Below the pieces are notes generated by a model. It was given only the letters and a program-made list of their open reading frames with translations, ran no database searches and had not been told where the DNA came from. A stretch of 64,000 nt of DNA, from positions 325-64,324 of IMG/VR virus record IMGVR_UViG_3300036985_003381. One strand, 5' to 3'. Position numbers and translations under genes: made by a program. This stretch comes from a virus. Lineage: Duplodnaviria; Caudoviricetes. Positions 1-64,000 of the stretch are shown here, piece by piece (within the stretch, counting starts at the first letter, position 1; the number at the start of each line of letters is the position of its first letter).

Positions 1-11
1 TTAAACAAATT

Positions 12-38
12 AGCACCTTAACCGGGTGCTTTTTTTTT
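12..38 (+). terminator. Rho-independent terminator-like hairpin
   Basis: AGCACC(12-17)/GGTGCT(25-30) stem followed by a T run. Confidence 0.65.
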
Positions 39-44
39 GCCCTT

Positions 45-358
45 ATGTCGAATGTCAATTTTTTTTTCTATATACTAATATATATAAATATATATTATTA
101 TTATTTTCTTCTCTTATAATTAAGATTATTAATTGACATAATCGACATATAGTTTAAAATCAAATTGTTACAAATTTAAAATCGACAAGAATCGACATAT
201 AATCGGGTATTTATGTCGTTTTTTAATTAAATTTTCCAAAACTCAAAAAAGAAATAGTCCGAAAACTTATATAAAACCACAACCAGGTACACCCATACTC
301 CCAACATGTCGATTTTTTATAACCCCAATTCTCGATTTTTGAAAGAATTATGTCGATT
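45..358. repeat. AT-rich region with AATCGACAT iteron-like repeats (origin-like, copy 1)
   Basis: AATCGACA(T) at 140, 180, 190; inverted ATGTCG(A/T) at 45, 213, 306, 350; TA-rich tract at about 69-135. Confidence 0.55.
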
Positions 359-630
359 TTTTTTAGTTATATAATAGTAGTATTTTGGTTATATAGCATT
401 ATGCGAAGCCGTACCCGAAAAGAAAAGCCAAGATCCATTCAAGGGGGGGGTTGTTGAATTTCGGATTTCGAAAACCGATTTTTCAAATTTCTATAGCATC
501 CTATCCGATGCCTAGGTATGTTGGACATCCACACACACACACACATTCCATAGTACACATTGGCATCCATTGGGCAGTTCACCTTGGCTGATGCCTTGGG
601 TTTTCGGCAGTCTCCACAAAGTCTTCACAA

Positions 631-649
631 AGTCTACTCCGAGTAGACT
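631..649. promoter_or_regulatory. 19-bp palindrome AGTCTACTCCGAGTAGACT, copy 1
   Basis: Perfect 9-bp arms around one central base; recurs at 1583, 2107, 4311. Confidence 0.7.
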
Positions 650-870
650 CGGTAAAATCAGCGCAAACCGTTGGTATCAGTGGGTTTAGCCATCCCTTTA
701 CCCATCCCCAATTTCGCCATTCCAAAACGTCACCAAACTTTTTAAAATCTTTCTCGCTGATTATCAAGCAGTTACGCTAAGTTAGTGAAAAACTTTGTGA
801 AAAGACTTGATTGGTAATTTAATTTAGTCGTATTTTGCTCTTGTATTAATCACATATATAAAATCAAATT

Positions 871-1584
871 ATGAAAGTATCAGAAAATCAAATCGAAGAA
901 AAGAAGGTTGCAAACCTTGTCGTATCAACAAGTAAGCCACAGTTAGTTAAACAATGGTTGGCCAATCCCAAAGTGTCGAGAGCAATCAATCTCGATGCTA
1001 TCAAGCAAGTCAACAAAGACTTCAAGAGTGCTAATGAAGTGATGTTCGAACATTCAATCACTATGTCACGAATTGTTGCATCAGCGACAGAATGGTATAA
1101 GAGTGATGTTGGGCAGTCATCACTCAAGGATGCTCAACTTGAATTGAGTCAATTGGACTTCGCAATGTATGTATTTGGAAAAGCCAAGGCACATTATTAC
1201 AGACTGCTACAAGTATCCAAGGTAACGGATGAGCAGTTGACTGAATACAGAGGGATGGTGAGCAAATCCAAGGGTGACAGTCTTAGTGTGATGGGAGTGC
1301 TTGACTTCGTCAATCCTAAACCAATCAAGGTGAAGGAGGAGAAGGAAATCTCGGATGTTGAGATTGGTGAGGATGGCATCGTATCGGCTAAGGAAGACAA
1401 GCCAAAAGCATTGCCCACTGCTAAGGTAGTTTGTTCCTTCACCTTTGGTGAACTTAGTGTGATGTTGGATGATACGGATGGATGTGATGTGATTGGTGAC
1501 TATGAGGATATTGCCAAGGCAATCAAATTCCTTACCAATCGCTTGAGTCGTTCTAAGTCTGAGTCTAAGGCAGTAATAGGATAG
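871..1584 (+). CDS. Hypothetical early protein (237 aa)
   Basis: Long ORF with A-rich start context; first gene of the + arm; no family recognised. Confidence 0.8.
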   Translation: MKVSENQIEEKKVANLVVSTSKPQLVKQWLANPKVSRAINLDAIKQVNKDFKSANEVMFEHSITMSRIVASATEWYKSDVGQSSLKDAQLELSQLDFAMYVFGKAKAHYYRLLQVSKVTDEQLTEYRGMVSKSKGDSLSVMGVLDFVNPKPIKVKEEKEISDVEIGEDGIVSAKEDKPKALPTAKVVCSFTFGELSVMLDDTDGCDVIGDYEDIAKAIKFLTNRLSRSKSESKAVIG

Positions 1585-1601
1585 TCTACTCCGAGTAGAC
1601 T
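1583..1601. promoter_or_regulatory. 19-bp palindrome, copy 2
   Basis: Identical to 631-649; overlaps the TAG stop of 871..1584. Confidence 0.7.
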
Positions 1602-1609
1602 TTTTAACC

Positions 1610-1640
1610 ACTAACCCATCCTAAATTTGGATGGGTTAGT
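1610..1640 (+). terminator. Strong hairpin after first early gene
   Basis: ACTAACCCATCC/GGATGGGTTAGT 12-bp perfect stem, followed by TTAATTT. Confidence 0.55.
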
Positions 1641-1656
1641 TTAATTTAAAAATAAA

Positions 1657-1809
1657 ATGAAATTAATCAAATCACTTGTGTTTGCAAAGCAATCACCAAT
1701 TTTTAGGCTAAAGCCATCAACCGTAGATGCAGAGTTACTGCTATGTATTATTTGGGTTACATCTATTGTAATCATCGTGTTAACCTTAGAAATTATAAGT
1801 TTATGGTAG
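1657..1809 (+). CDS. Small membrane protein (50 aa, not in ORF track)
   Basis: Hand translation MKLIKSLVFAKQSPIFRLKPSTVDAELLLCIIWVTSIVIIVLTLEIISLW; C-terminal hydrophobic helix; A-rich start. Confidence 0.6.
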   Translation: MKLIKSLVFAKQSPIFRLKPSTVDAELLLCIIWVTSIVIIVLTLEIISLW

Positions 1810-2105
1810 TTAAATGTGCATTATGCCCAAAGGATGACATCACAATATTGTCACGTTCAGAAATGATGCGAGCAATCGCAAAAAAATATGACTTAAACTG
1901 GATTAGGTCAACCGAGGATTTTTATGGGCATTCTCGTGGAATCCAAGGGATTTGGTTAGGCAGTGCATCCAAGGTAGCAGACTATTTTGCATTAGGTGAT
2001 AAGTACGAGATTGGCGTTTTAAAGTCATTCGAGAAGTATATCAACAAATGTGGATGGTATAGTGAGTGGTATGACTGTGGCACATTAATGTTATATCCAC
2101 TTTAA
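1803..2105 (+). CDS. Hypothetical protein
   Basis: Track ORF 1743..2105; ATG at 1803 overlapping the upstream stop is the more plausible start. Confidence 0.7.
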   Translation: MVVKCALCPKDDITILSRSEMMRAIAKKYDLNWIRSTEDFYGHSRGIQGIWLGSASKVADYFALGDKYEIGVLKSFEKYINKCGWYSEWYDCGTLMLYPL

Positions 2106-2106
2106 A

Positions 2107-2124
2107 AGTCTACTCCGAGTAGAC
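2107..2124. promoter_or_regulatory. Palindrome, copy 3 (18 of 19 bp)
   Basis: AGTCTACTCCGAGTAGAC between stop at 2105 and ATG at 2131. Confidence 0.7.
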
Positions 2125-2130
2125 AATATT

Positions 2131-2349
2131 ATGGCAAGATTATCAACGATAAAAAAAGGCACAAGGTTTAGATTCGATGCAAATGGATTCGAATATGTAT
2201 ACCTTGGCAAGAAACGATTATATGACTATAATGATAAGTTCATTAGATGGGCATATTCATTTAAAAGGCAATACTATGTAAACCAAAGTGGTTACAGTAG
2301 CATAGACAAGGAAGTTATAACAAAATTAAAAAAGTATTACGAAATATAA
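2131..2349 (+). CDS. Hypothetical protein
   Basis: ORF in tightly packed early operon. Confidence 0.65.
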   Translation: MARLSTIKKGTRFRFDANGFEYVYLGKKRLYDYNDKFIRWAYSFKRQYYVNQSGYSSIDKEVITKLKKYYEI

Positions 2350-2354
2350 ATCAA

Positions 2355-2690
2355 ATGGAAAAGATAGAATTAAATTTAATGGAAAGGTTACAAACCTTAG
2401 AGTTTACAAAGATTGTAGACAATTGTATGGTAACGGACGATGGGATATCATTAAAGTATCACATCAAGTTACAAGGTGAACAATGGGAAAGTGTTTATCT
2501 GCAAATTATACTTAGACTGATATACAAAGAACAGGTCATATGGACTTGGGGATGTGTCAGTGATGAAGAGCAGAGGGAATTTGTCACTTGGTATATGAGT
2601 GAAATTTCAAGAGTAAAAAACTTGAAATATGACAGACAAGATGCGGATAAATTAGAAGGATTGAAACTACTTAATAATAAAATCAAATGA
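2355..2690 (+). CDS. Hypothetical protein
   Basis: ORF; ATGA overlap with next gene. Confidence 0.75.
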   Translation: MEKIELNLMERLQTLEFTKIVDNCMVTDDGISLKYHIKLQGEQWESVYLQIILRLIYKEQVIWTWGCVSDEEQREFVTWYMSEISRVKNLKYDRQDADKLEGLKLLNNKIK

Positions 2691-3172
2691 AGACTCAACA
2701 ATGGTACGAGATAACTCGTAAAGACGGCACAAAGCAATATGCTACAATGCATAATGGTAACTATTTTATTGATGGATCGGGATTCGGATACAAGACATTG
2801 GATTGTGTCTCGATTAAGCCAATAGATGAAGTCCCCACAATTTTCAAAAGTGGTAAGTTTCACTTTGATGATGAGTTTGCGGGTAATGGGATATGCGACA
2901 TCAACACATCGTGGAATGGATGGGCATTGCCATTCATACATATAAAAAGTGTAAAAAGACTATGCAAAATGTTGTCTTGGCAAGATGGCGATGACTTCCA
3001 AACGTATACACTATTCAATAAAGATGGCGAGACTCCATATGTATTATTTCAAGAGTGCGATGGAAGTTCGGGTATGATTGAGAGACTTGAGTCAACAGTC
3101 ATAGATGGTGAGACATATATATATTTCGGTAACCAAGGGTTATGTTTTCAATTCACAAAAGATGGAGAATAA
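2687..3172 (+). CDS. Hypothetical protein (WNGW motif)
   Basis: ORF; WNGWALP motif recurrent in phage early proteins; function unknown. Confidence 0.75.
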   Translation: MKTQQWYEITRKDGTKQYATMHNGNYFIDGSGFGYKTLDCVSIKPIDEVPTIFKSGKFHFDDEFAGNGICDINTSWNGWALPFIHIKSVKRLCKMLSWQDGDDFQTYTLFNKDGETPYVLFQECDGSSGMIERLESTVIDGETYIYFGNQGLCFQFTKDGE

Positions 3173-3347
3173 ATTTATAGAATTAACGGCAAGTGATGGC
3201 ACATGTTTAAAAATGCTTGTAAATGTAAGCCATATTAAAAGGATAGATTATTCATATGGAGTTTGTGTAATAGGCATATCAAACAATGGTGGAATATTCG
3301 TAGAAGAAACAATTGAAGAAATTAAACAATTAATTAAAAACAAATAA
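3162..3347 (+). CDS. Small hypothetical protein
   Basis: Track ORF 3105..3347; ATG at 3162 (MENKFIEL) more plausible. Confidence 0.65.
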   Translation: MENKFIELTASDGTCLKMLVNVSHIKRIDYSYGVCVIGISNNGGIFVEETIEEIKQLIKNK

Positions 3348-3349
3348 TT

Positions 3350-3595
3350 ATGACAAAAGTAAAATCAACAATTTTAGAGCAATGGACTAACCAAGCAAAG
3401 AAAGTCCTTCAAGGTAAAACAATTACCGAAGTTCGTTATCTTAACGATAAGGAAATGGAAATGATGGGTTGGTATAAACGACCTGTTTGTTTCTTTTTAA
3501 ACGATGGAACAAGTTGTATCCTCTCTTGTGATGATGAGGGTAATGATGGTGGAGTTTTATTTTATGGTAAAGACGGCACATTACCAACCTTATAA
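3350..3595 (+). CDS. Hypothetical protein (DDEGNDGG motif)
   Basis: ORF with a motif typical of a conserved small phage protein. Confidence 0.75.
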   Translation: MTKVKSTILEQWTNQAKKVLQGKTITEVRYLNDKEMEMMGWYKRPVCFFLNDGTSCILSCDDEGNDGGVLFYGKDGTLPTL

Positions 3596-3598
3596 ATT

Positions 3599-4312
3599 AT
3601 GACTATGAAACTATTAAAGTTCGGTAATGGCAATGCCAAGTTAGGCACAAAGATTAAAACATTCAGTTTACCCGCTGGACATTCGTGTCCATTTGCTAAA
3701 GATTGCCTTAGCAAGTCTGATAAAGACACAGGTAAAATTACGGATGGATTACATACAGAGTTCAGATGTTTTGCTGCATCTTCTGAGGCAGTGTATACAA
3801 ATACACGACTTGCGAGATGGCATAACTTTGACTTACTAAGAGGATTGGGAGCATTAGATAGTGCGAATTTAATTCAAGCATCTATACCAAAGGGTACATT
3901 GTATATGAGGATACACGTTAGTGGGGATTTCTTCAGTCAAGCATACTTTGATGCTTGGGTAATTATTGCCAAAAGTAATCCAAAGATTCTATTCTATGCA
4001 TACACAAAGTCGATAGGGTATTGGATTAATAGGCAAAATGATATCCCTTCAAATCTAGTGCTGACCGCATCAATTGGAGGTAAACTTGACTTGATTGCAG
4101 AAATCAATAATCTAAAGACTGCAAGGGTAGTGTACTCAGTTGAAGAGGCAGATGCCTTGGGACTTGAGATTGACCACGATGACAGTCACGCAATGATTGG
4201 AGGTAAGAGTTTTGCTCTGCTGATACACGGCACACAACCGCCATCATCTAAAGGTGCAATTGCGATGAAACAAATGAAGAAAGAAGGTGTGAAATTTAGT
4301 TATTCAAAATAG
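3599..4312 (+). CDS. Gp88-like protein (radical-SAM-related phage family)
   Basis: GNAKL..FSLPAGHSCPFA..C..CFA and RIHVSGDF..FYAYTKS motifs. Confidence 0.7.
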   Translation: MTMKLLKFGNGNAKLGTKIKTFSLPAGHSCPFAKDCLSKSDKDTGKITDGLHTEFRCFAASSEAVYTNTRLARWHNFDLLRGLGALDSANLIQASIPKGTLYMRIHVSGDFFSQAYFDAWVIIAKSNPKILFYAYTKSIGYWINRQNDIPSNLVLTASIGGKLDLIAEINNLKTARVVYSVEEADALGLEIDHDDSHAMIGGKSFALLIHGTQPPSSKGAIAMKQMKKEGVKFSYSK

Positions 4313-4329
4313 TCTACTCCGAGTAGACT
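4311..4329. promoter_or_regulatory. 19-bp palindrome, copy 4
   Basis: Identical to 631-649; overlaps the TAG stop of 3599..4312. Confidence 0.7.
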
Positions 4330-4345
4330 TCTAAAACCAGATAAA

Positions 4346-4651
4346 ATGATAAAAGAAATTAAGACAATCAAAAATGTTCTGACGTATGCAAGGCAGTTAC
4401 GTTCAGAAGGATGTGCATTCCACCCCGATGATGACTTCAATGATTATGTCAATATTAAGACGGATGCCAAGAGTTATACTGAGATTCAAGCAGACTTGCG
4501 TAACAAATTAATGGATCAGTGTTTTGATGTGTGTGATAGTGAGGGTGTAGACATATACCATACAATGCGAGATGTTAACTTTGATGAGGAGGAATGGACA
4601 GAAGTAAGCGAAGGCGTTGCTGATATACCTAAATCTTTTTGGAATGAGTAA
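4346..4651 (+). CDS. Hypothetical protein (FHPDDDF motif)
   Basis: ORF in early operon. Confidence 0.75.
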   Translation: MIKEIKTIKNVLTYARQLRSEGCAFHPDDDFNDYVNIKTDAKSYTEIQADLRNKLMDQCFDVCDSEGVDIYHTMRDVNFDEEEWTEVSEGVADIPKSFWNE

Positions 4652-4877
4652 GGCAGATATAGATATAAGAGTAGTCAGTCAGCATATGTCGGTAAACTAT
4701 CAGATAGTTATTGACGGCAAGACGATAGAGATTGAGGGCAGTTTAATACCATACCATACGGGGAGGTGTACTGAATTTAATTTTGAGCCATCGGAATTTG
4801 TAGATGCTGAATCGAGTATGTATTGGGATGCCAATTGGGAACAAATAGAACAAGAAATATTAAATCAAATCAAATAA
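4644..4877 (+). CDS. Hypothetical protein
   Basis: Track ORF 4617..4877; ATG at 4644 overlaps upstream gene end. Confidence 0.65.
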   Translation: MSKADIDIRVVSQHMSVNYQIVIDGKTIEIEGSLIPYHTGRCTEFNFEPSEFVDAESSMYWDANWEQIEQEILNQIK

Positions 4878-4880
4878 AAA

Positions 4881-5144
4881 ATGGAAAATCAAGTACAAGT
4901 GGTTCTAACACCACAAGAAGAAAAAGAGCAGTTCATTTTAAATCTAATGAACAGGCTAGAGAGTCAACTAGGTGGAGGCTATCTAACGACAAAGTTTGAG
5001 ACGTGCAGTTCAGCACCCTCCTTTGGTTGGTCAGTCGAGGAGTATATGTATATGCCACAAGTCGCATCAAGGCTAAGGAGCAAAGGATATACTGTATCGT
5101 CAAGTGTTAATTGGGGAGTAACTGATTGGTTAATCGCAGTTTAA
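4881..5144 (+). CDS. Hypothetical protein
   Basis: ORF with A-rich start. Confidence 0.75.
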   Translation: MENQVQVVLTPQEEKEQFILNLMNRLESQLGGGYLTTKFETCSSAPSFGWSVEEYMYMPQVASRLRSKGYTVSSSVNWGVTDWLIAV

Positions 5145-5146
5145 AT

Positions 5147-5326
5147 ATGGAAAAGTATAGGGTAACGAGTAACAAAAGGAATAGGACATTTACTATTTAT
5201 AAAAATGGCAGTAAATATAGAACCTATAGGTTTAGTGTTGATGAATTTCGTGAGAACGAATTTAACACCAAAAACGATTGGAATGATTTTTTAAGGCACA
5301 CAGAATTTTACGAAATAATCAAATGA
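5147..5326 (+). CDS. Small hypothetical protein
   Basis: Track ORF 5126..5326; ATG at 5147. Confidence 0.65.
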   Translation: MEKYRVTSNKRNRTFTIYKNGSKYRTYRFSVDEFRENEFNTKNDWNDFLRHTEFYEIIK

Positions 5327-6090
5327 TAGAAATCAACAAACAAGCAGAGGCGTTAGCCATTAGACAAGCGGTAAGCGATGTTCTAAGAAAAGGTCAAGAG
5401 GCAGGAGCAAGAGGCCAGCATAACTATAAGGCAACATTTAAATTGCCAAATTCAGCGTATGATGTACTTGAATTTTTAAGGTACGAGGGGATTAATTGTC
5501 AAGATAAAGGATTAAGTACAACTCGATTAAGTGATGGCTCATATAGTTATGAGGTAAGTTTACTTCTTGTCAGAAATGTATCATTAGAGTATAGGTGCAA
5601 AGCTTTCTTCAATAGACTAATTAGGATGACCAATACATACTTCCTTTCAGACTATGTAGAAGAGATTGTAGGATATATTACAAGTGATGGTCAAGATTAT
5701 ATTGCTGAGAGAGATATGCTGCGGAGTATGTGCAAATTGGAGGGGTTAGATTTTCACGCAATATCTTGTGATGTCGCATCTAAGTTTATGTCCGACAATG
5801 GACTTGAAGATTATATCCCCTATCCACTTGATAAATTGCCTAAGGAAATTAAGAATACTAATTCTGGTCGAGCGATAATAAAGTGGCGAACCAAAGTAAA
5901 TGGCGAGTGGGCTACAATGTATCATAGCGATATAATTAAGTCGAAGGATTTAGGGCAAAATAATATCTATAGCGAGTCAATATACTTAGATAGAGATAAG
6001 GCAGCAGTATTTTATGACAAAGACGAGGCACTGAGGGTAATTGATATGTTTATGAATGAATTTCACATAGGACAAATAATAAAAAAATAA
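5323..6090 (+). CDS. Hypothetical protein
   Basis: 255-aa ORF coupled to neighbours. Confidence 0.75.
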   Translation: MIEINKQAEALAIRQAVSDVLRKGQEAGARGQHNYKATFKLPNSAYDVLEFLRYEGINCQDKGLSTTRLSDGSYSYEVSLLLVRNVSLEYRCKAFFNRLIRMTNTYFLSDYVEEIVGYITSDGQDYIAERDMLRSMCKLEGLDFHAISCDVASKFMSDNGLEDYIPYPLDKLPKEIKNTNSGRAIIKWRTKVNGEWATMYHSDIIKSKDLGQNNIYSESIYLDRDKAAVFYDKDEALRVIDMFMNEFHIGQIIKK

Positions 6091-6578
6091 TGAGAACAGT
6101 AACAACAAAAACAGAGAAGACTATCGTTCAGAGAGATCACGATAGAATTGTATTCGTTTGGTATGAGAACGATGAAGTGGTTGGTATAAATTACCACCAA
6201 GGTATTGATTCAATTGATTTGGCTTTTCAAGAACCTGATGCTGAAATTATGGCTATGTACCGATTAGCGCATAGACATAAACCTGAATTATCTGATATTG
6301 AATTGGTAAATTTAGGGATTCGTATTCATCAAGATGCTTGGATGAGTTTTGATTCTAAAAGTTATACTATAGACACTTATTCTAGGGGATTAATACGGGA
6401 GGCATTACAATACTATATTATGTCTATGCATTCGTTCTTTGGTTCACATATAGGTGCAGATTATTTTGAGTCTATAGATGAGTTTAAGGCATTATCAAAA
6501 CTTATGGAGTACAATGTAACCTTTACAACGGACTTGGGAGCAGTAGTAGACTTAGATTTAAGTAAGTATGAGCGATAG
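6090..6578 (+). CDS. Hypothetical protein
   Basis: 162-aa ORF, TAATG overlap. Confidence 0.75.
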   Translation: MRTVTTKTEKTIVQRDHDRIVFVWYENDEVVGINYHQGIDSIDLAFQEPDAEIMAMYRLAHRHKPELSDIELVNLGIRIHQDAWMSFDSKSYTIDTYSRGLIREALQYYIMSMHSFFGSHIGADYFESIDEFKALSKLMEYNVTFTTDLGAVVDLDLSKYER

Positions 6579-6801
6579 AACTATAAGCAAAATAGCAGCT
6601 GAGATTAAAAAGGATTGGGTTAATGTGTACTTCGGTGCTGTCCCATACTTAAATGCTATGCATCATTTGGATAGTATAAATGATTCTTATTATTTAGATT
6701 CAGCAAAGTCAATAGTAGCATATTTCTTGTCAAATGCTGCTACTTGGAGAGGTGATAAGGCAAGAGAAATTAAATTAGAACTAAAAAAAATAATCAAATG
6801 A
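6568..6801 (+). CDS. Conserved small phage protein of unknown function
   Basis: IAAEIKKDW..YFGAVPYL.AM..YFLSNA.TWRG..AR.IK.ELK pattern, recalled from diverse phages. Confidence 0.8.
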   Translation: MSDRTISKIAAEIKKDWVNVYFGAVPYLNAMHHLDSINDSYYLDSAKSIVAYFLSNAATWRGDKAREIKLELKKIIK

Positions 6802-7073
6802 AAGTAAAAGTAAAACAACAAGAAGTGTTAGAAATTGATGTAAATTTCCCGTTAAGTTTTAAGGATGTGTTAGGCGTGTTTCATCATTGTTTTGATGAAT
6901 ATAAATCAATGATTATATATAGTGACCATTTCTGGATGTGCAGTACATCTGTTGCTCTAGGTAGTTATAGTCCTTCATTAGAATGCACTCAAGAAGAGGT
7001 ATTTGAAAAATTTAATCAAGTAGTTACAGATGCAAGAAATGTGTTTATTGAGTATAACTTAAATAATGTCTGA
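6798..7073 (+). CDS. Hypothetical protein
   Basis: ORF, ATGA overlap. Confidence 0.7.
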   Translation: MKVKVKQQEVLEIDVNFPLSFKDVLGVFHHCFDEYKSMIIYSDHFWMCSTSVALGSYSPSLECTQEEVFEKFNQVVTDARNVFIEYNLNNV

Positions 7074-7088
7074 GATTTTAAAAATTAT

Positions 7089-7118
7089 ATGGTGGTTGCT
7101 AGTAGCGGTAACCACCAT
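7089..7118 (+). terminator. Intergenic hairpin
   Basis: ATGGTGGTTGC/GTAACCACCAT stem (one G-T pair); weak U tail. Confidence 0.4.
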
Positions 7119-7154
7119 AATATTAACATTTTATTTATTAATAACATCAATCAA

Positions 7155-7397
7155 ATGAAAATTAATTCAAAAAGAAAGTATTGGGTATCTTTCATAGAAA
7201 ATTCTATGCCAATCAATGTAAAGTTAAGTATTGGAGAGGTGCTTAACTATAAAGATAGTGTCGCTCCTGAGTTTATTTTGGCAATAAAATCTAAAATAGA
7301 TGAAGTGTTAGACTTACAAAGAGGTCAATTTTATTATATGAAATTTGACATGCGTGATAATAATTTAGGGTATGGATATATAACTAGAGTAGAGTAA
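7155..7397 (+). CDS. Hypothetical protein
   Basis: Track ORF 7089..7397; ATG at 7155 lies after the hairpin with A-rich context. Confidence 0.65.
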   Translation: MKINSKRKYWVSFIENSMPINVKLSIGEVLNYKDSVAPEFILAIKSKIDEVLDLQRGQFYYMKFDMRDNNLGYGYITRVE

Positions 7398-7573
7398 TGC
7401 CAAAATCAAATATTGAAAATAGTCTTGAGATGATTCAGGATGTTATAGACAGGGTTTTATATTTAGATATTGAATCTAAAAATTCATTTTCAAGTGATAT
7501 AAATGCATTGCTAAGTAAATATCCAATAAACTATGAGACAGTAGATGGCGTAAGAGTTTATAGCCAGACATAG
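7397..7573 (+). CDS. Small hypothetical protein (58 aa, not in ORF track)
   Basis: TAATG coupling; hand translation MPKSNIENSLEMIQ...YSQT fills the gap. Confidence 0.55.
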   Translation: MPKSNIENSLEMIQDVIDRVLYLDIESKNSFSSDINALLSKYPINYETVDGVRVYSQT

Positions 7574-7589
7574 CATAAAAAGTATTATT

Positions 7590-8096
7590 ATGAAGAGAAA
7601 AAGCAAAATACAAATATCAAAAGAAGTATTAAAAATAGTCAACAGAGTTGAGATTGAACTTAATTATGTAATGGGAAGACCTATATCACTTATTGTTGTT
7701 GATACAAATGAAACGGCTAAGTTAAAAATAGATAAAAATGCAATGTTATTTTTATTTAAGAGAACGATTGAAGAGATATTTGATATATTACCAAATACAA
7801 TTGAGTCATATACTAGATTGCCTCCATATCCAGAATGCAGATATGCATATATGTTCTTGTATAAAAAATATTTCCCAAATGATAAATTATTACTTATTTC
7901 GCAAAGCATAGGTTTGAAAGATCATACTATGGCAGTATATGGTCTTACTAGACACAATGAATTGTATACATACGACTTAGGATATAAGAGATTATTTAAT
8001 AAGTTATTAGATAAAATTAGTGAGATTATAGATAATAATTACATAGAAGAAGAAATAAGTTATGAAAGCAAAAAAGAATATAGTGAGTTTATTTGA
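7590..8096 (+). CDS. DnaA domain IV-like helix-turn-helix protein
   Basis: R..YMFL...IGLKDHTMAVYG resembles the DnaA C-terminal RDHTTV signature. Confidence 0.6.
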   Translation: MKRKSKIQISKEVLKIVNRVEIELNYVMGRPISLIVVDTNETAKLKIDKNAMLFLFKRTIEEIFDILPNTIESYTRLPPYPECRYAYMFLYKKYFPNDKLLLISQSIGLKDHTMAVYGLTRHNELYTYDLGYKRLFNKLLDKISEIIDNNYIEEEISYESKKEYSEFI

Positions 8097-9588
8097 TGGT
8101 ATATCTTGCGCTAGACAAAGTTTAGAGCGTTCGAATATTGATGTGGGTACATATTATGCAAGTGAGATAGATAAGTATGCTATACAAGTAACTATGGCAA
8201 ACTATCCAGATACTATTCAGTTAGGTTCAGTTGTAAATGTTAATGCAAAGGAGTTGCCTAAGATTGATATGTTATTTGGTGGTTCCCCTTGTCAAAGTTT
8301 TTCATTTGCAGGAAAGCGTAAGGGTATGTCAACAAAATGCGAGACAGAGATATTAACCCTTGAACATTACTTGGAATTAAAAAATGATGGTTTTGAGTTT
8401 GAAGGTCAATCGTATTTGTTTTGGGAGTATTGTAGAGTTTTATCGGAACTTAGAATAAAAAATCCGGATATATTATTTCTGCTTGAGAATGTAGAGATGG
8501 GAGAGAAGTGGGAAAAAGTATTAAGCAAGGCTATTGGAGTGAATGGTATCCATATAAACTCCTCACTAGTATCTGCTCAGAATCGTAAGCGTATCTATTG
8601 GACAAATATTGGATTAGAACCAGCAGGATTATTTGGAGACTTAGCAAGTATAATTAAACAACCTAAAGATAGGGGTATCTTTCTAAAAGATATACTTGAA
8701 AGTGAAGTTGATGATAAATACTATTTAAGCGACAAGTTAATTGCAGGGTTTGAGAGGCACAAGGTAAGGCACGATGGCAAGGGGACAGGCTTTGCATTTA
8801 AGCCAAAGACAGAGAGCGATAGCAAGGGGAACTCTCTTAGGGCAAATGCAGCATTAGCTCCTACGGACAATATGCTAATAGTTCATAATACTCAGAGACG
8901 TGATCCAAATAGACCTGCAATTAAAAAGAATAAAAATGCTGGTGGTAGTGGTCATTTAACACGAACTGATGGTAAGACTTACTGCTTAGATAGTGGCAAT
9001 ACAAACGCAATAGAATTAGTTGGATGTATCAAATTTGGCAGAACTGATGAAGCAAAGAAAATACGAAAAGAAAGTATGAAAAATGGAAAAGATTATACGC
9101 CATTTCAAGCCAAAGAAATAACTAGTATTGATTACGATAAAATGAATACGCTTACTACTGCGATAAGTAAAGATAACCTATTAATGCAATTAAAATATCA
9201 AAAAGAGATTGAAAAATCATTATCCAATGAAAAAGCAACAACAATAGATGCAAGTTATTATAAAGGTTTTGGAGTTAGAAATGGAGCTTGTAGGCAAGTC
9301 GTTCAAGTAAGCAACAACAATAAATCTAACGGAGGAACTCAACCATACCAACAGGATAGGATTTATGACGTAAACGGTATAAGTCCTGCATTACAAGCTC
9401 AATTGCCAAATGGAAGTAATATGATAAATACCTCACGAATTAGAAGATTAACGCCATTAGAATGTATGCGACTACAGACTATGTCAGATACCTATTTGAT
9501 GCCCGTTAGCGACAGTCAAAGGTACAAGCAACTAGGTAATGGATGGACAATAGAAGTAATTTCACACATATTAAATTATATAAAATGA
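8062..9588 (+). CDS. C5 cytosine DNA methyltransferase
   Basis: Motif I SLFDGIS, IV GGSPCQ, VI ENV, VIII QNRKR, IX RRLTPLECMRLQ, X GNGW. Confidence 0.92.
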   Translation: MKAKKNIVSLFDGISCARQSLERSNIDVGTYYASEIDKYAIQVTMANYPDTIQLGSVVNVNAKELPKIDMLFGGSPCQSFSFAGKRKGMSTKCETEILTLEHYLELKNDGFEFEGQSYLFWEYCRVLSELRIKNPDILFLLENVEMGEKWEKVLSKAIGVNGIHINSSLVSAQNRKRIYWTNIGLEPAGLFGDLASIIKQPKDRGIFLKDILESEVDDKYYLSDKLIAGFERHKVRHDGKGTGFAFKPKTESDSKGNSLRANAALAPTDNMLIVHNTQRRDPNRPAIKKNKNAGGSGHLTRTDGKTYCLDSGNTNAIELVGCIKFGRTDEAKKIRKESMKNGKDYTPFQAKEITSIDYDKMNTLTTAISKDNLLMQLKYQKEIEKSLSNEKATTIDASYYKGFGVRNGACRQVVQVSNNNKSNGGTQPYQQDRIYDVNGISPALQAQLPNGSNMINTSRIRRLTPLECMRLQTMSDTYLMPVSDSQRYKQLGNGWTIEVISHILNYIK

Positions 9589-9911
9589 ACAAAAGAGAAA
9601 AAGTTATTAAAAAATTATCTCGCAATGGATTAATTTATCCACAGGATTTATTAAATACAATGCAATTCTATGACAAGAAGGATTACAAAAAAGCGTTTCC
9701 ACAAATAAAGTTACATAAAGACTGTGTCTATGTAGAGGATTATTTATTCCATATAAATATTCAGATGTTATCTGATGGTACATACTACTGCGAATTGAAT
9801 GATGCAACCGAGTCTGATGAAATGAATACAACTGTCAGAACACGAGATCGGGATAGTGCAATATATTTTATGATTATTAATTCTACAATTGTTAAATATA
9901 AACAAATTTAA
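9585..9911 (+). CDS. Hypothetical protein
   Basis: Track ORF 9543..9911; ATGA overlap at 9585. Confidence 0.65.
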   Translation: MNKREKVIKKLSRNGLIYPQDLLNTMQFYDKKDYKKAFPQIKLHKDCVYVEDYLFHINIQMLSDGTYYCELNDATESDEMNTTVRTRDRDSAIYFMIINSTIVKYKQI

Positions 9912-9928
9912 GACTATATTCGCACTAT

Positions 9929-10225
9929 ATGAAGAGTAAAATATTTGACAATTATGCAGATAATGTGGCTAACGCTTTTAGCATTACAAGGGAAGAATTG
10001 TTTTCAAAAAATAAGGACAGGGAGATATGTACTGCAAGATTTATGTTGTATTATCTGTGTTATAATAGGCAGATGATATTATCATATATAGAAAAGCATA
10101 TGCTAAAGAATGGGTACCATGTATATCACTCAACAGTTGCCTATGGTATTCGAACCATTAAAGAAAAGTTAGGTATCGATCCGGACTATGTGACATTAAT
10201 AAAAAAACTTGAACAATTAAATTAA
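9929..10225 (+). CDS. DnaA domain IV-like helix-turn-helix protein
   Basis: ELFSKNK.REI..ARFMLYYL...HSTVAYGIRTI pattern of DnaA C-terminal domain. Confidence 0.65.
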   Translation: MKSKIFDNYADNVANAFSITREELFSKNKDREICTARFMLYYLCYNRQMILSYIEKHMLKNGYHVYHSTVAYGIRTIKEKLGIDPDYVTLIKKLEQLN

Positions 10226-10230
10226 ATTAT

Positions 10231-10860
10231 ATGACAAATCAGAGATTTTATGACAAATTAAAGAATCCTCCAGCAGGTGTATTGAAAAAGATTACAGGTG
10301 GAAGATTATCGGGAATGACAGACATTAAGCCACAATGGAGAATTGAGGTGATGACAGATGTGTTTGGTCCAATAGGAATTGGATGGTACTATGACGATGT
10401 AAAGTTTGAATACATCAATTGTGCAAATGGTGAGGTAGTATGCAACTGCCACCTTAGTGTTTACATCAAAGATGGCGAGGTGTGGTCTAAGGCAATATTT
10501 GGTACAGGCGGTAGTAAGTTAGTATCTAATGAGAAGTCTGGTCCATATGTAAGCGATGAGGCTGAAAAAATGGCAATGACTGACGCACTAAGTGTAGCCC
10601 TCAAGGCTATAGGAGTTGCTGCAAATGTTTATATGGGTCATTCATTTCCTGCGGATAAAAAAACTGAGTCTCCAATCGAGAATATTTCTAAAGAATTGAT
10701 TTTAAAAAGTGATGATTGGGAAAAAGTTAAATCCTATATAGAATCTAACAAAAGTTTAGGTCTAGATTTAATTACTAATCAGCTTAGTCGCAAGTACACC
10801 CTCAGTCCAAATATTATTAAAGAAATAAAATTAATTATAGATGGAGCAGATTCTAAATAG
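10231..10860 (+). CDS. Rad52/Sak-like single-strand annealing protein
   Basis: DIKPQWRIEVMTDVFGPIGIGW and AEKMAMTDAL..A...GVAANVY motifs; next to exonuclease and SSB. Confidence 0.75.
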   Translation: MTNQRFYDKLKNPPAGVLKKITGGRLSGMTDIKPQWRIEVMTDVFGPIGIGWYYDDVKFEYINCANGEVVCNCHLSVYIKDGEVWSKAIFGTGGSKLVSNEKSGPYVSDEAEKMAMTDALSVALKAIGVAANVYMGHSFPADKKTESPIENISKELILKSDDWEKVKSYIESNKSLGLDLITNQLSRKYTLSPNIIKEIKLIIDGADSK

Positions 10861-11578
10861 ATTAAAAAATGATGATGAGTACTACAAAGGGGAGGGCAAA
10901 CTTTTTTTATCTAACTCTGATATAAATGCTTTATTAAATAACCCAAAGGAGTTTAAGGCTCAGGGAGAAGAAACTCGTCCTATGATAGATGGCAGATATA
11001 TTCACCAATATTTATTAGAACCTGAAAAATGTGTTGATACATTATTTATTGATACAGCCACTAGAAATAATAAGGAGTACAAGACGTTCATTCAAGATAA
11101 TGGAGTGGAGTTTTGTTTCTTGGCTCACGAAATTCAGAACTTACAATATTTGGCTAATACAATGAAGTCTAATCTAATGTTCTATGAATATCTATATGCG
11201 CCAGGGAACACCTATGAAGTCCCTGCAATAGGACAAATAAAGGGTGAGATGTGGAAAGGTAAGGCAGATGTTGTTATGGCTAATGATTTTATTATTGACG
11301 TTAAAACAACCTCTGATATTAATAAGTTTAGATATAGTGCTAAGACATATAATTATGATAGTCAAGCTTACATATATGAGCAGTTGTTTGGTAAGAGGTT
11401 AATATTTCTAGTTATTGACAAGGAGACCTCACAGTTAGGTAAATTTGATGTAAGTGACTCATTCTTGTTATCCGGGGAGTTAAAGGTTGAGGCGGCAATA
11501 AAGGTATTTAATAAATATTATGGTATCAATCCAACTGATGATATTTTACACCACCACATTGCAGAACTATTAGTATAA
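10841..11578 (+). CDS. PD-(D/E)XK exonuclease (RecE/ExoVIII-like)
   Basis: KGKAD...IIDVKTT...YDSQAYIY motifs. Confidence 0.8.
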   Translation: MEQILNRLKNDDEYYKGEGKLFLSNSDINALLNNPKEFKAQGEETRPMIDGRYIHQYLLEPEKCVDTLFIDTATRNNKEYKTFIQDNGVEFCFLAHEIQNLQYLANTMKSNLMFYEYLYAPGNTYEVPAIGQIKGEMWKGKADVVMANDFIIDVKTTSDINKFRYSAKTYNYDSQAYIYEQLFGKRLIFLVIDKETSQLGKFDVSDSFLLSGELKVEAAIKVFNKYYGINPTDDILHHHIAELLV

Positions 11579-11596
11579 AAAATAACAAATTATAAA

Positions 11597-11860
11597 ATGC
11601 CAAAAGAAAAAGTATTCGCCAATGGATTTATCTTTAAACGTAAAGAGTCCGCACCAGAATTTGTAGTAGGTAGATTATCATTAAAAGTTGATGAGGCTAT
11701 TGCATTTATGAAACAACACACTAAAGACGGATGGGTTAACCTAAGTGTTATGAAAGCACGAACAGGTAACTTCTATGTCGAATTAGATACATTTGAAAGC
11801 AAGGAGAGTGTAGCTAAACCTGAATACAAGTTAGATGATGATAACGACTTGCCATTCTAG
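11597..11860 (+). CDS. Putative single-stranded DNA-binding protein
   Basis: Acidic C-terminal DDDNDLPF tail; recombination-module context. Confidence 0.6.
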   Translation: MPKEKVFANGFIFKRKESAPEFVVGRLSLKVDEAIAFMKQHTKDGWVNLSVMKARTGNFYVELDTFESKESVAKPEYKLDDDNDLPF

Positions 11861-11873
11861 AAAAAAACAATTG

Positions 11874-11901
11874 GGGGCAGTATTCTTCTGCCCCTATTTT
11901 T
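11874..11901 (+). terminator. Rho-independent terminator
   Basis: GGGGCAG/CTGCCCC stem followed by TATTTTT. Confidence 0.7.
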
Positions 11902-11929
11902 AATACCAAAAAAACCAATTTATTCCCCT

Positions 11930-12092
11930 ATTACTACTACTATATATAAATATATATAATATATATTATTTTTATAATTATAATTAGGTTAATTAATTAA
12001 CATAATCGACATTAGTTCATCAAATCAGATAGTTAAGCAAAAAAAACGTACATAAAATCGACATAAAAACGACATGCAATGACATACGACAT
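11930..12092. repeat. AT-rich region with AATCGACAT repeats (origin-like, copy 2)
   Basis: TATATATAAATATAT tract; AATCGACAT at 12004 and 12056; degenerate GACAT units running into the primase start. Confidence 0.6.
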
Positions 12093-14481
12093 TACAATAT
12101 TTAAAACAATAAGGGATATAGATGCTCCATTCCATAGGGATGTGATGGTTATATTAGAGAGAATCAAAAACGGAACATCAAAAGAAATAATTAAGAAAAT
12201 ACGATTAGAAAAAAATAAAAATGAAAGAAATGAAATAAAAAAACAGTTGGTTGCTATTTGTTTTAGCGGAAAATTTAATAAGAGGGCTGACAGTTCTATT
12301 ATATCGCATTCCGGTTTAATATGTTTAGATTTTGATGGATATGTAAAGCAAAAGGATTTGCTAGTAGACAAAGAAATTCTATCTAAAAACAAGTTTGTAT
12401 TTAGTGTATTTATTTCTCCGTCAGGTAATGGGTTAAAGGTGTTAGTAAAAATACCACCAATAACAGATAACCATGTAAATTATTTTAATTCATTAGAGAA
12501 ATATTTTGATTCTCCATATTTTGATAAGACGAGCAAAAATATAAGCAGAGTTTGTTATGAGTCTTATGATCCATTAATTTATATAAACAGTGATTCAGAG
12601 GTGTGGGAAAAGATTGAAGAGTATAATCATGTTGAGATTAATAAATTTAAAGATAAGCCAACAATCCCAATTAGTGACGAGAATAAGATTGTAGATATAC
12701 TTATTAGTTGGTGGACTAAGAAGTATCCAATGGTTGAAGGCTCAAGAAACCAAAATGCATACATCTTGGCTATGGCACTAAATGACTTTGGAATTAATAA
12801 GAGTTTGGCAATGTTTGTACTAACCCAGTATGCGACAGATACATTTAATGAATTTGAGGTTAAGACAGTAATTGACTCAGCATACAAGAACACGCAAAAT
12901 TTTGGCACCAAGTATTACGAGGATGAGCAGAGGATTAACTCTATTAAAGAGAAACTGAAGAGAGGTGTGCCAAAAAAGGATATCCGCATCCAACTGCAAG
13001 ATTCCAATTTGGATAGCGATGTAATAGAGGCAGTTTTAAATAGGGTTGATGAAGAAAACCAAAAACTAACCTTTTGGAATAAGAATGAGAAGGGTGCCGT
13101 ATCAATGGTACACATCCAATTCAAATCATTTTTAGAGTACAATGGATTCTATAAGTACTGCCCTGAAGGTAGTAAGAGTTATGTATTTGTAAGAGTTACT
13201 AATAATTTGATTGACCATACAAGCGAAAAAGAGATAAAGGACTTCGTTTTAAGCTACCTAATCGAGTTAGATGACGTTAAGGTATATAATTACTTCGCTG
13301 ACCAAACAAGGTTCTTTAAAGAGGAGTTTATGTCGTTAATTTCTACAGTAGATATTTACTTCATGGAGGACACTCAACATACAGCTTACTTGTACTATAG
13401 AAATTGTGCAGTAAAGATTACCAAGGATAGTATTGTTACCATAGATTATATTAACCTTGGAGGATTTGTCTGGAAAGACCACATAATAGATAGGATATTT
13501 AATATATGTGCTGTTACAGGTCGTTGTGACTATAAAACATTCATTGCTAATATTTGCTACAAGGATGAGGATAGGATTAAGACAATGGAGAGTACAATTG
13601 GGTATTTGCTACATGCACATAAGAACCTATCGTTTTGTCCTGCGGTTATACTAAATGATGAGATTATTAGCGATAATCCTAATGGTGGGACAGGTAAGGG
13701 GTTATTTATGAATGCACTAAGTAAAATGAAGAAACTTGTTGTTATTGATGGGAAGTCGTTCCTATTCGAAAGGTCGTTTGCATACCAACTAGTTTCAGCA
13801 GATACACAAATTCTATGTTTTGATGATGTTAAAAAATACTTTGATTTTGAAAGACTATTTAGTATTGTAACCGAAGGTCTTACATTAGAAAAAAAGAATA
13901 AGGATGCTATCAAGATACCATTTAGCAAGTCACCTAAGATTGCTATAACTACAAACTATGCTATCAAAGGGTCAGGTAATTCATTCGCACGAAGGAAATG
14001 GGAACTTGAACTACACCAGCATTATAATGAGAACTATAGCCCTCTCGATGAATTTAAGAAACTAATGTTTAGCGATTGGTCAGATATTGATTGGTGCGAA
14101 TTTGATAACTATATGATTCAGTGCTTAACCGGATATTTAAATACAGGTCTTGTTAAGTCTAAATTTGTTAACTTAAATATCAGACAATTATCAGCTGAAA
14201 CTTGCCATGAGTTTATTGAATGGTGCGGATTACTAGATAATCAAGAGCAAAATCAAATGCTAGAGGTAGAGACAAGGTTATATAAAAATGATCTATATGC
14301 TGCTTTTATTGAAGAATATCCAGACTATGGTCCAAAGTCAAAAATGACCATAAGTAGAACTAGGTTTTATAAGTGGTTAATATCTTACTCAATGTATAAA
14401 GAAAATACAATGCCTGAAGAAGGGAGAGACTTAACAGGTCGTTGGATGATTATTAGAAGAAAAAAGGATGCAGTTGATTGA
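12079..14481 (+). CDS. Primase-helicase (BT4734/VirE-N AEP domain, PriCT-like region, P-loop NTPase)
   Basis: HSGLICLDFD, FISPSGNGLK, RVCYESYDP; EGSRNQ; Walker A GGTGKG and Walker B CFDD. Confidence 0.85.
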   Translation: MTYDITIFKTIRDIDAPFHRDVMVILERIKNGTSKEIIKKIRLEKNKNERNEIKKQLVAICFSGKFNKRADSSIISHSGLICLDFDGYVKQKDLLVDKEILSKNKFVFSVFISPSGNGLKVLVKIPPITDNHVNYFNSLEKYFDSPYFDKTSKNISRVCYESYDPLIYINSDSEVWEKIEEYNHVEINKFKDKPTIPISDENKIVDILISWWTKKYPMVEGSRNQNAYILAMALNDFGINKSLAMFVLTQYATDTFNEFEVKTVIDSAYKNTQNFGTKYYEDEQRINSIKEKLKRGVPKKDIRIQLQDSNLDSDVIEAVLNRVDEENQKLTFWNKNEKGAVSMVHIQFKSFLEYNGFYKYCPEGSKSYVFVRVTNNLIDHTSEKEIKDFVLSYLIELDDVKVYNYFADQTRFFKEEFMSLISTVDIYFMEDTQHTAYLYYRNCAVKITKDSIVTIDYINLGGFVWKDHIIDRIFNICAVTGRCDYKTFIANICYKDEDRIKTMESTIGYLLHAHKNLSFCPAVILNDEIISDNPNGGTGKGLFMNALSKMKKLVVIDGKSFLFERSFAYQLVSADTQILCFDDVKKYFDFERLFSIVTEGLTLEKKNKDAIKIPFSKSPKIAITTNYAIKGSGNSFARRKWELELHQHYNENYSPLDEFKKLMFSDWSDIDWCEFDNYMIQCLTGYLNTGLVKSKFVNLNIRQLSAETCHEFIEWCGLLDNQEQNQMLEVETRLYKNDLYAAFIEEYPDYGPKSKMTISRTRFYKWLISYSMYKENTMPEEGRDLTGRWMIIRRKKDAVD

Positions 14482-15913
14482 AAGAGATTACGGACATAAT
14501 AACCAAATGATGTATGAGTCTTGTCTTAGGTTGCAGAGAGTTATTAATATTAGCACAACTGAGACAAAACGTGGTAAGATAGAAATAAAATTAAAACATA
14601 AGACAGACATCGAAACAGTAAATAAAATTAATATGAGTTGTGAGCATTATAGATTACTGTCGGAGCGTGACCTGAAAAGACATTCTGAGTTAATTCTTAG
14701 AGACTATCAAATTGATATAACTAATAAGGCAATTGATATAATTAATAGGCATGGATTTGTTTACTTAGCTATGGAAGTTAGGACAGGAAAAACTTTTACT
14801 TCACTATCTATAGCAGAGGATTTAATGGTTAAAAATGTATTGTTTATTACTAAGAAGAAAGCGATATCAGGTATTAAAAAAGATATAAATCATTTTTTAC
14901 CAATCTATAACATAGAGGTAATAAATTATGAGAGTTTGCATACTGTTGAAAACAATCATATATGGGATTTAGTAATATGCGATGAAGCTCACAGTATGGG
15001 AGCATTTCCTAAGCCAAGTATAAGAGCGGTTTCTGTAAAAAATATTTTAAAAAAAACAGGATGCAAGACAATATTCCTTTCAGGAACGCCAACTCCAGAA
15101 TCATACTCACAGATATATCATCAAGTATATGGTGTTGCATTAAATCCATTTAGAGGATTTTCTAATTTCTATAAATTTGCAAATGAATATGTCAATGTAG
15201 TACAAAGAAATATTGCTGGAAATAAAGTAAATGACTATTCAAATGCATTGAAATCCATAATTGATGTAATGAATCCATATACTATTAGTTATACTCAAAA
15301 AGAAGCAGGATTTTTAAGTGAAATAAAAGAAGAGATATTGTATATAAAACTAAAAGAGTCTACCTATAATATAATAAATAAATTAAAAAAAGATTTAGTT
15401 GTTAAAGGGAAAGATGAAGTCATACTAGCAGATACATCCGTAAAACTTATGACTAAAATACACCAACTATGCTCAGGAACAGTAAAGTTTGAGAGCGGCA
15501 ATTCAATAGTACTAGATACAAGTAAGGCAGAGTTTATTAAAAATAATTTTTTGGGATGTAAGATTGGAATATTTTATAAGTTTAAGGAAGAACTAAACGC
15601 ATTAGAAGAAATATTCGGTGATGAACTTACTACCGATCTTGAAGAGTTTGATAATACAAATAAGAACATAGCCCTACAGATTGTATCCGGGAGAGAAGGT
15701 ATATCACTAAAGAATGCTGACTATTTGGTTTACTATAACATCGATTTTAGTGCTACAAGTTATTGGCAATCTAAGGATAGAATGACTACCAAGGAAAGAC
15801 CTGCTAACCAAGTCTATTGGATATTTTCTATTGGTGGTATTGAAAAAGATATTTACAAGCAAGTATTAAATAAAAAAGATTATACATTAAACCATTTCAA
15901 AGAATCATTATGA
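14468..15913 (+). CDS. SF2 (SNF2-like) helicase
   Basis: LRDYQ, RTGKT, DEAH, SGTP, QSKDR motifs. Confidence 0.85.
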   Translation: MQLIERDYGHNNQMMYESCLRLQRVINISTTETKRGKIEIKLKHKTDIETVNKINMSCEHYRLLSERDLKRHSELILRDYQIDITNKAIDIINRHGFVYLAMEVRTGKTFTSLSIAEDLMVKNVLFITKKKAISGIKKDINHFLPIYNIEVINYESLHTVENNHIWDLVICDEAHSMGAFPKPSIRAVSVKNILKKTGCKTIFLSGTPTPESYSQIYHQVYGVALNPFRGFSNFYKFANEYVNVVQRNIAGNKVNDYSNALKSIIDVMNPYTISYTQKEAGFLSEIKEEILYIKLKESTYNIINKLKKDLVVKGKDEVILADTSVKLMTKIHQLCSGTVKFESGNSIVLDTSKAEFIKNNFLGCKIGIFYKFKEELNALEEIFGDELTTDLEEFDNTNKNIALQIVSGREGISLKNADYLVYYNIDFSATSYWQSKDRMTTKERPANQVYWIFSIGGIEKDIYKQVLNKKDYTLNHFKESL

Positions 15914-16248
15914 CATTAAAGCCAATAAATAAAGAATTTATTTTGACACATGGATTTTCTGATCCTGTTAGATATTTTGATGAAGAGATGCAGCAATTTC
16001 GTGTCTATTACGAAATAGAAGGATATTCATCTCCAATACTTATAAGTCCAGTCCCTCGTATATATCGCAATATATCTATAGAGAGTCAAATTGATAGATT
16101 TTCAGATATTAAGACTATAGAGAAAAATAGTGATGAACAATGGAATATTTTTGTAAAGTCATTAGACAACCATTTAACAACATTTCATTACCAAGAAGAA
16201 TTATTAAATTTAATGATGATTTGTGGAAGACCATTAAACGTATTTTGA
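15910..16248 (+). CDS. Hypothetical protein
   Basis: ORF, ATGA overlap. Confidence 0.65.
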   Translation: MTLKPINKEFILTHGFSDPVRYFDEEMQQFRVYYEIEGYSSPILISPVPRIYRNISIESQIDRFSDIKTIEKNSDEQWNIFVKSLDNHLTTFHYQEELLNLMMICGRPLNVF

Positions 16249-16294
16249 ACCAACAATTAAACAAAAAAATTAAATTAATTATAAAACAAAAAAA

Positions 16295-16549
16295 ATGGAA
16301 AACATTAACAGAATTATCGAAACGTTTAAAGACGAGAAAGAAATTATTATTATTTGTAGTAAAGAATTAGCTTTAAAACTCAATCAGGAGATAGCTGATT
16401 TTACTACAAATATAGATGGTCAAGCAGGATTGTTTAAAAACCAAAACAAAATAGATTTAGGATTTAATTCTATTTTTAAAAATGGAGTAACACTACATTA
16501 TACAAGTGATTTTCCAAAGTTCATTGAAGGCATTAAAAATATGGACTAA
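16295..16549 (+). CDS. Hypothetical protein
   Basis: ORF with A-rich start. Confidence 0.65.
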   Translation: MENINRIIETFKDEKEIIIICSKELALKLNQEIADFTTNIDGQAGLFKNQNKIDLGFNSIFKNGVTLHYTSDFPKFIEGIKNMD

Positions 16550-16603
16550 TACAAGAACTAAAGTAGGGGCAAAATACTATTTTAAAATGTAACGTAGTAT
16601 TTG

Positions 16604-16734
16604 CCCTAACGTATGGTGCTATAAGAAATAGCGGATTTTGAAAACGAAAATTTGAATTATGCAGATAAGTTTATTTGAAAACGAAATGTTGAATATAGCA
16701 CAGAACCCGCTATTTCTTATAGCACATGTTAGCG
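16604..16734 (+). other. attC-like recombination site 1
   Basis: CCCTAAC, 5 nt, 19-bp perfect arm (16616-16634 / 16707-16725), 2 nt, GTTAGCG. Confidence 0.65.
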
Positions 16735-17360
16735 GTTGTTCTTTTCCAAAGATTATCCTTCACTTATGTGCTGATTTAGGTAGCGATAGTTTGTTTTATC
16801 AATTATCTGATGAATACGAAGTAATAATGATAGGCGAAGAAATAGGCGTTGAAAATTACAATCCACCGCCTAATGTTTGGGGAATAATTGCAAACCCTGT
16901 ATGCACCGAATTTTCAACAGCAAACGGATTTCATAAAGAAAATGATTTAGAAAAAGGAATGTTTTTAGTAAACCACTGTTTGAGAATTATTGAAGCTGCA
17001 AAGCCTAAATGGTGGGTAATTGAAAACCCTGCAAATGGTAGATTAAAAGAGTTTTTAGGCAAACCAAAACTTGTTTATCAACCTTGGGAATATGGAAGCC
17101 CTTGGACTAAAAAAACAGGATTGTGGGGTGAATTTAAGATACCTACAAAGAAATATACTGATTGGAATAAAGTGCCTAAAAACGATAAACTTTATATAAG
17201 ACCAGGACGCCCAAAACCTGCACTTGCATTTTTACATAAATCAGCAGTTGATTTAATACCCGAAATGCAATGGGCAAAAGATAAAATAAAATGTGATGCT
17301 GATATTCGTTCAATGTGTTCTGCTGGATTTGCAGAGGCGTTCTTTCAGAATAACCGCTAA
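16659..17360 (+). CDS. Small C5 DNA methyltransferase-like protein (cassette cargo)
   Basis: NPVCTEFS (motif IV-like), IENP (VI), KKTGLWG; motif I is divergent (LCADLGS); stop TAA lies in the TAAC of site 2. Confidence 0.65.
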   Translation: MQISLFENEMLNIAQNPLFLIAHVSGCSFPKIILHLCADLGSDSLFYQLSDEYEVIMIGEEIGVENYNPPPNVWGIIANPVCTEFSTANGFHKENDLEKGMFLVNHCLRIIEAAKPKWWVIENPANGRLKEFLGKPKLVYQPWEYGSPWTKKTGLWGEFKIPTKKYTDWNKVPKNDKLYIRPGRPKPALAFLHKSAVDLIPEMQWAKDKIKCDADIRSMCSAGFAEAFFQNNR

Positions 17361-17448
17361 CGGTTGGGTGTATGAGAAGGTTTGCTTAGACGAACTTTCA
17401 AATTAACACTACTGTTAATAGCAAACTTTCTTATACACCTTGTTATGT
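17355..17448 (+). other. attC-like recombination site 2
   Basis: CGCTAAC, 5 nt, 20-bp arm with two G-T pairs (17367-17386 / 17420-17439), 2 nt, GTTATGT. Confidence 0.65.
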
Positions 17449-17516
17449 GTAGTAATTTTGTGGGTAGGAGTTGGATTAAAATACAATTTTAAATATTTAT
17501 ATATAAAAATAAAACC

Positions 17517-17762
17517 ATGAGTAAAGAAATGAGAGAACAAATAAATAAAGTAAAGAACTTCGAACAGTTCTTGAATGAAAATATTGAACAAAATAAATGT
17601 GTTTGTATAAAAAACATTAAATTTAAAAATGGTATGAATTATTTTAAAGACTTTACTTATACTTGTGAAATGAATATAGATAAAGTGTCTGTTGCTTATG
17701 AAGATGGTAGATTTACAACAATGGGTAATGATGTTTTTGATATTCATTTTCAAGTAATCTAA
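17517..17762 (+). CDS. Hypothetical protein (cassette cargo) with KNFEQFLNE leader
   Basis: 81-aa ORF wholly inside cassette 17442-17795. Confidence 0.7.
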   Translation: MSKEMREQINKVKNFEQFLNENIEQNKCVCIKNIKFKNGMNYFKDFTYTCEMNIDKVSVAYEDGRFTTMGNDVFDIHFQVI

Positions 17763-17829
17763 TTGTGGGTTGATAAAAAAATTATTACACATAACTAATC
17801 GGTGAGTATTAAATAACTAAATACTAATT

Positions 17830-18030
17830 ATGCAAATAACAGTTAATTACAATTTAAAATGGCAGCTAAAATCAGCCCCGAATTACCAGTTTACAGACAA
17901 TGGAATTTGCATCAATACATTAAGAGGCAAACAAGTAAGAAAAGTAGTTGTAAGCGGAACTAAAGGTTATTGTATCAACGGTAAATTTAGAAGTGTATTG
18001 CAGTTAAGAAAAGAATTAATTAAGATTTAA
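17830..18030 (+). CDS. Small basic protein, weakly NUMOD4-like
   Basis: W..K..PNYQF...G...N pattern; weak. Confidence 0.55.
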   Translation: MQITVNYNLKWQLKSAPNYQFTDNGICINTLRGKQVRKVVVSGTKGYCINGKFRSVLQLRKELIKI

Positions 18031-18253
18031 AAAGAAATATTACCATTTTAGAACGTTTCTAAATTACTTAAACCAACAAATAATTAAAACAATATCTCTT
18101 AATTTGAATTATGAAATTTAAAGCACTTAGGAAGTTTAGCAGGCAACAGGTGGTGGGACATCTGAGTAAAATGGGTAAAGTAAGAATTTATACCATTGAG
18201 GGGATTGATTATACAATAACTGAATTTAAAAAACATTTTAATAAATTTGAACT

Positions 18254-18505
18254 ATGAACATACAAAACATTTTTAAACCAAAACCAAAATTTAAGACATG
18301 TACCCTAGCAATAGCCGACCACTTTAAAAGAAACGGTAGTTTAAGCCAGTTGGAGTGTTGCCAGTTATTCCTTAATTGGAATCTTCACAAAGTTGTGGAC
18401 CGTTTAAATCGACACCACAATATGAATTTTGAAAAAACTAAAAAACTTATCAAGACCAGGTACGGTAAAACAACTGAAATCGTAACATATCATTTAATAA
18501 GATGA
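18254..18505 (+). CDS. Winged helix-turn-helix protein (HTH_39-like)
   Basis: I.DH..RNGSLSQLE....F....L...V.RL..TRYGK....YHL pattern. Confidence 0.6.
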   Translation: MNIQNIFKPKPKFKTCTLAIADHFKRNGSLSQLECCQLFLNWNLHKVVDRLNRHHNMNFEKTKKLIKTRYGKTTEIVTYHLIR

Positions 18506-18538
18506 TTGAAGTTTATAAAAAAGCAAACAAATAACAAC

Positions 18539-18775
18539 ATGATACAACCAACAAAACAAGAACTAAAAACAAAGATTATCGAACTAAATGAACTACTTCG
18601 TAGAGAGATTAAAAACATTATATATCACCAAGAGTTGACTGAGAATATGAGGGATAAGATGATTAGGGGAGACAAGTTAAACCAAATCCTTATGATAAAA
18701 ATTAGTTCTTTAGAATATGCAATTAAAGAATGTAATAAATCCTGGTGGAAGAAAATGTTTTCTAAATTATTCTAA
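18539..18775 (+). CDS. Coiled-coil hypothetical protein
   Basis: Track ORF 18506..18775; ATG at 18539; ends SWWKKMF. Confidence 0.6.
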   Translation: MIQPTKQELKTKIIELNELLRREIKNIIYHQELTENMRDKMIRGDKLNQILMIKISSLEYAIKECNKSWWKKMFSKLF

Positions 18776-19014
18776 TGACTGAGCAGCAAATACAATCTAA
18801 GCATATAAAGAAATTAGAGGCTGAAGGATACTATGTTATAAAGCTTATTAAAACAAATAAGAATGGTATACCTGATTTAATCGCAATACCAAGGAATGCT
18901 GATGTCTTATTTGTGGAGGTAAAAACGCCAACAGGAGTGCTTTCTAAGTTGCAGGAGTATAGATTAGAGGAACTTAAATTGCATGGTCTTAAAACAGACG
19001 TTTATAGGGGATGA
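18775..19014 (+). CDS. VRR-NUC nuclease
   Basis: TE..IQ, GIPDL, FVEVK, LSKLQ motifs. Confidence 0.88.
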   Translation: MTEQQIQSKHIKKLEAEGYYVIKLIKTNKNGIPDLIAIPRNADVLFVEVKTPTGVLSKLQEYRLEELKLHGLKTDVYRG

Positions 19015-19400
19015 TACAATTTGAATCTAAAGAAAATATAGCAAGGAAAAATAAGTCAATGGATGTATTCATTAATACATTCGGTGGAATTTATAAGAAA
19101 TCTGAATCCTTAGAATATAAAATACTGAATATAAATGGGGACCTAATTGCTTATTCAGAAGTAATTATATCCCCAAATGTTATAAGATACGCTTATCCAT
19201 TATCAATTACCATTACCAGGTTTAACAAGTTGATATCTAAGCGGCTTAATCCGGTACTCATTTGGTCGTGTGACGATGGTATTATATACGCTAAAGCTAT
19301 GAACCTAATTGGTACAATAAAATATGATAAACTTTTATCTGACTTTGTAATATACTTTGACAAACAAAAGGAGTTCAAATATATTAGGTATATAAATTAA
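19011..19400 (+). CDS. Hypothetical protein
   Basis: Last ORF of + arm, convergent with the giant gene (4-nt overlap). Confidence 0.7.
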   Translation: MIQFESKENIARKNKSMDVFINTFGGIYKKSESLEYKILNINGDLIAYSEVIISPNVIRYAYPLSITITRFNKLISKRLNPVLIWSCDDGIIYAKAMNLIGTIKYDKLLSDFVIYFDKQKEFKYIRYIN

Positions 19401-22400
19401 AAATTTTCATTAATTGCATCATCTATTTCTTTATCAATATTTTCAATTTCTTTATAAATTTCTTTATCAATATCTTCAATGCTACTGCTTTTAGAAGATG
19501 TCTTTTTCGTTAATTGTTTTTCTGTTTTCCCTTGTTTTTTGATAATTGCAAGTTCTCTTTTGGATATAGTTTTAACATCCGTTGGGACTAATTTTAGCAT
19601 TGAAACAGAATTTAACAATAAAAGTAATGGCAATTTATTTACATCTTCATCTGATAATGTTTTAGTATTACCATAATCATCTACAAATTGTTTAGTATAA
19701 ATCATTTTAGACAATTTATATAATCCCATAGCATCTTCTGCTGCTATACCCAATATCCCTGCTTGTTTAACAAAGTCTTTTGGCTTTGCTTCAAACAACA
19801 ATAATCTTTCTTTTTCTGGCTTGTCCATTTGCAACATATTTGCAATATAATTTATTCCAAATGTTACAGCAGGGTCTGTTAAAGGAACAGGAGAAAGCAT
19901 ATCGGCTGCAAGATTTGTAATTTGCCCTTTATAAATATTATTTAATCTTTTTTGTTTTTCTTCTTCATCGTCATCTCCACCCCATATTGAATTAGTGATT
20001 GAATCTAGTAATGCAGTTGTACCTATCGACACCAATCTAAATGCAGCAGCTTCTACTGCAAATCCTGCTAATGACTTTGCTGCTATTGCCTTGTCTTGTT
20101 TAGATGAAGTAAAACTTGTAAGTGTAGTTACATCATTTATCAATCGTATAGACTGATTTATTCTGAAATTAGCAAAAGCAAATATTGTTTTTACTACAAT
20201 CGTTCTGTATGCATCATTTTTAGTAAATAGCATTCCTCCCAAGTCCGGATCGGATATGTTCTGTTGTCTGTTAACCATTCTTGTAGCATAATTTTTAGCA
20301 TCCTCGTTATATACATTAAAATCAAATTTTATTTTATTTTTACTCAAATAATCTTTGTAGTATGTAAACCACGATGCCCTAGCAATAAATACATCAGGTT
20401 TTTCAAGCAACCATTTAAGTTGAAATTCTCCCAATTTTTTTATATATTCTAATTGCTTTATTCCAGATGAATTATTTATTAAATCTTCTAACTTATTTGA
20501 TTTAGTTATTTGAGCCTCAGATGCCATTGACCTATTTGCAACTGTTGTACCTGAATTATCAATAAAATCTCTAATTTGTTTATTCCAAATATTTCTAATG
20601 TCTAACCCATTTGCATTAATTATTGTATTAAATGCCAATGGCACTACTTGTTTAACAGGTTGAGATAAACTTGTAAGTGCGGATGCAACTCCTATAGATG
20701 TAATACTATTTAATTTATTTATTGCTCTTGATAACTGTTCATTATTTATATTATTTTTATTTCTTGTAAGTTTCACATAATGATTTACTCTTGATTTTAA
20801 TAAATTTCTATCATTTTTATTTGGTATAATATTAGACATATTTTCCATAAAAGCTTGAAGTTGTCTTATAGGACCAGCCGTTTTTATATCTATCAATGCA
20901 TCATACATTGAATTTACATTATTTGTATCAAACGATAAATTTATATATGAACCTTTTGGTAGAGGTTTATGTTGTGCTTTTTTAAGTGACCCTGACTCCT
21001 CTTTATATAATGTCCCAGGTCTAAAATTATTTGTATTAAATACTGACTGAGTTTGTTCGATATCTAATTCTTTTTTTAATTCTGTATTTAGATATCTCGC
21101 AGGGGTATAATTAGATTCTCTCTCTAATATTTCATTGTAAATACTCTTAGAAACATCGTTCATTTCATCAAACTTGCTGTCCCATTTGTTTACCCAAAAA
21201 AGTACAGCCTCCCCATTTATTGAACTAACTTTACCTTCAATATCTTCAATGCTTTCGGCATCTTTAAGTATCTTATTATATACCTTTTTATATAGCTCCC
21301 CTAATCTGTTTTCTTCTTCTGAACTTTTATCATTTGTAAGATATTCTATAGAGTCTATTATATCGTTTTTGCTTCTTATAAAATCATCTTCCATTTGCTC
21401 ATTTGTGCCAATAATTGTTCTTAGCATATGTGCATACATACCACGTTCTACAATATTTTCTTCATCAAAAAAATCTTTCCCATTTGGTTTTGTGTCTCCA
21501 AACTCTTTAGTATACTCTACAGCAAACTTTTTTACTTCACTTGTCGCTTCAGCCTTCCCATTTACAACGCTTGAAATACCGCTCTTATCTTCAAAAATAC
21601 CCCCCCTTATAACCCCTTTAAACATTTTCTCTATTAAAGATGGTAGAGAGGAAAGTTGTTCATATGCCGCCCCTCCTATAACCCCGGAGAAATATAATTT
21701 AATTTTACTAGATATTAATTTGTTTTTTTCAAGTTCCAACGAATTTTTCAATCCTGTATATTCATAAAAAACAGACCCTATTTTTGCAATAGACTTATTC
21801 TGTATAAAGTTCTGCAATGCATCCACCGCATCAATAACTGTCTTTAAATCCAATAAAGACAAATCCATACTCATAAATTTCTTTATAGTTTGCTCTTCAG
21901 AAGCTGTCAGTTCAAATATATCACCACTAATAGGTTCTGTTCCAGTACTAATTATCTTATTTATTATTGCTGAAAAAGAATCAAATCTACCTTTAGCCTT
22001 TTTTCTAAATAAGCCTTCATCTTCTTTCTTTATAATTAATTTATCTTCTTTAATTAATTTGATTATTTGATTATATGTCATACCAGAAGTATCATCAATT
22101 CCAAATAATTCTTCTAATTGTTCTGATGCTCTATTAAATAATATTCTATCCTGAATTTTTTTTACTGTTTCAATATATTTTAAAGTAGGTACAATATCTA
22201 TAATATCAACAAAATTATCTGATGATTTTGTTCCGGTTATAGACTCTTTTAGTTGCGTTGCGATACTATTATACCTGTCTATATCCTCTACTAACGATGT
22301 GTCTAGTTCTAAGAACTTTTTTGCTAATGCCCTTAAATCAGCATTTTTAGATTTATTAGCAGCTAGTTTTGCTATTTGTTTTTTTATTTTATTGGCAGCA

Positions 22401-25400
22401 ATTAGTTTATTTTGATAGTCTACATCTTTAAAAACATTAGACATATAGTCTAAAAACGTATTTATAGAGTCATCATTAAACATATTTATTTTACTAAATT
22501 TATTTAAAATGGCTGTTAACTGAGATGTACTTATTTTCCCGTTTATCTTTAATGCTCTGACTGACTTTATAACCTCAGCGGATATCTTTAACCAAGCTGC
22601 CTTGGTATCCCTTGATGATTTTGCCATGTCTCTTATTCTTTGCTTTAGAAGTTGAGTGTCTGTCATCGTAATATTTTTGATATCCTTGATAGTATCAAAT
22701 AATTTACCTGGAGATGGGGCAGACTTTTCTCTAACACCTAATTTCTTATTCAGCATCCTTACCAATGCCTCACGCTGTACATCTGTGGCATTCTCGTACA
22801 CCAAGGAACTCTGTAAGTATGCTAAAGCAGATGTGTATACCCTTTTCTTAGTAGAGTCAATCTTATTGGATGTTTCGTCAATAATTTTATCTAATTTCTT
22901 TATCATTGCATCGTACCCGGGCAGATTACTCTCGGATAGATCACCCTTCTGAGACTTGGATACAGGTTGGTTTAGACCTTTGAATAATGGTATTCCGCTT
23001 TCAACTGACTCTTTTAGTTCGGGTGTTATGTCTATGGAGTTTTGAGTGGTTGTTATATTATTGCTTTTTGATTTTAATTTTAATTTTTTAAATTCTTTAT
23101 ATAAATCAGAGTTTTCATTTATTTCTAATTTAACTGCGTCTACATTATAAATACCTTCTCCAGCATTTTCAAGGAAGTCTTGAAAAAATCTTATTTCTTG
23201 TTGATTCCCATCATATATTTTCTTTATAATTTCAGTTGTCTTCGGCTCTTGCTTAAATAAACTCTTAGCTACATTACCTACTATGCCTAAACTTCCTTCT
23301 TTTGGTGAACCATAAAAACCTTTCATCCCTTTGCCACCAATTTTTAAGTAGTCCCCTTTTAACACTTTATGCTCCCTTGGTTGCCCACTATAATAATCAT
23401 TCCCAATTACAGAATGATATTCTTCACTTACATTACCTTCATTATTAATAATTTTATTAGAAATTTCTTTACCTAATACTCCTTCAAGTTGTGATTCAGA
23501 ATAAACACCACTTGAAATAGATTGATTATTCTTATCAGCACTAATAATATATTTACCATTATCTAATTTACTATATAAAATTTCATCAACCTGCTTGCTC
23601 AGATCATACCTGTCATTCTGTTGTTCCCCAGTAGTCCAAGCAATCTTATCAGCACCTTGTTTTACTGCTTCTTTAAGAGCTACTTTTAAACCTAATTTTG
23701 CCCAAGCGTTTGTGTCCATTACGAAAGGAGCTTGAGGGGTTGATGCGTTAGCGTTGTCTATACTACGTTCAGCAATATTAATTTTTTCATTTTCTATTTC
23801 AATCCCATTAAAAGCTGATAATATTTCTTTTCTTATTGTTATTTTTTCCGTTTCGTATTTCTCAATTTCTTTATTTGCAGCATCCCAATCTCTGTTATTT
23901 CTTACGGTATCTTTATATTTTTCTAATCTAGCAATCGCTTTATTTATTTCAGATGTTCTTTCTGTTTTGCCTTGTTTAAATTCTGCAATTTCGGATGTAG
24001 ATGAATTTGGTAGTAAACCTAATTTTTTAAGCGATTTATTGTATTCAGATATTTTTTCTTTTGATTTATTAATAATACTTTCTTGCTCCGAAGTATCTTT
24101 AAACCCTTCCTTCTTACCTTTCTGTCCCCAATCGCTTTGTACTTCTTCTAAGAATAAAACCTTGTTGCCTTCTACATCTGTTCGGGTATTCATTCTTAAA
24201 TGAACAAGAATGTTTGGTTCGTCAAAGTGGGATGATTGGAATGATGTTTGGGCTTTTCTGTTTGCTGCTATTCTTTCTTTCTCTGACCTATTAAATTCTT
24301 CGTAAACCTTATTAAATTCTTTGTCCGTTAGGTCTGCAAACTTTGGTGCTTTTATTCCTTCTTGCCCTCTGTATTTACTCATATTGCCCTCATACCAATC
24401 TCTTAATAAGAGCGGTTTTTCTTTACTCGGCAATGTAACCAATATCTCTTTGTAGTTTTCTTTTTGTCCTTCTAATTGGTATTGAGAGAATTTAGTTCTA
24501 CTATTTTCTACATAGTCATTTCTAAGATACTCAATAGCATCATCTCTTGACATATCTTCACCTACTTCATCATTCATTAAGGTATCTATATCATCTTCGG
24601 TTGGTTCTTCTTTCACAACCTCAACTATTTCAATACGATTGGTTTTAAAGTAATCAAGTAAATCGTTTTTATAAATTACTTTATCCGAATTTTCAGTTAA
24701 ATAATCGGCAACACCAGTCCATTTAAGCTCATCTCCCTCTGTTTCTCCTATTAATCGTTTTAACCATTCTTTCCCTGTGGCTTTATCAAGTTTAGACTTG
24801 TTTATTCCCCTTTCAAGTGGACTATAAAACCCATTAATTAATTCGGCAGTAGGTTTAGAATTATCTACTTCAACTTCTACTTCTTTTCCGTTGAGTGTAA
24901 CTTTGTATTTGTCGTTTAGGTGTTTGGCAAATAATCCTTTATTCCATTTGGCATTATTTATTTTGCTATCTATCCACTGAATTGCTTTATTAATAGCATT
25001 ACCAAGTTTAGACCCTTTTTCTACTTCTCTTGCCGCTATTTCTAATGCACCGTTATAAATAGTTTTACTTATACCGAAATCTACATGTACGCCTAATCCG
25101 CTAAGTTTCTTAGACCTTATTTTTGAGGCTAAGTCTTTTATATCCTGTCCCTTCTGAGACTTGGATACGGGTTGGGGTGTTGCTTGAGAGTTTTTTTCTT
25201 TAATATCAAGAGCTTGTTCATTTAATGTAGGGCTATCGCTATAAAACTGACCCCCAATAGATTGTAAATTACCTAGTGATTCTATTTTAGAACGTCCAAA
25301 ATCAGCATTACCCCCAATAGACTGTAAATTACCTAGTGATTCTACTTTAGAACCCTCAAAATAAGCATTACCCCCAATAGACTGTAAATTACCTAAGTCT

Positions 25401-28400
25401 TTTACTATAGAGTCATTAAACTCAGCATAACCGCCAATAGATTGTAAATTACCTAGTGATTCTACTTTAGAACCCTCAAAATAAGCATTACCCCCAATAG
25501 ACTGTAAATTACCTAGTGATTCTACTTTAGAACCCTCAAAAGTAGCATAACCCCCAATAGACTGTAAATTACCTAAGTCTTTTACTATAGAGTCATTAAA
25601 CTCAGCATAACCGCCAATAGATTGTAAATTACCTAGTGATTCTACTTTAGAACCCTCAAAATTAGCATAACCCCCAATAGACTGTAAATTACCTAAGTCT
25701 TTTACTATAGAACCATTAAAAGTAGCATAACCCCCAATAGACTGTAAATTACCTAAGTCTTTTACTATAGAATTAGTAAAATTAGCAGTACCCCCAATAG
25801 ATTGTAAATTACCTAGTGATTCTATTTTAGAACGTCCAAAATCAGCAGTACCCCCAATAGATTGTAAATTACCTAGTGATTCTACTTTAGAACGTTCAAA
25901 ATCAGCATTACCACTAATATATTTTAAATTTTTTGGGAATACAACTGAACTACTATCATAATAATCATTAATCAATATTTCAGTATTTGATTCAATACCA
26001 CTACTATATAATGCAATTTTTCCTCTTAAATCCTCAGCAACATCACCATACCTTACTTTTACTTTAATATTTTCAGTTAATTTGCTTACTAACCCATTTT
26101 CACCATAATCAACAGAATATTTTTTAGCATCTTTTATTATATCAAAATATTCTAATATGTCATCCATAGACATATCCTTATCTTCAATGTTCTTAGTAAA
26201 GTCTTTTACTTTATTATTATAAGCAATAGAATCTAACCACTTCTTACCACTATCGTTTGGTATACTTTCTTTTAAGAACTTATCTGCGACAGGTAGCATA
26301 TCGGGTTCTAAATCTTGCTTAGAAGAAGCATTCCCTCTTACCTCACCAACCTTATCACCATCCATCCTTACAGCAATCCTAGGAACGTATTCTCCCTTTT
26401 CATCATCTGTAACATAAACATAAAAATCACCTCCCTTTAATTGGTTTAGTGCATTTGTTTTTGTACACCAATAAGTATTTTGTACTAACTGAGATAATTT
26501 ATTTGCTGTATTACTTAAATCTTGTGCATTATTTCCACCATCAAACTTCAACCATTTGCCTTCTTTAGTAGATACCATAGAATTAGCACCAACAATATTA
26601 TTTACATTATTTGCTTGTACTTCTACATAATCTTTTAATAGTGCCTTGCTCTCGCTATCATAGATAGATGCAAGTGTCCCTGCATCAAATGGTGTAAAGT
26701 TTCTAATTGTTTTATTACTTCGCTTGGTATATGATCCTGTCTTAAAATCATAGTTATGAGTAAGAACAGCATCTAATATTATATATTTAAACGCATCACT
26801 GTAATCAGATTGGTTTAGATAGTCCTTCCATTGACTTAATGTTTCTGATTGCGCTCTTGCATACTCTTTAATATAATTAGCTCTCATAGGAGAGTTTTCA
26901 TCAAGAGCAGACCTGGCACTTTCTATCCTACTTAAAGATGCACCTTCGTCTTCTAATGTGGTAATCTCAGCTTTTATGGCTTGTGTAATTGCAGGGCTAT
27001 CTTCATTAATTATATATTTATTAATATCTTTTATAAGTTTATTAAACTCTTCAGATATTTTTTTACCTACCTCTTCCTTGGTGAACTTTACTCCAGATAA
27101 ACCAATTTGATTCATTGCCTGAGCAGTTCTCTTATCTTGTATACCAACCCTATTATATTTAAGAACATCGTTTTCAGTAAGATTTATTAATCCTTTCTGA
27201 GACTTGGATTTTATAGTTGACCTTTTAACCCTTGAACCATATTTATTTACAATATAATGAGACCCTCCGGTACCATATATATTTGGTAAAGTTTTAATTG
27301 CCTTATATCCTAATCCTAGTTTATTTAATTCTTGTGTTATTCTTGGACCTTCAATAATTTTATCTATATATCCATTCTTATCCATTTTAAACCTGTCAGC
27401 AAATGCATCAAAGTCTTTCTGAGACTTAGAAATAGGGAATTCCTTATTCATCTTATCAACCTCAGATTGTACCTTATCAGATACTACAGGAACACGCTCA
27501 AAGAAGTTATTCTCAGCTGCTCTATTTTTACTTAAAGTATCTTTACTAATTTTTGTGAATCCGTTTTTCTTGTAGAATTCATTTAATTGCTTTTGATTTA
27601 ATCCTTTCTTAGTACCTGCACGTCTTTCTGATTGAGCTAATGGCTCTCCAATAAGAGTTATATTGTTCTTATCTGCAAAATTAGTTAGTGTCTTTAAAGA
27701 CTCACTTCCCCTTCCTTGACCTAACTTGTCGGGATTTACTTGGAAGTCATCGATAGTCACATAACCATCATTACTTTCTGATAACCAAAATGTAGCTCCG
27801 TCGAACATCATCGCTACATCAGAGCGACTATCTCCACGCATCTGTGCAACACTCGATAGGTCAGTAAAGAACAGTCTATTTTTGTTGGCATCTAATCCAC
27901 CAAAGAATGTGTCTTTTATCTCTTCATATTTACCTTCTGTAGAGACCTGTGATTTAGATACCACAGGATTTCTCTCCATCATATTATTTTTAGTGCTCTT
28001 CTCGAAACCGAATTTTGAGTAAAACTCTTTCAACTTCTGAGGAGTCTCAAATCCCTTGGCTTTAATTTCACCAATAAGATTTGGAGTGAGTATCATTTTT
28101 ACGTTATTCTCATCAGCAACCTTAGTAACGATGTTCATTATTTTTGAACCATTACTGGTACGCTCACCTTTGTTTTTACTTACAATCTCATCAATCTTAA
28201 CAGTGTTGTCATCAATCTGAGTCATCTTGATTCTTCCGAGAAGATTTCCATTTTCGTCTGTAGCTGCATACCCTCCACCTAAGTGGTCATTTGGGAATAC
28301 CACATCCATCTTATCAAAGAAATTATCAGATTTTGTTGCTAATTGTGACTTGGATACAGCATTTGTAACTTCAAAAACTGCTACTTTTGGTATTGCTCCT

Positions 28401-31400
28401 GCACTTGATGCTACATTTTTCTGTTCAAATTTTGGCTCTTGTGCTTTCCTTGAAGTCTCTGATCCTGACTTATTATATTTTATATAAGATTCAGTTACAT
28501 TACTTGATTTATAAAAATCAGTAGGTTGATATATACCATTTATTTTAGCCAAAAGAGACCACCCAAAAGATGGATGATGGTCTACAGCATCAGGTTTAGT
28601 TTCAACAATTTTAAATGTATTTGGGTCAAATTTAATTACATTAATTATTTCACCTCCTTCAACACCCTTGTTAAGTGGGTCCATTATTCTATTAAAAAAC
28701 TCTTCTTTATTTTTTACTCCTATTGCTTTTTGAAAAATCTTATTTGCAGCGATTGCATTGTTTAATGCTTTCCTTAAATCAGGAGAATAATTATTTTTAA
28801 TATCTAATAGTTCTACAATCTTTTTAGGATTACTTTTAAATGAACTAAAATTTTTAATATTCTTGCCATACTTATCTTTAAATGCTTTAAATGCTGCTTT
28901 ATTTTCAGAATTAGATTCAATAGTTTTATTAAATGTATCTATCAATTCTGATTCACTCATTATCCCTTTATCTGTAATTAAGTTAATAAGTTCTGCAAAT
29001 GTATGTTGTTGGAATTGCCAAGAATTAGATAATGTTCCTGAATGCGGAGCAAATAAAGATGCCTTTCCCTCTTTTGCATTTCTTATAAATGATTCTGCTT
29101 GAGCTTGTGAATTAAATGCCGCCAAATTAGACACGTCTCCAAGTTTTTTATTTTTTAAAGACATCATATATGGGACATAATTTTTCCCACCAAGCATATT
29201 TATTTTAAATCCATTCCCTAAATCTGTTTCACCTACGGTTGTATAATCATACATATTTGTTACAAAAGGCATTCCGTTAAATTCCTTTATATCAATATCT
29301 TCAACTAGGTTTTTAATAAATGATCTGCTGTCATCTGAAACACTAGGAGCTTTCTTTGTATCCTTACTACTTTTAGACCCAAAGTTAAATATTCCTATTT
29401 CACCACCACTATTAAGTTCTTTTAAATAATCACCATTAATCTCCTCACCTTGTCTTATTGATTTAGATACCGTATTTAAAAAATCTATTAGCTCTTTAGT
29501 GTTTTTTGTATCTTCAAATACAGTTATTTTACCACCTGTTATTTTAGATACGGTTTGATTAATTACAGCAGCAATTTTTTGAAGTATTGTCGGTGATATA
29601 TTAACATATTCTTGCTCTAATATAGCAGCCAATTCAACAATATATTCCTCATATTTAACATCTCCTTTATAATTATTTGCAAAATCTACTAAATATTTAT
29701 TTGCAGTGCTATTTAGTATTGGTTGCATTTTATCTACAAATGTTTTAAATATTTGCTCGTTTTCACCAAACACTTTTAACATTATACCATGAGCAACCTC
29801 ATGTGCTACCGTAAGTTTATTTGCTTTATTTAAATTTATATCTATACTACCAGAAAAAGACCCATCACTTTGTTTAGTATAACTAAAATTTCCTGCTGAC
29901 CCCTTTTCTCCGTTTACTTTTTCAACTGCTGTATTATAGCTTTCTTCGGTATCATGTATAACTATATCAAAATTAGGTAGAACTGATTTTAATGTTTTTA
30001 TAGCCTTTTGAGCTTTATTAATTATACTAGAATGTAACTCAGAACCCTTTGCCTTTAAAGCATTTATTTTTTCTGCATTTGTTATTGATATACCACTATC
30101 TACTGGTGTTTGTGGTTGTCGATACATTGAGTCTTTAGTAGAAAAATCTTTATTCTTTCCCTTATTTTCTACAAATCCAAACTTCTTATAAAATTCTTTT
30201 AATCTATTTACAGAAGTACCACCAAAATCAATTGATGGTGTTAATACTATTCTTCTACCAATACTATCTGCATATTTTATAATAGCCTCCATTGCCTTAG
30301 AACCAACACCTGTGCTTCTTTCATCTTTTGGTACCTCTATCCTTGACAATGTTAAATCACCTTTGTCAGAATTACCCGTCAAGTCAACAATAACCCCATA
30401 TTCATTTTCAATTTGTTTTGAAAATTCTATTGGTTCTAGTACTTGGGCTTCATCGGTTTTGGTTTGGTTTTTGGTTTTGCTTTCATCTGTTGTTTCGTTT
30501 AATGGTTTAACTTGTTGTGTGGTTTGAGCCAACGCATCTAATTCTTTTTGAGCCTCCGCTATTGGCACTGCTATATCTCCTATAGTTACAGTGCCTGTAG
30601 TGGTGTCTGGTGACTGAAGTGCTTCCTCAAGGATTACTTTCCTTTTTTGCTCTTCATCAGTAAGGACTTTTTTGGTCCCTGTGGTAGTTTCTTGAAGTTG
30701 GGTGTCTCCTTCTCCCATGCCTTGCAATCCCATTTCGGGCTGTTCATTGCGTAACATGCTTTCACTTGTTGTTTGTTCTTGAATGGCATTTTTTGTTATA
30801 TTAGTAAGTTTTTCATCTATTGCATCAATTTGATCTTTATATGGCTTAACTAAACTTGGGTCTTTATCTTTTATTTTTTCAGTTAATTCTTGTTTTTGTT
30901 TTAATAAATCTAGAGATTCTTTAGTTTGATCCAAAGATAACCCCGGGGGTATTTGATTAAATAATTGTTCTGCCTTTTGGTAGTTTACCAATTCCTGTTT
31001 AGCCTCATCAAGACTTAGTTCACCTAAGTTTACTTTTAATTTCAAGTCTGCAACATATGCTTTTTGTATTTTTTCATTGTTTGCAGTAAGACCAAATACT
31101 TTAAGCGTATTATCGCTCAAGTCTTTGAATGCACCTGCCTTATACGCACTACCAACTGTACTTACACCTGTTATTACAAATCCTCCTAACCCCTCTAAAA
31201 AACCTGCCTTGCCCACTTGGCTCATATACTCACCTATGGTTTCTGGCGTAGTAAATAATTGCTTGTCTTGCATATCATTATATACTTGCTTTATGGTTAT
31301 ATCCGCAATTTCTTGAGCTACACCAGTTTCAGCCTCAGCCAAGAATCCTCCTACCAGCTTTAATGCTCCTTTTTGTATTTCGCCTTTTACAACATTATCT

Positions 31401-33130
31401 ATTAACTCCTTACTTGATACCGCCTGTATTGCTGCGCCAGGTTTATATTGACCTATTACCTTTAATGCTAAATTATTCAATAACCCTTTACTTTCAATAG
31501 CATTTCTAAAACCAGCCTTCTCTAATGCTGACCCAATGCCTCCAGTAATAACTTTTAATGCTAATTTATCATTTTCAGGTATTTTGCTTAGTTCAGGATC
31601 GTCTTCAATTTCCTTAGTCATACCATCATATATCTGTGAGAACATAGATATGGCTCTAATAGGCGCACCGCCTAACATAGAAAGAGATGAAGTTGCTAAC
31701 CCATAGCTCGCTTGTGATAAATATGACCTCTTATCAGATGATATATATTGTTCTGTAGAAGAATCTTCAGATTTCAATAAATTACTCCAACCATCTCTTA
31801 ATAGTGGGTCTGTAACTGATCTTATTTCTTTTTTTATTGTTTTTTTTACTTCATCTGTTAGGTAAGGGTTAGACATTAATACTACATCTGTTAATGTATT
31901 TACTATCCCTGAAGGTATACTGCCAGCACTCTTAGCTACCCCCTGTAGTAACATATCTCCATATGTGCCTTTGTCTTCAAGCATTCCCACATATTTACCT
32001 ACATTGTAATCTAAGTCTTTTTTATGTGCTTTATACAGTGGTATTGACTTATCTAATACTTCTTTTTGTCCTTTAAGATTATCATATACTCTGGTTATTT
32101 CATCATATAGACTTTTAACCTCCGGAGTATTTCTTTGATCCTCAGGATAAGAATTGTACATCCTAGTTAAATCATCATAGTTTTTAGAAGTTTTTATATA
32201 ATCATACTTATTTTTTTCTATATTATTTGCTTCTATGTTTATATTAGTTATTGCTCCAATATAATTTTTTTCATTTAATATCTGATTATTATATTTATCT
32301 ACCTCCTTTTGAACACGAATAATAGGGTCTTTAACATAATTGGTAGAGGTCTTAATGTAATCCTTTAATTCTTCCGCAGTTTTTGTTTTTTTAGAATCAA
32401 AGAATATATCTAAAGGGAAATCTCTTTTTCCTTCAGGTGTTGTAACTGTTACATAATCACCACTTATACCTGTCTTTTCGAATGTAACCCCATTACCTTT
32501 AAATAGATAATTTAAATATGGTACAGCATTTTCCTCTCTCTGAGACATTAACTCAGGGGTAATTTGCTCTAACTTCTTACCAATATCCTCAGTTTGTGTT
32601 ATTTCGGCTTGTTTTTCTTTCGGAGCTTTAAATAACTTTTTTGATTCATCTTCATATGAAGGTGCCTTGGCAACATCAATACCACCTTTTTCAGTAGGTC
32701 TAACTAATTTACCCTTAAATGGGTCAAATGGTGGAGCAGAAAGTTTTTTTGATGGTGTATCTAATACTTGCTCGTCTTCAACAGTACGTCCGTAATTTTC
32801 GTGTCCACTTGATATAGTTGGAGGCAATTGTCTCCTCCAGCTTTCGTCTTCAGGTTTTTCTGAATCCAAAGAACCACCCGTTGAAGGTAATCCCATAATT
32901 CGTCCTTTTTTTTTTACTTCCGGAGTAGCAATAGATTCTGGCTCCCCTATACCTAAAAGTGTTTTAAAATCAGAAATATCTCCATTATATCCGTCCTTAA
33001 CGAATAACTTATGGGAGACATCTAATGCCTTTGGGTTTGTAGATACGAGTGTTTTAAAATCAGAAATATCTCCATTATATCCGTCCTTAACGAATAACTT
33101 ATGCGCTACCTGTAATGATTTTTCGTCCAT
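19397..33130 (-). CDS. Giant polyvalent, probably virion-ejected protein (4577 aa)
   Basis: Three GNAT-like modules, HEVAH zincin, WCT-motif domain plus 11 LRR-like repeats, EEVQSDW domain, long helical C-terminus; last gene after tail/ejection genes. Confidence 0.85.
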   Translation of the reverse strand: MDEKSLQVAHKLFVKDGYNGDISDFKTLVSTNPKALDVSHKLFVKDGYNGDISDFKTLLGIGEPESIATPEVKKKGRIMGLPSTGGSLDSEKPEDESWRRQLPPTISSGHENYGRTVEDEQVLDTPSKKLSAPPFDPFKGKLVRPTEKGGIDVAKAPSYEDESKKLFKAPKEKQAEITQTEDIGKKLEQITPELMSQREENAVPYLNYLFKGNGVTFEKTGISGDYVTVTTPEGKRDFPLDIFFDSKKTKTAEELKDYIKTSTNYVKDPIIRVQKEVDKYNNQILNEKNYIGAITNINIEANNIEKNKYDYIKTSKNYDDLTRMYNSYPEDQRNTPEVKSLYDEITRVYDNLKGQKEVLDKSIPLYKAHKKDLDYNVGKYVGMLEDKGTYGDMLLQGVAKSAGSIPSGIVNTLTDVVLMSNPYLTDEVKKTIKKEIRSVTDPLLRDGWSNLLKSEDSSTEQYISSDKRSYLSQASYGLATSSLSMLGGAPIRAISMFSQIYDGMTKEIEDDPELSKIPENDKLALKVITGGIGSALEKAGFRNAIESKGLLNNLALKVIGQYKPGAAIQAVSSKELIDNVVKGEIQKGALKLVGGFLAEAETGVAQEIADITIKQVYNDMQDKQLFTTPETIGEYMSQVGKAGFLEGLGGFVITGVSTVGSAYKAGAFKDLSDNTLKVFGLTANNEKIQKAYVADLKLKVNLGELSLDEAKQELVNYQKAEQLFNQIPPGLSLDQTKESLDLLKQKQELTEKIKDKDPSLVKPYKDQIDAIDEKLTNITKNAIQEQTTSESMLRNEQPEMGLQGMGEGDTQLQETTTGTKKVLTDEEQKRKVILEEALQSPDTTTGTVTIGDIAVPIAEAQKELDALAQTTQQVKPLNETTDESKTKNQTKTDEAQVLEPIEFSKQIENEYGVIVDLTGNSDKGDLTLSRIEVPKDERSTGVGSKAMEAIIKYADSIGRRIVLTPSIDFGGTSVNRLKEFYKKFGFVENKGKNKDFSTKDSMYRQPQTPVDSGISITNAEKINALKAKGSELHSSIINKAQKAIKTLKSVLPNFDIVIHDTEESYNTAVEKVNGEKGSAGNFSYTKQSDGSFSGSIDINLNKANKLTVAHEVAHGIMLKVFGENEQIFKTFVDKMQPILNSTANKYLVDFANNYKGDVKYEEYIVELAAILEQEYVNISPTILQKIAAVINQTVSKITGGKITVFEDTKNTKELIDFLNTVSKSIRQGEEINGDYLKELNSGGEIGIFNFGSKSSKDTKKAPSVSDDSRSFIKNLVEDIDIKEFNGMPFVTNMYDYTTVGETDLGNGFKINMLGGKNYVPYMMSLKNKKLGDVSNLAAFNSQAQAESFIRNAKEGKASLFAPHSGTLSNSWQFQQHTFAELINLITDKGIMSESELIDTFNKTIESNSENKAAFKAFKDKYGKNIKNFSSFKSNPKKIVELLDIKNNYSPDLRKALNNAIAANKIFQKAIGVKNKEEFFNRIMDPLNKGVEGGEIINVIKFDPNTFKIVETKPDAVDHHPSFGWSLLAKINGIYQPTDFYKSSNVTESYIKYNKSGSETSRKAQEPKFEQKNVASSAGAIPKVAVFEVTNAVSKSQLATKSDNFFDKMDVVFPNDHLGGGYAATDENGNLLGRIKMTQIDDNTVKIDEIVSKNKGERTSNGSKIMNIVTKVADENNVKMILTPNLIGEIKAKGFETPQKLKEFYSKFGFEKSTKNNMMERNPVVSKSQVSTEGKYEEIKDTFFGGLDANKNRLFFTDLSSVAQMRGDSRSDVAMMFDGATFWLSESNDGYVTIDDFQVNPDKLGQGRGSESLKTLTNFADKNNITLIGEPLAQSERRAGTKKGLNQKQLNEFYKKNGFTKISKDTLSKNRAAENNFFERVPVVSDKVQSEVDKMNKEFPISKSQKDFDAFADRFKMDKNGYIDKIIEGPRITQELNKLGLGYKAIKTLPNIYGTGGSHYIVNKYGSRVKRSTIKSKSQKGLINLTENDVLKYNRVGIQDKRTAQAMNQIGLSGVKFTKEEVGKKISEEFNKLIKDINKYIINEDSPAITQAIKAEITTLEDEGASLSRIESARSALDENSPMRANYIKEYARAQSETLSQWKDYLNQSDYSDAFKYIILDAVLTHNYDFKTGSYTKRSNKTIRNFTPFDAGTLASIYDSESKALLKDYVEVQANNVNNIVGANSMVSTKEGKWLKFDGGNNAQDLSNTANKLSQLVQNTYWCTKTNALNQLKGGDFYVYVTDDEKGEYVPRIAVRMDGDKVGEVRGNASSKQDLEPDMLPVADKFLKESIPNDSGKKWLDSIAYNNKVKDFTKNIEDKDMSMDDILEYFDIIKDAKKYSVDYGENGLVSKLTENIKVKVRYGDVAEDLRGKIALYSSGIESNTEILINDYYDSSSVVFPKNLKYISGNADFERSKVESLGNLQSIGGTADFGRSKIESLGNLQSIGGTANFTNSIVKDLGNLQSIGGYATFNGSIVKDLGNLQSIGGYANFEGSKVESLGNLQSIGGYAEFNDSIVKDLGNLQSIGGYATFEGSKVESLGNLQSIGGNAYFEGSKVESLGNLQSIGGYAEFNDSIVKDLGNLQSIGGNAYFEGSKVESLGNLQSIGGNADFGRSKIESLGNLQSIGGQFYSDSPTLNEQALDIKEKNSQATPQPVSKSQKGQDIKDLASKIRSKKLSGLGVHVDFGISKTIYNGALEIAAREVEKGSKLGNAINKAIQWIDSKINNAKWNKGLFAKHLNDKYKVTLNGKEVEVEVDNSKPTAELINGFYSPLERGINKSKLDKATGKEWLKRLIGETEGDELKWTGVADYLTENSDKVIYKNDLLDYFKTNRIEIVEVVKEEPTEDDIDTLMNDEVGEDMSRDDAIEYLRNDYVENSRTKFSQYQLEGQKENYKEILVTLPSKEKPLLLRDWYEGNMSKYRGQEGIKAPKFADLTDKEFNKVYEEFNRSEKERIAANRKAQTSFQSSHFDEPNILVHLRMNTRTDVEGNKVLFLEEVQSDWGQKGKKEGFKDTSEQESIINKSKEKISEYNKSLKKLGLLPNSSTSEIAEFKQGKTERTSEINKAIARLEKYKDTVRNNRDWDAANKEIEKYETEKITIRKEILSAFNGIEIENEKINIAERSIDNANASTPQAPFVMDTNAWAKLGLKVALKEAVKQGADKIAWTTGEQQNDRYDLSKQVDEILYSKLDNGKYIISADKNNQSISSGVYSESQLEGVLGKEISNKIINNEGNVSEEYHSVIGNDYYSGQPREHKVLKGDYLKIGGKGMKGFYGSPKEGSLGIVGNVAKSLFKQEPKTTEIIKKIYDGNQQEIRFFQDFLENAGEGIYNVDAVKLEINENSDLYKEFKKLKLKSKSNNITTTQNSIDITPELKESVESGIPLFKGLNQPVSKSQKGDLSESNLPGYDAMIKKLDKIIDETSNKIDSTKKRVYTSALAYLQSSLVYENATDVQREALVRMLNKKLGVREKSAPSPGKLFDTIKDIKNITMTDTQLLKQRIRDMAKSSRDTKAAWLKISAEVIKSVRALKINGKISTSQLTAILNKFSKINMFNDDSINTFLDYMSNVFKDVDYQNKLIAANKIKKQIAKLAANKSKNADLRALAKKFLELDTSLVEDIDRYNSIATQLKESITGTKSSDNFVDIIDIVPTLKYIETVKKIQDRILFNRASEQLEELFGIDDTSGMTYNQIIKLIKEDKLIIKKEDEGLFRKKAKGRFDSFSAIINKIISTGTEPISGDIFELTASEEQTIKKFMSMDLSLLDLKTVIDAVDALQNFIQNKSIAKIGSVFYEYTGLKNSLELEKNKLISSKIKLYFSGVIGGAAYEQLSSLPSLIEKMFKGVIRGGIFEDKSGISSVVNGKAEATSEVKKFAVEYTKEFGDTKPNGKDFFDEENIVERGMYAHMLRTIIGTNEQMEDDFIRSKNDIIDSIEYLTNDKSSEEENRLGELYKKVYNKILKDAESIEDIEGKVSSINGEAVLFWVNKWDSKFDEMNDVSKSIYNEILERESNYTPARYLNTELKKELDIEQTQSVFNTNNFRPGTLYKEESGSLKKAQHKPLPKGSYINLSFDTNNVNSMYDALIDIKTAGPIRQLQAFMENMSNIIPNKNDRNLLKSRVNHYVKLTRNKNNINNEQLSRAINKLNSITSIGVASALTSLSQPVKQVVPLAFNTIINANGLDIRNIWNKQIRDFIDNSGTTVANRSMASEAQITKSNKLEDLINNSSGIKQLEYIKKLGEFQLKWLLEKPDVFIARASWFTYYKDYLSKNKIKFDFNVYNEDAKNYATRMVNRQQNISDPDLGGMLFTKNDAYRTIVVKTIFAFANFRINQSIRLINDVTTLTSFTSSKQDKAIAAKSLAGFAVEAAAFRLVSIGTTALLDSITNSIWGGDDDEEEKQKRLNNIYKGQITNLAADMLSPVPLTDPAVTFGINYIANMLQMDKPEKERLLLFEAKPKDFVKQAGILGIAAEDAMGLYKLSKMIYTKQFVDDYGNTKTLSDEDVNKLPLLLLLNSVSMLKLVPTDVKTISKRELAIIKKQGKTEKQLTKKTSSKSSSIEDIDKEIYKEIENIDKEIDDAINENF
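25251..25910 (-). repeat. Eleven 60-bp coding tandem repeats (20-aa LRR/L-domain-like)
   Basis: LGNLQSIGG counted 11 times with exact 60-nt period. Confidence 0.95.
30634..30789 (-). CDS. Overprinted 51-aa basic protein in the +1 frame of the giant gene
   Basis: MPFKNKQQVKACYAMNSPKWDCKAWEKETPNFKKLPQGPKKSLLMKSKKGK; A-rich start; resembles small MPFKS..Q..W..ETP..LP phage proteins. Confidence 0.55.
   Translation of the reverse strand: MPFKNKQQVKACYAMNSPKWDCKAWEKETPNFKKLPQGPKKSLLMKSKKGK
32958..33103 (-). repeat. Two identical 56-bp repeats at the giant gene 5' end
   Basis: 32958-33013 equals 33048-33103, period 90 nt; encodes HKLFVKDGYNGDISDFKTL twice. Confidence 0.9.
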
Positions 33131-33133
33131 TTT

Positions 33134-34630
33134 TTATTTTTTTATGTTAAAATCTGATCCTGTTCCTTCATTTAGGTAATCAAAAATCCCCTTTTTATAT
33201 AACCCTCCAAAAACTATATTTTCATCTTTAACCCCATCAGAAGGACCATTTCTTAAAGTCCAATCCGCTATTTGAGCTAGTTGTCCCTGACTTGGGCTTT
33301 TTTTCCAATCCATTGTAATTGCTTTTTTATTAGGAGCAGTTATTTTAATTCCTCTCTCCCCATTTGTGACAATTTTATAATTTTCAATACCAGGTGTTTT
33401 TATTAGATATTGATACATTTGGTCTGAAGTAATATTTTCGCCTGAAATACTTTTCCCTATTTGATTCATTTGGCTTGCCATATGTCGTTGCCAGTAGTCA
33501 GCATAATTAATTGGGATGGGCTCTTTTTTTGCTAGTTTCTCTGCCAATTCCCGTGCTTCCCTAGCAGATATCGCATCTTGATCCATACCATACTTTGTTA
33601 AGTCTTGAGACACAAATTGACGAATAGTTTCAGAATTTTTTATTTTAGAATAAACATCTCCTTGTAAATATTCAGTTGCTATTTTCATCTGTCCCTTTGT
33701 TAATTCAGGTTCAGGGTAACCCTTTGAATTATTGTAAAATATAACACTTTCTTTTTCATTCTCAGATAATTTACTATATGCGGCTTTATCAAACATTGCT
33801 TCATACCCTCCTATATCATTAGTTAGTATTGATGTAACATTTAATTTATTTGTTAACTGAGCATCTATTTGCTTATCTACCATCGTTTTTGTTGCTGCGT
33901 TTGCCAATGCATTGTCAACTGTAGTAATAGTGCCTGGTGTAGATACACTACCCTTTAAAAGGGCGTCTTTTATAAATGGAGCTAATCCTTTTGCTATATC
34001 TGCTGATGCTTTTTCAGTATCATAGTAATCAAATTTCATAGTAGCACCCTTCCACAAGTCACCTACAGTTATGGATTGAGGTAACATTTTGGTTGGATCA
34101 TTTGGGTCGACCTTACTGACTGTGACATTCCCATTTGTAGGACTTATTACAAGTCTTGAGTTACTTAAATCTCCAAATGTTTTTAGGAAATTGTTATAAT
34201 CAGCTTCTAATTGCTGACTTTTATTGGCAGGGTCATTAGATACTGCTCTTTCCCTTAATGATTTTGCTTGTGCTTGAAATTCATTTTGTACCTTAAATGC
34301 TGTAGTGGTATTACTTGTTATGTTAGCCATATTTGTAGTATACTGCCTAACGTCCATATCCCCTGACTTTAATAACTTATTAATCATCAGCATATATTTG
34401 GTTGCATCATCCGCATACTGCAATGTAAATGCATTACCATTGGCATCCTCTCCTCTTGGAGCATTTACTAATGTTTCATTTAATTTATTTGTAGCGGCAT
34501 CTATTTCTGCTCTCTTATCCTCTCTTAATTTGGATACCTCAGCCAAAGTTTGGGACATGCTCTTACCAATATCCCCCCAATTTAATTGGCTATTTGCGGT
34601 ACGTTCTGCGTATTTATAAAATGTTGGCAT
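33134..34630 (-). CDS. Putative internal virion/ejection protein
   Basis: Helical 498-aa protein between the pilot-like gene and the giant gene; positional call. Confidence 0.55.
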   Translation of the reverse strand: MPTFYKYAERTANSQLNWGDIGKSMSQTLAEVSKLREDKRAEIDAATNKLNETLVNAPRGEDANGNAFTLQYADDATKYMLMINKLLKSGDMDVRQYTTNMANITSNTTTAFKVQNEFQAQAKSLRERAVSNDPANKSQQLEADYNNFLKTFGDLSNSRLVISPTNGNVTVSKVDPNDPTKMLPQSITVGDLWKGATMKFDYYDTEKASADIAKGLAPFIKDALLKGSVSTPGTITTVDNALANAATKTMVDKQIDAQLTNKLNVTSILTNDIGGYEAMFDKAAYSKLSENEKESVIFYNNSKGYPEPELTKGQMKIATEYLQGDVYSKIKNSETIRQFVSQDLTKYGMDQDAISAREARELAEKLAKKEPIPINYADYWQRHMASQMNQIGKSISGENITSDQMYQYLIKTPGIENYKIVTNGERGIKITAPNKKAITMDWKKSPSQGQLAQIADWTLRNGPSDGVKDENIVFGGLYKKGIFDYLNEGTGSDFNIKK

Positions 34631-34664
34631 TCTTTATCGTTATTTAAATAAAAATATTTATCAT

Positions 34665-35486
34665 TTATCCCCCCAACTTCTTATTGAGTTTAATCTCATT
34701 TGGAGTAAGTGGTTTTTGATTAAATTTAAAATCTGACACTTCTATGGGAGGGAATGTTCCAGTTGGTATAACTTGTTTTGTAAAATCAAATAAAGCAGAA
34801 TAATTCCCAGCTATAAAATCCGCATTATTATATAATGTAGGGGCAACATCTTTATATTCCAACTTTGCATATTGCGGAGGTAATGTGTTTGCTTTTTTAG
34901 CAGCATTAAATTCTGCTTCACCTGGACCTAAACCGCTCCCATATAATGAAGACATATTAACCATTTGCCCTCCTGCACTTACAAGACCTTGTACAGCAGC
35001 TGTATTTGATGCTGCTGCCATTTCCTGATAGTTTTGAGATGCTAACTGTGCGCCCTCGACCTCTTGCAAATCTAATCCTATTTTTTGTCGGTTTAAGTTT
35101 ATGTCTTCACTAGCTACTAACTTATTTAATTCTGTTAAGTCCTTTCCCATTGCTGTAGATATACCTGCCATAGCATCGTTTTGTGCCATTTGAATCCGTC
35201 CTGCTACAGCTGCTGCACCACGCTCACTTTCCACACCTGCTTGTAGTGCCGCTTGACCTGATGCCAATAGGGCTTGTTGCTGTAAGTTGTATGGTTCCTT
35301 TTGGATTCCTAATTTTTCATAGTAATTTATATCTAACTTAGCTCTTGCTTCATCCATTGCTTTTTGAGCGGCAGCATCAGCCTCTCTTTGCTTTTTTTTA
35401 TTTTGTTCAGCTTGGTAAAACGATACACCTGATGATGCTAAAGTTGTACCAAGACCTATTGCCGCTATTACTGTTCCTGTTGCCAT
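34665..35486 (-). CDS. Putative ejection/pilot protein
   Basis: Hydrophobic Gly/Ala N-terminus followed by Gln/Ala-rich coiled coil. Confidence 0.6.
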   Translation of the reverse strand: MATGTVIAAIGLGTTLASSGVSFYQAEQNKKKQREADAAAQKAMDEARAKLDINYYEKLGIQKEPYNLQQQALLASGQAALQAGVESERGAAAVAGRIQMAQNDAMAGISTAMGKDLTELNKLVASEDINLNRQKIGLDLQEVEGAQLASQNYQEMAAASNTAAVQGLVSAGGQMVNMSSLYGSGLGPGEAEFNAAKKANTLPPQYAKLEYKDVAPTLYNNADFIAGNYSALFDFTKQVIPTGTFPPIEVSDFKFNQKPLTPNEIKLNKKLGG

Positions 35487-35900
35487 TTAATATAATATTT
35501 TAATCATTTCTTGTTTGTATTTAATACCGCTCACATATCCTAACTCTTTAAATATATCAACTAATTTTTCATTATCCATCAATGAGTAACAATACTTAAA
35601 TCCTGAATCTTTAGCAATATTAGTTAGAATATTTATGACCATTCTTATAGATTGATTTCTAAAAGGTTTTTTTCTATATTTTTTGTTAGATACAATCCAA
35701 TCTACCCAAGCTATTTTTGAGTTTGTCATATAAATAAACCCTGCACAAACTGGAGTGTCTCCGTCACATATCATTATACCACCCTTGCCATCATCAGGCA
35801 AAAATTCTTTAGGGACAGGTTCAAACCCCCAATCAGTCCACCACTCTGACAATATATTGTCAAAATCGGTTTCTTTTAATGTGCGTGCGTTAAGTGACAT
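35487..35900 (-). CDS. GNAT-fold protein (T7 gp13-like position)
   Basis: CAGFIY..NSKIAWVDWIVSN and FKELGY; sits between tail and ejection genes. Confidence 0.6.
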   Translation of the reverse strand: MSLNARTLKETDFDNILSEWWTDWGFEPVPKEFLPDDGKGGIMICDGDTPVCAGFIYMTNSKIAWVDWIVSNKKYRKKPFRNQSIRMVINILTNIAKDSGFKYCYSLMDNEKLVDIFKELGYVSGIKYKQEMIKILY

Positions 35901-35906
35901 TGGTTA

Positions 35907-35914
35907 CAAATTTA
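35907..35914 (-). promoter_or_regulatory. Bacteroidota sigma-A -7 element TAAATTTG
   Basis: Fits TAnnTTTG immediately upstream of ATG 35900. Confidence 0.5.
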
Positions 35915-36766
35915 AGGGAAACTTTTCATAACATCTGTTTCTAATGTAAATAACTCTACTTTATCTGTTGATGTATTAGTTAACTCAAACACACAATAAT
36001 GACCAAGTATACCATACGACTCTGCCATTGTATTTTTCATTATTAAAATATATGGGTCTTGGATTCCCGGAATAGATGTAATTAGTATACCGTCCTTATA
36101 AAGCAATGTATTTACCACTAATTTATTGTTGCCTGCAACATAATCCACTATAATGTTATCAATTTGCCCTAAAAGTAAAGGTGATGTATATGGAGGAAGA
36201 CAGTAATAAACATAATCATAAACGCTTATAATAGATCCTATTGATATTAGGGTTGGAGATATAGCAAATCTTACATCTAGTGCAGCCATACTTCCTGTTA
36301 TGACAGAACTTGTTCCTATACCTGTTAAACTTCTCAAGGCATATTTATCTAACTCCGCTGGCAGAGTAAATGTATTTCTGATAAATGCAAACCAAGTCCC
36401 CTCCTTTTCTGAGAACCAAGCTGAGTCAACTATATAATCGCTTTGTATGTCTGTATATAAATTAGCTCCCCACGAAGAATCTCCTTGTATGTCAAGCGTT
36501 TTAAATAACTTGTTAGTAGTTGGAGCGTCATTGAATACACTAGTTATAGTTGACGGTTCAAATGCCAAATCGGGGGTTGGGGGTTCGTGCTTGTTCCACC
36601 ATGGGAGATAAAATGTATTCCTATCTGAATTTGCATTATGACGATATAAGCACCCACCTTTAAATGTGTATAGGTAGTTATTCATGCCCGTAATACGCTC
36701 AGGAAAATATGAGTAAAAAGATACCCACCCGTTTGCTGAATCGCTAAATGTTAAAGTTTTTTCCAT
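35912..36766 (-). CDS. Tail protein resembling the C-terminal part of a tail nozzle/muzzle
   Basis: TLTFS....GWVSFYSY.PE, YTFKGG.LY.HN, KLFKTL, EKEG.WFA motifs. Confidence 0.6.
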   Translation of the reverse strand: MEKTLTFSDSANGWVSFYSYFPERITGMNNYLYTFKGGCLYRHNANSDRNTFYLPWWNKHEPPTPDLAFEPSTITSVFNDAPTTNKLFKTLDIQGDSSWGANLYTDIQSDYIVDSAWFSEKEGTWFAFIRNTFTLPAELDKYALRSLTGIGTSSVITGSMAALDVRFAISPTLISIGSIISVYDYVYYCLPPYTSPLLLGQIDNIIVDYVAGNNKLVVNTLLYKDGILITSIPGIQDPYILIMKNTMAESYGILGHYCVFELTNTSTDKVELFTLETDVMKSFP

Positions 36767-36767
36767 T

Positions 36768-38036
36768 TTATATACAACGTAAAATTCCTGAAAGTAATCC
36801 TATACTCGATACTGTAATCGATGTGTTTAATTCATGATAAGCTCCACCCACAGGAATACCAATTGGTAAAGTAGCAATTTCAACACCCAAATAAATAATA
36901 ACCAACTCCATTTCACAGCATGGAATGTATAGCAAATTTTCAAAAGTAAAACTTAATGCTATATCATATACCCCGCCATCAACAGCAACTACCCCTGCAC
37001 TTGGTGCTACTGATGTAAATATTGTAGTAACTCCAGATATAGCCGTTAAGGTTAGGTCTATTATATTTAAATCGCAAGGATTAGGTATATTATTAGCACA
37101 ATCGTATTCTAAGTTATATGTTGGCGGTGATATACACATTCCAAATTCAACAACTGTTCCGTTTTCTACTCTAAACCACTCATATGGGATAGGTATAGCA
37201 GATGATTTATAATATCCATTTAATAATATACTTTGTCCAAATGTGTCATTGAATACCCAGTCATATAACCCTAAAGTAATGCCATCACCATTTACAGATG
37301 CACTATAATACGGATATGTGCCTACAGATGCACATGCAATATATAAATCTGATGCCCTAAGACTACCATAAAATGAAGGTAGTAATACAGGACATGCGAT
37401 ATCTATTCCAAATACCCCAGCAGCAAATGTGTTTATTATTGATATGTCTATTATTGATGGAGTTATTACGGTCTTTGGTATAACCATTATGCAATCACCG
37501 GGGGCTGTTGCAGTTGTTTTTATTTGAGGTGAAGTTACCACAACATTACTTGTAGTCCCTACATCATCAAATGTTGCCCCATTAAAGTTATAATTCTCTA
37601 ATGTGTATGGACTTCCTGCTAATAGGGCTGCATTATCAACACCTAAATATGTAACTAAATTTGCAGTAGCTGCTAAGTAACCAAAGTTCGTAGAACTTAC
37701 TTTATTGAAATTAACACTATTAAAGTTTGCTATTATCCCATCGGGCGTAGTATTTGGATTGAATGTTATAATTACAGCACCAATATCAACCCCTGCGTCA
37801 ATAGGTATATTGTATACCCCCTCTGGTAAACTATCTGTTATGTATAGCCCACACGCAGTAGCACAACTCCTACATGAAGCTCCGTCAAGTAATATGCAAT
37901 CTACCATCTGCCTTACTACCCCGTCTTGCTGATACCAACCATCAACTGCACAAATAGTTAAGTTTGCATCTGTAAATACTGATGTTGAAGAGGCTAAGGT
38001 TAGACCATCTAAATAATATATTGATTCTATTGCCAT
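36768..38036 (-). CDS. Cys-rich beta-rich structural protein
   Basis: Acidic, Cys-rich, very low Lys/Arg; tail module. Confidence 0.6.
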   Translation of the reverse strand: MAIESIYYLDGLTLASSTSVFTDANLTICAVDGWYQQDGVVRQMVDCILLDGASCRSCATACGLYITDSLPEGVYNIPIDAGVDIGAVIITFNPNTTPDGIIANFNSVNFNKVSSTNFGYLAATANLVTYLGVDNAALLAGSPYTLENYNFNGATFDDVGTTSNVVVTSPQIKTTATAPGDCIMVIPKTVITPSIIDISIINTFAAGVFGIDIACPVLLPSFYGSLRASDLYIACASVGTYPYYSASVNGDGITLGLYDWVFNDTFGQSILLNGYYKSSAIPIPYEWFRVENGTVVEFGMCISPPTYNLEYDCANNIPNPCDLNIIDLTLTAISGVTTIFTSVAPSAGVVAVDGGVYDIALSFTFENLLYIPCCEMELVIIYLGVEIATLPIGIPVGGAYHELNTSITVSSIGLLSGILRCI

Positions 38037-38048
38037 TTTTTATTTTTA

Positions 38049-41000
38049 TTATGCACAACCACAGTGCGAGTATGATATTAATATTTTACCTGATGTTGCA
38101 TAAGGAGATTCCAATGCACAGAAAGGATAAATTCCAGGAGCGAATGTTTGTGTGATTATAGCAGGACCGTCGCAAGATGTCCATGTTATACTAGCCTCTT
38201 CCATTACTTCTACTGTAAATGTAAAACAATTTGACAAGCATGTATTACAACCACAAGAACTAATAAGTGCAACTGTAGCCTCCCCTGATGTAATTTGTGC
38301 AGGATAGCCGCTATTAGTACATACAAAGTATCCTTTATTGATATCCATAACAATTTCGCTTATTAATCCTGTATCGCAATCTTCATAAGAAATTGTAGCA
38401 TTAGGGGTAATTAAACTAACAGAATTTGATACAAAATATTCGCTACAATTTGATTCGCATGGTGTGCAATCACAACAAGCATCTACCATACTAATATTGG
38501 AAAAACATAAAGTTGCAGCACTCGCTGTAGTGTAATCATAAATTAAGTACAAATAATCTCCTAATGAAGGCATTGTAAATTCGCCATAATTATTATTACC
38601 TGAACCCATATTCGGAACTATTTCAATAGAATTTGATATCAATGCTGAAATCTCTATAGGTGTATTATTGTACAATACATCAGACCTTAAATATCTAAAT
38701 CCATTATTAAGAGGATCGAAATTAAATGTATCAATACTAGTCTTTCTGCATGTTAGTCTAACTGTACTTCCATCAACAGGTATATTCCCTGCCCCTGGAT
38801 ATCCTTGCACCTCATTATAAAATGATACAACAGGAGTATTTGTAGATGTTAAGAATGTTACAAAATCTGATTGTGTTGGAGATACGAATGTTCCATATGT
38901 GTACATACTTTCATTGTGTATATATTCTCCTGCATTGCTATTTGATGTTATGCATAGTTTTATTACATGAATCAACTCAGAAACAGGACAAGCTATATTA
39001 ATTTCTAAATAAATTGTACTCGTTGCCTGTATATCAATAAAAAGAGTCTGAACATCAATTAAGTTTTTATCTATAAATATACTGCCACTAGCTTGCACGG
39101 GTCCCGATGTAACAGGTATCTCATTATATGTTCCTGTCACGATAAAATCATCAACTATATCTTCAAATGTGACGTTATATGATATTTCAACTGAACCAAC
39201 TAACTGAGAAAGATTAACACAATAACTAACAGGTTTTAAAGCATCTACATATATTGTTTGAATTATACCGCAATCAATACATGTTTGTGGGTTTGGAATT
39301 TCCCTCTCATTTATTGACAGAACATATTCATTCATATATGGGTCATATCCGCCTACCTTTTGGTTATTTAATGTGTCTATAAATGTATCCCTAAACCACG
39401 TTCTCATACCATTTTCTGATATTACTTTTAACGTATCGTTCGTGTAAGAGTTACCTAATATCTCAATAACTGCACCTCTTTTAGCATCTGTAAAATAACG
39501 ATTGTATCCCCAATTTACATAACTTTCGGGATTCATACTTATACCATATTTTTCAGTTCTAGCTATTTGGGTCCCCAATACTTCAGGCACAGATGTTAAT
39601 GCACCGCCTCCGGTTGAATCTGAAAGTAAATTTTTACCTGTAAGGACATAAGATACTCTGTCTTCTTGAATGGCTAAAACATCTGTTTGCCTTCCATCTA
39701 ATATATATATAGGACCAAAAGCATCTTCAAGTGGCTTGTAATTTAGTAGACCTAAATTAAATTCATTAAATTTATTAATATTGGACTCATCATTATATAC
39801 CCCACTATAGGTAATATCAGCAAATCTATCTATTTCTTTATATATCTGAGGAGATATAACCGATACCCGATTGCCAAGATTAAATGTTTGCCCAATTATT
39901 GAGTCCCTAACTTTATAACTTTCTACCCCATTGCCAAATGCGTAACAATTAAAGAAATTTGTATCTATAACGGCAGGCAAACCTAACGCAATATCTTGAT
40001 TAGATATATTGCCTTCGTGTTCGTGGTTATCATTTATAGCAAATGATAAATCATTTTCATAAAATATTTCAGGCAATGCATCTAATGGTTCTGTTTCAAA
40101 TATAAAAACATCTAAATTTCTAAATACTTCAATATTAATGCTCAGTTTAGACCTTTTTTTTGGATTATCAAACCCTCCCCCAGTACAAGAATTGGGTCCT
40201 CTTACATATAACTCTGTTAACCCTGGATTAACTGATGGCTCTATAGTAAATATATAACGATTAGACAAATCACAGGGCCAGCCTAAAGAGCCTGGGAAGG
40301 TATGGGTATTTGGATAATATATATTATTTATACTTTGAGATGTATCATTGCCAATATTAGAATACCCCGAGTTTAATATACCTGCAACATCATCTCCATT
40401 CCACCAATCTTGGAAACTATCGTAATCTTGACTTGATACTAATTTTTTATTTAATTCATAAACTCTTTTTTCGCATGCATTGTTTCCATCTCCTGTGCCT
40501 AATCTTTCAAATTTAAAATGTAATTTTATAGTAGACCCAGTAGGAATACTATAATCGCCCCATGCCCCTGAAGTATCTTGTTTACTTACAGGATAAAAAA
40601 TCGAAGGACACGCATTAGGGATGGCAGAAGCCGTTTTAGTCCCATAAGTAATAAATGCATCTGGGTCATATACGGTATTAAATCCATTTGGATTTATCTT
40701 CATATATACTCCAGATGGTATGGGTATATTTACTAATGGGTCTTGAGGGCTTGGTATTTCAATAAAGTTCACTGGCTTTACATCCTTCTCTAAAACAGTC
40801 GCATATGTACAAGTTTGTTGTATGCCTTCAGAATCTGATTTTACAATGTACCTATCCCCGACTTCAACTTTTTGTGCATTTTCTCCTTCTAATAGAAAAT
40901 ATGCATTAGGGGTAAGTGGGTCTTTAAAAAATATAGAACTATATATAGTCTCATAATTTTCTGTAGTTGCCTTAATTACAAACTTATACCTCTTAGCCCA

Positions 41001-42857
41001 ATATGGTGCTAAGTATGGTATAGTCGCAATTATTGAATTTTTGTTTCCTGAATTATTACAAGGTACATGTATTGTATTACTATCTGAAATTAAAGCTGTA
41101 CTTGCTCTATTAAATTCATCCATATATACAATACCTACCTCATAGTCTCTATTGCTATGTAGACTTTTTGTGTTAGATATAAGTTGATAAAAAGCTTCAG
41201 CATATGTAACTTTATAGTATTCATATACATTGTCAAATGGTGAGATAGTATTTACATATCTCATTGCAATTAATTGTAGTTTAATTATGAAATCTCCAGG
41301 ATTACATACTATTGAAATAGGTTGATTACCATTTGATATACCTGATTCTGTTTTAGTATATGTATCTAGGTTTTGAGGAAGTAAACAATTCATTCTATCT
41401 GTAATAGATACGCCATCACACGATATAGCATTTAAGCTTTGTACTGCATTAATAAATTCCGAACTTATAGAAAACGCATAAACACTTGAATATGATTGAG
41501 ATAAGTTTACAGATAAAGTTATAGCTATATTCTCGGTAGTTTCTGTAGGTGTTGCTCCCCCTGAAAATTGGGAATGCTCAAAATCAAAGTCAACAGTAAC
41601 ATTTGCTCCAGATTCTAATACTACCCCTGTAAAATCTATATTTATAATACTATCGTTTACAGCAACAAATGCAGTTGGATCAATAGTATAATTTCCAGTT
41701 GTTAATGTATCATTTAATTGTGTTACTGCTATTGGTTCTGATAATAAATCTACGCTAAAATCTATATTAACAGGTGTATTGTTACTATTTACAATATTAT
41801 ACCCCTCAACATAATTCCCATACATTAATCGATTACCCATTAATGTCTGAGCCTTTGCAAGTAATGGCACATTATCGTATGTTCTTAGTATCTCATATGC
41901 AGGCAGAAGTGTATATATCTTGCTGTTTGTAAAAGTATATTGCTCTGTTTGGAAATCTCCAATGCCACTATCTTTTTTATTGATTTTAGTTATAATTTTA
42001 ATTATATTGCTCTGAGCCTCTTTAAATAAAAGGTCTATCCCAACAACTAAACTATCTCCTGTATTGTAAGATACAATTGCAGTATTAAAATAATTAAGCA
42101 TCCCTTCATTTAGATAACTTTCTCTACTAAATGAAAATTGATTTGGAACAAATGCTGGGGCAGAAAATTGAGACGTAGCGGAATACTCATTATCTGCGTA
42201 TTTATATCTATAAGCAAAACACAAAAACCTATTCTGCATAAAGTTGTTCTCACCTCCAACTAATGTTAGCTCTATTGTTGGAGACTCTGTAGGTGGTTTC
42301 TTTATAACTAATATAGACTCTTTAATTATAGGGTCATCTATGTTTATTGTAGGGGTAGGATAAATTCTTTTTCTATTAATAAACCTTGGTTGATTATAGT
42401 CATCAGTCCAAAAAACAAGGTCATCAACTATATTTATTCCTGTTATTAAATATGTAGGATTAAAGTTTAATGTAGTGTCTACATTGTCTCCATCATCAAT
42501 GCTTACAATATGATATGTAAGAATACTTGTAAAAACATTAAATGATACAATCATATCAAGTTTCCCTGTAGCCCCAATAGGGAAGTTAGGGTCGTGTACA
42601 AACCATATAATTGTTTCTTTTGCAGTATCTGTTACAACTCCTATTGTTACGGCATCTATACTAAGTTTAATTGAATTATAAGACAAGTCAGTAAGCAATA
42701 TATTACCTTTTGTATTTTCAATAACACCAATTTCAGAGTCCTCTGTGGAACCCATTCTGATATTTAGTGCATCAATATATTCTCCATTAGGGACAAGGCG
42801 TTCATCAACTACCTTGTTCATTATGCCTTTTACAAAATTCCTTGTAATTTTTGCCAT
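38049..42857 (-). CDS. Tail nozzle/stabilization (muzzle-like) protein with Cys-rich extension
   Basis: F.KG.MNK.VDERLVPNGEY.DALN start, FWTD..NQPR.IN, GNRLMYGNY, YGIS.NPES motifs. Confidence 0.7.
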   Translation of the reverse strand: MAKITRNFVKGIMNKVVDERLVPNGEYIDALNIRMGSTEDSEIGVIENTKGNILLTDLSYNSIKLSIDAVTIGVVTDTAKETIIWFVHDPNFPIGATGKLDMIVSFNVFTSILTYHIVSIDDGDNVDTTLNFNPTYLITGINIVDDLVFWTDDYNQPRFINRKRIYPTPTINIDDPIIKESILVIKKPPTESPTIELTLVGGENNFMQNRFLCFAYRYKYADNEYSATSQFSAPAFVPNQFSFSRESYLNEGMLNYFNTAIVSYNTGDSLVVGIDLLFKEAQSNIIKIITKINKKDSGIGDFQTEQYTFTNSKIYTLLPAYEILRTYDNVPLLAKAQTLMGNRLMYGNYVEGYNIVNSNNTPVNIDFSVDLLSEPIAVTQLNDTLTTGNYTIDPTAFVAVNDSIINIDFTGVVLESGANVTVDFDFEHSQFSGGATPTETTENIAITLSVNLSQSYSSVYAFSISSEFINAVQSLNAISCDGVSITDRMNCLLPQNLDTYTKTESGISNGNQPISIVCNPGDFIIKLQLIAMRYVNTISPFDNVYEYYKVTYAEAFYQLISNTKSLHSNRDYEVGIVYMDEFNRASTALISDSNTIHVPCNNSGNKNSIIATIPYLAPYWAKRYKFVIKATTENYETIYSSIFFKDPLTPNAYFLLEGENAQKVEVGDRYIVKSDSEGIQQTCTYATVLEKDVKPVNFIEIPSPQDPLVNIPIPSGVYMKINPNGFNTVYDPDAFITYGTKTASAIPNACPSIFYPVSKQDTSGAWGDYSIPTGSTIKLHFKFERLGTGDGNNACEKRVYELNKKLVSSQDYDSFQDWWNGDDVAGILNSGYSNIGNDTSQSINNIYYPNTHTFPGSLGWPCDLSNRYIFTIEPSVNPGLTELYVRGPNSCTGGGFDNPKKRSKLSINIEVFRNLDVFIFETEPLDALPEIFYENDLSFAINDNHEHEGNISNQDIALGLPAVIDTNFFNCYAFGNGVESYKVRDSIIGQTFNLGNRVSVISPQIYKEIDRFADITYSGVYNDESNINKFNEFNLGLLNYKPLEDAFGPIYILDGRQTDVLAIQEDRVSYVLTGKNLLSDSTGGGALTSVPEVLGTQIARTEKYGISMNPESYVNWGYNRYFTDAKRGAVIEILGNSYTNDTLKVISENGMRTWFRDTFIDTLNNQKVGGYDPYMNEYVLSINEREIPNPQTCIDCGIIQTIYVDALKPVSYCVNLSQLVGSVEISYNVTFEDIVDDFIVTGTYNEIPVTSGPVQASGSIFIDKNLIDVQTLFIDIQATSTIYLEINIACPVSELIHVIKLCITSNSNAGEYIHNESMYTYGTFVSPTQSDFVTFLTSTNTPVVSFYNEVQGYPGAGNIPVDGSTVRLTCRKTSIDTFNFDPLNNGFRYLRSDVLYNNTPIEISALISNSIEIVPNMGSGNNNYGEFTMPSLGDYLYLIYDYTTASAATLCFSNISMVDACCDCTPCESNCSEYFVSNSVSLITPNATISYEDCDTGLISEIVMDINKGYFVCTNSGYPAQITSGEATVALISSCGCNTCLSNCFTFTVEVMEEASITWTSCDGPAIITQTFAPGIYPFCALESPYATSGKILISYSHCGCA

Positions 42858-43780
42858 TATTTTATAATTTTATCCATCCCTCTCATATTCATCAATAAAC
42901 GTCCCGGATGTATATTGCTCATTCTTATTTTAGCATTACGCCATAATGCTGTCTTTTCTTTTCTTGCTCGTCCTACAATATATTCTTGTACCCCTAATTT
43001 ACTATTAAGTATTTCGTATTTAATATAGGCATATACAAAGCTTTCAAATAGTTTGTTTACAGATATAAGTGTATTATCTCCACCTTCCATCCCGTCAGTT
43101 ATATATTCTAGTATACAAGATTGTGCATGCATATCTGATGAAAAATTTATTACTCCTGCTTTATTATCTACCCTAAATGTAGGGTTGAAATTTGCTGTCT
43201 CAGTATTAATACCAAACCTTGTACCCACACTATAATCAAAATACCAAGCCCCGTCAATATTCCAACCCATTTGATTGTTAAACTGGTGTCCAGGATTTAA
43301 ATACATTGACTTTAATGTGCTATCAAGTCGTGCTTGGTCAATTGGGGAGTTTGTTAATGATACAACATTATTGTTAATGTCAAATATTATTGCTCCTGTA
43401 GCTGACTGAGAGTAGCTTTTTGCGTATGTAATCTGTATATTCTCTGTTAGTGGTCTAACCATACCACCTATAAATAATGATACTCTTACCCAATTAACAT
43501 AGTCTGATGGCAATATAAACCTAAGGTCATCATCTACATTTAGTTCTAACACTTTAAGTTCTTTAAATGCATCGTAGTTCAACTCCTGTATAGCTCTTTT
43601 AGCGTGGAATAATATTTTATATTTTTCCTCATTATTAACTAACGAATGATTACCGTAGTACATCAATTGGAAATTATTAACTATATCAAATAAACTAACA
43701 TACTGATAAGACCCCCAATTTGTATTTGTAGGGGCAACTCCATTATTAGTATAATATTCAAATTGAGATATATATGACAT
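42857..43780 (-). CDS. Structural protein (tail ring/adaptor-like)
   Basis: LPSDYVNWVR motif; position between capsid and nozzle. Confidence 0.6.
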   Translation of the reverse strand: MSYISQFEYYTNNGVAPTNTNWGSYQYVSLFDIVNNFQLMYYGNHSLVNNEEKYKILFHAKRAIQELNYDAFKELKVLELNVDDDLRFILPSDYVNWVRVSLFIGGMVRPLTENIQITYAKSYSQSATGAIIFDINNNVVSLTNSPIDQARLDSTLKSMYLNPGHQFNNQMGWNIDGAWYFDYSVGTRFGINTETANFNPTFRVDNKAGVINFSSDMHAQSCILEYITDGMEGGDNTLISVNKLFESFVYAYIKYEILNSKLGVQEYIVGRARKEKTALWRNAKIRMSNIHPGRLLMNMRGMDKIIK

Positions 43781-43806
43781 CTTTATTTATTTTGGCTAAA
43801 TGTTGA

Positions 43807-44736
43807 TTATTGTTTCTGCTCTTGGTTATTTGCAAATGCGATAACATCATTCTCCCGAATAGATATACCACAATATTGCAATATCTTCATAATTAATTTG
43901 TATTCATCTTCTTGAGGTAATTCAAAATCTTGGTAATCGGGTTGCGATTGGTTAAATGATGGTTCTCCCCCTGTTAATGTACTATAGGTCCACTTAGGCA
44001 CTTTAGGGTACCTAAAGTAGTTTGCCTGAACTTGACCCTTATAGTCTATGGTTGTAGGGTATACAGTTACATTAAGCCCATTGCTAACATATGCTGGATA
44101 ATCAAGCGAAGGGTTTGTAAGTGGCGAATTATTTAATATTGTAATCATACCAGATGAAACCTTTTCTGCTACCCTGATAACAGAAGATGACAGTACTGTA
44201 TAACTTACTGGTGAAGTAGTAAATATATTAGAATCTAAAGTAAGCACCGTATTGCTCAGTACTGTAACTACCGTGCCAATAACACCCGAAGTTAAGTTAA
44301 CAACTTTATCTCCAGAAGATATGCCATATGATAAAAATAACGCAGTACTGTCAACTAGTTGACTTGCTACAACAGATGTATTGGTACCACTTTTTAATTT
44401 TTTAGTATAACATAAAAGTTTAAGCAACATATATGACTCATTCCCTGTAGTAATTAGAGATGGAGCATAAAATGTATTTGTAGAAACCTGACTAAGATAG
44501 TCTGTAACTAAAAAATATTCAAGTACTTCTGCAATTGGTTTCTCTAAATTAGCATAATCATCGCCTGATTGCCTCATATTTTCTGCGTTTACCGTTTTAT
44601 TATAAGTGCTAAAATAATCTTCAAATAATTCCATCTGAGCATTTGTAGCATATAGATTAAAATCTGATGGCGATATATACCCATAATTATTCTTATTAAG
44701 TATGGATAGCACAGAGTTTCTAACTGAATTTATCAT
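43807..44736 (-). CDS. Structural protein (tail ring/adaptor-like)
   Basis: LNKNNYGYISP.DFN..A..AQ and Y.RYPK.PKW motifs; position. Confidence 0.6.
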   Translation of the reverse strand: MINSVRNSVLSILNKNNYGYISPSDFNLYATNAQMELFEDYFSTYNKTVNAENMRQSGDDYANLEKPIAEVLEYFLVTDYLSQVSTNTFYAPSLITTGNESYMLLKLLCYTKKLKSGTNTSVVASQLVDSTALFLSYGISSGDKVVNLTSGVIGTVVTVLSNTVLTLDSNIFTTSPVSYTVLSSSVIRVAEKVSSGMITILNNSPLTNPSLDYPAYVSNGLNVTVYPTTIDYKGQVQANYFRYPKVPKWTYSTLTGGEPSFNQSQPDYQDFELPQEDEYKLIMKILQYCGISIRENDVIAFANNQEQKQ

Positions 44737-44750
44737 CTGTAAGTTTTTTA

Positions 44751-44758
44751 CAAATATA
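44751..44758 (-). promoter_or_regulatory. -7 element TATATTTG
   Basis: Fits TAnnTTTG just upstream of ATG 44736. Confidence 0.5.
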
Positions 44759-44760
44759 GC

Positions 44761-44794
44761 AAAAAAAAAAGGTCAACTTAATGACCCTTTTTTT
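44761..44794 (-). terminator. Terminator-like hairpin with A and T runs
   Basis: A10-GGTCA/TGACC-C-T8. Confidence 0.5.
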
Positions 44795-44812
44795 ATAAAA
44801 TTTATTAGAATT

Positions 44813-45562
44813 TTAATCAAAGATATTTTCAAGCATTTTGAGTATCTCTATACCCTCTTCGCTTTTAAGATATGACGCAACTGCACTGTACGGCTCTTCT
44901 CCATATGGTACGTTCATCATTCTTTTTTTATTTGTTGAAGTGTTTAGCCAAACTTCTTTCATGTTGTTCCTGAAATGAAGTAGTTTTTTATCAAAAAACA
45001 TTCTGATATCTGACTGAAATATCAACATAGGATCACTTACAGTGTTCAAAAATTCATTTGGATATTTTTTAGCAAAAACTAATATATCTCTTTTAAGTTC
45101 AGATGTAGTTAATAATGATGGGTCTTTGCCAAATAATACTCTAGCAACAGTTTCCATTTCCTTTATATCTAGTTTTTTAGCTGAAATTAAAGCATCTACT
45201 TCATTGCTTAATTTTTCCAATTCGTTAGTAGCATCTTTTTCTTTATCTACTTCAACAAAACTTACGTTATTAAGTGGATGGTAATATAAAAATGCTTGAA
45301 GTACTGGATTATTTTTGGGTACATGAAGAAATCCATCTTCAAATATTATAGGCTCTACAATTGCATTGCCATCCTGTTCATCCTCAAATGGAGATTTTTG
45401 GTTAATGGCATAACGTAAAGGTCTATTTACATTGTTTGCTTCGTCAAACCATAATAATGGGAATCTTTTATTATTTCTTGATGCAAGTGTAAAAGATATT
45501 GGAGCTGCACCGCTTTTTAATTTGTAGATTTTATCTACTGGGACTGTTTTTATTGTTGTCAT
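44813..45562 (-). CDS. Conserved capsid-adjacent protein
   Basis: Directly downstream of major capsid; function not recognised. Confidence 0.7.
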   Translation of the reverse strand: MTTIKTVPVDKIYKLKSGAAPISFTLASRNNKRFPLLWFDEANNVNRPLRYAINQKSPFEDEQDGNAIVEPIIFEDGFLHVPKNNPVLQAFLYYHPLNNVSFVEVDKEKDATNELEKLSNEVDALISAKKLDIKEMETVARVLFGKDPSLLTTSELKRDILVFAKKYPNEFLNTVSDPMLIFQSDIRMFFDKKLLHFRNNMKEVWLNTSTNKKRMMNVPYGEEPYSAVASYLKSEEGIEILKMLENIFD

Positions 45563-45584
45563 TTTATATAATTTAATTTAATTT

Positions 45585-45618
45585 AAAAAAAACAAGAGGG
45601 GTTTTAAAGCCCCTCTTG
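45585..45618 (-). terminator. Terminator after major capsid gene
   Basis: CAAGAGGGG/CCCCTCTTG stem with T run on the - strand. Confidence 0.75.
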
Positions 45619-45632
45619 CATATTATTTATTT

Positions 45633-47063
45633 TTATGCTCCGTAACGGAACAATACAAAGTTGTTTGCACCTAATGTACATACACAACGCTCTGAAAGGA
45701 AATTCACCTCCATTGCATCTAAATCGCTAGTTGCTGCACCACCTGCTGAACCTGTGATCCAAGTTTTATATCTACGATCCTCAGTTTGAGATGCACGGTA
45801 ACGAACGTGTAAGAACGGGCGTTTTGCATTTTTGCCAAGGATTTGGTCGTAAACAGTAGTTGAACCAGCCGGAACAAGAAGTCCTGTTACAGTTCCAACA
45901 GTTGCAGCAGCACCACCTGCATATAAACCACCACGCATAGTTGGGTCATTAAGATACTTCCAATCAGATTTGTAAAAATCATACCCTCTACGGAATCCTG
46001 TAAAACCAAGATTTAAAGCCATAGTGGGATCATTATCAAACAAACCATAAGATGTACCACCAGCACCATAACTATTTTGTGCGGCAAGCATATCATCAAT
46101 ATCAAAAGAAAAAGCACGATTAACAAAAATAGCGTTTTCTTCAATTGAACCTTGCTTATCTAAACGGCTAACCATAGAATCCCAATCAGATAGAGTAGTT
46201 GGATTACCACCACCCCATACATTACCACGATTGTTTACAACGTAGAAGATACCTTCAGACCCTGCGGTACCTGCTTGACCTGCAACGCCTAATACATTTA
46301 TTGCACCTGAACCTACTTCAGCAGGAACAGCCTCAATCATTGAGGTTTCTAAGTAATCTTCAAAACGCAAACGAGTTTCGTGTTCTGATTTCATATACCA
46401 AAGGTATCCAGTGGCACCATTCTCAGTAGTCACTTCAACCCATCCAATTTGAGCCATATCAGAACCGTTTACAGCATATTTATCCTTTAGGATAATTGGT
46501 TTATTTTCGAAAAACTCATCTACAGATTCCAAAGAACCAACCATCCCGTTAGTTCCTTTTTTAAATTCAGAACCATAAATCCATACTGTAACAGTTGAAG
46601 CCACGGCGAATGCTTGTCCACCTGCTTCGTAGTAAGCTACATCAAATGTGTTGAGGGTAGTATCCACAGAGGTTACGACACCTTTATTTGATACGCCGTC
46701 CGAGTTTTTGGAAATATACACAGTTTGACCTACGCGGATTGCAATGGCGGTAACACCTGCATCACTTACTGTAATAGTAGCTGTATCAGATGTAATGGCA
46801 TCACCCGTAGAACAGTTTGTATATTTTGTATGCAAACGCCCTTGTTCTGCCCATTTTATCATGTCAGAGTTAGATGGCATTTCGGCACCAACCATACGCA
46901 AGAAAGATGCTATGGTACGATTGCCATAACGCTCAAATTCTTTTTCGTATGTGTCAGGAAGATACTGATCTAAGAAATTGAAATCAGTAATATAGTTTGA
47001 TTGTAATGGTACTTGTTCAGAACTTGGCTGAAGTTGGTACCCTGGGGTTGCTAAAATTGTCAT
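45633..47063 (-). CDS. Major capsid protein
   Basis: 476 aa after scaffold; W.EQGRLH, N.PIILKD, GFTGF.RG.YDF motifs; followed by terminator. Confidence 0.8.
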   Translation of the reverse strand: MTILATPGYQLQPSSEQVPLQSNYITDFNFLDQYLPDTYEKEFERYGNRTIASFLRMVGAEMPSNSDMIKWAEQGRLHTKYTNCSTGDAITSDTATITVSDAGVTAIAIRVGQTVYISKNSDGVSNKGVVTSVDTTLNTFDVAYYEAGGQAFAVASTVTVWIYGSEFKKGTNGMVGSLESVDEFFENKPIILKDKYAVNGSDMAQIGWVEVTTENGATGYLWYMKSEHETRLRFEDYLETSMIEAVPAEVGSGAINVLGVAGQAGTAGSEGIFYVVNNRGNVWGGGNPTTLSDWDSMVSRLDKQGSIEENAIFVNRAFSFDIDDMLAAQNSYGAGGTSYGLFDNDPTMALNLGFTGFRRGYDFYKSDWKYLNDPTMRGGLYAGGAAATVGTVTGLLVPAGSTTVYDQILGKNAKRPFLHVRYRASQTEDRRYKTWITGSAGGAATSDLDAMEVNFLSERCVCTLGANNFVLFRYGA

Positions 47064-47099
47064 AATTTTTTAATTTTTTTTTAAGTTTTTAATTTTTAT

Positions 47100-48173
47100 T
47101 TATTTTACACTGCGAATTTTTAAACCCCTTCCGGAATCATTATTTAACGCCTTTACTTGAAATCCATCTTTTATTGCTATTTCAGGTGCTTTCCTTTCAG
47201 ACATATTAATATTTTTAATCTGTTTGGTCACATCTTCAGTAGCATCTGACTTTCCTTGCTCATAAAAGTACTTGGCAAATTTTTCTGGATTCATTGCTAC
47301 AGACAACGCTCTATGGTACCCAACTGCATCCTTTATTAGTCCGCTCTCATCTAAGAATTTATTGATAAAATTCATAGGTGTTGATTGAACTTTTTTAAGT
47401 TCTGCTGAATCTAGCGGCAAGTATTTCAATGTTTTACTATCCAAATTAAAATCAAAACCTTTGAAATCACTTGTAAATAGTTCGTCTGTTTTTTCATCAA
47501 ACCATTTGCCCTTGCGGCTATTCTCCTCTTCTAGAGTTTTTGCCTGACTTATATATTGCTTATAAGACTCTAATTCTGCCTTGTCATCTTCTGAAACAAA
47601 TCCCTGACTTGACTCAAGAGGGATTTTATACATTTCTTTTTGATTTTCAAAGTATTTCTTAGCTTCTGTAACTGCCTTTTTCTTAGTAATTTTTTTCTTT
47701 TTTATAATAGAATCATCATCATAATCTTCATCATATTGATAATCCTCCATCATCGCATCAATATCTTCTGTATCTAGTCCATCTTGAGTTGCTATTAAAT
47801 GTTCTCGTATAAGTTCATCATTATCAACATTACTATAGTCTTTAGATATCTTCATAAAGTCTTCGTAACCCCTTCCAGTCTCTTTTCTGTATTTTAAATA
47901 TACAGATATATCTTCAGGCAGTTTCTCGGAGTCTTCCTTTGATGATATTAAATCATCTATTGACTTTAATTCTTTGTTATATTTTTTACCAAGATAAGAA
48001 AGAACGTCCTCTTCCTTTATTTCGTTTTGGATAACTTCCGTTGCTATTACTTCAGGGACTTGTTCTGTAATTGTCTCTTCTATTTTAGTTTGGTGTTCCT
48101 GTAGTAATTGGGCTTCAATCTCTTGAGTGCTTTTTGTGTCTACTACGCCTACTTCTTTTACTGTAAATGCCAT
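47100..48173 (-). CDS. Scaffolding protein (putative)
   Basis: Acidic helical protein upstream of capsid; AKYFYEQGKSDA motif. Confidence 0.65.
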   Translation of the reverse strand: MAFTVKEVGVVDTKSTQEIEAQLLQEHQTKIEETITEQVPEVIATEVIQNEIKEEDVLSYLGKKYNKELKSIDDLISSKEDSEKLPEDISVYLKYRKETGRGYEDFMKISKDYSNVDNDELIREHLIATQDGLDTEDIDAMMEDYQYDEDYDDDSIIKKKKITKKKAVTEAKKYFENQKEMYKIPLESSQGFVSEDDKAELESYKQYISQAKTLEEENSRKGKWFDEKTDELFTSDFKGFDFNLDSKTLKYLPLDSAELKKVQSTPMNFINKFLDESGLIKDAVGYHRALSVAMNPEKFAKYFYEQGKSDATEDVTKQIKNINMSERKAPEIAIKDGFQVKALNNDSGRGLKIRSVK

Positions 48174-48194
48174 TATATTTAATTTAATTTATTG

Positions 48195-48202
48195 CAAATT
48201 TA
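48195..48202 (-). promoter_or_regulatory. -7 element TAAATTTG
   Basis: Fits TAnnTTTG upstream of ATG 48173. Confidence 0.5.
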
Positions 48203-48211
48203 TATAAAATT

Positions 48212-48490
48212 TTAACAATTCCACTTTTTTAATGAAAGTGCCTTTCTGGTTGGTTTCCCTTTTTCATCTTTCATAGGTCCAGGCATCCCCGACATTCTAG
48301 CGCAAAAACTCTTTCTTCTTTTAGCATCTTTGCTATCAGGGTCAAGTTTTGATGGTTTAGTTGTAACAGCCATCTGAAGTTTACTGCCAGGGTTTTCTTT
48401 CCTATAAGAGGCAACACCTTTGGCGTTTAGACCGCCACTCGCTGACTTTCCCTCTTTTCTAGTCCAAGCTGCTGTTTTATTATTTGCCAT
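48212..48490 (-). CDS. Conserved small basic phage protein
   Basis: AWTRKEGK...GGLNAKG..SY and RRKSFCARM.GM...W.C motifs. Confidence 0.8.
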   Translation of the reverse strand: MANNKTAAWTRKEGKSASGGLNAKGVASYRKENPGSKLQMAVTTKPSKLDPDSKDAKRRKSFCARMSGMPGPMKDEKGKPTRKALSLKKWNC

Positions 48491-48506
48491 TATTATCTAT
48501 ATTTTT

Positions 48507-49148
48507 TTATTTTGTTGGTATTGGTGTTCCTACAGGATATGGTGCACCTTCTTTAGCCGCAGTAATTGAAGTCATGCCTGATTTTACAGGAATGGCTTTA
48601 TGAAGAGGTACTGCTGCTTCATTTAATGGACCATACACTTTAGCAAGAATAATACCTGTTTCAGTTGTATCAAATATAACTCCAGGCATTGCAAACATAT
48701 TACTTTCACTTGTACTTGGTTGGTTAGTATTTACAGTAAATGATCTATTGTTAGGTGGCATTAATTGCCAAGACTTTGATGCAGGATTAAATTGTGGAAC
48801 TACTGTGTTTGTATCATAATACCAATATAAAGACCAAACAGTATTACCCGTTCCATCAGGTGTTTGAAAGTTATTAACAACGTTAAAATCTCCCCATGTT
48901 CCACCTGAACCATACATAGCTAAATTAGAGATTGAAGGACCTTCTAATACAGGACAAATAGCACAACCTTCATCATAGGTTACACCTTGAATAACAATCT
49001 TTTTACCTGTTGGCACCGCACCAGAAGCACCACAAAAAGCAAATTTACCTTTGTGGATTCTTAGTACATTGGCTTCAGAAATTGTTGATTCATTGTTACA
49101 GCTAATTAGTAAACTAATTGCAAAGATTAAGAATATTGATTTTTTCAT
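48507..49148 (-). CDS. Putative lipoprotein
   Basis: MKK, hydrophobic stretch, LISC lipobox-like motif. Confidence 0.65.
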   Translation of the reverse strand: MKKSIFLIFAISLLISCNNESTISEANVLRIHKGKFAFCGASGAVPTGKKIVIQGVTYDEGCAICPVLEGPSISNLAMYGSGGTWGDFNVVNNFQTPDGTGNTVWSLYWYYDTNTVVPQFNPASKSWQLMPPNNRSFTVNTNQPSTSESNMFAMPGVIFDTTETGIILAKVYGPLNEAAVPLHKAIPVKSGMTSITAAKEGAPYPVGTPIPTK

Positions 49149-49150
49149 AG

Positions 49151-49399
49151 TTATTTTTTTTTAATATTAGAAGGATAAGGATTTTCCTTATGCCATTTTT
49201 TAACAGAAGACACACCTTGTTTAATAGTTTTAGCATCTGCTTTTTTAGTAAGATTTATGGTATCCCATTTACCTTTATCAGTAGTAGGATGATTAACCAT
49301 AATATTTCCAGGTTTGCCTTGCTTAGTAGTTTTTTTATAGACTATATGCTTTTCTCCATCTGAAGTTATCGTAACTTTTGCTTTGTTACTTTGTTTCAT
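49151..49399 (-). CDS. Small basic protein
   Basis: Track ORF 49151..49459; ATG at 49399 avoids overlap with portal. Confidence 0.65.
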   Translation of the reverse strand: MKQSNKAKVTITSDGEKHIVYKKTTKQGKPGNIMVNHPTTDKGKWDTINLTKKADAKTIKQGVSSVKKWHKENPYPSNIKKK

Positions 49400-49424
49400 C
49401 TCTCTTTTTATAATATATAAACTA

Positions 49425-51860
49425 TTACCTAGGACCAAATTGGTCAAATGCAAGACCATCTAATGTATCTTCGTTTGATTCAAAGTTTTTAGGTGGTAAA
49501 TTATTTTTCTTTTGATTTATTAATTCAGACTGCTCGGTATTTTGTTGGCTTATTCTATTTGATTTTGCGTCTTCCTTTTGTTGTTCTCTTGTTTGTGTAA
49601 AGCTATCTTTATTTGAAGTTAATTGCATATTGTAGTCAAATTCTTGAGCCATAAGCTCCTTTTTAAGGAGAGCCTCTTTCTCTAATAATTTAATTGAAAA
49701 TAACGATTTAGCTTCAGCAATTTTTATTTCAGCATCAGATTCCATTTGTATTTTCTGCATTGCTGTTTGTGCTGCCATCTGTTGAGATTGCATATTCTGT
49801 TGAGATACCATTGCTTGCTGTTGCATTTGCATTTTTTCCTCTCTGTCCATCTTCTTTAATCTTTTCATTTTTAAAAGTTGGTTAGCAAGTTTCAGGTTTT
49901 TTATCTCACGAATATCTATAGCATCTTCAAGATTTATATCGGCTTTTGATAATGCTATTTGAATATTAGCCTCTAATTGAGCCTTTTGTTCTTCATCTGG
50001 AGATATTTCAATGAATATACCAAAATCATAAATATATAAATCCTTTATATCGTTTAGTATCGACACATTGTATTTACCAATTTTATTAGCAAAGTCATCC
50101 TTAAAATCTGCATATTGGAGTATGTCTGATATCCTATATGTTAAAGCCTCTGCTAATGTTCTAAACACATATATGCTTGAATCTAAAATATGTCTTGTTG
50201 CTGTATTTGAATTTAATGCTGCTAATTTCTGAACACCAACTAAAGCATTAGGGTCAGGGGTAGAACCATCTCTAGCCTCATTTAGTCCTGTTACAGAACG
50301 AATCATATTTAAGTAGTGGTCATAGTTAGCTAACAACATCTGTGTCTTACTTGCACCTGAGTTAGATGTTAGCTGAGTTATGGGGACCCTTGCATTATTA
50401 AATTCACCATCTTGAGTATATGAGCGACCTATAACACTACCTGTTTGGAAGTAAAGTCTCAATGCGTCTTCCGGGTTATATGCTGCACCTGTACCTAAGT
50501 CTACTTCATTAAGCCCATCTGCATCTATAAAAACTCCATCAGGCACAACTCTTGCCATAACCTGTTGTAATTTTAGGTGAGTTATTTGAATCATATCAGC
50601 AAAAGGTATCATTCTGTTTACTAACGACTCAATACTCCCCTTATACATCCGTGGAGCGCAAGCAACATAGTTTGGTAATGCATGCTGAGATGAAGATTTC
50701 GGTCTAACCATATTCTCCATTTTCTCCCATTTTAAGATAATATTACTACCCATTACCATAATACCTGAATACCACACATCAATAGTTTTTTCAAGCTTCT
50801 CAAATCTACCCTCCTCCATCATTTCTGCTGGGGGGTTGAATTGGTCATCCTTTTTAACCATCTTAGTGCCACCACTTTCTAGTAATTTTTTCTTATAAAC
50901 AACCTTTTCTGTTGTTTTATAATTGTAATATAATAGAGTACAAGTATCATTATGGAATATACTGTTTTCATAAAATTGAGAAACATTATAATAGTCGTAC
51001 CAAGACTGACTATATTGAGATATTGTTTTTAAGTCTTCTGGTGTAAGAGATTGGTCAATTTTCATTAACTCTGTTATTGGGAGAGTTTTAATCTCACCCC
51101 AATAAAAACAATCTTTAAAGTACGGGTCTTCAGTATAACTATATACTATATTAGCCGGATCGACATATGATATTTGAACACCTGCTCCAGGAAGAAAATC
51201 ATGCTTTGCTACTTCTATCCCAATTACAGTGGCATCATAGTCAAGTCTAGTCCTTATTTCATTGAAATGATTTTCATCAAACAAAGTATTAATTGCCTCC
51301 TCCTCTGCTATTTCTATTGCAGGTTTATATTTTAGCTGCATATATAATGACAATTCCTCGTCAGTATTCGGCAAATCTTCGGGCTTAGTCACAAATGGAT
51401 TTATTCCCGTATTTTCATGTATTATGTTTAGAACATTTTTAGCAATCATTTGACCCTCAATCATATCTTGATATCTGGTCCTGTTAGTTTGGGACATAGC
51501 ATCCTGTGCATATGCCTTAACTTTAAATAGCCTATCAGACATACCATTTACTACAATATCCACAAATTTCGGGATAATAGGAACAGGTGTCCAGTCTAAG
51601 TTTAAATACGATAAGTCACCATTTACGGATAACTCATTTTTATATTTTTGAATTGATTGCTCACCCCTTGCGTATAGCCTTAATTTCCTAAAATCTTTCC
51701 ATTGACTGTAATATCTGCATTGAGCTCCATCTTTTCTAAACCACTCATATTGTATTGCCTGACCTATCTGCAAACCATACGCATCTGTCCTTTTCTCACT
51801 ATCAGAAACAAATTGTCCGGGGAATCCAAGTGAGGATATATCTATCGTTACATCTTTCAT
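49425..51860 (-). CDS. Portal protein
   Basis: 811 aa directly after terminase; PIIPKFVDIVVNG, TGLNEARDG, Gln-rich C-terminal coil. Confidence 0.85.
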   Translation of the reverse strand: MKDVTIDISSLGFPGQFVSDSEKRTDAYGLQIGQAIQYEWFRKDGAQCRYYSQWKDFRKLRLYARGEQSIQKYKNELSVNGDLSYLNLDWTPVPIIPKFVDIVVNGMSDRLFKVKAYAQDAMSQTNRTRYQDMIEGQMIAKNVLNIIHENTGINPFVTKPEDLPNTDEELSLYMQLKYKPAIEIAEEEAINTLFDENHFNEIRTRLDYDATVIGIEVAKHDFLPGAGVQISYVDPANIVYSYTEDPYFKDCFYWGEIKTLPITELMKIDQSLTPEDLKTISQYSQSWYDYYNVSQFYENSIFHNDTCTLLYYNYKTTEKVVYKKKLLESGGTKMVKKDDQFNPPAEMMEEGRFEKLEKTIDVWYSGIMVMGSNIILKWEKMENMVRPKSSSQHALPNYVACAPRMYKGSIESLVNRMIPFADMIQITHLKLQQVMARVVPDGVFIDADGLNEVDLGTGAAYNPEDALRLYFQTGSVIGRSYTQDGEFNNARVPITQLTSNSGASKTQMLLANYDHYLNMIRSVTGLNEARDGSTPDPNALVGVQKLAALNSNTATRHILDSSIYVFRTLAEALTYRISDILQYADFKDDFANKIGKYNVSILNDIKDLYIYDFGIFIEISPDEEQKAQLEANIQIALSKADINLEDAIDIREIKNLKLANQLLKMKRLKKMDREEKMQMQQQAMVSQQNMQSQQMAAQTAMQKIQMESDAEIKIAEAKSLFSIKLLEKEALLKKELMAQEFDYNMQLTSNKDSFTQTREQQKEDAKSNRISQQNTEQSELINQKKNNLPPKNFESNEDTLDGLAFDQFGPR

Positions 51861-54800
51861 TTTATAATTTGACTTGTGTTTCCACCATTATTATACCTTG
51901 CAAAATTAATACTTATTTTACTCTCTTGTTTATTAGGCAAATATAAATGTTTTTGGTTAGCCATTATTACTAATCCGGAACTAATAGATGCGTCAAATTT
52001 TGTTCTATCATTAATATCGAATTTTACCCAATCTTGCAATGTTTTTTGGAATGGCATACACCCTATTTCGTCAGAATTTCTATATGTCCCTAGTGAGTCA
52101 TATCCAATATGTTTTTCTATATATGTTTCAATTGCAGATGCGTGTGATTGTTTAATGTCTTCAGATGAGTTTGGTATACCTCCCAATTCACGCTCAGTAT
52201 TACTTAATTTAGATGATGGTTTATCAGGTCTATTCATAGAATAGCCCCTATATCCTCTATTTTTAAAGTGATAAAGTAATCGTGGCTTATTGTTTTCTGC
52301 AAGTATTGGCATACCATAAAATACACAAGCCATGAGAATATCTTCAAAAAATATCTCTGCCGTTTGAGGTCTTGCTATATATTCAAGAAAGAACTCATTT
52401 ACGGGAGCATCATCCATATGCATTTTTGTCATCCCGTGTAATGAACCATTAGACCCTCCCCCACCCACTACAGCAGATATATCGTATGGATCACACCCAA
52501 AACTCCCGATATGTTCGTTCCCTGGATATTTCATCCCATTTCTTTGCACTACTCTATTCTGAAGATTTTTCGATGGCATCCAACCCACTAAAAAATTACC
52601 TGTATTGTCGGGGGTCCATATAACTGTTGAATCTTTAACCCCATCCTTCCAGTGAAACCTGCCTTTAGTTGTAATTTGACTTAGTATTGTAGAGTCGTTG
52701 TAATCTATTTGTTCGTATAGTTTTGTAAGATTAAATAGTGACGTTTTACTATCGTCTCTAAATGCGTGACCTTCTGTTCTAGGAAATTGTCTATAATGTT
52801 CATTTAGTGCATTTGAGTCTTTCTTTAATGAATCAATTTCAGCTTCCCAATAATCAATAGCTCCATTAGTAATTTTATTACCATCTACACCGAGTATGGC
52901 GGTCTTTGGCTTTCGGAATACAGGCATACCGTATCTATCAATAAACCCTTCCATATTCCATTCCATAGGAATAAACAATGAATATAATCCTGACTTAGTT
53001 TGACCGTTTGCGTTTCTTATTGTTACATTAGAATCATAAAAAAGAGTTTTATAATTATCTCCACCTTTGCTAAGTGCATTGGATGTTGAACCCATCATAC
53101 ATTTACCAATAATTTTAGACCCTAATCGTAAACAGGTTTTAGTTATACCCCAATTATTTAAAATATTGTTAGGTTTTAGCCATTTTGCACTATTCATACT
53201 TATAGTAAAGTCCGAAAGAATTAATTTTCTTTCATCATCATTATCTGCATCAACTTGAATACCTATATATTCTCCTTTGTCAAGATACTCTACAGATACT
53301 TTATTTCGCCTGCCTGTACTTATTGGTTCGTAATCTTCAAACGATTTCTTTTTTGTTATTAAAGGTATTCTTGATAATTCTCCCGATAAACTTATTCTAT
53401 AAACTTCTGTATTATAATTTGATTTATAATTTTGTATATTCCCACAACTTATCCCACAAGAAAGAGCTAATATCCTTATTTGTTCTATTAAATCTTTTCT
53501 GCTCATTCCAATAGAGATTACATTCTTTTTTTTATCAGAGTATCCATCTGTCTCAATCAATCCTGCTAACAATTGAAGTCTTGATTCGATTGAAGATTTC
53601 ATATAGCAATCAGGTATGTGTTTATTGTTATAAACCCCAATGTCCCTTAATTCAGAATTTATTCCTTTAAATGCAAATTCAATAATCTTAGCAGAGTCTG
53701 ATTTCTTTAATTCAAAAGGAATCTTTTTCATTTGAGCAATCATTCCTAAATACTCTAATATTTCAGGTTCTTCTTCTTTATTTACAAGTATTGTAAAAGA
53801 TGATGATCTACCATCTCCAAGCCATAAGCCTAAAAGATATGGAGGCATTCCTTCAAATTTATCTGACATTTCAATGCCCTTAGAAACAACCCTTGTTAGG
53901 TGCTTCTTAACATAAGATGATTTACCTAAATATTCTTTAGGCATCATTATAACCTCTTCGTGCCTTTTGCTTTTGTTTCTTGAGTTAAATATATACCTGT
54001 TAAATACTAATCTATGGTTTTCTGTTACAATATAATCTTGACCGTATGGTTGCTTAACTAAGTATCTATTAGTTTGACCTGATACTTTTTTCATCACAGT
54101 TTTGATTTTTCCTCCTTCAACTATTACTTTATCCCCAATATTAATTTCTTTTATAGGTTTAAATTCAAAATTTTCAGTAAGAATTAATGTGTCAGGAGCA
54201 TAACACTCATCATGTGCTAAATAAAGTAGCTTCTCTCCATCATAAGAGTTGTCTTCCGTATTCTTCCAATCTATAGTAGTATCTAATCCTTGGATTTCAT
54301 TATCCTCAGTTTCATACATATTATTTTTTGTAATCTTTTTTGCAGGTATTTTGTAAGAGAGTTCTGTTTTAGGTTTATCCATACCATCCATAATAGGGGT
54401 AAAGAAAAACGGAAGTTTACTGTTTATTGGTACCACCTTGTCGGTAAACATTTTCTTAGCATCAGCACCTGTCTTAGACAGTATACCAACTCTAGCATTT
54501 TTAGCAAGTGTTCCAAGATTTACAGCCTCTGATGAACACATAAATGAGAATCCCGAACGCCTGATTTTTAAATATATCATACCGTAAGACCGTATATCTG
54601 CTTTACAAGCTTCCCAAAATATATAAAATATTCTATTAGCCTCTCTAAAGTCTGGATATCCAATATCTATACTTGACCACTGCATATACATCCAATGAGA
54701 CCCTGTTATATAGGTAGGCTCACCATTGTTCATAAACCAATAGCCATTTTCACGGTAATCAAACTGAGCCTCTATATAGTCTACCCATTTATTTTTAAAT

Positions 54801-55162
54801 ACCGTTGGCATTTCATTCCAATGGAATATAGATTGTATTTTATTTAATTCGCTGTGTGATTTATCTCTTTCCCAATATTGTTCAGATCTAATGTTATTCC
54901 TTATTTTTATTGATTTAGGTTCTTCAGGTAGTGCGATTAAAATACCTGATATATTGATTATTTGACCTATTCTGCCTGTCTTAGATATAATGACCATATC
55001 GTATTTATCATTATACCCATATAGCCAAGTGCGTGAGTTATTCTTTTGATATAATATTTTCTTATCTACATAGTCATTAACAACACTATATATTTTATTT
55101 ACCTGCTGATCTTCGTTCTGCGAATCCTTGTTTTGTGTCAATTTTATCATTTGAATTGTCAA
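51857..55162 (-). CDS. terL: Terminase large subunit with intein
   Basis: LKIRRSGFS Walker A-like, YLAHDE Walker B, GCDPYD nuclease, D...SSG end; true start may be downstream of 55162. Confidence 0.88.
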   Translation of the reverse strand: MTIQMIKLTQNKDSQNEDQQVNKIYSVVNDYVDKKILYQKNNSRTWLYGYNDKYDMVIISKTGRIGQIINISGILIALPEEPKSIKIRNNIRSEQYWERDKSHSELNKIQSIFHWNEMPTVFKNKWVDYIEAQFDYRENGYWFMNNGEPTYITGSHWMYMQWSSIDIGYPDFREANRIFYIFWEACKADIRSYGMIYLKIRRSGFSFMCSSEAVNLGTLAKNARVGILSKTGADAKKMFTDKVVPINSKLPFFFTPIMDGMDKPKTELSYKIPAKKITKNNMYETEDNEIQGLDTTIDWKNTEDNSYDGEKLLYLAHDECYAPDTLILTENFEFKPIKEINIGDKVIVEGGKIKTVMKKVSGQTNRYLVKQPYGQDYIVTENHRLVFNRYIFNSRNKSKRHEEVIMMPKEYLGKSSYVKKHLTRVVSKGIEMSDKFEGMPPYLLGLWLGDGRSSSFTILVNKEEEPEILEYLGMIAQMKKIPFELKKSDSAKIIEFAFKGINSELRDIGVYNNKHIPDCYMKSSIESRLQLLAGLIETDGYSDKKKNVISIGMSRKDLIEQIRILALSCGISCGNIQNYKSNYNTEVYRISLSGELSRIPLITKKKSFEDYEPISTGRRNKVSVEYLDKGEYIGIQVDADNDDERKLILSDFTISMNSAKWLKPNNILNNWGITKTCLRLGSKIIGKCMMGSTSNALSKGGDNYKTLFYDSNVTIRNANGQTKSGLYSLFIPMEWNMEGFIDRYGMPVFRKPKTAILGVDGNKITNGAIDYWEAEIDSLKKDSNALNEHYRQFPRTEGHAFRDDSKTSLFNLTKLYEQIDYNDSTILSQITTKGRFHWKDGVKDSTVIWTPDNTGNFLVGWMPSKNLQNRVVQRNGMKYPGNEHIGSFGCDPYDISAVVGGGGSNGSLHGMTKMHMDDAPVNEFFLEYIARPQTAEIFFEDILMACVFYGMPILAENNKPRLLYHFKNRGYRGYSMNRPDKPSSKLSNTERELGGIPNSSEDIKQSHASAIETYIEKHIGYDSLGTYRNSDEIGCMPFQKTLQDWVKFDINDRTKFDASISSGLVIMANQKHLYLPNKQESKISINFARYNNGGNTSQIIK
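51901..51908 (-). promoter_or_regulatory. -7 element TAATTTTG in terL 3' end
   Basis: Fits TAnnTTTG about 40 nt upstream of portal start. Confidence 0.35.
53192..54205 (-). mobile_element. Intein with LAGLIDADG homing endonuclease (338 aa)
   Basis: Starts CYAPDTLILT, contains LLGLWLGDG and LAGLIETDG, ends ISMN before Ser. Confidence 0.9.
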
Positions 55163-55385
55163 TTAAATTCAATGTATCTTCTTCCGCTTCTATTCTTGTT
55201 AGTATTTCAAATGCATCAAATATCGCCATTTTTTTTGCTGCTGCTGCGTTTTTTAATCTATCTGCTGCTAAGTCTGTATCGTCACCTGACTTTATTATAT
55301 CTTCTTTTGCAACTATTATTAATTGCTCTACTGCCGCATGCCCAGCAACTATTATCTCTCTTTTTAGCTCTACTATGCTTTTCAT
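55095..55385 (-). CDS. Helical protein upstream of terL (possible terminase small subunit)
   Basis: Position and helical character only. Confidence 0.5.
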   Translation of the reverse strand: MKSIVELKREIIVAGHAAVEQLIIVAKEDIIKSGDDTDLAADRLKNAAAAKKMAIFDAFEILTRIEAEEDTLNLIDNSNDKIDTKQGFAERRSAGK

Positions 55386-55945
55386 AATTTTATGGTTATT
55401 TGATGGTCAAACATTCTATATAATTTTTCTCCATCTATACTAAACTCATACTCACTATCCGGGGTATAACATATACTGTCTCCATTATTAACACTATTTA
55501 ATGAAAGATATTTATTTGTATATTTCATTATGCCCATTAAAGGTTCTTCTGAAAAAGGCTTATCTATATAACTCTTTATAACGGGCATAGGTTTTACAAA
55601 ACAGTACCTATCATATGAGAAATACTCGCCATTCCTTTTATACATAAAGAATTGATCTATTTCAATAAAGAACAAATTGTCTCTAAAAAAACTCTTGCCA
55701 CTTTTTCTGTTGCCCTTTATATCATTATAAAATTTAAATACATTATGATGTACTACCAATATGTCCCCTATTATTATTTCTCCCATATAATTAATAGGTA
55801 GTTCAATAACTTCTGCATATCGATTAGAAAACGTATGATCTTCTTCTGATGTGCTAACTACAATATTTACACCTCCTATATCTTTGGTGTTATTGTATCT
55901 CCTGTCATCAACAGGTTTTGCTATAAAATAAAATGGTGATTTCAT
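55382..55945 (-). CDS. Tandem GroES-like domain protein
   Basis: Two halves each with F.KP start, GD.(L/I) strand; second ends EFSIDGEKLYRM like GroES. Confidence 0.55.
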   Translation of the reverse strand: MKSPFYFIAKPVDDRRYNNTKDIGGVNIVVSTSEEDHTFSNRYAEVIELPINYMGEIIIGDILVVHHNVFKFYNDIKGNRKSGKSFFRDNLFFIEIDQFFMYKRNGEYFSYDRYCFVKPMPVIKSYIDKPFSEEPLMGIMKYTNKYLSLNSVNNGDSICYTPDSEYEFSIDGEKLYRMFDHQITIKL

Positions 55946-56172
55946 TAAAAATTTATATTATATTCAATAGATATTGGCATATTCTGAGTAAATTCTTTCC
56001 ATAATAGCACCTCTTCTTTTTCATTAATAATATATATCTTGATAGATTGTGTTTCTATATTATGCTTAATAAGATGTATTTCATTACTATCACCCAATAT
56101 TTTTTGACCAACAATATAGTGCATAGCACTTATTTTATAGTCGGGACCAACAGATATTTTTCTAATATCCAT
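55945..56172 (-). CDS. Conserved hypothetical protein
   Basis: IRKISVG.DYK..AMHY.VGQ motif. Confidence 0.75.
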   Translation of the reverse strand: MDIRKISVGPDYKISAMHYIVGQKILGDSNEIHLIKHNIETQSIKIYIINEKEEVLLWKEFTQNMPISIEYNINF

Positions 56173-56178
56173 AATAAA

Positions 56179-56442
56179 TTAAATGGGTTTATGTGTTAAT
56201 TCACCTGTTTTCATATTCACAATAGTATCTGGTCCATATTTGTGAATAATACTAGTTTCGGTAACCTGGAAATCTTTTCTTAATTGGTCAATAGACTTTA
56301 AAGTCTCATATTTAGACAATTCAAATTCAGAAAGAGCATTTTTTAGTTTGCTGTATTCTTCATTGATGCTAGATATTAATTTAAATTCTTCATCAGTTAA
56401 TCTGTTTGATGCATCATAGGTGCCACCTTTATGTAATTCCAT
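56179..56442 (-). CDS. Coiled-coil protein
   Basis: Helical with KYG....NMKTGE end. Confidence 0.7.
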   Translation of the reverse strand: MELHKGGTYDASNRLTDEEFKLISSINEEYSKLKNALSEFELSKYETLKSIDQLRKDFQVTETSIIHKYGPDTIVNMKTGELTHKPI

Positions 56443-56459
56443 TGTATTTAATTTTTTTT

Positions 56460-56467
56460 CAAATGTA
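56460..56467 (-). promoter_or_regulatory. -7 element TACATTTG
   Basis: Fits TAnnTTTG upstream of ATG 56442. Confidence 0.5.
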
Positions 56468-56549
56468 GATATATTTTAAATAAGAATGTCGGTTATCTCA
56501 CGACCACCGACACCCACACAATTAAACTTTTAAACTTAGAGACGCAAAA

Positions 56550-57104
56550 CTACTTTATTAAAACAAAACTAAAAAGCATTGCCGAAACTATACCTGCAAA
56601 TAATCTATTACGTTTAACCTTTCGGTCTAACTTTTCATTCTCGTTGGTTAATTCAATATTGTATAATAAAAGTTTTTCAGCATATCCTTTGTTAAGGTTT
56701 ACTTGGTTTCGAAGATTATTCACTTGGGATTCACAAGCATCTAATCCTCTTGCCTGAACTCCTATTAATGTGTCTTGACTTAAAATGATTTGATTCGCCT
56801 GATTAACAACCTCGCTGCATTCTTCGGTGGTAACTACACTATCCGCCCAAACTTGAACTATTTTAGTTTTATAAATCGTTTTCTTTGTTTTAAGGTTTCC
56901 TTTTAATCCTTCGATAGTATCTTCATATCTAAGTATTTTATTTGCGTAGTAGTCTTGTATTCTATCGTGAATAGCATTTGTGTCGGCTATCTCATTAACG
57001 ACAACTTTCTTTTCTATGTATTCGGGATTGCAGCCGTATTTGAACACAACCATAAATAATCCAATTGCTAAAAAAACATTCAGGAAATAACTAAATCTTT
57101 GCAT
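56550..57104 (-). CDS. Membrane-anchored coiled-coil protein (spanin-like)
   Basis: N- and C-terminal hydrophobic segments; downstream of endolysin. Confidence 0.55.
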   Translation of the reverse strand: MQRFSYFLNVFLAIGLFMVVFKYGCNPEYIEKKVVVNEIADTNAIHDRIQDYYANKILRYEDTIEGLKGNLKTKKTIYKTKIVQVWADSVVTTEECSEVVNQANQIILSQDTLIGVQARGLDACESQVNNLRNQVNLNKGYAEKLLLYNIELTNENEKLDRKVKRNRLFAGIVSAMLFSFVLIK

Positions 57105-57256
57105 CTTTTTTCTTTTTATCTTTTTTCAATTTCTCTAATACCGTAGTATTAATATACTTTTCGCCATGAGTAGTAGTCATCAATACATAACCGCCTTTGG
57201 CTTCTTTTGGTATATCTAGGACTGCCATATAACAAAATTACAACTATCTATTTAAA

Positions 57257-57330
57257 TAAAAAAACCCGTAACAGTCAAGCATCGTTACGGGTTTTAGTTC
57301 TTAAAAGTCATCTGCCGTCAAACAGAACTA
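57257..57330 (-). ncRNA. Candidate small RNA / terminator element
   Basis: TATATTTG at 57338-57331, hairpin 57330-57295, then 12-bp terminator stem 57295-57261 with U run. Confidence 0.35.
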
Positions 57331-57339
57331 CAAATATAG

Positions 57340-57825
57340 TTAATCCTTACATTCAAAGTGCATCCAATCGTAATTCTTTTCTACTCCTAAAGAAATAAAA
57401 CCTCTCAAATAAAATATATCAATCATTTTTTGATATTCAGGTCGGGCAAATCTTGCCGTTTTACTTGTTTCTTTTAATTGGTTTCTTTCAGGGTCTAAGT
57501 CTATTGCTATTCCCCAACTGTGTCGGCTATAATCAGAACCTCCACGCATTGCACGAAAATTAAAACAACCTCCAAATAAATCAATACCTAATTCTACAAT
57601 TTTTTCATATCCGTAAGCATTTAGCAAATCTTGGAATACTAACTGAAAACGGTCTGCTGCCGCTTTATGACATCGCATAGTTGTAACCTTTGTGTTCTTA
57701 TCCCACGCCAAACGCATAGGGTAAGGCAACTTAATTGAAACTAAATACGTTCCTTGTTGGTTCGGTTTGCCGTACTTCTTAATGGCTTGTTCTGTTGTTA
57801 TCATATTGCGTGGTCGGGGAACCAA
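57340..57825 (-). CDS. Endolysin, M15-family peptidase
   Basis: FNFR, SRHSWGIAID, DWMHFE motifs. Confidence 0.88.
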   Translation of the reverse strand: MVPRPRNMITTEQAIKKYGKPNQQGTYLVSIKLPYPMRLAWDKNTKVTTMRCHKAAADRFQLVFQDLLNAYGYEKIVELGIDLFGGCFNFRAMRGGSDYSRHSWGIAIDLDPERNQLKETSKTARFARPEYQKMIDIFYLRGFISLGVEKNYDWMHFECKD

Positions 57826-57841
57826 TCGTTATCTTCATCCA

Positions 57842-58093
57842 TTACTTTGCAACTCCGAACATTTTTGACAGGGTAAAAACAAACATATCTAAACCTTTTA
57901 AATATACCCCTAATCTTACTTTGGTGTCATCGTGTAGACTTGGATCGGCTGCTATAATAAACGCTGCAACTGTAGTCAAAGCGAATACTACTCTAAACGT
58001 CCATTTCGCCCAATCGGGGGTTTCTGCTACTATTGCTTTTTTAGTGAAAGGTCTTATTGTTTTATTGTTCGTTTTTAACTGCATTTTCAACAT
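57842..58093 (-). CDS. Holin-like membrane protein
   Basis: Two hydrophobic segments, upstream of endolysin. Confidence 0.55.
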   Translation of the reverse strand: MLKMQLKTNNKTIRPFTKKAIVAETPDWAKWTFRVVFALTTVAAFIIAADPSLHDDTKVRLGVYLKGLDMFVFTLSKMFGVAK

Positions 58094-58415
58094 GATTACG
58101 TTCTATTAAATTTAATATTCCTGCTATTGCTTTCCCCAATGGATAAAGTGTTCCTTTAGCTTTGTTCATACCTAGTACATAACTAATTGTTTCATCGGGG
58201 TTTCCGCATCTATGACCATTTGGTTTTATCATAAAATCATTCAATAAAAACTGACAAACCGTATTACCTGTTTGGTCAATACTTAAAGCACATTGCCAAA
58301 AATAATAACTTAACCCTTTGTGGAAGATTGAACGAATTAATCCGTACACTAAAGATATTGGCATTAAAATAAACGCCATTAAACTTGCTACAATCATTAA
58401 TATTAAATTTATCAT
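58062..58415 (-). CDS. Conserved membrane protein of lysis region
   Basis: N-terminal TM; SIDQ.GN, GNPDETIS.VLG motifs. Confidence 0.7.
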   Translation of the reverse strand: MINLILMIVASLMAFILMPISLVYGLIRSIFHKGLSYYFWQCALSIDQTGNTVCQFLLNDFMIKPNGHRCGNPDETISYVLGMNKAKGTLYPLGKAIAGILNLIERNHVENAVKNEQ

Positions 58416-58579
58416 CTGTTACTATTATTCTTTTTTAACCAAGTTATAATTGCCAAAACTGAAACAATTGTCCCAGCAATAAAACATAAAAATTGAACTA
58501 TGGGCATTAATGTAGAAGTTAATCCAGCTATGAATAGCAACCAAGAACTAAATACTGATTGATTAAGGTTTTGGTGCAT
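58412..58579 (-). CDS. Small two-TM protein, holin-like (55 aa, not in ORF track)
   Basis: MHQNLNQSVFSSWLLFIAGLTSTLMPIVQFLCFIAGTIVSVLAIITWLKKNNSNR. Confidence 0.6.
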   Translation of the reverse strand: MHQNLNQSVFSSWLLFIAGLTSTLMPIVQFLCFIAGTIVSVLAIITWLKKNNSNR

Positions 58580-58715
58580 CTGTCGATTCTAAGGCTTGTT
58601 TAATGCTTTGTAATGCGTTAATAATAGCTGAGGCATCTGCAAGATTGTAACATCCCTTAGTTGTCGCTAAATTAAGTGCTTGCTCAATAATTTGTAATGA
58701 ATTTTCTGCGTCCAT
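58563..58715 (-). CDS. Small helical protein (50 aa, not in ORF track)
   Basis: MDAENSLQIIEQALNLATTKGCYNLADASAIINALQ...; fills the gap. Confidence 0.6.
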   Translation of the reverse strand: MDAENSLQIIEQALNLATTKGCYNLADASAIINALQSIKQALESTDAPKP

Positions 58716-58717
58716 AT

Positions 58718-59056
58718 TTAAAAAGGTAAAGGTGTGTTTACAGGTGCTATTGGTGGGTTAATTTGACTTTCTATATTTCCATCAATTGATATATATATAT
58801 TCTGAATAGCGTAAGTACCAAGTGCTTCTTGTACCCATCCAATAACAATTTCGTTTGTTAATTCATCATATGGAATATAATCAGGTTGGTCATAAATTAC
58901 CGTTAATTCTTGTGTAAAATATAAAGAGCATTGGTACTTATTATCAGTATCGTTTATGCCTAATACATCGTAATTAACTATTACAACGTAATCTGTTTCA
59001 TTTCCTATAGTTTCGGTTAACAACGATGTGGTTGTCCAAGTATATGTGTTACTCAT
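58718..59056 (-). CDS. Tail-fibre-associated small protein
   Basis: YTW start, PYDELT.E.V.GWV..ALG motif, PLPF end; follows fibre gene. Confidence 0.65.
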   Translation of the reverse strand: MSNTYTWTTTSLLTETIGNETDYVVIVNYDVLGINDTDNKYQCSLYFTQELTVIYDQPDYIPYDELTNEIVIGWVQEALGTYAIQNIYISIDGNIESQINPPIAPVNTPLPF

Positions 59057-60684
59057 TATGCTAATAATATTTTTTGTGCTACTCCATTAATTACTACATT
59101 CCAATATTGTGTTGATGTATTTACTGCTGGGGTTACTGCTCCAGCTACCGTACCAACACTTCCTACAACAAATTGGTTATTTGCCGTTGCAGTTGCAGAA
59201 GCACCAAGTAAGACACAACCACTAAAATTTGTAGCAGTCGTTAAATATCCTAATGCTGAGTTATTTGTTCCACTTGCATTGGCAAGTAAACTCTGATAAC
59301 CTATTGCTGTGTTATTAGATGCTGACGTTGTAGAAGATAATGCTTGGTTTCCTACGGCTACGTTATAATTTCCCGAATTACAAGCGTTTAGCGAATTACT
59401 GCCTATCGCTACATTATACCCTCCAGTATTACAAGCATTCAAACTATAACTACCAACAGATGTGTTATACGTACCAGCATTTGCACTTATTTGACTTGCT
59501 GCACCGAGTGCCGTATTAAAAACACCGCTGGTTAAGTTTCTTAAAGATGCATCTCCAAAAGCACAATTATTGCTTCCTGTACTATCTCTTAATGAATTTC
59601 TCCCAACCGCACAACTTGAGTCTCCACTTGAACTATTAAGCATTGACTGCCAACCTATCGCTACATTACTAGTACCATAAGCATTTGTATAATATGCCTG
59701 ATGCCCTATTGCAGTATTATAGCTATTTTGACAATTATATGCAGCACCCGAACCTACTGCCGTACAACTAAGATTACCACCCTGAAAAAGTGCCATAGAA
59801 CCTAACCCAGTATTATTGCTTCCAGTCGTACCATAGAATTTAGCAAAACATCCAACAGAAGTATTATCTGTACCAGTTGTTAATGAGCGTTGTGAACTAG
59901 AACCTATTGCAGTATTATAATAACCAGTAGTTTGTGTTTTTAATGCACGATACCCAATAGCAGTATTTTCATAACCTGTCGTGTTTGCATTTAACGCCTC
60001 AAAACCAAAGGTAGTATTTGTAGCTATGCTTCCAGTCCCTAACCCAGCAAATAAAGTGTTAATGGTCATATCAGAAGTTGTAGTCTTTCTACCAGCAAAG
60101 CTTTGTGCTGCCGTTGTAACGACACCGCCAAAAGAAACACTCGCTGGTTGCAAATTTAAGGTAGAACCTACAATGGTCATTCCATTGGCATTTGGAACTG
60201 CACCTATTGTAGTTATTGCAGATAATCCTCCTACAACAATGTCTCCACTTCCTAAAAGTGAAATTGAATTTATAGTCTTTATATTAGTAGCAGATATTAA
60301 AGTATCTTGCTTACTTGCCGCCAATCCTGAATATTGTGAATTTGTCGCATTATCCCCAGTATTAGTTCCGCTTGTATTCCCTATAATTACTAATTGAGCA
60401 TCAGTAACATATCTTTTATTGGTAGTGTCGGCTATGTCGGATGTTGTGGCATCTGCCCCAGTAGTTATTAATCCTTTAACATCATAAGTAATCTTAGTTT
60501 TGGTTGCACCGACAATAGCTGCATTCTCATCAACCTTCAAATCTATGCCTAAGCCTATTATTAACTCAGCAGCGCTTATTTTCTTTGTTTCATTTGCCGA
60601 GACATCAACTATTGGCAGGACATCTAAGCTGTCTACATTTACCCCTAATAATGGGGTTAGGTCAGTTATTTTTTGATTTGGCAT
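59056..60684 (-). CDS. Tail fibre with YadA-head-like 14-aa repeats
   Basis: KITDL N-terminal anchor, many NTAIG/NVAIG repeats. Confidence 0.8.
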   Translation of the reverse strand: MPNQKITDLTPLLGVNVDSLDVLPIVDVSANETKKISAAELIIGLGIDLKVDENAAIVGATKTKITYDVKGLITTGADATTSDIADTTNKRYVTDAQLVIIGNTSGTNTGDNATNSQYSGLAASKQDTLISATNIKTINSISLLGSGDIVVGGLSAITTIGAVPNANGMTIVGSTLNLQPASVSFGGVVTTAAQSFAGRKTTTSDMTINTLFAGLGTGSIATNTTFGFEALNANTTGYENTAIGYRALKTQTTGYYNTAIGSSSQRSLTTGTDNTSVGCFAKFYGTTGSNNTGLGSMALFQGGNLSCTAVGSGAAYNCQNSYNTAIGHQAYYTNAYGTSNVAIGWQSMLNSSSGDSSCAVGRNSLRDSTGSNNCAFGDASLRNLTSGVFNTALGAASQISANAGTYNTSVGSYSLNACNTGGYNVAIGSNSLNACNSGNYNVAVGNQALSSTTSASNNTAIGYQSLLANASGTNNSALGYLTTATNFSGCVLLGASATATANNQFVVGSVGTVAGAVTPAVNTSTQYWNVVINGVAQKILLA

Positions 60685-60825
60685 TATAGTTCTATTTTAA
60701 AATTATTTTGTTGCAACATAAACCCCCCATTTTGGACAAGTAAATAATTTACCCCGGCAGGATTCCCCCCTGAATTATCTGACATTCCTATAGCAATACC
60801 TATTGCTAGCATAGTACTATTCATA

Positions 60826-61299
60826 TTACCAAAGAGCTAAAACTAATGTTGCTGTAGTATTTGTTGAAAGTATTTTTACGACTTGAACAGGAACAAATGA
60901 TCCTGCCGAAAGCCCTGTAAATAAAACAGTATCTCCAGCAGCCGTCATTACATTTAGGTTTCCTGCTCCCCCTACATATAATACAGAGCCTTCATTTGGG
61001 CTTTCTGCATCATAAATAATATACGACTTTGGATCTGCTGTAAATATATTGGCATTAAGCGTAAGCACGGTTTCGCTATCTACAGTTAATACCGTTGCTG
61101 CCGTGGAGTCTGTTATATTATAAACAATATCCTGTGGCTTTACTTTTGAAGTTATAAATGTAGCAGCAGAGTTTATCAGCTCCAATGCAGTTGTAGAAGT
61201 ATTTGTACCTGATGTAACTACAGCAGGATATGGGACATTAGCATTATCTGACGGAATTACAGATAAGGCTCTTGATGGTTGTAGTTTTTGACTTGGCAT
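60826..61299 (-). CDS. Small structural protein
   Basis: LYVGGAGNL.V....GD.V.F..L.AG...PVQV motif. Confidence 0.65.
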   Translation of the reverse strand: MPSQKLQPSRALSVIPSDNANVPYPAVVTSGTNTSTTALELINSAATFITSKVKPQDIVYNITDSTAATVLTVDSETVLTLNANIFTADPKSYIIYDAESPNEGSVLYVGGAGNLNVMTAAGDTVLFTGLSAGSFVPVQVVKILSTNTTATLVLALW

Positions 61300-61307
61300 T
61301 TTATTTT

Positions 61308-61580
61308 TTAATTAATATTTTTTAATTTCATAACCGCATTTGTATCAGGGTTATATTTAAAGTTTTCTCTAGGTTTATTATATCTTTTAGAGGCTCTATC
61401 AATAGCCCTCTGCTCTGCTGTCATATTGTTCCTTTTCTCTCCCTCAGATGTAAGTGTTTTACCATCTATACCCAAGTGACCTCTTTTTTGTAATAGTTTT
61501 ATTGCAAAATCTCTGCTACCAACCTGGACAGATAATCTGTTTACCAACTCCCCAACTCCCATATATTTTTTACTTGCCAT
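61308..61580 (-). CDS. Hypothetical basic protein
   Basis: 90-aa ORF in late operon. Confidence 0.65.
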   Translation of the reverse strand: MASKKYMGVGELVNRLSVQVGSRDFAIKLLQKRGHLGIDGKTLTSEGEKRNNMTAEQRAIDRASKRYNKPRENFKYNPDTNAVMKLKNIN

Positions 61581-61734
61581 ATGGGAAAATCTTATTTAAT
61601 GTATCTTTCCTTTTATTACATCCACAGTCTTCTACGCCCATAATTTCTGTTGCTTTTTTTACAAGTTTTTTTACTCCTGTAGAAACAGTTATCATCTCAA
61701 TTGTATCGCCTAACCCTTTGTGTCTTGTTACCAT
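61570..61734 (-). CDS. Conserved small phage protein (54 aa, not in ORF track)
   Basis: KGLGDTIE.IT..TGVKK.V......EDCGC.KRK..LN..FPY pattern. Confidence 0.7.
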   Translation of the reverse strand: MVTRHKGLGDTIEMITVSTGVKKLVKKATEIMGVEDCGCNKRKDTLNKIFPYGK

Positions 61735-61764
61735 TAGATATTTGAATGACTGATATTAATTTTA

Positions 61765-61785
61765 TATATTTGTGATACAAAAGTA
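61765..61785. promoter_or_regulatory. Opposed overlapping -7 elements
   Basis: TATATTTG (+, 61765-61772) and TACTTTTG (-, 61785-61778) between divergent starts 61734 and 61800. Confidence 0.5.
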
Positions 61786-61799
61786 ATAAATTAAATCTA

Positions 61800-62261
61800 A
61801 TGCAAAACATAAAAAATGATTTCTTAAAATATTGGTCAGTAATACGATATTTTGTCCGTGCAAAATACGGGCTAAACCAACAACAACTAGACCTTATATT
61901 GTTTCTTTATTCTGAAAAATATTTTACATTAAAGAAATTTGAAGAACTAGACAATGTCCTTATGTGGGACAAGAAAAGACTTGTTAATATGATAAATGAT
62001 GGATGGATCGATATATTTATAAAAAAAACAGGAACCAATACCATCTATAAACTGTCCTACAAATCTATCAGACTATGCATATCCATTTATAATAAAGTTA
62101 ACGGGGATGAAATCCCTACATCACCTTGCCACAACCCTATGTTTAGAAAAAAAGTAGGATTTAGTGACAAGGTGTACAAACATATGATAATAAATATGAA
62201 CGAAATAATAAAAAAGAAAAAGATGAATCCAAATACAGACCTAGATGGGGTCTATGACTAA
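61800..62261 (+). CDS. Putative winged-helix DNA-binding protein
   Basis: Lone + strand gene in the late arm; LDLILFLYSE..GWI..YKLS pattern. Confidence 0.6.
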   Translation: MQNIKNDFLKYWSVIRYFVRAKYGLNQQQLDLILFLYSEKYFTLKKFEELDNVLMWDKKRLVNMINDGWIDIFIKKTGTNTIYKLSYKSIRLCISIYNKVNGDEIPTSPCHNPMFRKKVGFSDKVYKHMIINMNEIIKKKKMNPNTDLDGVYD

Positions 62262-62515
62262 ACTACCACAACAACATCTCTTTCTTGTATAATTGTATAC
62301 TGCTGTCCATCTATCAACATAGTAAATGCACTTGACTTGTCATAGTATATTTTATCTCCAGACACTATGTTATCAACTGCGGTACCGCTCTCAATGACAT
62401 CAGCTCTCTTATAACGCATACTAGCCACATCATCATTAGATAGCAATATACCTGACTGGGTCTTTACCTCCTCAACTACGTCCTTTATTACTAAAAATTT
62501 TCCTATTGGTTTCAT
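62258..62515 (-). CDS. groES: Co-chaperonin GroES
   Basis: MKPIG, KTQSGILL mobile loop, GDKI, IDGQQYTIIQERDV. Confidence 0.88.
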   Translation of the reverse strand: MKPIGKFLVIKDVVEEVKTQSGILLSNDDVASMRYKRADVIESGTAVDNIVSGDKIYYDKSSAFTMLIDGQQYTIIQERDVVVVV

Positions 62516-62745
62516 ATCGCTTTAACTTTAAAATACCCTATACACGAAAACACTCTAACTGCTGTTCTTTCCTTTAGGTTAATATGGTTAACATATGCAA
62601 TACTATGCCATGGACCTTTTTTGTAACTAATGTATACATACTTGTACCCCTTAGATGTTAATCTGTCTTTTACTGAATTACTATCCGTAGGGATTAATAA
62701 TATAACTGCTACTATTGCTATTAAAATTAATATTAACTCTGCCAT
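62512..62745 (-). CDS. Small N-terminally anchored membrane protein
   Basis: Hydrophobic N-terminus; coupled between groEL and groES. Confidence 0.6.
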   Translation of the reverse strand: MAELILILIAIVAVILLIPTDSNSVKDRLTSKGYKYVYISYKKGPWHSIAYVNHINLKERTAVRVFSCIGYFKVKAI

Positions 62746-64000
62746 CTATTTTGTATCGTAAGTTCTAGCCATTGTTATCACCGCATTTGTGCTAAGTATA
62801 GTTGTAGCTACACTGATAGCATTCTGTAACGCTATTCTCGTTACCTTTAATGGGTCCACTACACCCATCTTTATTAAATCACCAACCTCCTCAGTCTTTA
62901 AATTGTATCCAATGCTGTTTTCTGATTTATTGCGCTTAATTTTATCATAAATAAATCTATAGTCAATGCCAACATTCAATAGTATTTGCTTTATTGGTGC
63001 ATGTAATGCCTCGCATATTATTCGTTCCGCTACATTCTCATCAGTTATTTTTTCCGGTATATCTCTAAAACTTTGGTTGTATAATGCAACACCTCCCCCA
63101 GGTAACACGCCCTCCTCTATGGCAGAACGTACTGCACATACCGCATCCTCAACCCTGTCATATAATTCTTTCTGCTCTAAGTCAGTATTACCACCAACAT
63201 ATATAACCCCTATGCCTCCCATCAACGATGCAATTCTCTCCATAAGAAAGTCCTTGTCGGATTTTTTAGTCGCAACATCATATGCGTTCCTTAGCTGCTC
63301 AACCCTTTCTGATATAACACCATTGTTAGACTTCTTGTCTGAACGAACAATAATAGTCTTTGAATTATTTATTATTGCCCGGGTTGCGTGACCCAAATCC
63401 TCAAATGTCATATGACTCAAGTCATCACCAGTCTTCTCGCTGAAATATGTGGCTCCAACACTTACAGCAATGTCTTGCATTAACTCATGTTGCTTGTATC
63501 CGAAATTCGGTGGCTGTATGACGCATAATTTCAAACTGTTCTTCATGACATTTGCAGCCAATGTGTTTACTACATTCGCCCCACACGGTGATATTATTAG
63601 TAACTTATTGCCATTGGTTATTATTGGCTTAAGTATGCTTTCTATCTGAAGTATGTTCGTTATCTCTACATCTGACACCAACACATACACATCATCCAAT
63701 ATGCACTCATCCCTCTCTTGGTTGTTTATAAACATCTGAGATGTATACCCCCTATCTATCTTCAGCCCCATTGTAGTTTGCGTATATGTCAGCTCTGTCT
63801 GTGACTTCTCCACTGTAACTATACCATCTCCACCGAGCTCACTATATATCCCAGCAATTATACCACCAATATTAGCGTCATTGTTCGATGATATTGTCGC
63901 TACATCCAATATTATATCAGGTGTACACGCTATACTGTCACTCTTTAAATTCTTTATTATTTTCTCGGAAATCTTTGTCATGTGCCTTAACACATTCGTG
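62746..64000 (-). CDS. groEL: Chaperonin GroEL (5' end beyond window)
   Basis: VATISSN, DRGY.S, P.FG, ERIA.L.GG, RVEDA..A.R.A.EEG..PGGG, GVVDPLKVTR.ALQNA motifs. Confidence 0.95.
   Translation of the reverse strand, partial: TNVLRHMTKISEKIIKNLKSDSIACTPDIILDVATISSNNDANIGGIIAGIYSELGGDGIVTVEKSQTELTYTQTTMGLKIDRGYTSQMFINNQERDECILDDVYVLVSDVEITNILQIESILKPIITNGNKLLIISPCGANVVNTLAANVMKNSLKLCVIQPPNFGYKQHELMQDIAVSVGATYFSEKTGDDLSHMTFEDLGHATRAIINNSKTIIVRSDKKSNNGVISERVEQLRNAYDVATKKSDKDFLMERIASLMGGIGVIYVGGNTDLEQKELYDRVEDAVCAVRSAIEEGVLPGGGVALYNQSFRDIPEKITDENVAERIICEALHAPIKQILLNVGIDYRFIYDKIKRNKSENSIGYNLKTEEVGDLIKMGVVDPLKVTRIALQNAISVATTILSTNAVITMARTYDTK

Follow-up and report, generated by a model that had tools for sequence, protein, structure and literature searches.

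Integrons are built on sites with AAC...GTT cores, and the two ends of each of their cassettes are complementary. Folded phage DNA is itself a substrate in a different setting, that of the CTX-phi attP, where XerCD at dif acts on a hairpin folded from one phage DNA strand. Two related kinds of structure have been described in other phages. CALINs were found in phage genomes by Qi et al. 2023 (Front Microbiol, PMC9892861), who, in the sections of the paper available to us, treat them as parts of canonical integrons recognised by IntI1; on the strength of those sections, it is the only published account of such phage arrays that we found. In T4-type phages, hyperplastic genome regions contain promoter-stem-loop (PeSL) elements that separate small accessory genes (Arbiol et al. 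2010, PMC2839356; Comeau et al. 2014, PMC4122927), and the accessible portions of these two papers propose a modular shuffling of genes via mini-circles.

We analysed a 64,000-nt stretch of DNA (hereafter, the window) from the genome of a 64-kb crAss-like podophage. Positions 16563-17795 of its + strand hold two intact cassettes and one gutted unit. Together these are probably a small orphan array belonging to an integron-like system of gene cassettes carried by phages. The features are listed below.

16563-16610, + strand: gutted cassette, with a GT(T)A-like start, Y0 (16567-16579) pairing with Y0' (16594-16606), and the core TAAC (16607-16610)
16607-16731, + strand: hairpin site 1 (attC-like), with TAAC (16607-16610), GTATG, arm (16616-16634), loop (16635-16706), arm (16707-16725), AT and GTTA (16728-16731)
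16611-17361, + strand: cassette 1, the exchanged unit, with hairpin 1, GTTA-Y1 (16728-16742), an ORF (16659-17360) and Y1'-TAAC (17347-17361)
17358-17445, + strand: hairpin site 2 (attC-like), with TAAC (17358-17361), GGTTG, arm (17367-17386), a 33-nt loop, arm (17420-17439), TT and GTTA (17442-17445)
17362-17795, + strand: cassette 2, with hairpin 2, GTTA-Y2 (17442-17459), an 81-aa ORF (17517-17762) and Y2'-TAAC (17778-17795)

An earlier note on this DNA, made from its letters, had proposed that the two hairpins share one geometry and that each unit has self-complementary ends, and both claims are borne out. The two window hairpins, whose sites are 627 nt apart, are built as TAAC, 5 nt, an arm of 19-20 bp, a loop, the second arm, 2 nt and GTTA. 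A strict scan of the whole window for this geometry found these two sites on the + strand and none on the - strand, while 30 shuffles gave 7 matches in total over both strands. When folded as DNA, both hairpins reach -23.3 kcal/mol (z -4.6 and -5.7, respectively), with 0 of 200 shuffles as stable. In each unit of the window, GTTA+Y at the start pairs with Y'+TAAC at the end of the same unit, over 14 of 15 positions in cassette 1 (16728-16742 with 17347-17361; 13 of 14 over the first 14 nt in a relaxed scan) and 17 of 18 in cassette 2 (17442-17459 with 17778-17795). The relaxed scan (AAC/GTT cores, whole window) gave 24 matches compared with 23-43 in shuffles and no further site above background, hairpins 1 and 2 alone scoring 15-16 of 16. 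The shuffles used to control the site scans were mononucleotide shuffles. A GTTA/TAAC repeat at 17966-18220 (12/14) was considered as an extra site and rejected, being at chance level. Because the detector demands exact TAAC/GTTA cores and ungapped arms, the site counts given here are lower bounds.

In the gutted cassette, just 5' of the first TAAC, a 14-nt loop is all that is left between Y0 and Y0'. This unit folds at -8.6 kcal/mol (z -4.2; 0 of 200 shuffles as stable), and its 3' half (CGTAGTATT..C.TAAC) is similar to the cassette end 5' of the homologous hairpin in contig L122. The cargo of cassette 1 is a 233-aa DNA methyltransferase-like protein (PHROG 757, DNA methyltransferase, E = 1.8e-27), which probably serves anti-restriction. 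Neither this protein nor the 81-aa cargo of cassette 2 matches Pfam or NCBIfam or has a relative with a solved structure at E up to 1; the name methylase is taken solely from PHROGs and from the annotations of other phage records. The methylase ORF begins inside the 72-nt loop of hairpin 1, which contains its ATG (16659) and first ~16 codons, a correction to the earlier note. The cargo stop codon was expected to fall within TAAC, as it does in cassette 1 (TAA, 17358-17360) and does not in cassette 2 (stop at 17760-17762). Against Rfam, with E values up to 10 allowed, region 15500-19500 matched only CRISPR-DR47 (20 bits) and snR76 (17.7 bits), each at chance level and far under its gathering score, and promoter-like matches numbered 19 against 21.5 expected.

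Unrelated Bacteroidota-type phages share these sites, the carriers being crAss-like podophages (such as the window phage), 38-kb siphophages and contigs of 120-170 kb. Flavobacterium siphophages have arrays of 6-12 TAAC...GTTA sites, and a 169-kb phage contig has 23 within 20 kb. In the window phage's own family, a site occurs in only 4 of 80 relatives (L035, L050, L084 and L068), in all four between helicase and VRR-NUC. Since homologues of the ORFs in 15910-18772 were absent from these 80 relatives, the cassette borders were taken from cassette relatives and metagenome contigs.

A pool of sites (150 distinct) and cassettes (89 distinct) was drawn from the window and 92 further loci, 93 sources in all. 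At least 12 of 16 positions are Watson-Crick paired between a cassette's own Y and Y' in 54 of the 89 cassettes, compared with 117 of 4948 non-own pairs. The Y/Y' ends differ from cassette to cassette, so that a protein cannot read them by sequence, and pairing is the only explanation for their covariation. The arms of the hairpins also vary in sequence between sites, yet covary: among 13 homologues of hairpin 1, 14 of the 19 arm pairs have changed in a compensatory way, pairing is kept in 95.6% of cells (a level that 0 of 500 shuffles reached), and TAAC and GTTA are invariant in all 13. The earlier note had seen no obvious extrahelical bases in the hairpins, but unpaired bases do exist, since with spacers of 5 vs 2 nt the 5' side has a surplus of 3. 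Besides this spacer bulge, the fixed irregularities are an A.C pair at position 4-5 of the arm and G.T pairs at arm positions 8-14 and at position 11 of the outer stem, the last of these present in 51 of the 54 cassettes with well-paired ends. These fixed non-Watson-Crick pairs mark one strand.

Every site lies on the coding strand. We weighed the possibility that the hairpins and the gene-spanning Y/Y' repeats act only in mRNA (in processing, stability or translation start), while the genes are shuffled by homologous or illegitimate recombination, as proposed for PeSL; we consider this unlikely. On the coding strand, pooled inner arms contain 244 G.T against 65 A.C mismatches, as RNA pairing tolerates, and this G.T bias fits mRNA folding equally well. 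The loops hold start codons and a leader peptide, and in L035 a 31-aa upstream ORF stops 2 nt before the cargo ATG. However, the A.C mismatches are concentrated at positions 4-5, and this conserved mismatch destabilises RNA. Plain terminators, named in the earlier note as one part of the outcome that would speak against its proposal, are not what we found: neither hairpin resembles an intrinsic terminator, as both lack a T run and their loops measure 33 and 72 nt, and the single terminator-like match in the scan is at neither site.

Evidence for a cassette system, and further evidence on an mRNA-only role, comes from the breakpoints between genomes, where the metagenome data are assembled contigs, not reads (runs X4, X5 and X7-X24 were left out). 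The unit of hairpin 1 plus methylase recurs at ~99% identity in contigs of other metagenomes. Contigs of X2 show 2 differences from cassette 1 over 483 nt and 3 over 264 nt, and the DNA outside 16607 and 17362 is dissimilar; X3 ends at 17362, X6 diverges at 17362, and homology to cassette 1 stops at 17361 in seven viral loci. For cassette 2, the match to its 3' end stops exactly at 17795 in L187, L189, L190 and L195, and in X2 and X3 the sequence from 17791/17792 onward stands behind a different cassette end. Breakpoints in near-identical copies thus fall at one nucleotide position of an invariant core, which argues against a role in mRNA alone. Precise indels in relatives, suggested earlier as a check, were found in sister Flavobacterium phages as unit indels bounded by TAAC: relative to hemulen6-1, sniff9-1 has an extra hairpin-plus-gene unit directly after a TAAC, and mumin6-1 and mumin6-3 differ by a 506-bp indel, again bounded by TAAC.

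Hairpins and genes also occur in different combinations. The hairpin 1 module alone precedes a different gene in L118-L120 (91% identity), and the methylase body occurs in combination with at least nine different hairpins. The hairpin 2 module is present at 86.7-93.5% identity in L182, L184, L186, L189, L190, L192 and L193; in L189, the hairpin, Y2, leader and first 22 codons are 90% identical to cassette 2 and the remainder is unlike. L122 has a hairpin with 89% identity to hairpin 2, inside an array of 23 sites whose end is marked by a recombinase gene. The depth of hairpin 2 in metagenome contigs is 7-18x that of its flanks, indicating that it is multicopy.

Judged from these alignments, TAAC, and not the coding-strand G/TT, is where the most recent breaks lie, which implies that each hairpin goes with its downstream gene. 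The crossover at G/TT proposed in the earlier note consequently does not stand for the coding strand, where breaks are at TAAC; on the other strand the integron G|TT rule does apply, and as it fits only there, the ORFs are inverted relative to site polarity. Breakpoints also fall at GTTA, and one hairpin of mumin6-1 is a left/right hybrid; breakpoints at both cores and a hybrid hairpin would suit an mRNA-only role. Since GTTA breakpoints, hairpin swaps and a hybrid hairpin are not predicted by a single crossover point, homologous exchange among hairpins that resemble each other, or the use of both strands, has to be added to the cassette system. For the window and L091, the idea that both arms had been replaced together while the loop stayed the same was rejected, as similar loops precede unrelated genes: loops of the hairpin-1 class are ~80% alike even in that situation (82% between the window and mumin6-1), and therefore whole-hairpin swaps within one loop class suffice.

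The absence of an integrase, which the earlier note had pointed out, holds: no tyrosine recombinase (Pfam PF00589) was detected in a six-frame translation of the entire 64,324-base record, rated 100% complete by CheckV, and the array is thus an orphan mini-array. Among 11 tested records of site carriers, 8 have no such enzyme, 2 have a Xer-like enzyme (the L122 and L094 contigs) and the L115 contig has a different tyrosine recombinase of 417 aa; that many carriers encode no recombinase accords with a function in mRNA. Relatives of a 298-aa Xer-like tyrosine recombinase, encoded in L125 by ORF 1183-2079, are encoded in 50 viral loci, which were found with a 3-sequence alignment (a single-protein query of viral contigs gave only 2 loci). 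Around these 50 loci, the strand of the recombinase gene has 84 sites upstream (240 kb) and 0 downstream (395 kb), and the opposite strand has 4; an upstream same-strand site is present in 29 of the 32 loci that have at least 1500 nt upstream. In bacterial assemblies, an upstream site occurs at only 11 of 60 recombinase loci, a count that speaks against the cassette system. In 33 of 41 recombinase loci, the array closes with Y'-TAAC and then a motif of the ATATGTA type, 47-209 nt upstream of where the tblastn match starts. This terminal motif (TAAC..ATATGTA) is a candidate attI-like site, and no ATATGTA-type motif follows 17795 in the window. Such strict polarity with one recombinase family, together with a conserved terminal motif, again argues against hairpins that act only in mRNA.

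The recombinase at the array ends falls under every NCBIfam cut-off, the best being XerA_Arch (206 bits vs 220). With 171 bits against XerD (cut-off 330) and 163 against XerC (cut-off 335), it scores below the equivalog cut-offs and is hence Xer-like, not XerC or XerD. The integron integrase profile TIGR02249 matches it in two pieces, skipping profile positions 181-238, which are the IntI-specific insert. Both results weigh against ordinary integron attC sites, that is, a CALIN derived from a bacterial integron and served by canonical IntI, as Qi et al. 2023 read phage arrays, and we regard this as very unlikely. Such an origin would account for the AAC...GTT cores and the cassette-end complementarity, both integron features. 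It would also fit Polaribacter phage P12002L, which has three sites of the window geometry on its gene strand and for which the consulted sections of PMC9892861 report a CALIN with two methylase genes and the recombination of one site with attI1 under IntI1 in E. coli. However, the ORFs are inverted with respect to integron site polarity, the hairpin precedes the gene and supplies its start codon, and the outer stem reaches 11-14 bp past the core. A comparison with the attC consensus points both ways: TAAC and GTTA are constant in the hairpin 1 homologues, the core contexts in the window (CCCTAAC/GTTAGCG and CGCTAAC/GTTATGT) fit RYYYAAC/GTTRRRY only in part, and the arms are 19-20 bp, not short L boxes. 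Finally, transposon-like elements of a single-strand transposase (IS200/IS605 or REP/RAYT type) or MITE-like units are hardly credible, although the hairpins adjoin a fixed tetranucleotide, hairpin 2 is multicopy and each unit has terminal inverted repeats, given that the enzyme observed beside arrays is a tyrosine recombinase, that units form polar head-to-tail arrays and are not dispersed, and that the sequences inspected have no target duplication beyond the core.

We thus return to a phage-borne cassette system and propose how it may work. A cassette would consist of a folded site ahead of its cargo, the cargo being closed by its own inverted repeat (GTTA+Y, Y'+TAAC). In the excised circle, Y'-TAAC and GTTA-Y would stack below the hairpin to form one long imperfect hairpin, in which an outer stem of ~15-18 bp and the 4-bp TAAC/GTTA core lead, past a bulge of 5 vs 1-2 nt, into an inner stem of ~19-20 bp capped by a variable loop, and this structure would be the counterpart of the integron attC site. 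The predicted circle junctions fold at -33.7 and -31.4 kcal/mol, compared with -23.3 in the array context. Junction folding was also tried as a test of hairpin ownership and discarded, since assigning the hairpin to the preceding or to the following gene makes no difference to stability, the two models giving -33.7 and -32.1 kcal/mol for cassette 1. The likely enzyme is the Xer-like recombinase whose gene closes larger arrays of other phages on their downstream side, beside the attI-like motif; its point of action would be the TAAC core in the folded coding strand. As the window phage has no such enzyme, its cassettes would be mobile only if a co-infecting phage or the host supplies the recombinase. 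The loop of hairpin 1 may, in addition, give the methylase its start codon and leader peptide.

Covariation, core breakpoints, sister-phage indels and polar recombinase linkage together support what the first reading of this DNA had suggested, a distinct hairpin-site family with cassette logic in Bacteroidota-type phages that is exchanged between genomes. We lean, with some reserve, towards the broader proposal that unrelated phages of this type trade accessory genes via an IntI-independent integron analogue, comprising a Xer-like enzyme, an attI-like site, coding-strand sites that supply start codons and orphan arrays served in trans. If true, viruses would possess machinery dedicated to the exchange of anti-restriction methylases and other small genes among themselves. 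It would explain why IntI1 recognises some phage sites in the portions of Qi et al. available to us (PMC9892861), as well as the rapid gain and loss of methylases and other host-interaction genes in lytic phages. The exchange of single accessory genes in mosaic phage genomes is usually ascribed to undirected recombination; exact borders, folding sites, a ~99% identical cassette elsewhere and a recombinase at array ends point instead to site-specific viral gene trading.

Among known systems, CTX-phi and XerCD offer the likeness of a Xer-type tyrosine recombinase on folded single-stranded phage DNA, a kind of substrate that the system described here would share; there, however, the whole phage genome enters a chromosomal dif site, with no gene-cassette array. 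PeSL, as presented in the accessible text (PMC2839356, PMC4122927), are conserved regulatory sequences that recombine by homology without a dedicated recombinase, whereas window-type arms differ but covary, each gene has a closing inverted repeat, and arrays are linked to a tyrosine recombinase. The conserved early promoter and shared terminator-like stem-loop that define PeSL are absent from the window sites. Phage CALINs are likewise attC-like clusters without an integrase in virulent phages, such as the methylase-bearing P12002L, a link made here by geometry in that phage and not site by site with the published attC calls; the Xer-like recombinase, terminal motif, inverted genes and breadth of the family are not described in the available sections of that paper (PMC9892861).

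The closest likeness is to integrons, especially sedentary chromosomal ones with their near-identical attC sites. Both have head-to-tail arrays of mostly single-gene cassettes and imperfect hairpin sites with AAC...GTT cores, in which irregularities mark one strand. In both, the two ends of a cassette pair together and not with their neighbours (as seen in the window and in the pool), a tyrosine recombinase and a distinct terminal site (a candidate one in the phages) stand at one array end, and orphan arrays exist. An integron, however, has IntI with its insert beside the array, while the window genome is without PF00589 and the linked phage enzyme is Xer-like, lacks the IntI insert and is encoded downstream of the array in the same direction as the cassettes. 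Crossover at G|TT with attC after the gene is likewise replaced, since breaks in near-identical copies are at TAAC and leave the hairpin attached to the gene downstream of it; the phage ORFs are inverted relative to site polarity, and the hairpin before the gene often gives the start codon. The phage sites also differ in their outer stem of 15-18 bp and their spacers of 5 vs 1-2 nt, and their carriers are phages. Overall, the phage system would work like an integron, and is not a canonical one.

The two hairpins of one geometry that the earlier note described are both present where it had placed them:

Site 1, + strand: TAAC 16607-16610, GTATG, arm 16616-16634, 72-nt loop, arm 16707-16725, AT, GTTA 16728-16731
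Site 2, + strand: TAAC 17358-17361, GGTTG, arm 17367-17386, 33-nt loop, arm 17420-17439, TT, GTTA 17442-17445

Folded as DNA, each site reaches -23.3 kcal/mol (z = -4.6 and -5.7), a value equalled in 0 of 200 shuffles. A scan of the window for the shared geometry returned no sites other than these two + strand ones, compared with 7 matches in total in 30 shuffled windows, and a relaxed scan of the window found no further sites above background. Pairing of each unit's own ends was also borne out, at 14 of 15 positions in cassette 1 (hairpin 1 and the methylase unit; 16728-16742 with 17347-17361) and 17 of 18 in cassette 2 (hairpin 2 and the 81-aa ORF unit; 17442-17459 with 17778-17795), while a third, gutted unit at 16563-16610 has paired ends with only 14 nt between them. 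The claim that the cargo stop codon falls in TAAC holds for cassette 1, where a 233-aa ORF (16659-17360) starts within the hairpin 1 loop, but not for the other cassette.

The window is the whole 64,324-base virus record minus 324 bases, and the record is 100% complete (CheckV). The phage is of the crAss-related podophage type, with a muzzle-protein C-terminal domain and a T7 gp14-like protein (Pfam), and the window also holds a 4577-aa ORF. Three further features are:

14468-15913: SNF2/ResIII helicase (Pfam)
18775-19014: VRR-NUC nuclease (Pfam)
51857-55162, - strand: 1101-aa ORF of the virion region, with Hint, homing-endonuclease and LAGLIDADG domains at residues 320-595

These domains make an intein in this large gene probable. 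The window has a second methylase outside any cassette, a C-5 cytosine DNA methylase of 508 aa (8062-9588, + strand; PF00145, E = 2.5e-41). An ORF at 62746-63993 (- strand) matches the Cpn60/TCP-1 chaperonin family (E = 4.5e-31); the phage therefore encodes a chaperonin-like protein.

The gap between the helicase and VRR-NUC genes (15913-18775 in the window) is a hypervariable slot of the phage family. Among 80 relatives found via the helicase (L010-L089), it ranges from 2 bp (L064, L066) to ~2.7 kb (L033), the eight small ORFs of window 15910-18772 have no homologue in any of them, and a site is present only in L035, L050, L084 and L068. In L035 and L050, the GTTATG of the last hairpin overlaps the start codon of the core VRR-NUC gene, and this hairpin stays with VRR-NUC while the preceding cassettes differ. 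At L050 8913-10022, a GIY-YIG-type endonuclease gene (~9000-9787) is flanked by a 72-nt duplicate of the 5' end of VRR-NUC and by the complete VRR-NUC gene, an arrangement that resembles insertion of a homing endonuclease with part of its target duplicated.

Beyond this family, 27 Flavobacterium siphophage records carry methyltransferase genes whose 5' ends match the hairpin 1 loop and right arm at 82-84%. When these sites are aligned, the TAAC/GTTAGC flanks and the loop are conserved, and the arms are unrelated in sequence with their complementarity kept. The geometry recurs between almost all genes of the leftward early operon of these siphophages (10 sites in hemulen6-1, 12 in sniff9-1), and in every unit of their arrays the start, GTTA and a segment Y, pairs with its own end, Y' and TAAC, as an outer stem. 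Twenty-three sites lie within 20 kb at L122, a locus of a 169-kb viral contig, and Polaribacter phage P12002L has three, on the gene strand. In a pooled set of 150 distinct sites and 89 distinct cassettes, at least 12 of 16 positions were Watson-Crick in 54 of the 89 own end-pairs versus 117 of 4948 non-own pairs, and outer-stem position 11 was G.T in 51 of those 54. The pooled inner arms comprise 2023 Watson-Crick, 244 G.T, 65 A.C (coding strand) and 68 other pairs, with A.C clustered at positions 4-5 and G.T at positions 8-14. The 13 homologues of hairpin 1 show compensatory change at 14 of 19 arm pairs; 95.6% of the homologue arm cells are paired, a level reached in 0 of 500 shuffles (slid controls, 30-48%). 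As the cassette ends differ yet pair, recognition of the sites must be through the structure of one strand rather than duplex sequence.

Proteins related to the 233-aa product, 58-92% identical across most of it, are encoded in 25 viral contigs (4.7-143 kb). Nucleotide homology stops at 17361, the C of TAAC, in L095, L096, L098, L099, L102, L116 and L117, and ends 1-4 nt from it in six further loci; in L095 and L099 it starts at 16726, 2 bases ahead of GTTA. Hairpin 1 alone (16607-16748, 91%) stands in front of another gene in L118-L120, hairpin 2 alone (17357-17448, 89%) lies within the L122 array and recurs in seven more contigs (86.7-93.5%), and the end of cassette 2 is matched by four loci, all stopping at 17795. 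Contigs of four metagenomes (X1, which may be the source sample, X2, X3 and X6) were compared over 16200-18200 as assemblies, not reads. Hairpin 1 and the methylase unit recur in X2 with 2 differences in 483 nt and 3 in 264 nt, and these copies run into unlike DNA beyond 16607 and 17362, that past 17362 resembling the arm of another hairpin. Position 17362 is also where one X3 contig stops and where one X6 contig ceases to match. In metagenome contigs the depth of hairpin 2 is 7-18x that of its flanks, and in X2 and X3 the DNA from 17791/17792 on is preceded by a different cassette end. Between Flavobacterium phages, sniff9-1 has an extra hairpin-plus-gene unit directly 3' of a TAAC relative to hemulen6-1, mumin6-1 and mumin6-3 differ by a TAAC-bounded 506-bp unit, and a four-gene block occupies a different array position in mumin from that in snork and sniff. 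On the combined viral-locus, metagenome, sister-phage and family comparisons, the recently exchanged unit is a hairpin and its downstream gene, cut at TAAC. Integron-like cassette exchange, as the earlier note proposed, is supported, while its crossover side and gene orientation are corrected: the cut is at TAAC and the genes are inverted.

Two observations concern DNA next to these junctions. A copy of the 66-aa ORF region (17796-18050), 3' of the last TAAC, is present in X2 (~95% identity) and is bounded there by unlike DNA at 17791 and 18050; since no family hairpin precedes it, this region may represent a cassette whose site has degenerated. In an X1 contig of depth 4.7, position 17455 connects back to 17358, giving hairpin 2, ~10 nt of its Y, TAAC and hairpin 2 again, which could be an empty unit between two hairpin copies or an assembly artefact of a multicopy repeat.

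A single crossover point does not fit all joins. At least 9 different hairpins are joined at GTTA to the methylase body and its Y end, and one hairpin in mumin6-1 has its left arm from one family and its right arm from another; exchange therefore also takes place at GTTA and inside loops, at least in the long term. Homologous recombination between similar hairpins is a possible source of this additional exchange, as is occasional use of the opposite strand.

The hairpin has an expression role as well. In the window and many relatives, methylases from different families carry an in-frame leader of ~28 aa that, like its ATG, comes from the loop; in L035, a loop of this class gives an upstream ORF of 31 aa that stops 2 nt ahead of the cargo ATG. 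The leader and first 22 codons of the 81-aa ORF (MSKEMREQINKVKNF..., 17478-17585) are found at 71-91% protein identity in 15 of 18 contigs (L178-L195), past which the frames run into different proteins in the six loci with sequence inspected; this 5' segment looks like a portable N-terminal/leader module.

The absence of an integrase was confirmed, as PF00589 found no tyrosine recombinase over six frames of the window genome; none was found either in mumin6-1, hemulen6-1, P12002L or the L035 and L050 contigs. Three of five further carriers, the L122, L094 and L115 contigs, encode one. The 298-aa ORF of the L122 contig begins 19 nt past the terminal TAAC of the last cassette, and its product is 42% identical to the L094 enzyme, both being Xer-like; the L115 contig has a different, 417-aa recombinase ~2 kb past its array. 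The best NCBIfam match of the Xer-like recombinase is XerA_Arch (206 bits against a cut-off of 220), the integron-integrase model matches it only in two pieces, skipping the IntI insert, and the catalytic R, H-x-x-R, H and Y are invariant in all three aligned sequences. With this three-sequence alignment as query, relatives were found at 50 viral loci. At these loci, 84 sites lie upstream on the recombinase strand (240 kb), 0 downstream on that strand (395 kb) and 4 on the other strand. A site is present in 29 of the 32 loci having at least 1500 nt upstream, the nearest usually one cassette length (0.45-1.6 kb) ahead of the gene. In 33 of 41 loci a candidate attI, a conserved motif of type TACTATATGTAT, comes after the Y'-TAAC that closes the array. 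The link is weaker in bacterial assemblies, mostly Bacteroidota, where 11 of 60 recombinase loci have an upstream site (18 sites upstream, 0 downstream, 13 on the other strand).

Closed as a circle, a cassette would stack Y'-TAAC and GTTA-Y beneath its own hairpin, and the computed fold of the circle junction is -33.7 kcal/mol for cassette 1 and -31.4 for cassette 2, versus -23.3 before. An attC site has the same logic as this stacked Y'-TAAC/GTTA-Y and hairpin of a circularised cassette. The best-folding strand of the array is the coding strand, which presumably corresponds to the attC bottom strand when the array is read on the non-coding strand. No terminal motif was found at the window's array; lacking both motif and enzyme, the array is a passive store unless a recombinase is supplied, which a co-infecting phage or the host might do.

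In Qi et al. 2023 (PMC9892861), 17 CALINs, attC clusters without an integrase, are called in phages, including P12002L with methylase cargo, and one P12002L site recombined in an IntI1-dependent manner; these are the nearest printed description of such arrays. No paper describing phage arrays of this kind together with a Xer-like recombinase came up in a full-text literature search. The PeSL elements of T4-type phages appear to be an analogue without a recombinase. Overall, these data confirm the earlier observation and support a distinct hairpin cassette-exchange system. It works like an integron: on the non-coding strand an array reads recombinase, terminal site, G/TTA, cargo, TAAC, hairpin, G/TTA, which is the integron layout. 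It stands outside integrons in that its recombinase lacks the integrase insert and its cargo genes, unlike those of integron cassettes, are inverted. Window 16563-17795 is an orphan two-cassette array of this integron-like system.

Follow-up and report, generated by a model that had tools for sequence, protein, structure and literature searches.

The giant ORF P0001 of an uncultured phage (4,577 aa, 19397..33130, minus strand) encodes a polyvalent, ejection-type virion protein in which a short peptide, SKSQ, recurs at or adjoining module borders and a zincin-like metallopeptidase is embedded. We consider it fairly probable that the product is an ejection-type polyprotein cut at its junctions by its own zincin. 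The linkers of the cargo modules would all carry a recognition motif, (P)(V/I/K)-S-K-S-Q-(K/V/L/I), and the zincin (HEVAH...EE, with a lethal-factor/PPEP-like fold) would recognise it and cut the chain at every junction, the scissile bond probably lying beside the invariant Gln. The modules would be freed as separate proteins, within the capsid or after ejection in the host, and the protease and its sites would have changed together, each lineage having a motif variant of its own, the same at every junction. An earlier note on this DNA had proposed such an injected and cleaved polyprotein. The motif at the borders, the conserved zincin and the lineage-specific motifs favour the proposal; we infer from it a cut at the motif with the zincin as its agent, and likewise which bond is broken, when this happens, and that the protein reaches the cell by injection.

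Modules and junctions of the giant protein

The giant gene product is best explained as a polyvalent internal-virion (ejection-type) protein. As with the podovirus ejection proteins (T7 gp14-gp15-gp16), its gene closes the late structural operon as the last gene, with a T7 gp14-like ORF upstream (34665..35486, minus strand; Pfam T7_gp14, E 6.8e-5, 23.3 bits against a cut-off of 27) that has the PHROG annotation virion structural protein. Pfam scans of the giant protein found no sequence similarity to T7 gp16. All modules and junctions described below lie on the minus strand of the window, the 64-kb stretch of DNA that was analysed.

Phmmer maps of relatives show the N-terminal core (aa 1 to ~800, 30731..33130) to be family-conserved; aa 1-275 are 27% identical to the giant protein encoded by MW202828.1. 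The C-terminal core (aa 3395-4577, 19400..22948) is also family-conserved, matching 154 giant proteins at E<=1e-3, with 37% identity in L003. Between the two cores lies cargo of ~2,500 residues, made up of three GNATs, the zincin, m340, a WCT-LRR unit and m735. The GNATs are paralogues, GNAT2 being 33-37% identical to GNAT1 and GNAT3. GNAT1 (aa 881-1040, 30011..30490) scores 38.6 bits for Pfam Acetyltransf_7 (cut-off 27); GNAT2 (aa 1597-1724, 27959..28342) is assigned by a Pfam match under the cut-off together with paralogy, its Foldseek matches to GNATs having a probability of 0.97-1.0, yet E >1e-3. GNAT3 (aa 1729-1900, 27431..27946) is assigned by paralogy to the other GNATs, and carries in its tail a decayed PVVSKSQ copy, PVVSDKVQ. 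The m340 module (aa 1256-1592, 28355..29365) is strongly conserved, with many columns at least 90% invariant and high AF2 pLDDT; its model has weak PUA/YTH/ASCH-like structural matches (Z ~5). The m75 stretch (aa 1905-1974, 27209..27418), either a spacer or a small helical unit, is poorly modelled (pLDDT 35-64) and has no family match in the Pfam scan. It is followed by a WCT domain with leucine-rich repeats (aa 1979-2655, 25166..27196; LRR match 8z5u, E 2.3e-6), a combination also found as stand-alone proteins, and by m735, the EEVQSDW module (aa 2660-3390, 22961..25153). The latter is a widespread polyvalent-protein module; at E<=1e-3 it is similar to 399 giant relatives, many of them with ART-PolyVal, ddrB-ParB, LPD38 or RadC Pfam domains.

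Six SKSQ copies, starting at aa 1593, 1725, 1901, 1975, 2656 and 3391, are found in the giant ORF, where its composition predicts 0.13. None of 5,000 residue shuffles reached six (the maximum was three), and a six-frame scan of the window found no SKSQ in other frames open for at least 100 aa. The earlier note had placed the motifs, HEVAH and EEY no more than one residue from the computed positions.

The junction between the zincin and m340, J1 (SKSS, aa 1252-1255, 29366..29377), is a degenerate site: GSKSSK, whose first S is aa 1252, reads as a degenerate copy of the motif, and the homologous position is a true SKSQ in the close relatives P0003, P0004 and P0006. In the AF2 model J1 forms a short helix (pLDDT ~77) preceded by a disordered stretch. 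The remaining junctions are SKSQ. J2 (aa 1593-1596, 28343..28354) ends the m340 homology block and has a pLDDT of 30-35 in model 1 and <50 in model 2, and J3 (aa 1725-1728, 27947..27958) lies within the pLDDT<50 stretch 130-186 of model 2. J4 (aa 1901-1904, 27419..27430), where a helix modelled with low confidence begins (pLDDT 50-64), has no homology support for a border and is not a clear linker in the model. J5 (aa 1975-1978, 27197..27208) stands at the edge of the pLDDT<50 stretch 368-402 of model 2, right before a domain with pLDDT >87; in relatives it aligns as RKQ/KGLI and REQ/KGLI, and stand-alone WCT-LRR proteins start 5-20 aa ahead of the border that it marks. J6 (aa 2656-2659, 25154..25165) lies past the last LRR and a stretch of low complexity, with m735 similarity beginning at most 20 aa away in 47 of 119 relatives. 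At J7 (aa 3391-3394, 22949..22960), the border between m735 and the C-terminal core, m735 similarity stops at query positions 720-731, within ~10 aa of the junction, in 111 of 119 relatives, and C-core similarity begins at query positions 2-5, i.e. 2-5 aa past J7, in 18 of 27.

With aa 1041-2240 as the query, homology blocks end so as to place the zincin at 1 to ~200, m340 at ~200-555, GNAT2 at 552-693, GNAT3 at 690-852 and WCT from 935. By these blocks the SKSQ copies are at or adjoining module borders. Two AlphaFold models predict the same placement, in line with the earlier note's view of the motifs as domain boundaries, and three of the five SKSQ modelled lie inside a pLDDT<50 stretch or at its edge. 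Counting against the linker reading, the hydropathy of the 30 residues flanking 77 SKSQ sites equals that of random positions (p 0.74), so that the linkers must be short.

The embedded zincin

The zincin-like metallopeptidase module (aa 1041-1251, 29378..30010; folded part to ~aa 1225) has its active-site motif HEVAH at aa 1110-1114 (29789..29803) and EEY at aa 1161. Its AF2 model contains three strands, with HEVAH in helix 67-81 and EE in helix 118-132 (model numbering); three strands, an HExxH helix and a Glu helix form the core described by Iyer et al. in the text of PMC5512222. H1110, E1111, H1114, E1161 and E1162 are invariant across 96 aligned sequences; of 157 zincin domains, 147 retain an intact HExxH. 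The best structural match of the model is lethal factor 1yqy_A (VIA; Z 6.6, rmsd 4.3, 129 aa), followed by PPEP-2 (Z 6.4) and PPEP-3 (Z 5.9; both VIA). These matches span 126-132 residues at 12-15% sequence identity, all with Z <8, and Z 6.6 is under the structure tool's own safe-match level. Foldseek returned nothing for the model at E<=1e-3, Pfam returned only DUF3267 for the region (E 0.1), and the module has no Pfam or PDB sequence match. The invariant catalytic residues and the structural matches uphold the earlier claim of an HExxH module, as a conserved zincin.

Motif excess and co-variation among relatives

The repetition of SKSQ is confirmed as real and reaches well beyond the window. 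In 150 metagenomic representatives (at most 50% mutual identity, retrieved with aa 1041-2240) we found 74 SKSQ, where 6.9 were expected in the 358,981 aa. The copies fall in 39 representatives and have mostly unrelated flanks; SKSQ is absent from the other 111, for a subset of which their own junction motifs were read by eye. Three of the 74 sit within the WCT domain, which counts against the linker reading. The excess is limited to zincin-bearing relatives: among those retrieved with the C-terminal core, 41 with the zincin hold 27 SKSQ (2.7 expected) and 78 without it hold 2 (4.5 expected; binomial p 1.8e-10 for the contrast), and 114 zincin-free giants retrieved with m735 hold 5 in 404,515 aa (7.6 expected). 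The motif stands immediately C-terminal of the zincin in many relatives.

Two homologous junctions were compared, J1 (zincin/m340) and J2 (the C-terminal end of m340). Relatives display at both junctions motifs such as SKAQ, SKSS, RKQK, RQQK, REQK, QRQQ, KQQK, KEQI, QQKI and IKRLQ, and their own J1/J2 motif recurs further downstream in the same protein. The J1 and J2 windows share a substring of 3 aa or more in 20 of 26 proteins and one of 4 aa or more in 10 (10 of the 36 proteins were left out, their anchors not being found), as against 26% and 5% of cross-protein pairs; none of 5,000 permutations reaches either observed value. IMG/VR loci gave 23 of 34 and 13 of 34 at the same lengths, in a set that includes some near-duplicates and omits 22 of 56 loci as unparsed. 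Agreement between the zincin-end and pre-C-core junctions was non-significant (permutation p 0.051 and 0.076).

The family-wide core of the motif reads as [K/R]-x-Q. This core occurs in the 28 aa past m340 in 32 of 39 proteins, compared with 351 of 3,020 background windows (11.6%); R occupies its P3 in 19 cases and K in 13, and the Gln is invariant and often followed by Lys. At J1, beside the protease, it is present in only 24 of 49 relatives, about half being without Gln. Well-supported branches of the zincin tree separate the users of K-[S/A]-Q from those of R-x-Q. On this tree the QEK label requires 6 changes; shuffling gives a mean of 10.6 and a count that low in 2 of 500 shuffles. The junction comparison and the zincin tree bear out the expectation that homologues have a repeated linker motif of their own, differing between protease lineages. 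Clade-wise agreement alone is no proof of co-adaptation, because the protease and its sites share one gene and one history.

Alternative readings and related systems

The repeats could also be viewed at the DNA level, as cassette borders that provide microhomology for in-frame insertion, deletion and swapping of modules, the peptide itself being irrelevant. The six in-window copies use the same rare codons, with TCC in 4 of 6 (5% of Ser codons), AAG in 5 of 6 (27%) and CAG in 5 of 6 (24%), and three of them carry the 17-mer TCCAAGTCTCAGAARGG in common. The rare codons and the common 17-mer indicate shared DNA ancestry within this genome, which means that the six copies do not all count as independent; all are direct and in frame, and recombination between them would therefore delete whole modules. 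Relatives, by contrast, spell the same peptide with TCA, AGT or TCT for Ser and CAA or CAG for Gln. The argument for protein-level selection that the earlier note drew from codon differences thus fails in the window and stands across relatives, whose differing codons demonstrate such selection on SKSQ. The peptide motif is also retained among representatives at most 50% identical, the variant motifs have the [K/R]-x-Q core in common, and a degenerate PVSKSQKG pattern matched no other IMG/VR contig. We regard this explanation of the repeats as very unlikely; cassette borders could still be an additional, lineage-specific function of the motif sequence.

It is improbable that the junctions are cut by another protease, from the host or an unrecognised one of the phage, with another task for the zincin, for instance on the cell wall or on proteins of the host at entry. 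The frequent degeneracy of J1 right beside the zincin would suit such an arrangement; effector roles for such peptidases are considered in the text of Iyer et al. (PMC5512222), and a cell-wall role has been proposed for the metallopeptidase of the phi24B giant ejection protein (preprint 10.64898/2026.04.10.717836). However, the SKSQ excess occurs only in zincin-bearing members of the same family (27 versus 2), the motif type goes with the zincin clade, and a host enzyme leaves a protein-specific motif at all junctions unexplained. A Pfam search of 30 further ORFs (E<=0.01) found no other endopeptidase, the sole peptidase being an M15 cell-wall enzyme. The motif might instead be a non-proteolytic linker tag on a chain that stays intact, serving to dock a packaging, folding or ejection factor, or for Lys/Gln cross-linking, which we judge unlikely. 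A core of Lys/Arg and invariant Gln, often followed by Lys, is compatible with such a tag, as are a Cpn60-like (GroEL-like chaperonin) ORF at 62746-63993 and the unprocessed state of giant virion proteins of the N4 type. The virion RNA polymerase of phage N4, ArdC and TraC1 all contain such peptidases and are nevertheless packaged or transferred without processing (PMC5512222), which also weighs against cleavage of the giant protein by its own zincin. Against a tag, Arg replaces Lys in most relatives, which suits charge recognition better than cross-linking, no transglutaminase-like gene was found among the ORFs scanned by Pfam, and a tag gives no role to the intact, invariant zincin active site with which the motif is associated.

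Cleavage of the giant protein by its own zincin would have partial counterparts elsewhere. MARTX toxins, secreted by bacteria, contain an internal cysteine protease that is activated by a host small molecule and frees effector domains. The giant protein resembles them as a train of putative effector modules in one presumably delivered polypeptide, with a built-in protease and a simple recurring site between modules, but its protease is a zincin in a phage virion-type protein, with no relation in sequence or fold. RNA-virus polyproteins are processed at sites with Gln at P1; the 3C/NIa-type enzymes responsible are chymotrypsin-like cysteine or serine proteases. Here, too, a short repeated site with an invariant Gln is found at every domain junction and co-varies with the protease by lineage, whereas the protease is a zincin, with a putative cut on one side or the other of the Gln. 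Lethal factor and the Pro-Pro endopeptidases (peptidase family M34) have strict extended site specificity. The zincin module has HExxH and a downstream Glu as they do, and they are its best structural matches (Z 5.9-6.6); at 12-15% identity and Z <8 it is M34-like by model and at most a candidate member. Prohead proteases such as T4 gp21 and phiKZ gp175 are encoded by separate genes and cut many head proteins. The likeness is a virion-internal protein with a short consensus site, at which a cut is predicted here, but the present motif is confined to one protein, and PHROG and Pfam found no prohead protease gene among the ORFs scanned.

Like the polyvalent proteins treated in the text of PMC5512222, the protein is giant and combines unrelated enzymatic modules with an embedded HExxH + Glu peptidase, and its relatives carry the polyvalent Pfam families ART-PolyVal, ddrB-ParB, LPD38, LPD23 and RadC. 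In that text Iyer, Burroughs, Anand, de Souza and Aravind (2017) proposed that polyvalent-protein peptidases release domains, drew the analogy with RNA-virus polyproteins and matched a polyvalent-protein peptidase to lethal factor. The phi24B protein gp47 is a virion-packaged ejection protein of >3,000 aa with polyvalent-protein domains and a metallopeptidase (10.64898/2026.04.10.717836); processing at repeated junction sites is not mentioned in the available text of that preprint. The main text of PMC5512222 names no cleavage-site motif ('linker' does not occur, and 'cleavage site' occurs in the references only), whereas the analysis of the giant protein and its relatives defines a specific junction motif, along with its excess across the family and the variants peculiar to each lineage.

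Module borders and a recurring motif in the giant protein

The giant ORF (4,577 aa; window 19397-33130, minus strand) is the last ORF of a minus-strand late operon. It encodes at least nine modules between two cores in a single phage polypeptide, which makes its product a polyvalent protein. The earlier note described a (V)SKSQ(K) motif that recurs at module borders downstream of an HExxH protease, and this observation is confirmed. SKSQ starts at aa 1593, 1725, 1901, 1975, 2656 and 3391, the first Ser of a degenerate GSKSSK is at aa 1252, and HEVAH is at aa 1110, all as originally listed. Composition alone predicts 0.13 copies of SKSQ in the ORF against the six found, and none of 5,000 shuffles reaches six (maximum three). 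The motif is absent from every other frame of the genome open for at least 100 aa. A general head-protease site was ruled out, the other ORFs being free of SKSQ.

Aa 1041-2240 were searched against 1.84 billion representative proteins, giving 400 matches at E<=1e-3. The best 150 of these 400, mostly proteins of 2,000-4,400 aa, were analyzed, and their best-matching stretches are bounded by the motif positions. The resulting homology blocks cover the zincin (query 1 to ~200), the following module m340 (~200-555), the second and third GNAT modules (552-693 and 690-852) and the WCT domain (935-1200). In 111 of 119 relatives, similarity to m735, the EEVQSDW module, stops no more than ~10 residues from the next motif, and in 18 of 27, similarity to the C-terminal core (C-core) begins 2-5 residues past the last one. 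The first GNAT module has a Pfam GNAT match above the curated cut-off (38.6 bits vs 27). GNAT2 and GNAT3 score below the cut-off; they are paralogous to GNAT1, with Foldseek GNAT matches at probability 0.97-1.0 and E of at least 4e-3.

Domain boundaries in AlphaFold models, suggested earlier as a check, agree with the homology borders for the copies in or beside stretches of pLDDT <50. Both models were built with the relatives' alignments. Model 1 (aa 1041-1600, mean pLDDT 82.6) passes from a folded zincin through a disordered stretch to a folded m340 and a disordered tail holding SKSQ-1593 (pLDDT 30-35). In model 2 (aa 1575-2300), SKSQ-1593 and SKSQ-1725 lie within stretches of pLDDT <50, and SKSQ-1975 ends another such stretch, directly followed by a domain above pLDDT 87. 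SKSQ-1901 sits in a weak helix (pLDDT 50-64), and GSKSSK in a short helix with pLDDT about 77. Foldseek finds no match in the PDB at E<=1e-3 for either model. The linkers are short, and the hydropathy of the 30 residues flanking 77 SKSQ sites is the same as at random positions (p 0.74).

Stand-alone WCT-LRR proteins of 766-1,734 aa also occur (P0077, P0078, P0083, P0084, P0089 and P0098), with a Met start 5-20 residues ahead of the window's WCT-domain start. Because they begin near the same border, WCT-LRR exists as a separate gene as well, and at least this unit is able to work alone.

The predicted zincin and the distribution of SKSQ

All 96 aligned zincin domains have H1110, E1111, H1114, E1161 and E1162. 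Of 157 domains, 147 keep HExxH intact, and the ten exceptions form a single close group. In the model, HEVAH (aa 1110-1114) lies in helix 67-81 and E1161 and E1162 in helix 118-132; this pair is predicted to supply the third zinc-ligand Glu, with either residue as the ligand. Model strands 14-19, 40-46 and 52-59 form a three-stranded sheet ahead of the active-site helix. Three strands, an HExxH helix and a Glu helix make up the core described for polyvalent-protein metallopeptidases (PMC5512222). The structural search is headed by the catalytic domain of anthrax lethal factor (Z 6.6, rmsd 4.3, 129 residues), followed by PPEP-2 (Z 6.4), PPEP-3 (Z 5.9) and then collagenase, ERAP1 and SPRTN (Z 4.4-4.6), all below the tool's caution level of 8. 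Neither Foldseek (E<=1e-3), Pfam (DUF3267 at E 0.1) nor a PDB sequence search gives a significant match, and because the Z scores are also under the safe level we do not assign the domain to family M34. On motif, topology and conservation we call the module a zincin, a predicted peptidase. Its nearest atlas clusters, LPD23 and LPD1, serve as a lead only.

The module m340 (window 28355-29365, minus strand; aa 1256-1592) is conserved more strongly than any other part of the cargo, dozens of its alignment columns being invariant at 90% or above. It comes after the zincin in most relatives, and its model weakly resembles PUA/YTH/ASCH-type domains with a CARD-like helical insert (Z about 5).

Across the best 150 of the 400 relatives, representatives at most 50% identical to each other, SKSQ occurs 74 times in 358,981 residues against 6.9 expected. 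The occurrences are spread over 39 of the 150 proteins, and their flanks are mostly unrelated; position -2 favors P, position -1 V/K/T/I and position +1 I/V/K/L. The WCT domain contains three of the 74, which are probably incidental. In three relatives (P0003, P0004 and P0006) the homologue of the window's GSKSSK is a true SKSQ immediately after the zincin.

An initial contrast between zincin-positive and zincin-negative proteins (71 vs 0 SKSQ) was dropped, as the profile detected a zincin in many of the "negatives". It was replaced by samples retrieved only through the C-core (119 proteins) or only through m735 (119 proteins). In the C-core set, the 41 zincin-positive proteins hold 27 SKSQ against 2.7 expected, whereas the 78 zincin-negative proteins hold 2 against 4.5 expected (binomial p 1.8e-10). 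The m735 set contains 114 zincin-negative giant polyvalent proteins, with 5 SKSQ in 404,515 residues against 7.6 expected. Since these m735 carriers show no excess of SKSQ, the motif comes with the zincin and not with the shared cargo module. By these counts the motif appears to be confined to protease-bearing proteins, in a test that covered the SKSQ form of the motif. Repetition of any 4-mer at least three times does not separate the two groups of the C-core set (36 of 41 zincin-positive vs 72 of 78 zincin-negative proteins).

Some proteins from these samples stand apart. The close group of ten without HExxH consists of C-core-family proteins (P0378-P0387), which have a zincin-profile match and no SKSQ. 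Three proteins retrieved through m735 (P0170, P0212 and P0221) repeat '...E(S/E)LL-SKEQ' where a small repeated domain ends, with low-complexity sequence after it. They represent a different class of polyvalent proteins; L003, the locus of a relative of the window, has the same small domain without SKEQ. The polyvalent signature domains PF18760, PF18763, PF18857, PF18838 and PF04002 are found in the relatives retrieved through m735.

Variant words at homologous junctions

Relatives without SKSQ often repeat another word: SKAQ, SKSS, TKSQ, RKQK, RQQK, REQK, QRQQ, KQQK, KEQI, QQKI or IKRLQ. The variants occupy the two junctions homologous to those of the window, between zincin and m340 and at the end of m340, and then recur downstream. 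The junctions of one relative, P0033, read ...VKV-REQK-DSRDAP and ...NIAP-REQK-DTT, and those of another, P0053, read ...TSG-KQQK-APS and ...PKG-KQQK-SSS. The earlier note raised the prospect of homologues with their own repeated linker motif co-varying with the protease, and the junction words indeed agree within a protein and split by zincin clade. Agreement was measured independently of any motif, as the longest common substring of the two junction windows within and between proteins (10 of 36 proteins left out, the anchor not being found). Within a protein this substring reaches at least three residues in 20 of 26 cases and at least four in 10 of 26, against 26% and 5% of cross-protein pairs; none of 5,000 permutations reaches either count. 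The corresponding agreement is seen in 23 and 13 of 34 parsed IMG/VR loci (56 were retrieved with a zincin-m340 alignment), near-duplicates being among them. A third junction pair, the zincin end and the pre-C-core region, is not significant by the same crude measure (p 0.051 and 0.076); by eye, matches are seen in many pairs.

The variants have [K/R]-x-Q in common. In 32 of 39 proteins this core occurs no more than 28 residues past m340, compared with 11.6% of background windows; at the zincin-adjacent junction only 24 of 49 have it. With the register fixed by the WCT-domain start, SKSQ-KGLI aligns with RKQ-KGLI and REQ-KGLI, the Gln remaining constant. The zincin-domain tree separates K-S/A-Q users, this phage included, from R-x-Q users across well-supported branches, a split that common descent alone would also produce. 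The junction sites thus appear to vary with the protease lineage, with shared descent as a possible cause of the clade pattern.

At the zincin-adjacent junction (window 29366-29377, minus strand, and its counterparts in relatives), the motif of the same protein often appears in decayed form, Gln being replaced by Ser, Thr or Lys: SKSS vs SKSQ, SRSS vs SRSQ, SKAS vs SKAQ, KIKFT vs KIKFQ. The degenerate copy of the window, with Ser for Gln, may escape cleavage or be cut slowly, tethering the protease to its conserved partner m340. Relatives such as P0119, P0100, P0121 and P0363 share a conserved mini-domain of ~45 aa, 'ARAQGFSEEAIK.FL..KG...', placed after the last junction motif and ahead of the C-core; it is absent from the window's giant protein. 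[K/R]-x-Q stands directly upstream of this mini-domain in 12 of 13 zincin-positive proteins.

Genome setting, proposed processing and alternatives

The IMG/VR virus record (64,324 bp), almost all of which is covered by the window, represents a 64-kb phage genome that encodes a portal, a terminase and virion proteins. Several virion proteins, among them the portal and a structural protein of 1,602 aa, match PHROG 'virion structural proteins' families. The portal shares 74% identity with its counterpart in the uncultured podovirus MW202828.1 and 45-48% with the portals of Flavobacterium, Maribacter, Cellulophaga and Tenacibaculum phages. Against 50,697 phage records, the cargo and C-core have no blastn match and gave four weak tblastn records in one run and none in another, so the cultured relatives are too distant for use. 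Two genes upstream of the giant gene, an ORF resembles the T7 internal virion protein gp14, below the Pfam cut-off; this neighbor alone recalls the T7 system, and the N- and C-cores have no match in Pfam or PHROG, T7 gp16 included. Its position at the end of the structural operon, after the gp14-like ORF, suggests that the giant gene occupies the podovirus slot for internal core or ejection proteins, and from the same position we predict virion packaging and delivery with the DNA.

We consider it probable, from the comparative sequence evidence, that the giant protein is an ejection-type polyprotein whose cargo modules would be set free at [K/R]-x-Q junctions by the site-specific zincin it contains. 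A single short motif recurs at the inter-module junctions, as would be expected of self-processing, and the comparative tests support the interpretation offered in the earlier note, a polyprotein cut into separate effectors. The zincin would cut its own chain at each junction motif. One product would run from aa 1 to about 1251 or 1592 (N-core, GNAT1 and zincin, with or without m340), and the others would be GNAT2, GNAT3, a 74-aa piece, WCT-LRR, m735 and the C-core. Cleavage and its scissile bond are inferred, as are delivery and the stage, in the capsid or the host, at which the chain would be cut. Tentatively, these phages may even carry naturally diversified, matched protease-site pairs, in which a lethal-factor-like zincin reads a lineage-specific junction code and dismantles an ejected 'effector train'; the code would be K-S/A-Q here and R-K/Q/E-Q, K-R-L-Q and others elsewhere.

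Differing codons among the copies had been taken as a sign of protein-level selection, an argument that fails inside the window, where rare codons are shared. TCC accounts for 5% of Ser codons in the giant ORF, yet begins four of the six SKSQ copies; AAG (27%) and CAG (24%) are each present in five of six. A 17-nt stretch, TCCAAGTCTCAGAARGG, in codons rare in the giant ORF, is common to three copies, at the junctions at window 22944-22960, 25149-25165 and 27192-27208 (minus strand). The shared rare codons and 17-nt stretch indicate that several copies have a common DNA ancestry, for example through module insertion at the linker, and in this genome the shared linker DNA may double as a module-swapping seam. 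Across relatives the selection argument holds, since two of their loci, L004 and L014, use TCA, AGT or TCT for Ser and CAA or CAG for Gln in SKSQ. AAG encodes Lys in 10 of the 11 copies with DNA (window, L004, L014 and L031) against a background of 27-39% AAG. The reading as a DNA signal used throughout the genome was rejected, since the 17-mer and its 9-mer core are found only in frame within the giant ORF, and a degenerate DNA pattern for PVSKSQKG retrieves no stretch in IMG/VR. That the motif is purely a DNA-level cassette seam is very unlikely.

Two other explanations keep the motif at the protein level. Cutting of the junctions by another protease seems decidedly improbable; among 30 further ORFs of the genome, Pfam finds no other endopeptidase. 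The motif is also unlikely to be an uncut docking or cross-linking tag, although Iyer et al. give unprocessed counter-examples, namely the N4 virion RNA polymerase, ArdC and TraC1 (PMC5512222).

Release by the embedded zincin has a precedent as an idea. Iyer et al. (2017) defined polyvalent proteins, named zincin-like peptidases as their commonest domain and proposed autoproteolytic domain release, likened to RNA-virus polyproteins (PMC5512222). The main text of that paper contains no occurrence of 'linker', and 'cleavage site' only in the reference list. Its main text puts the proposal forward without a site, substrate rule or test, and the junction motif makes cleavage testable. A 2026 preprint describes the phi24B ejection protein, of >3,000 aa, as virion-packaged, with polyvalent domains and a metallopeptidase (10.64898/2026.04.10.717836). 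Full-text searches of articles turned up no account of a cleavage motif at the junctions of proteins of this kind. Zincin-mediated cutting of polyvalent proteins is therefore a known concept. What is new, within the literature searched, is the site code, together with its lineage-specific variants and its confinement to zincin carriers.

If the proposed release is true, it would be the first dsDNA-phage counterpart to RNA-virus polyprotein processing with a readable site code, and module borders and mature products would become predictable for hundreds of metagenomic giant proteins. It would also reveal a family of small site-specific proteases, possibly orthogonal, and identify the cargo acting as free host-cell proteins: three GNATs, the LRR protein, m340 and m735. 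If matched protease-site pairs are true, cleavage maps for the giant proteins of hundreds of uncultured phages could be read from sequence.

Other genes of the window were also annotated. The TerL ORF (1,101 aa; window 51857-55162, minus strand) contains a Hint domain and a LAGLIDADG homing endonuclease, which constitute an intein inside TerL. A Cpn60/GroEL-like chaperonin gene (window 62746-63993, minus strand, incomplete at the window end; Pfam E 4.5e-31) might aid folding of the giant protein or the capsid. The plus strand encodes a C5 cytosine DNA methyltransferase (window 8062-9588), a primase/helicase-like protein (12079-14481) and an SNF2 helicase (14468-15913), and the minus strand a protein with a crAss 'muzzle' C-terminal domain (35912-36766) and an endolysin-like M15 peptidase (57340-57825).
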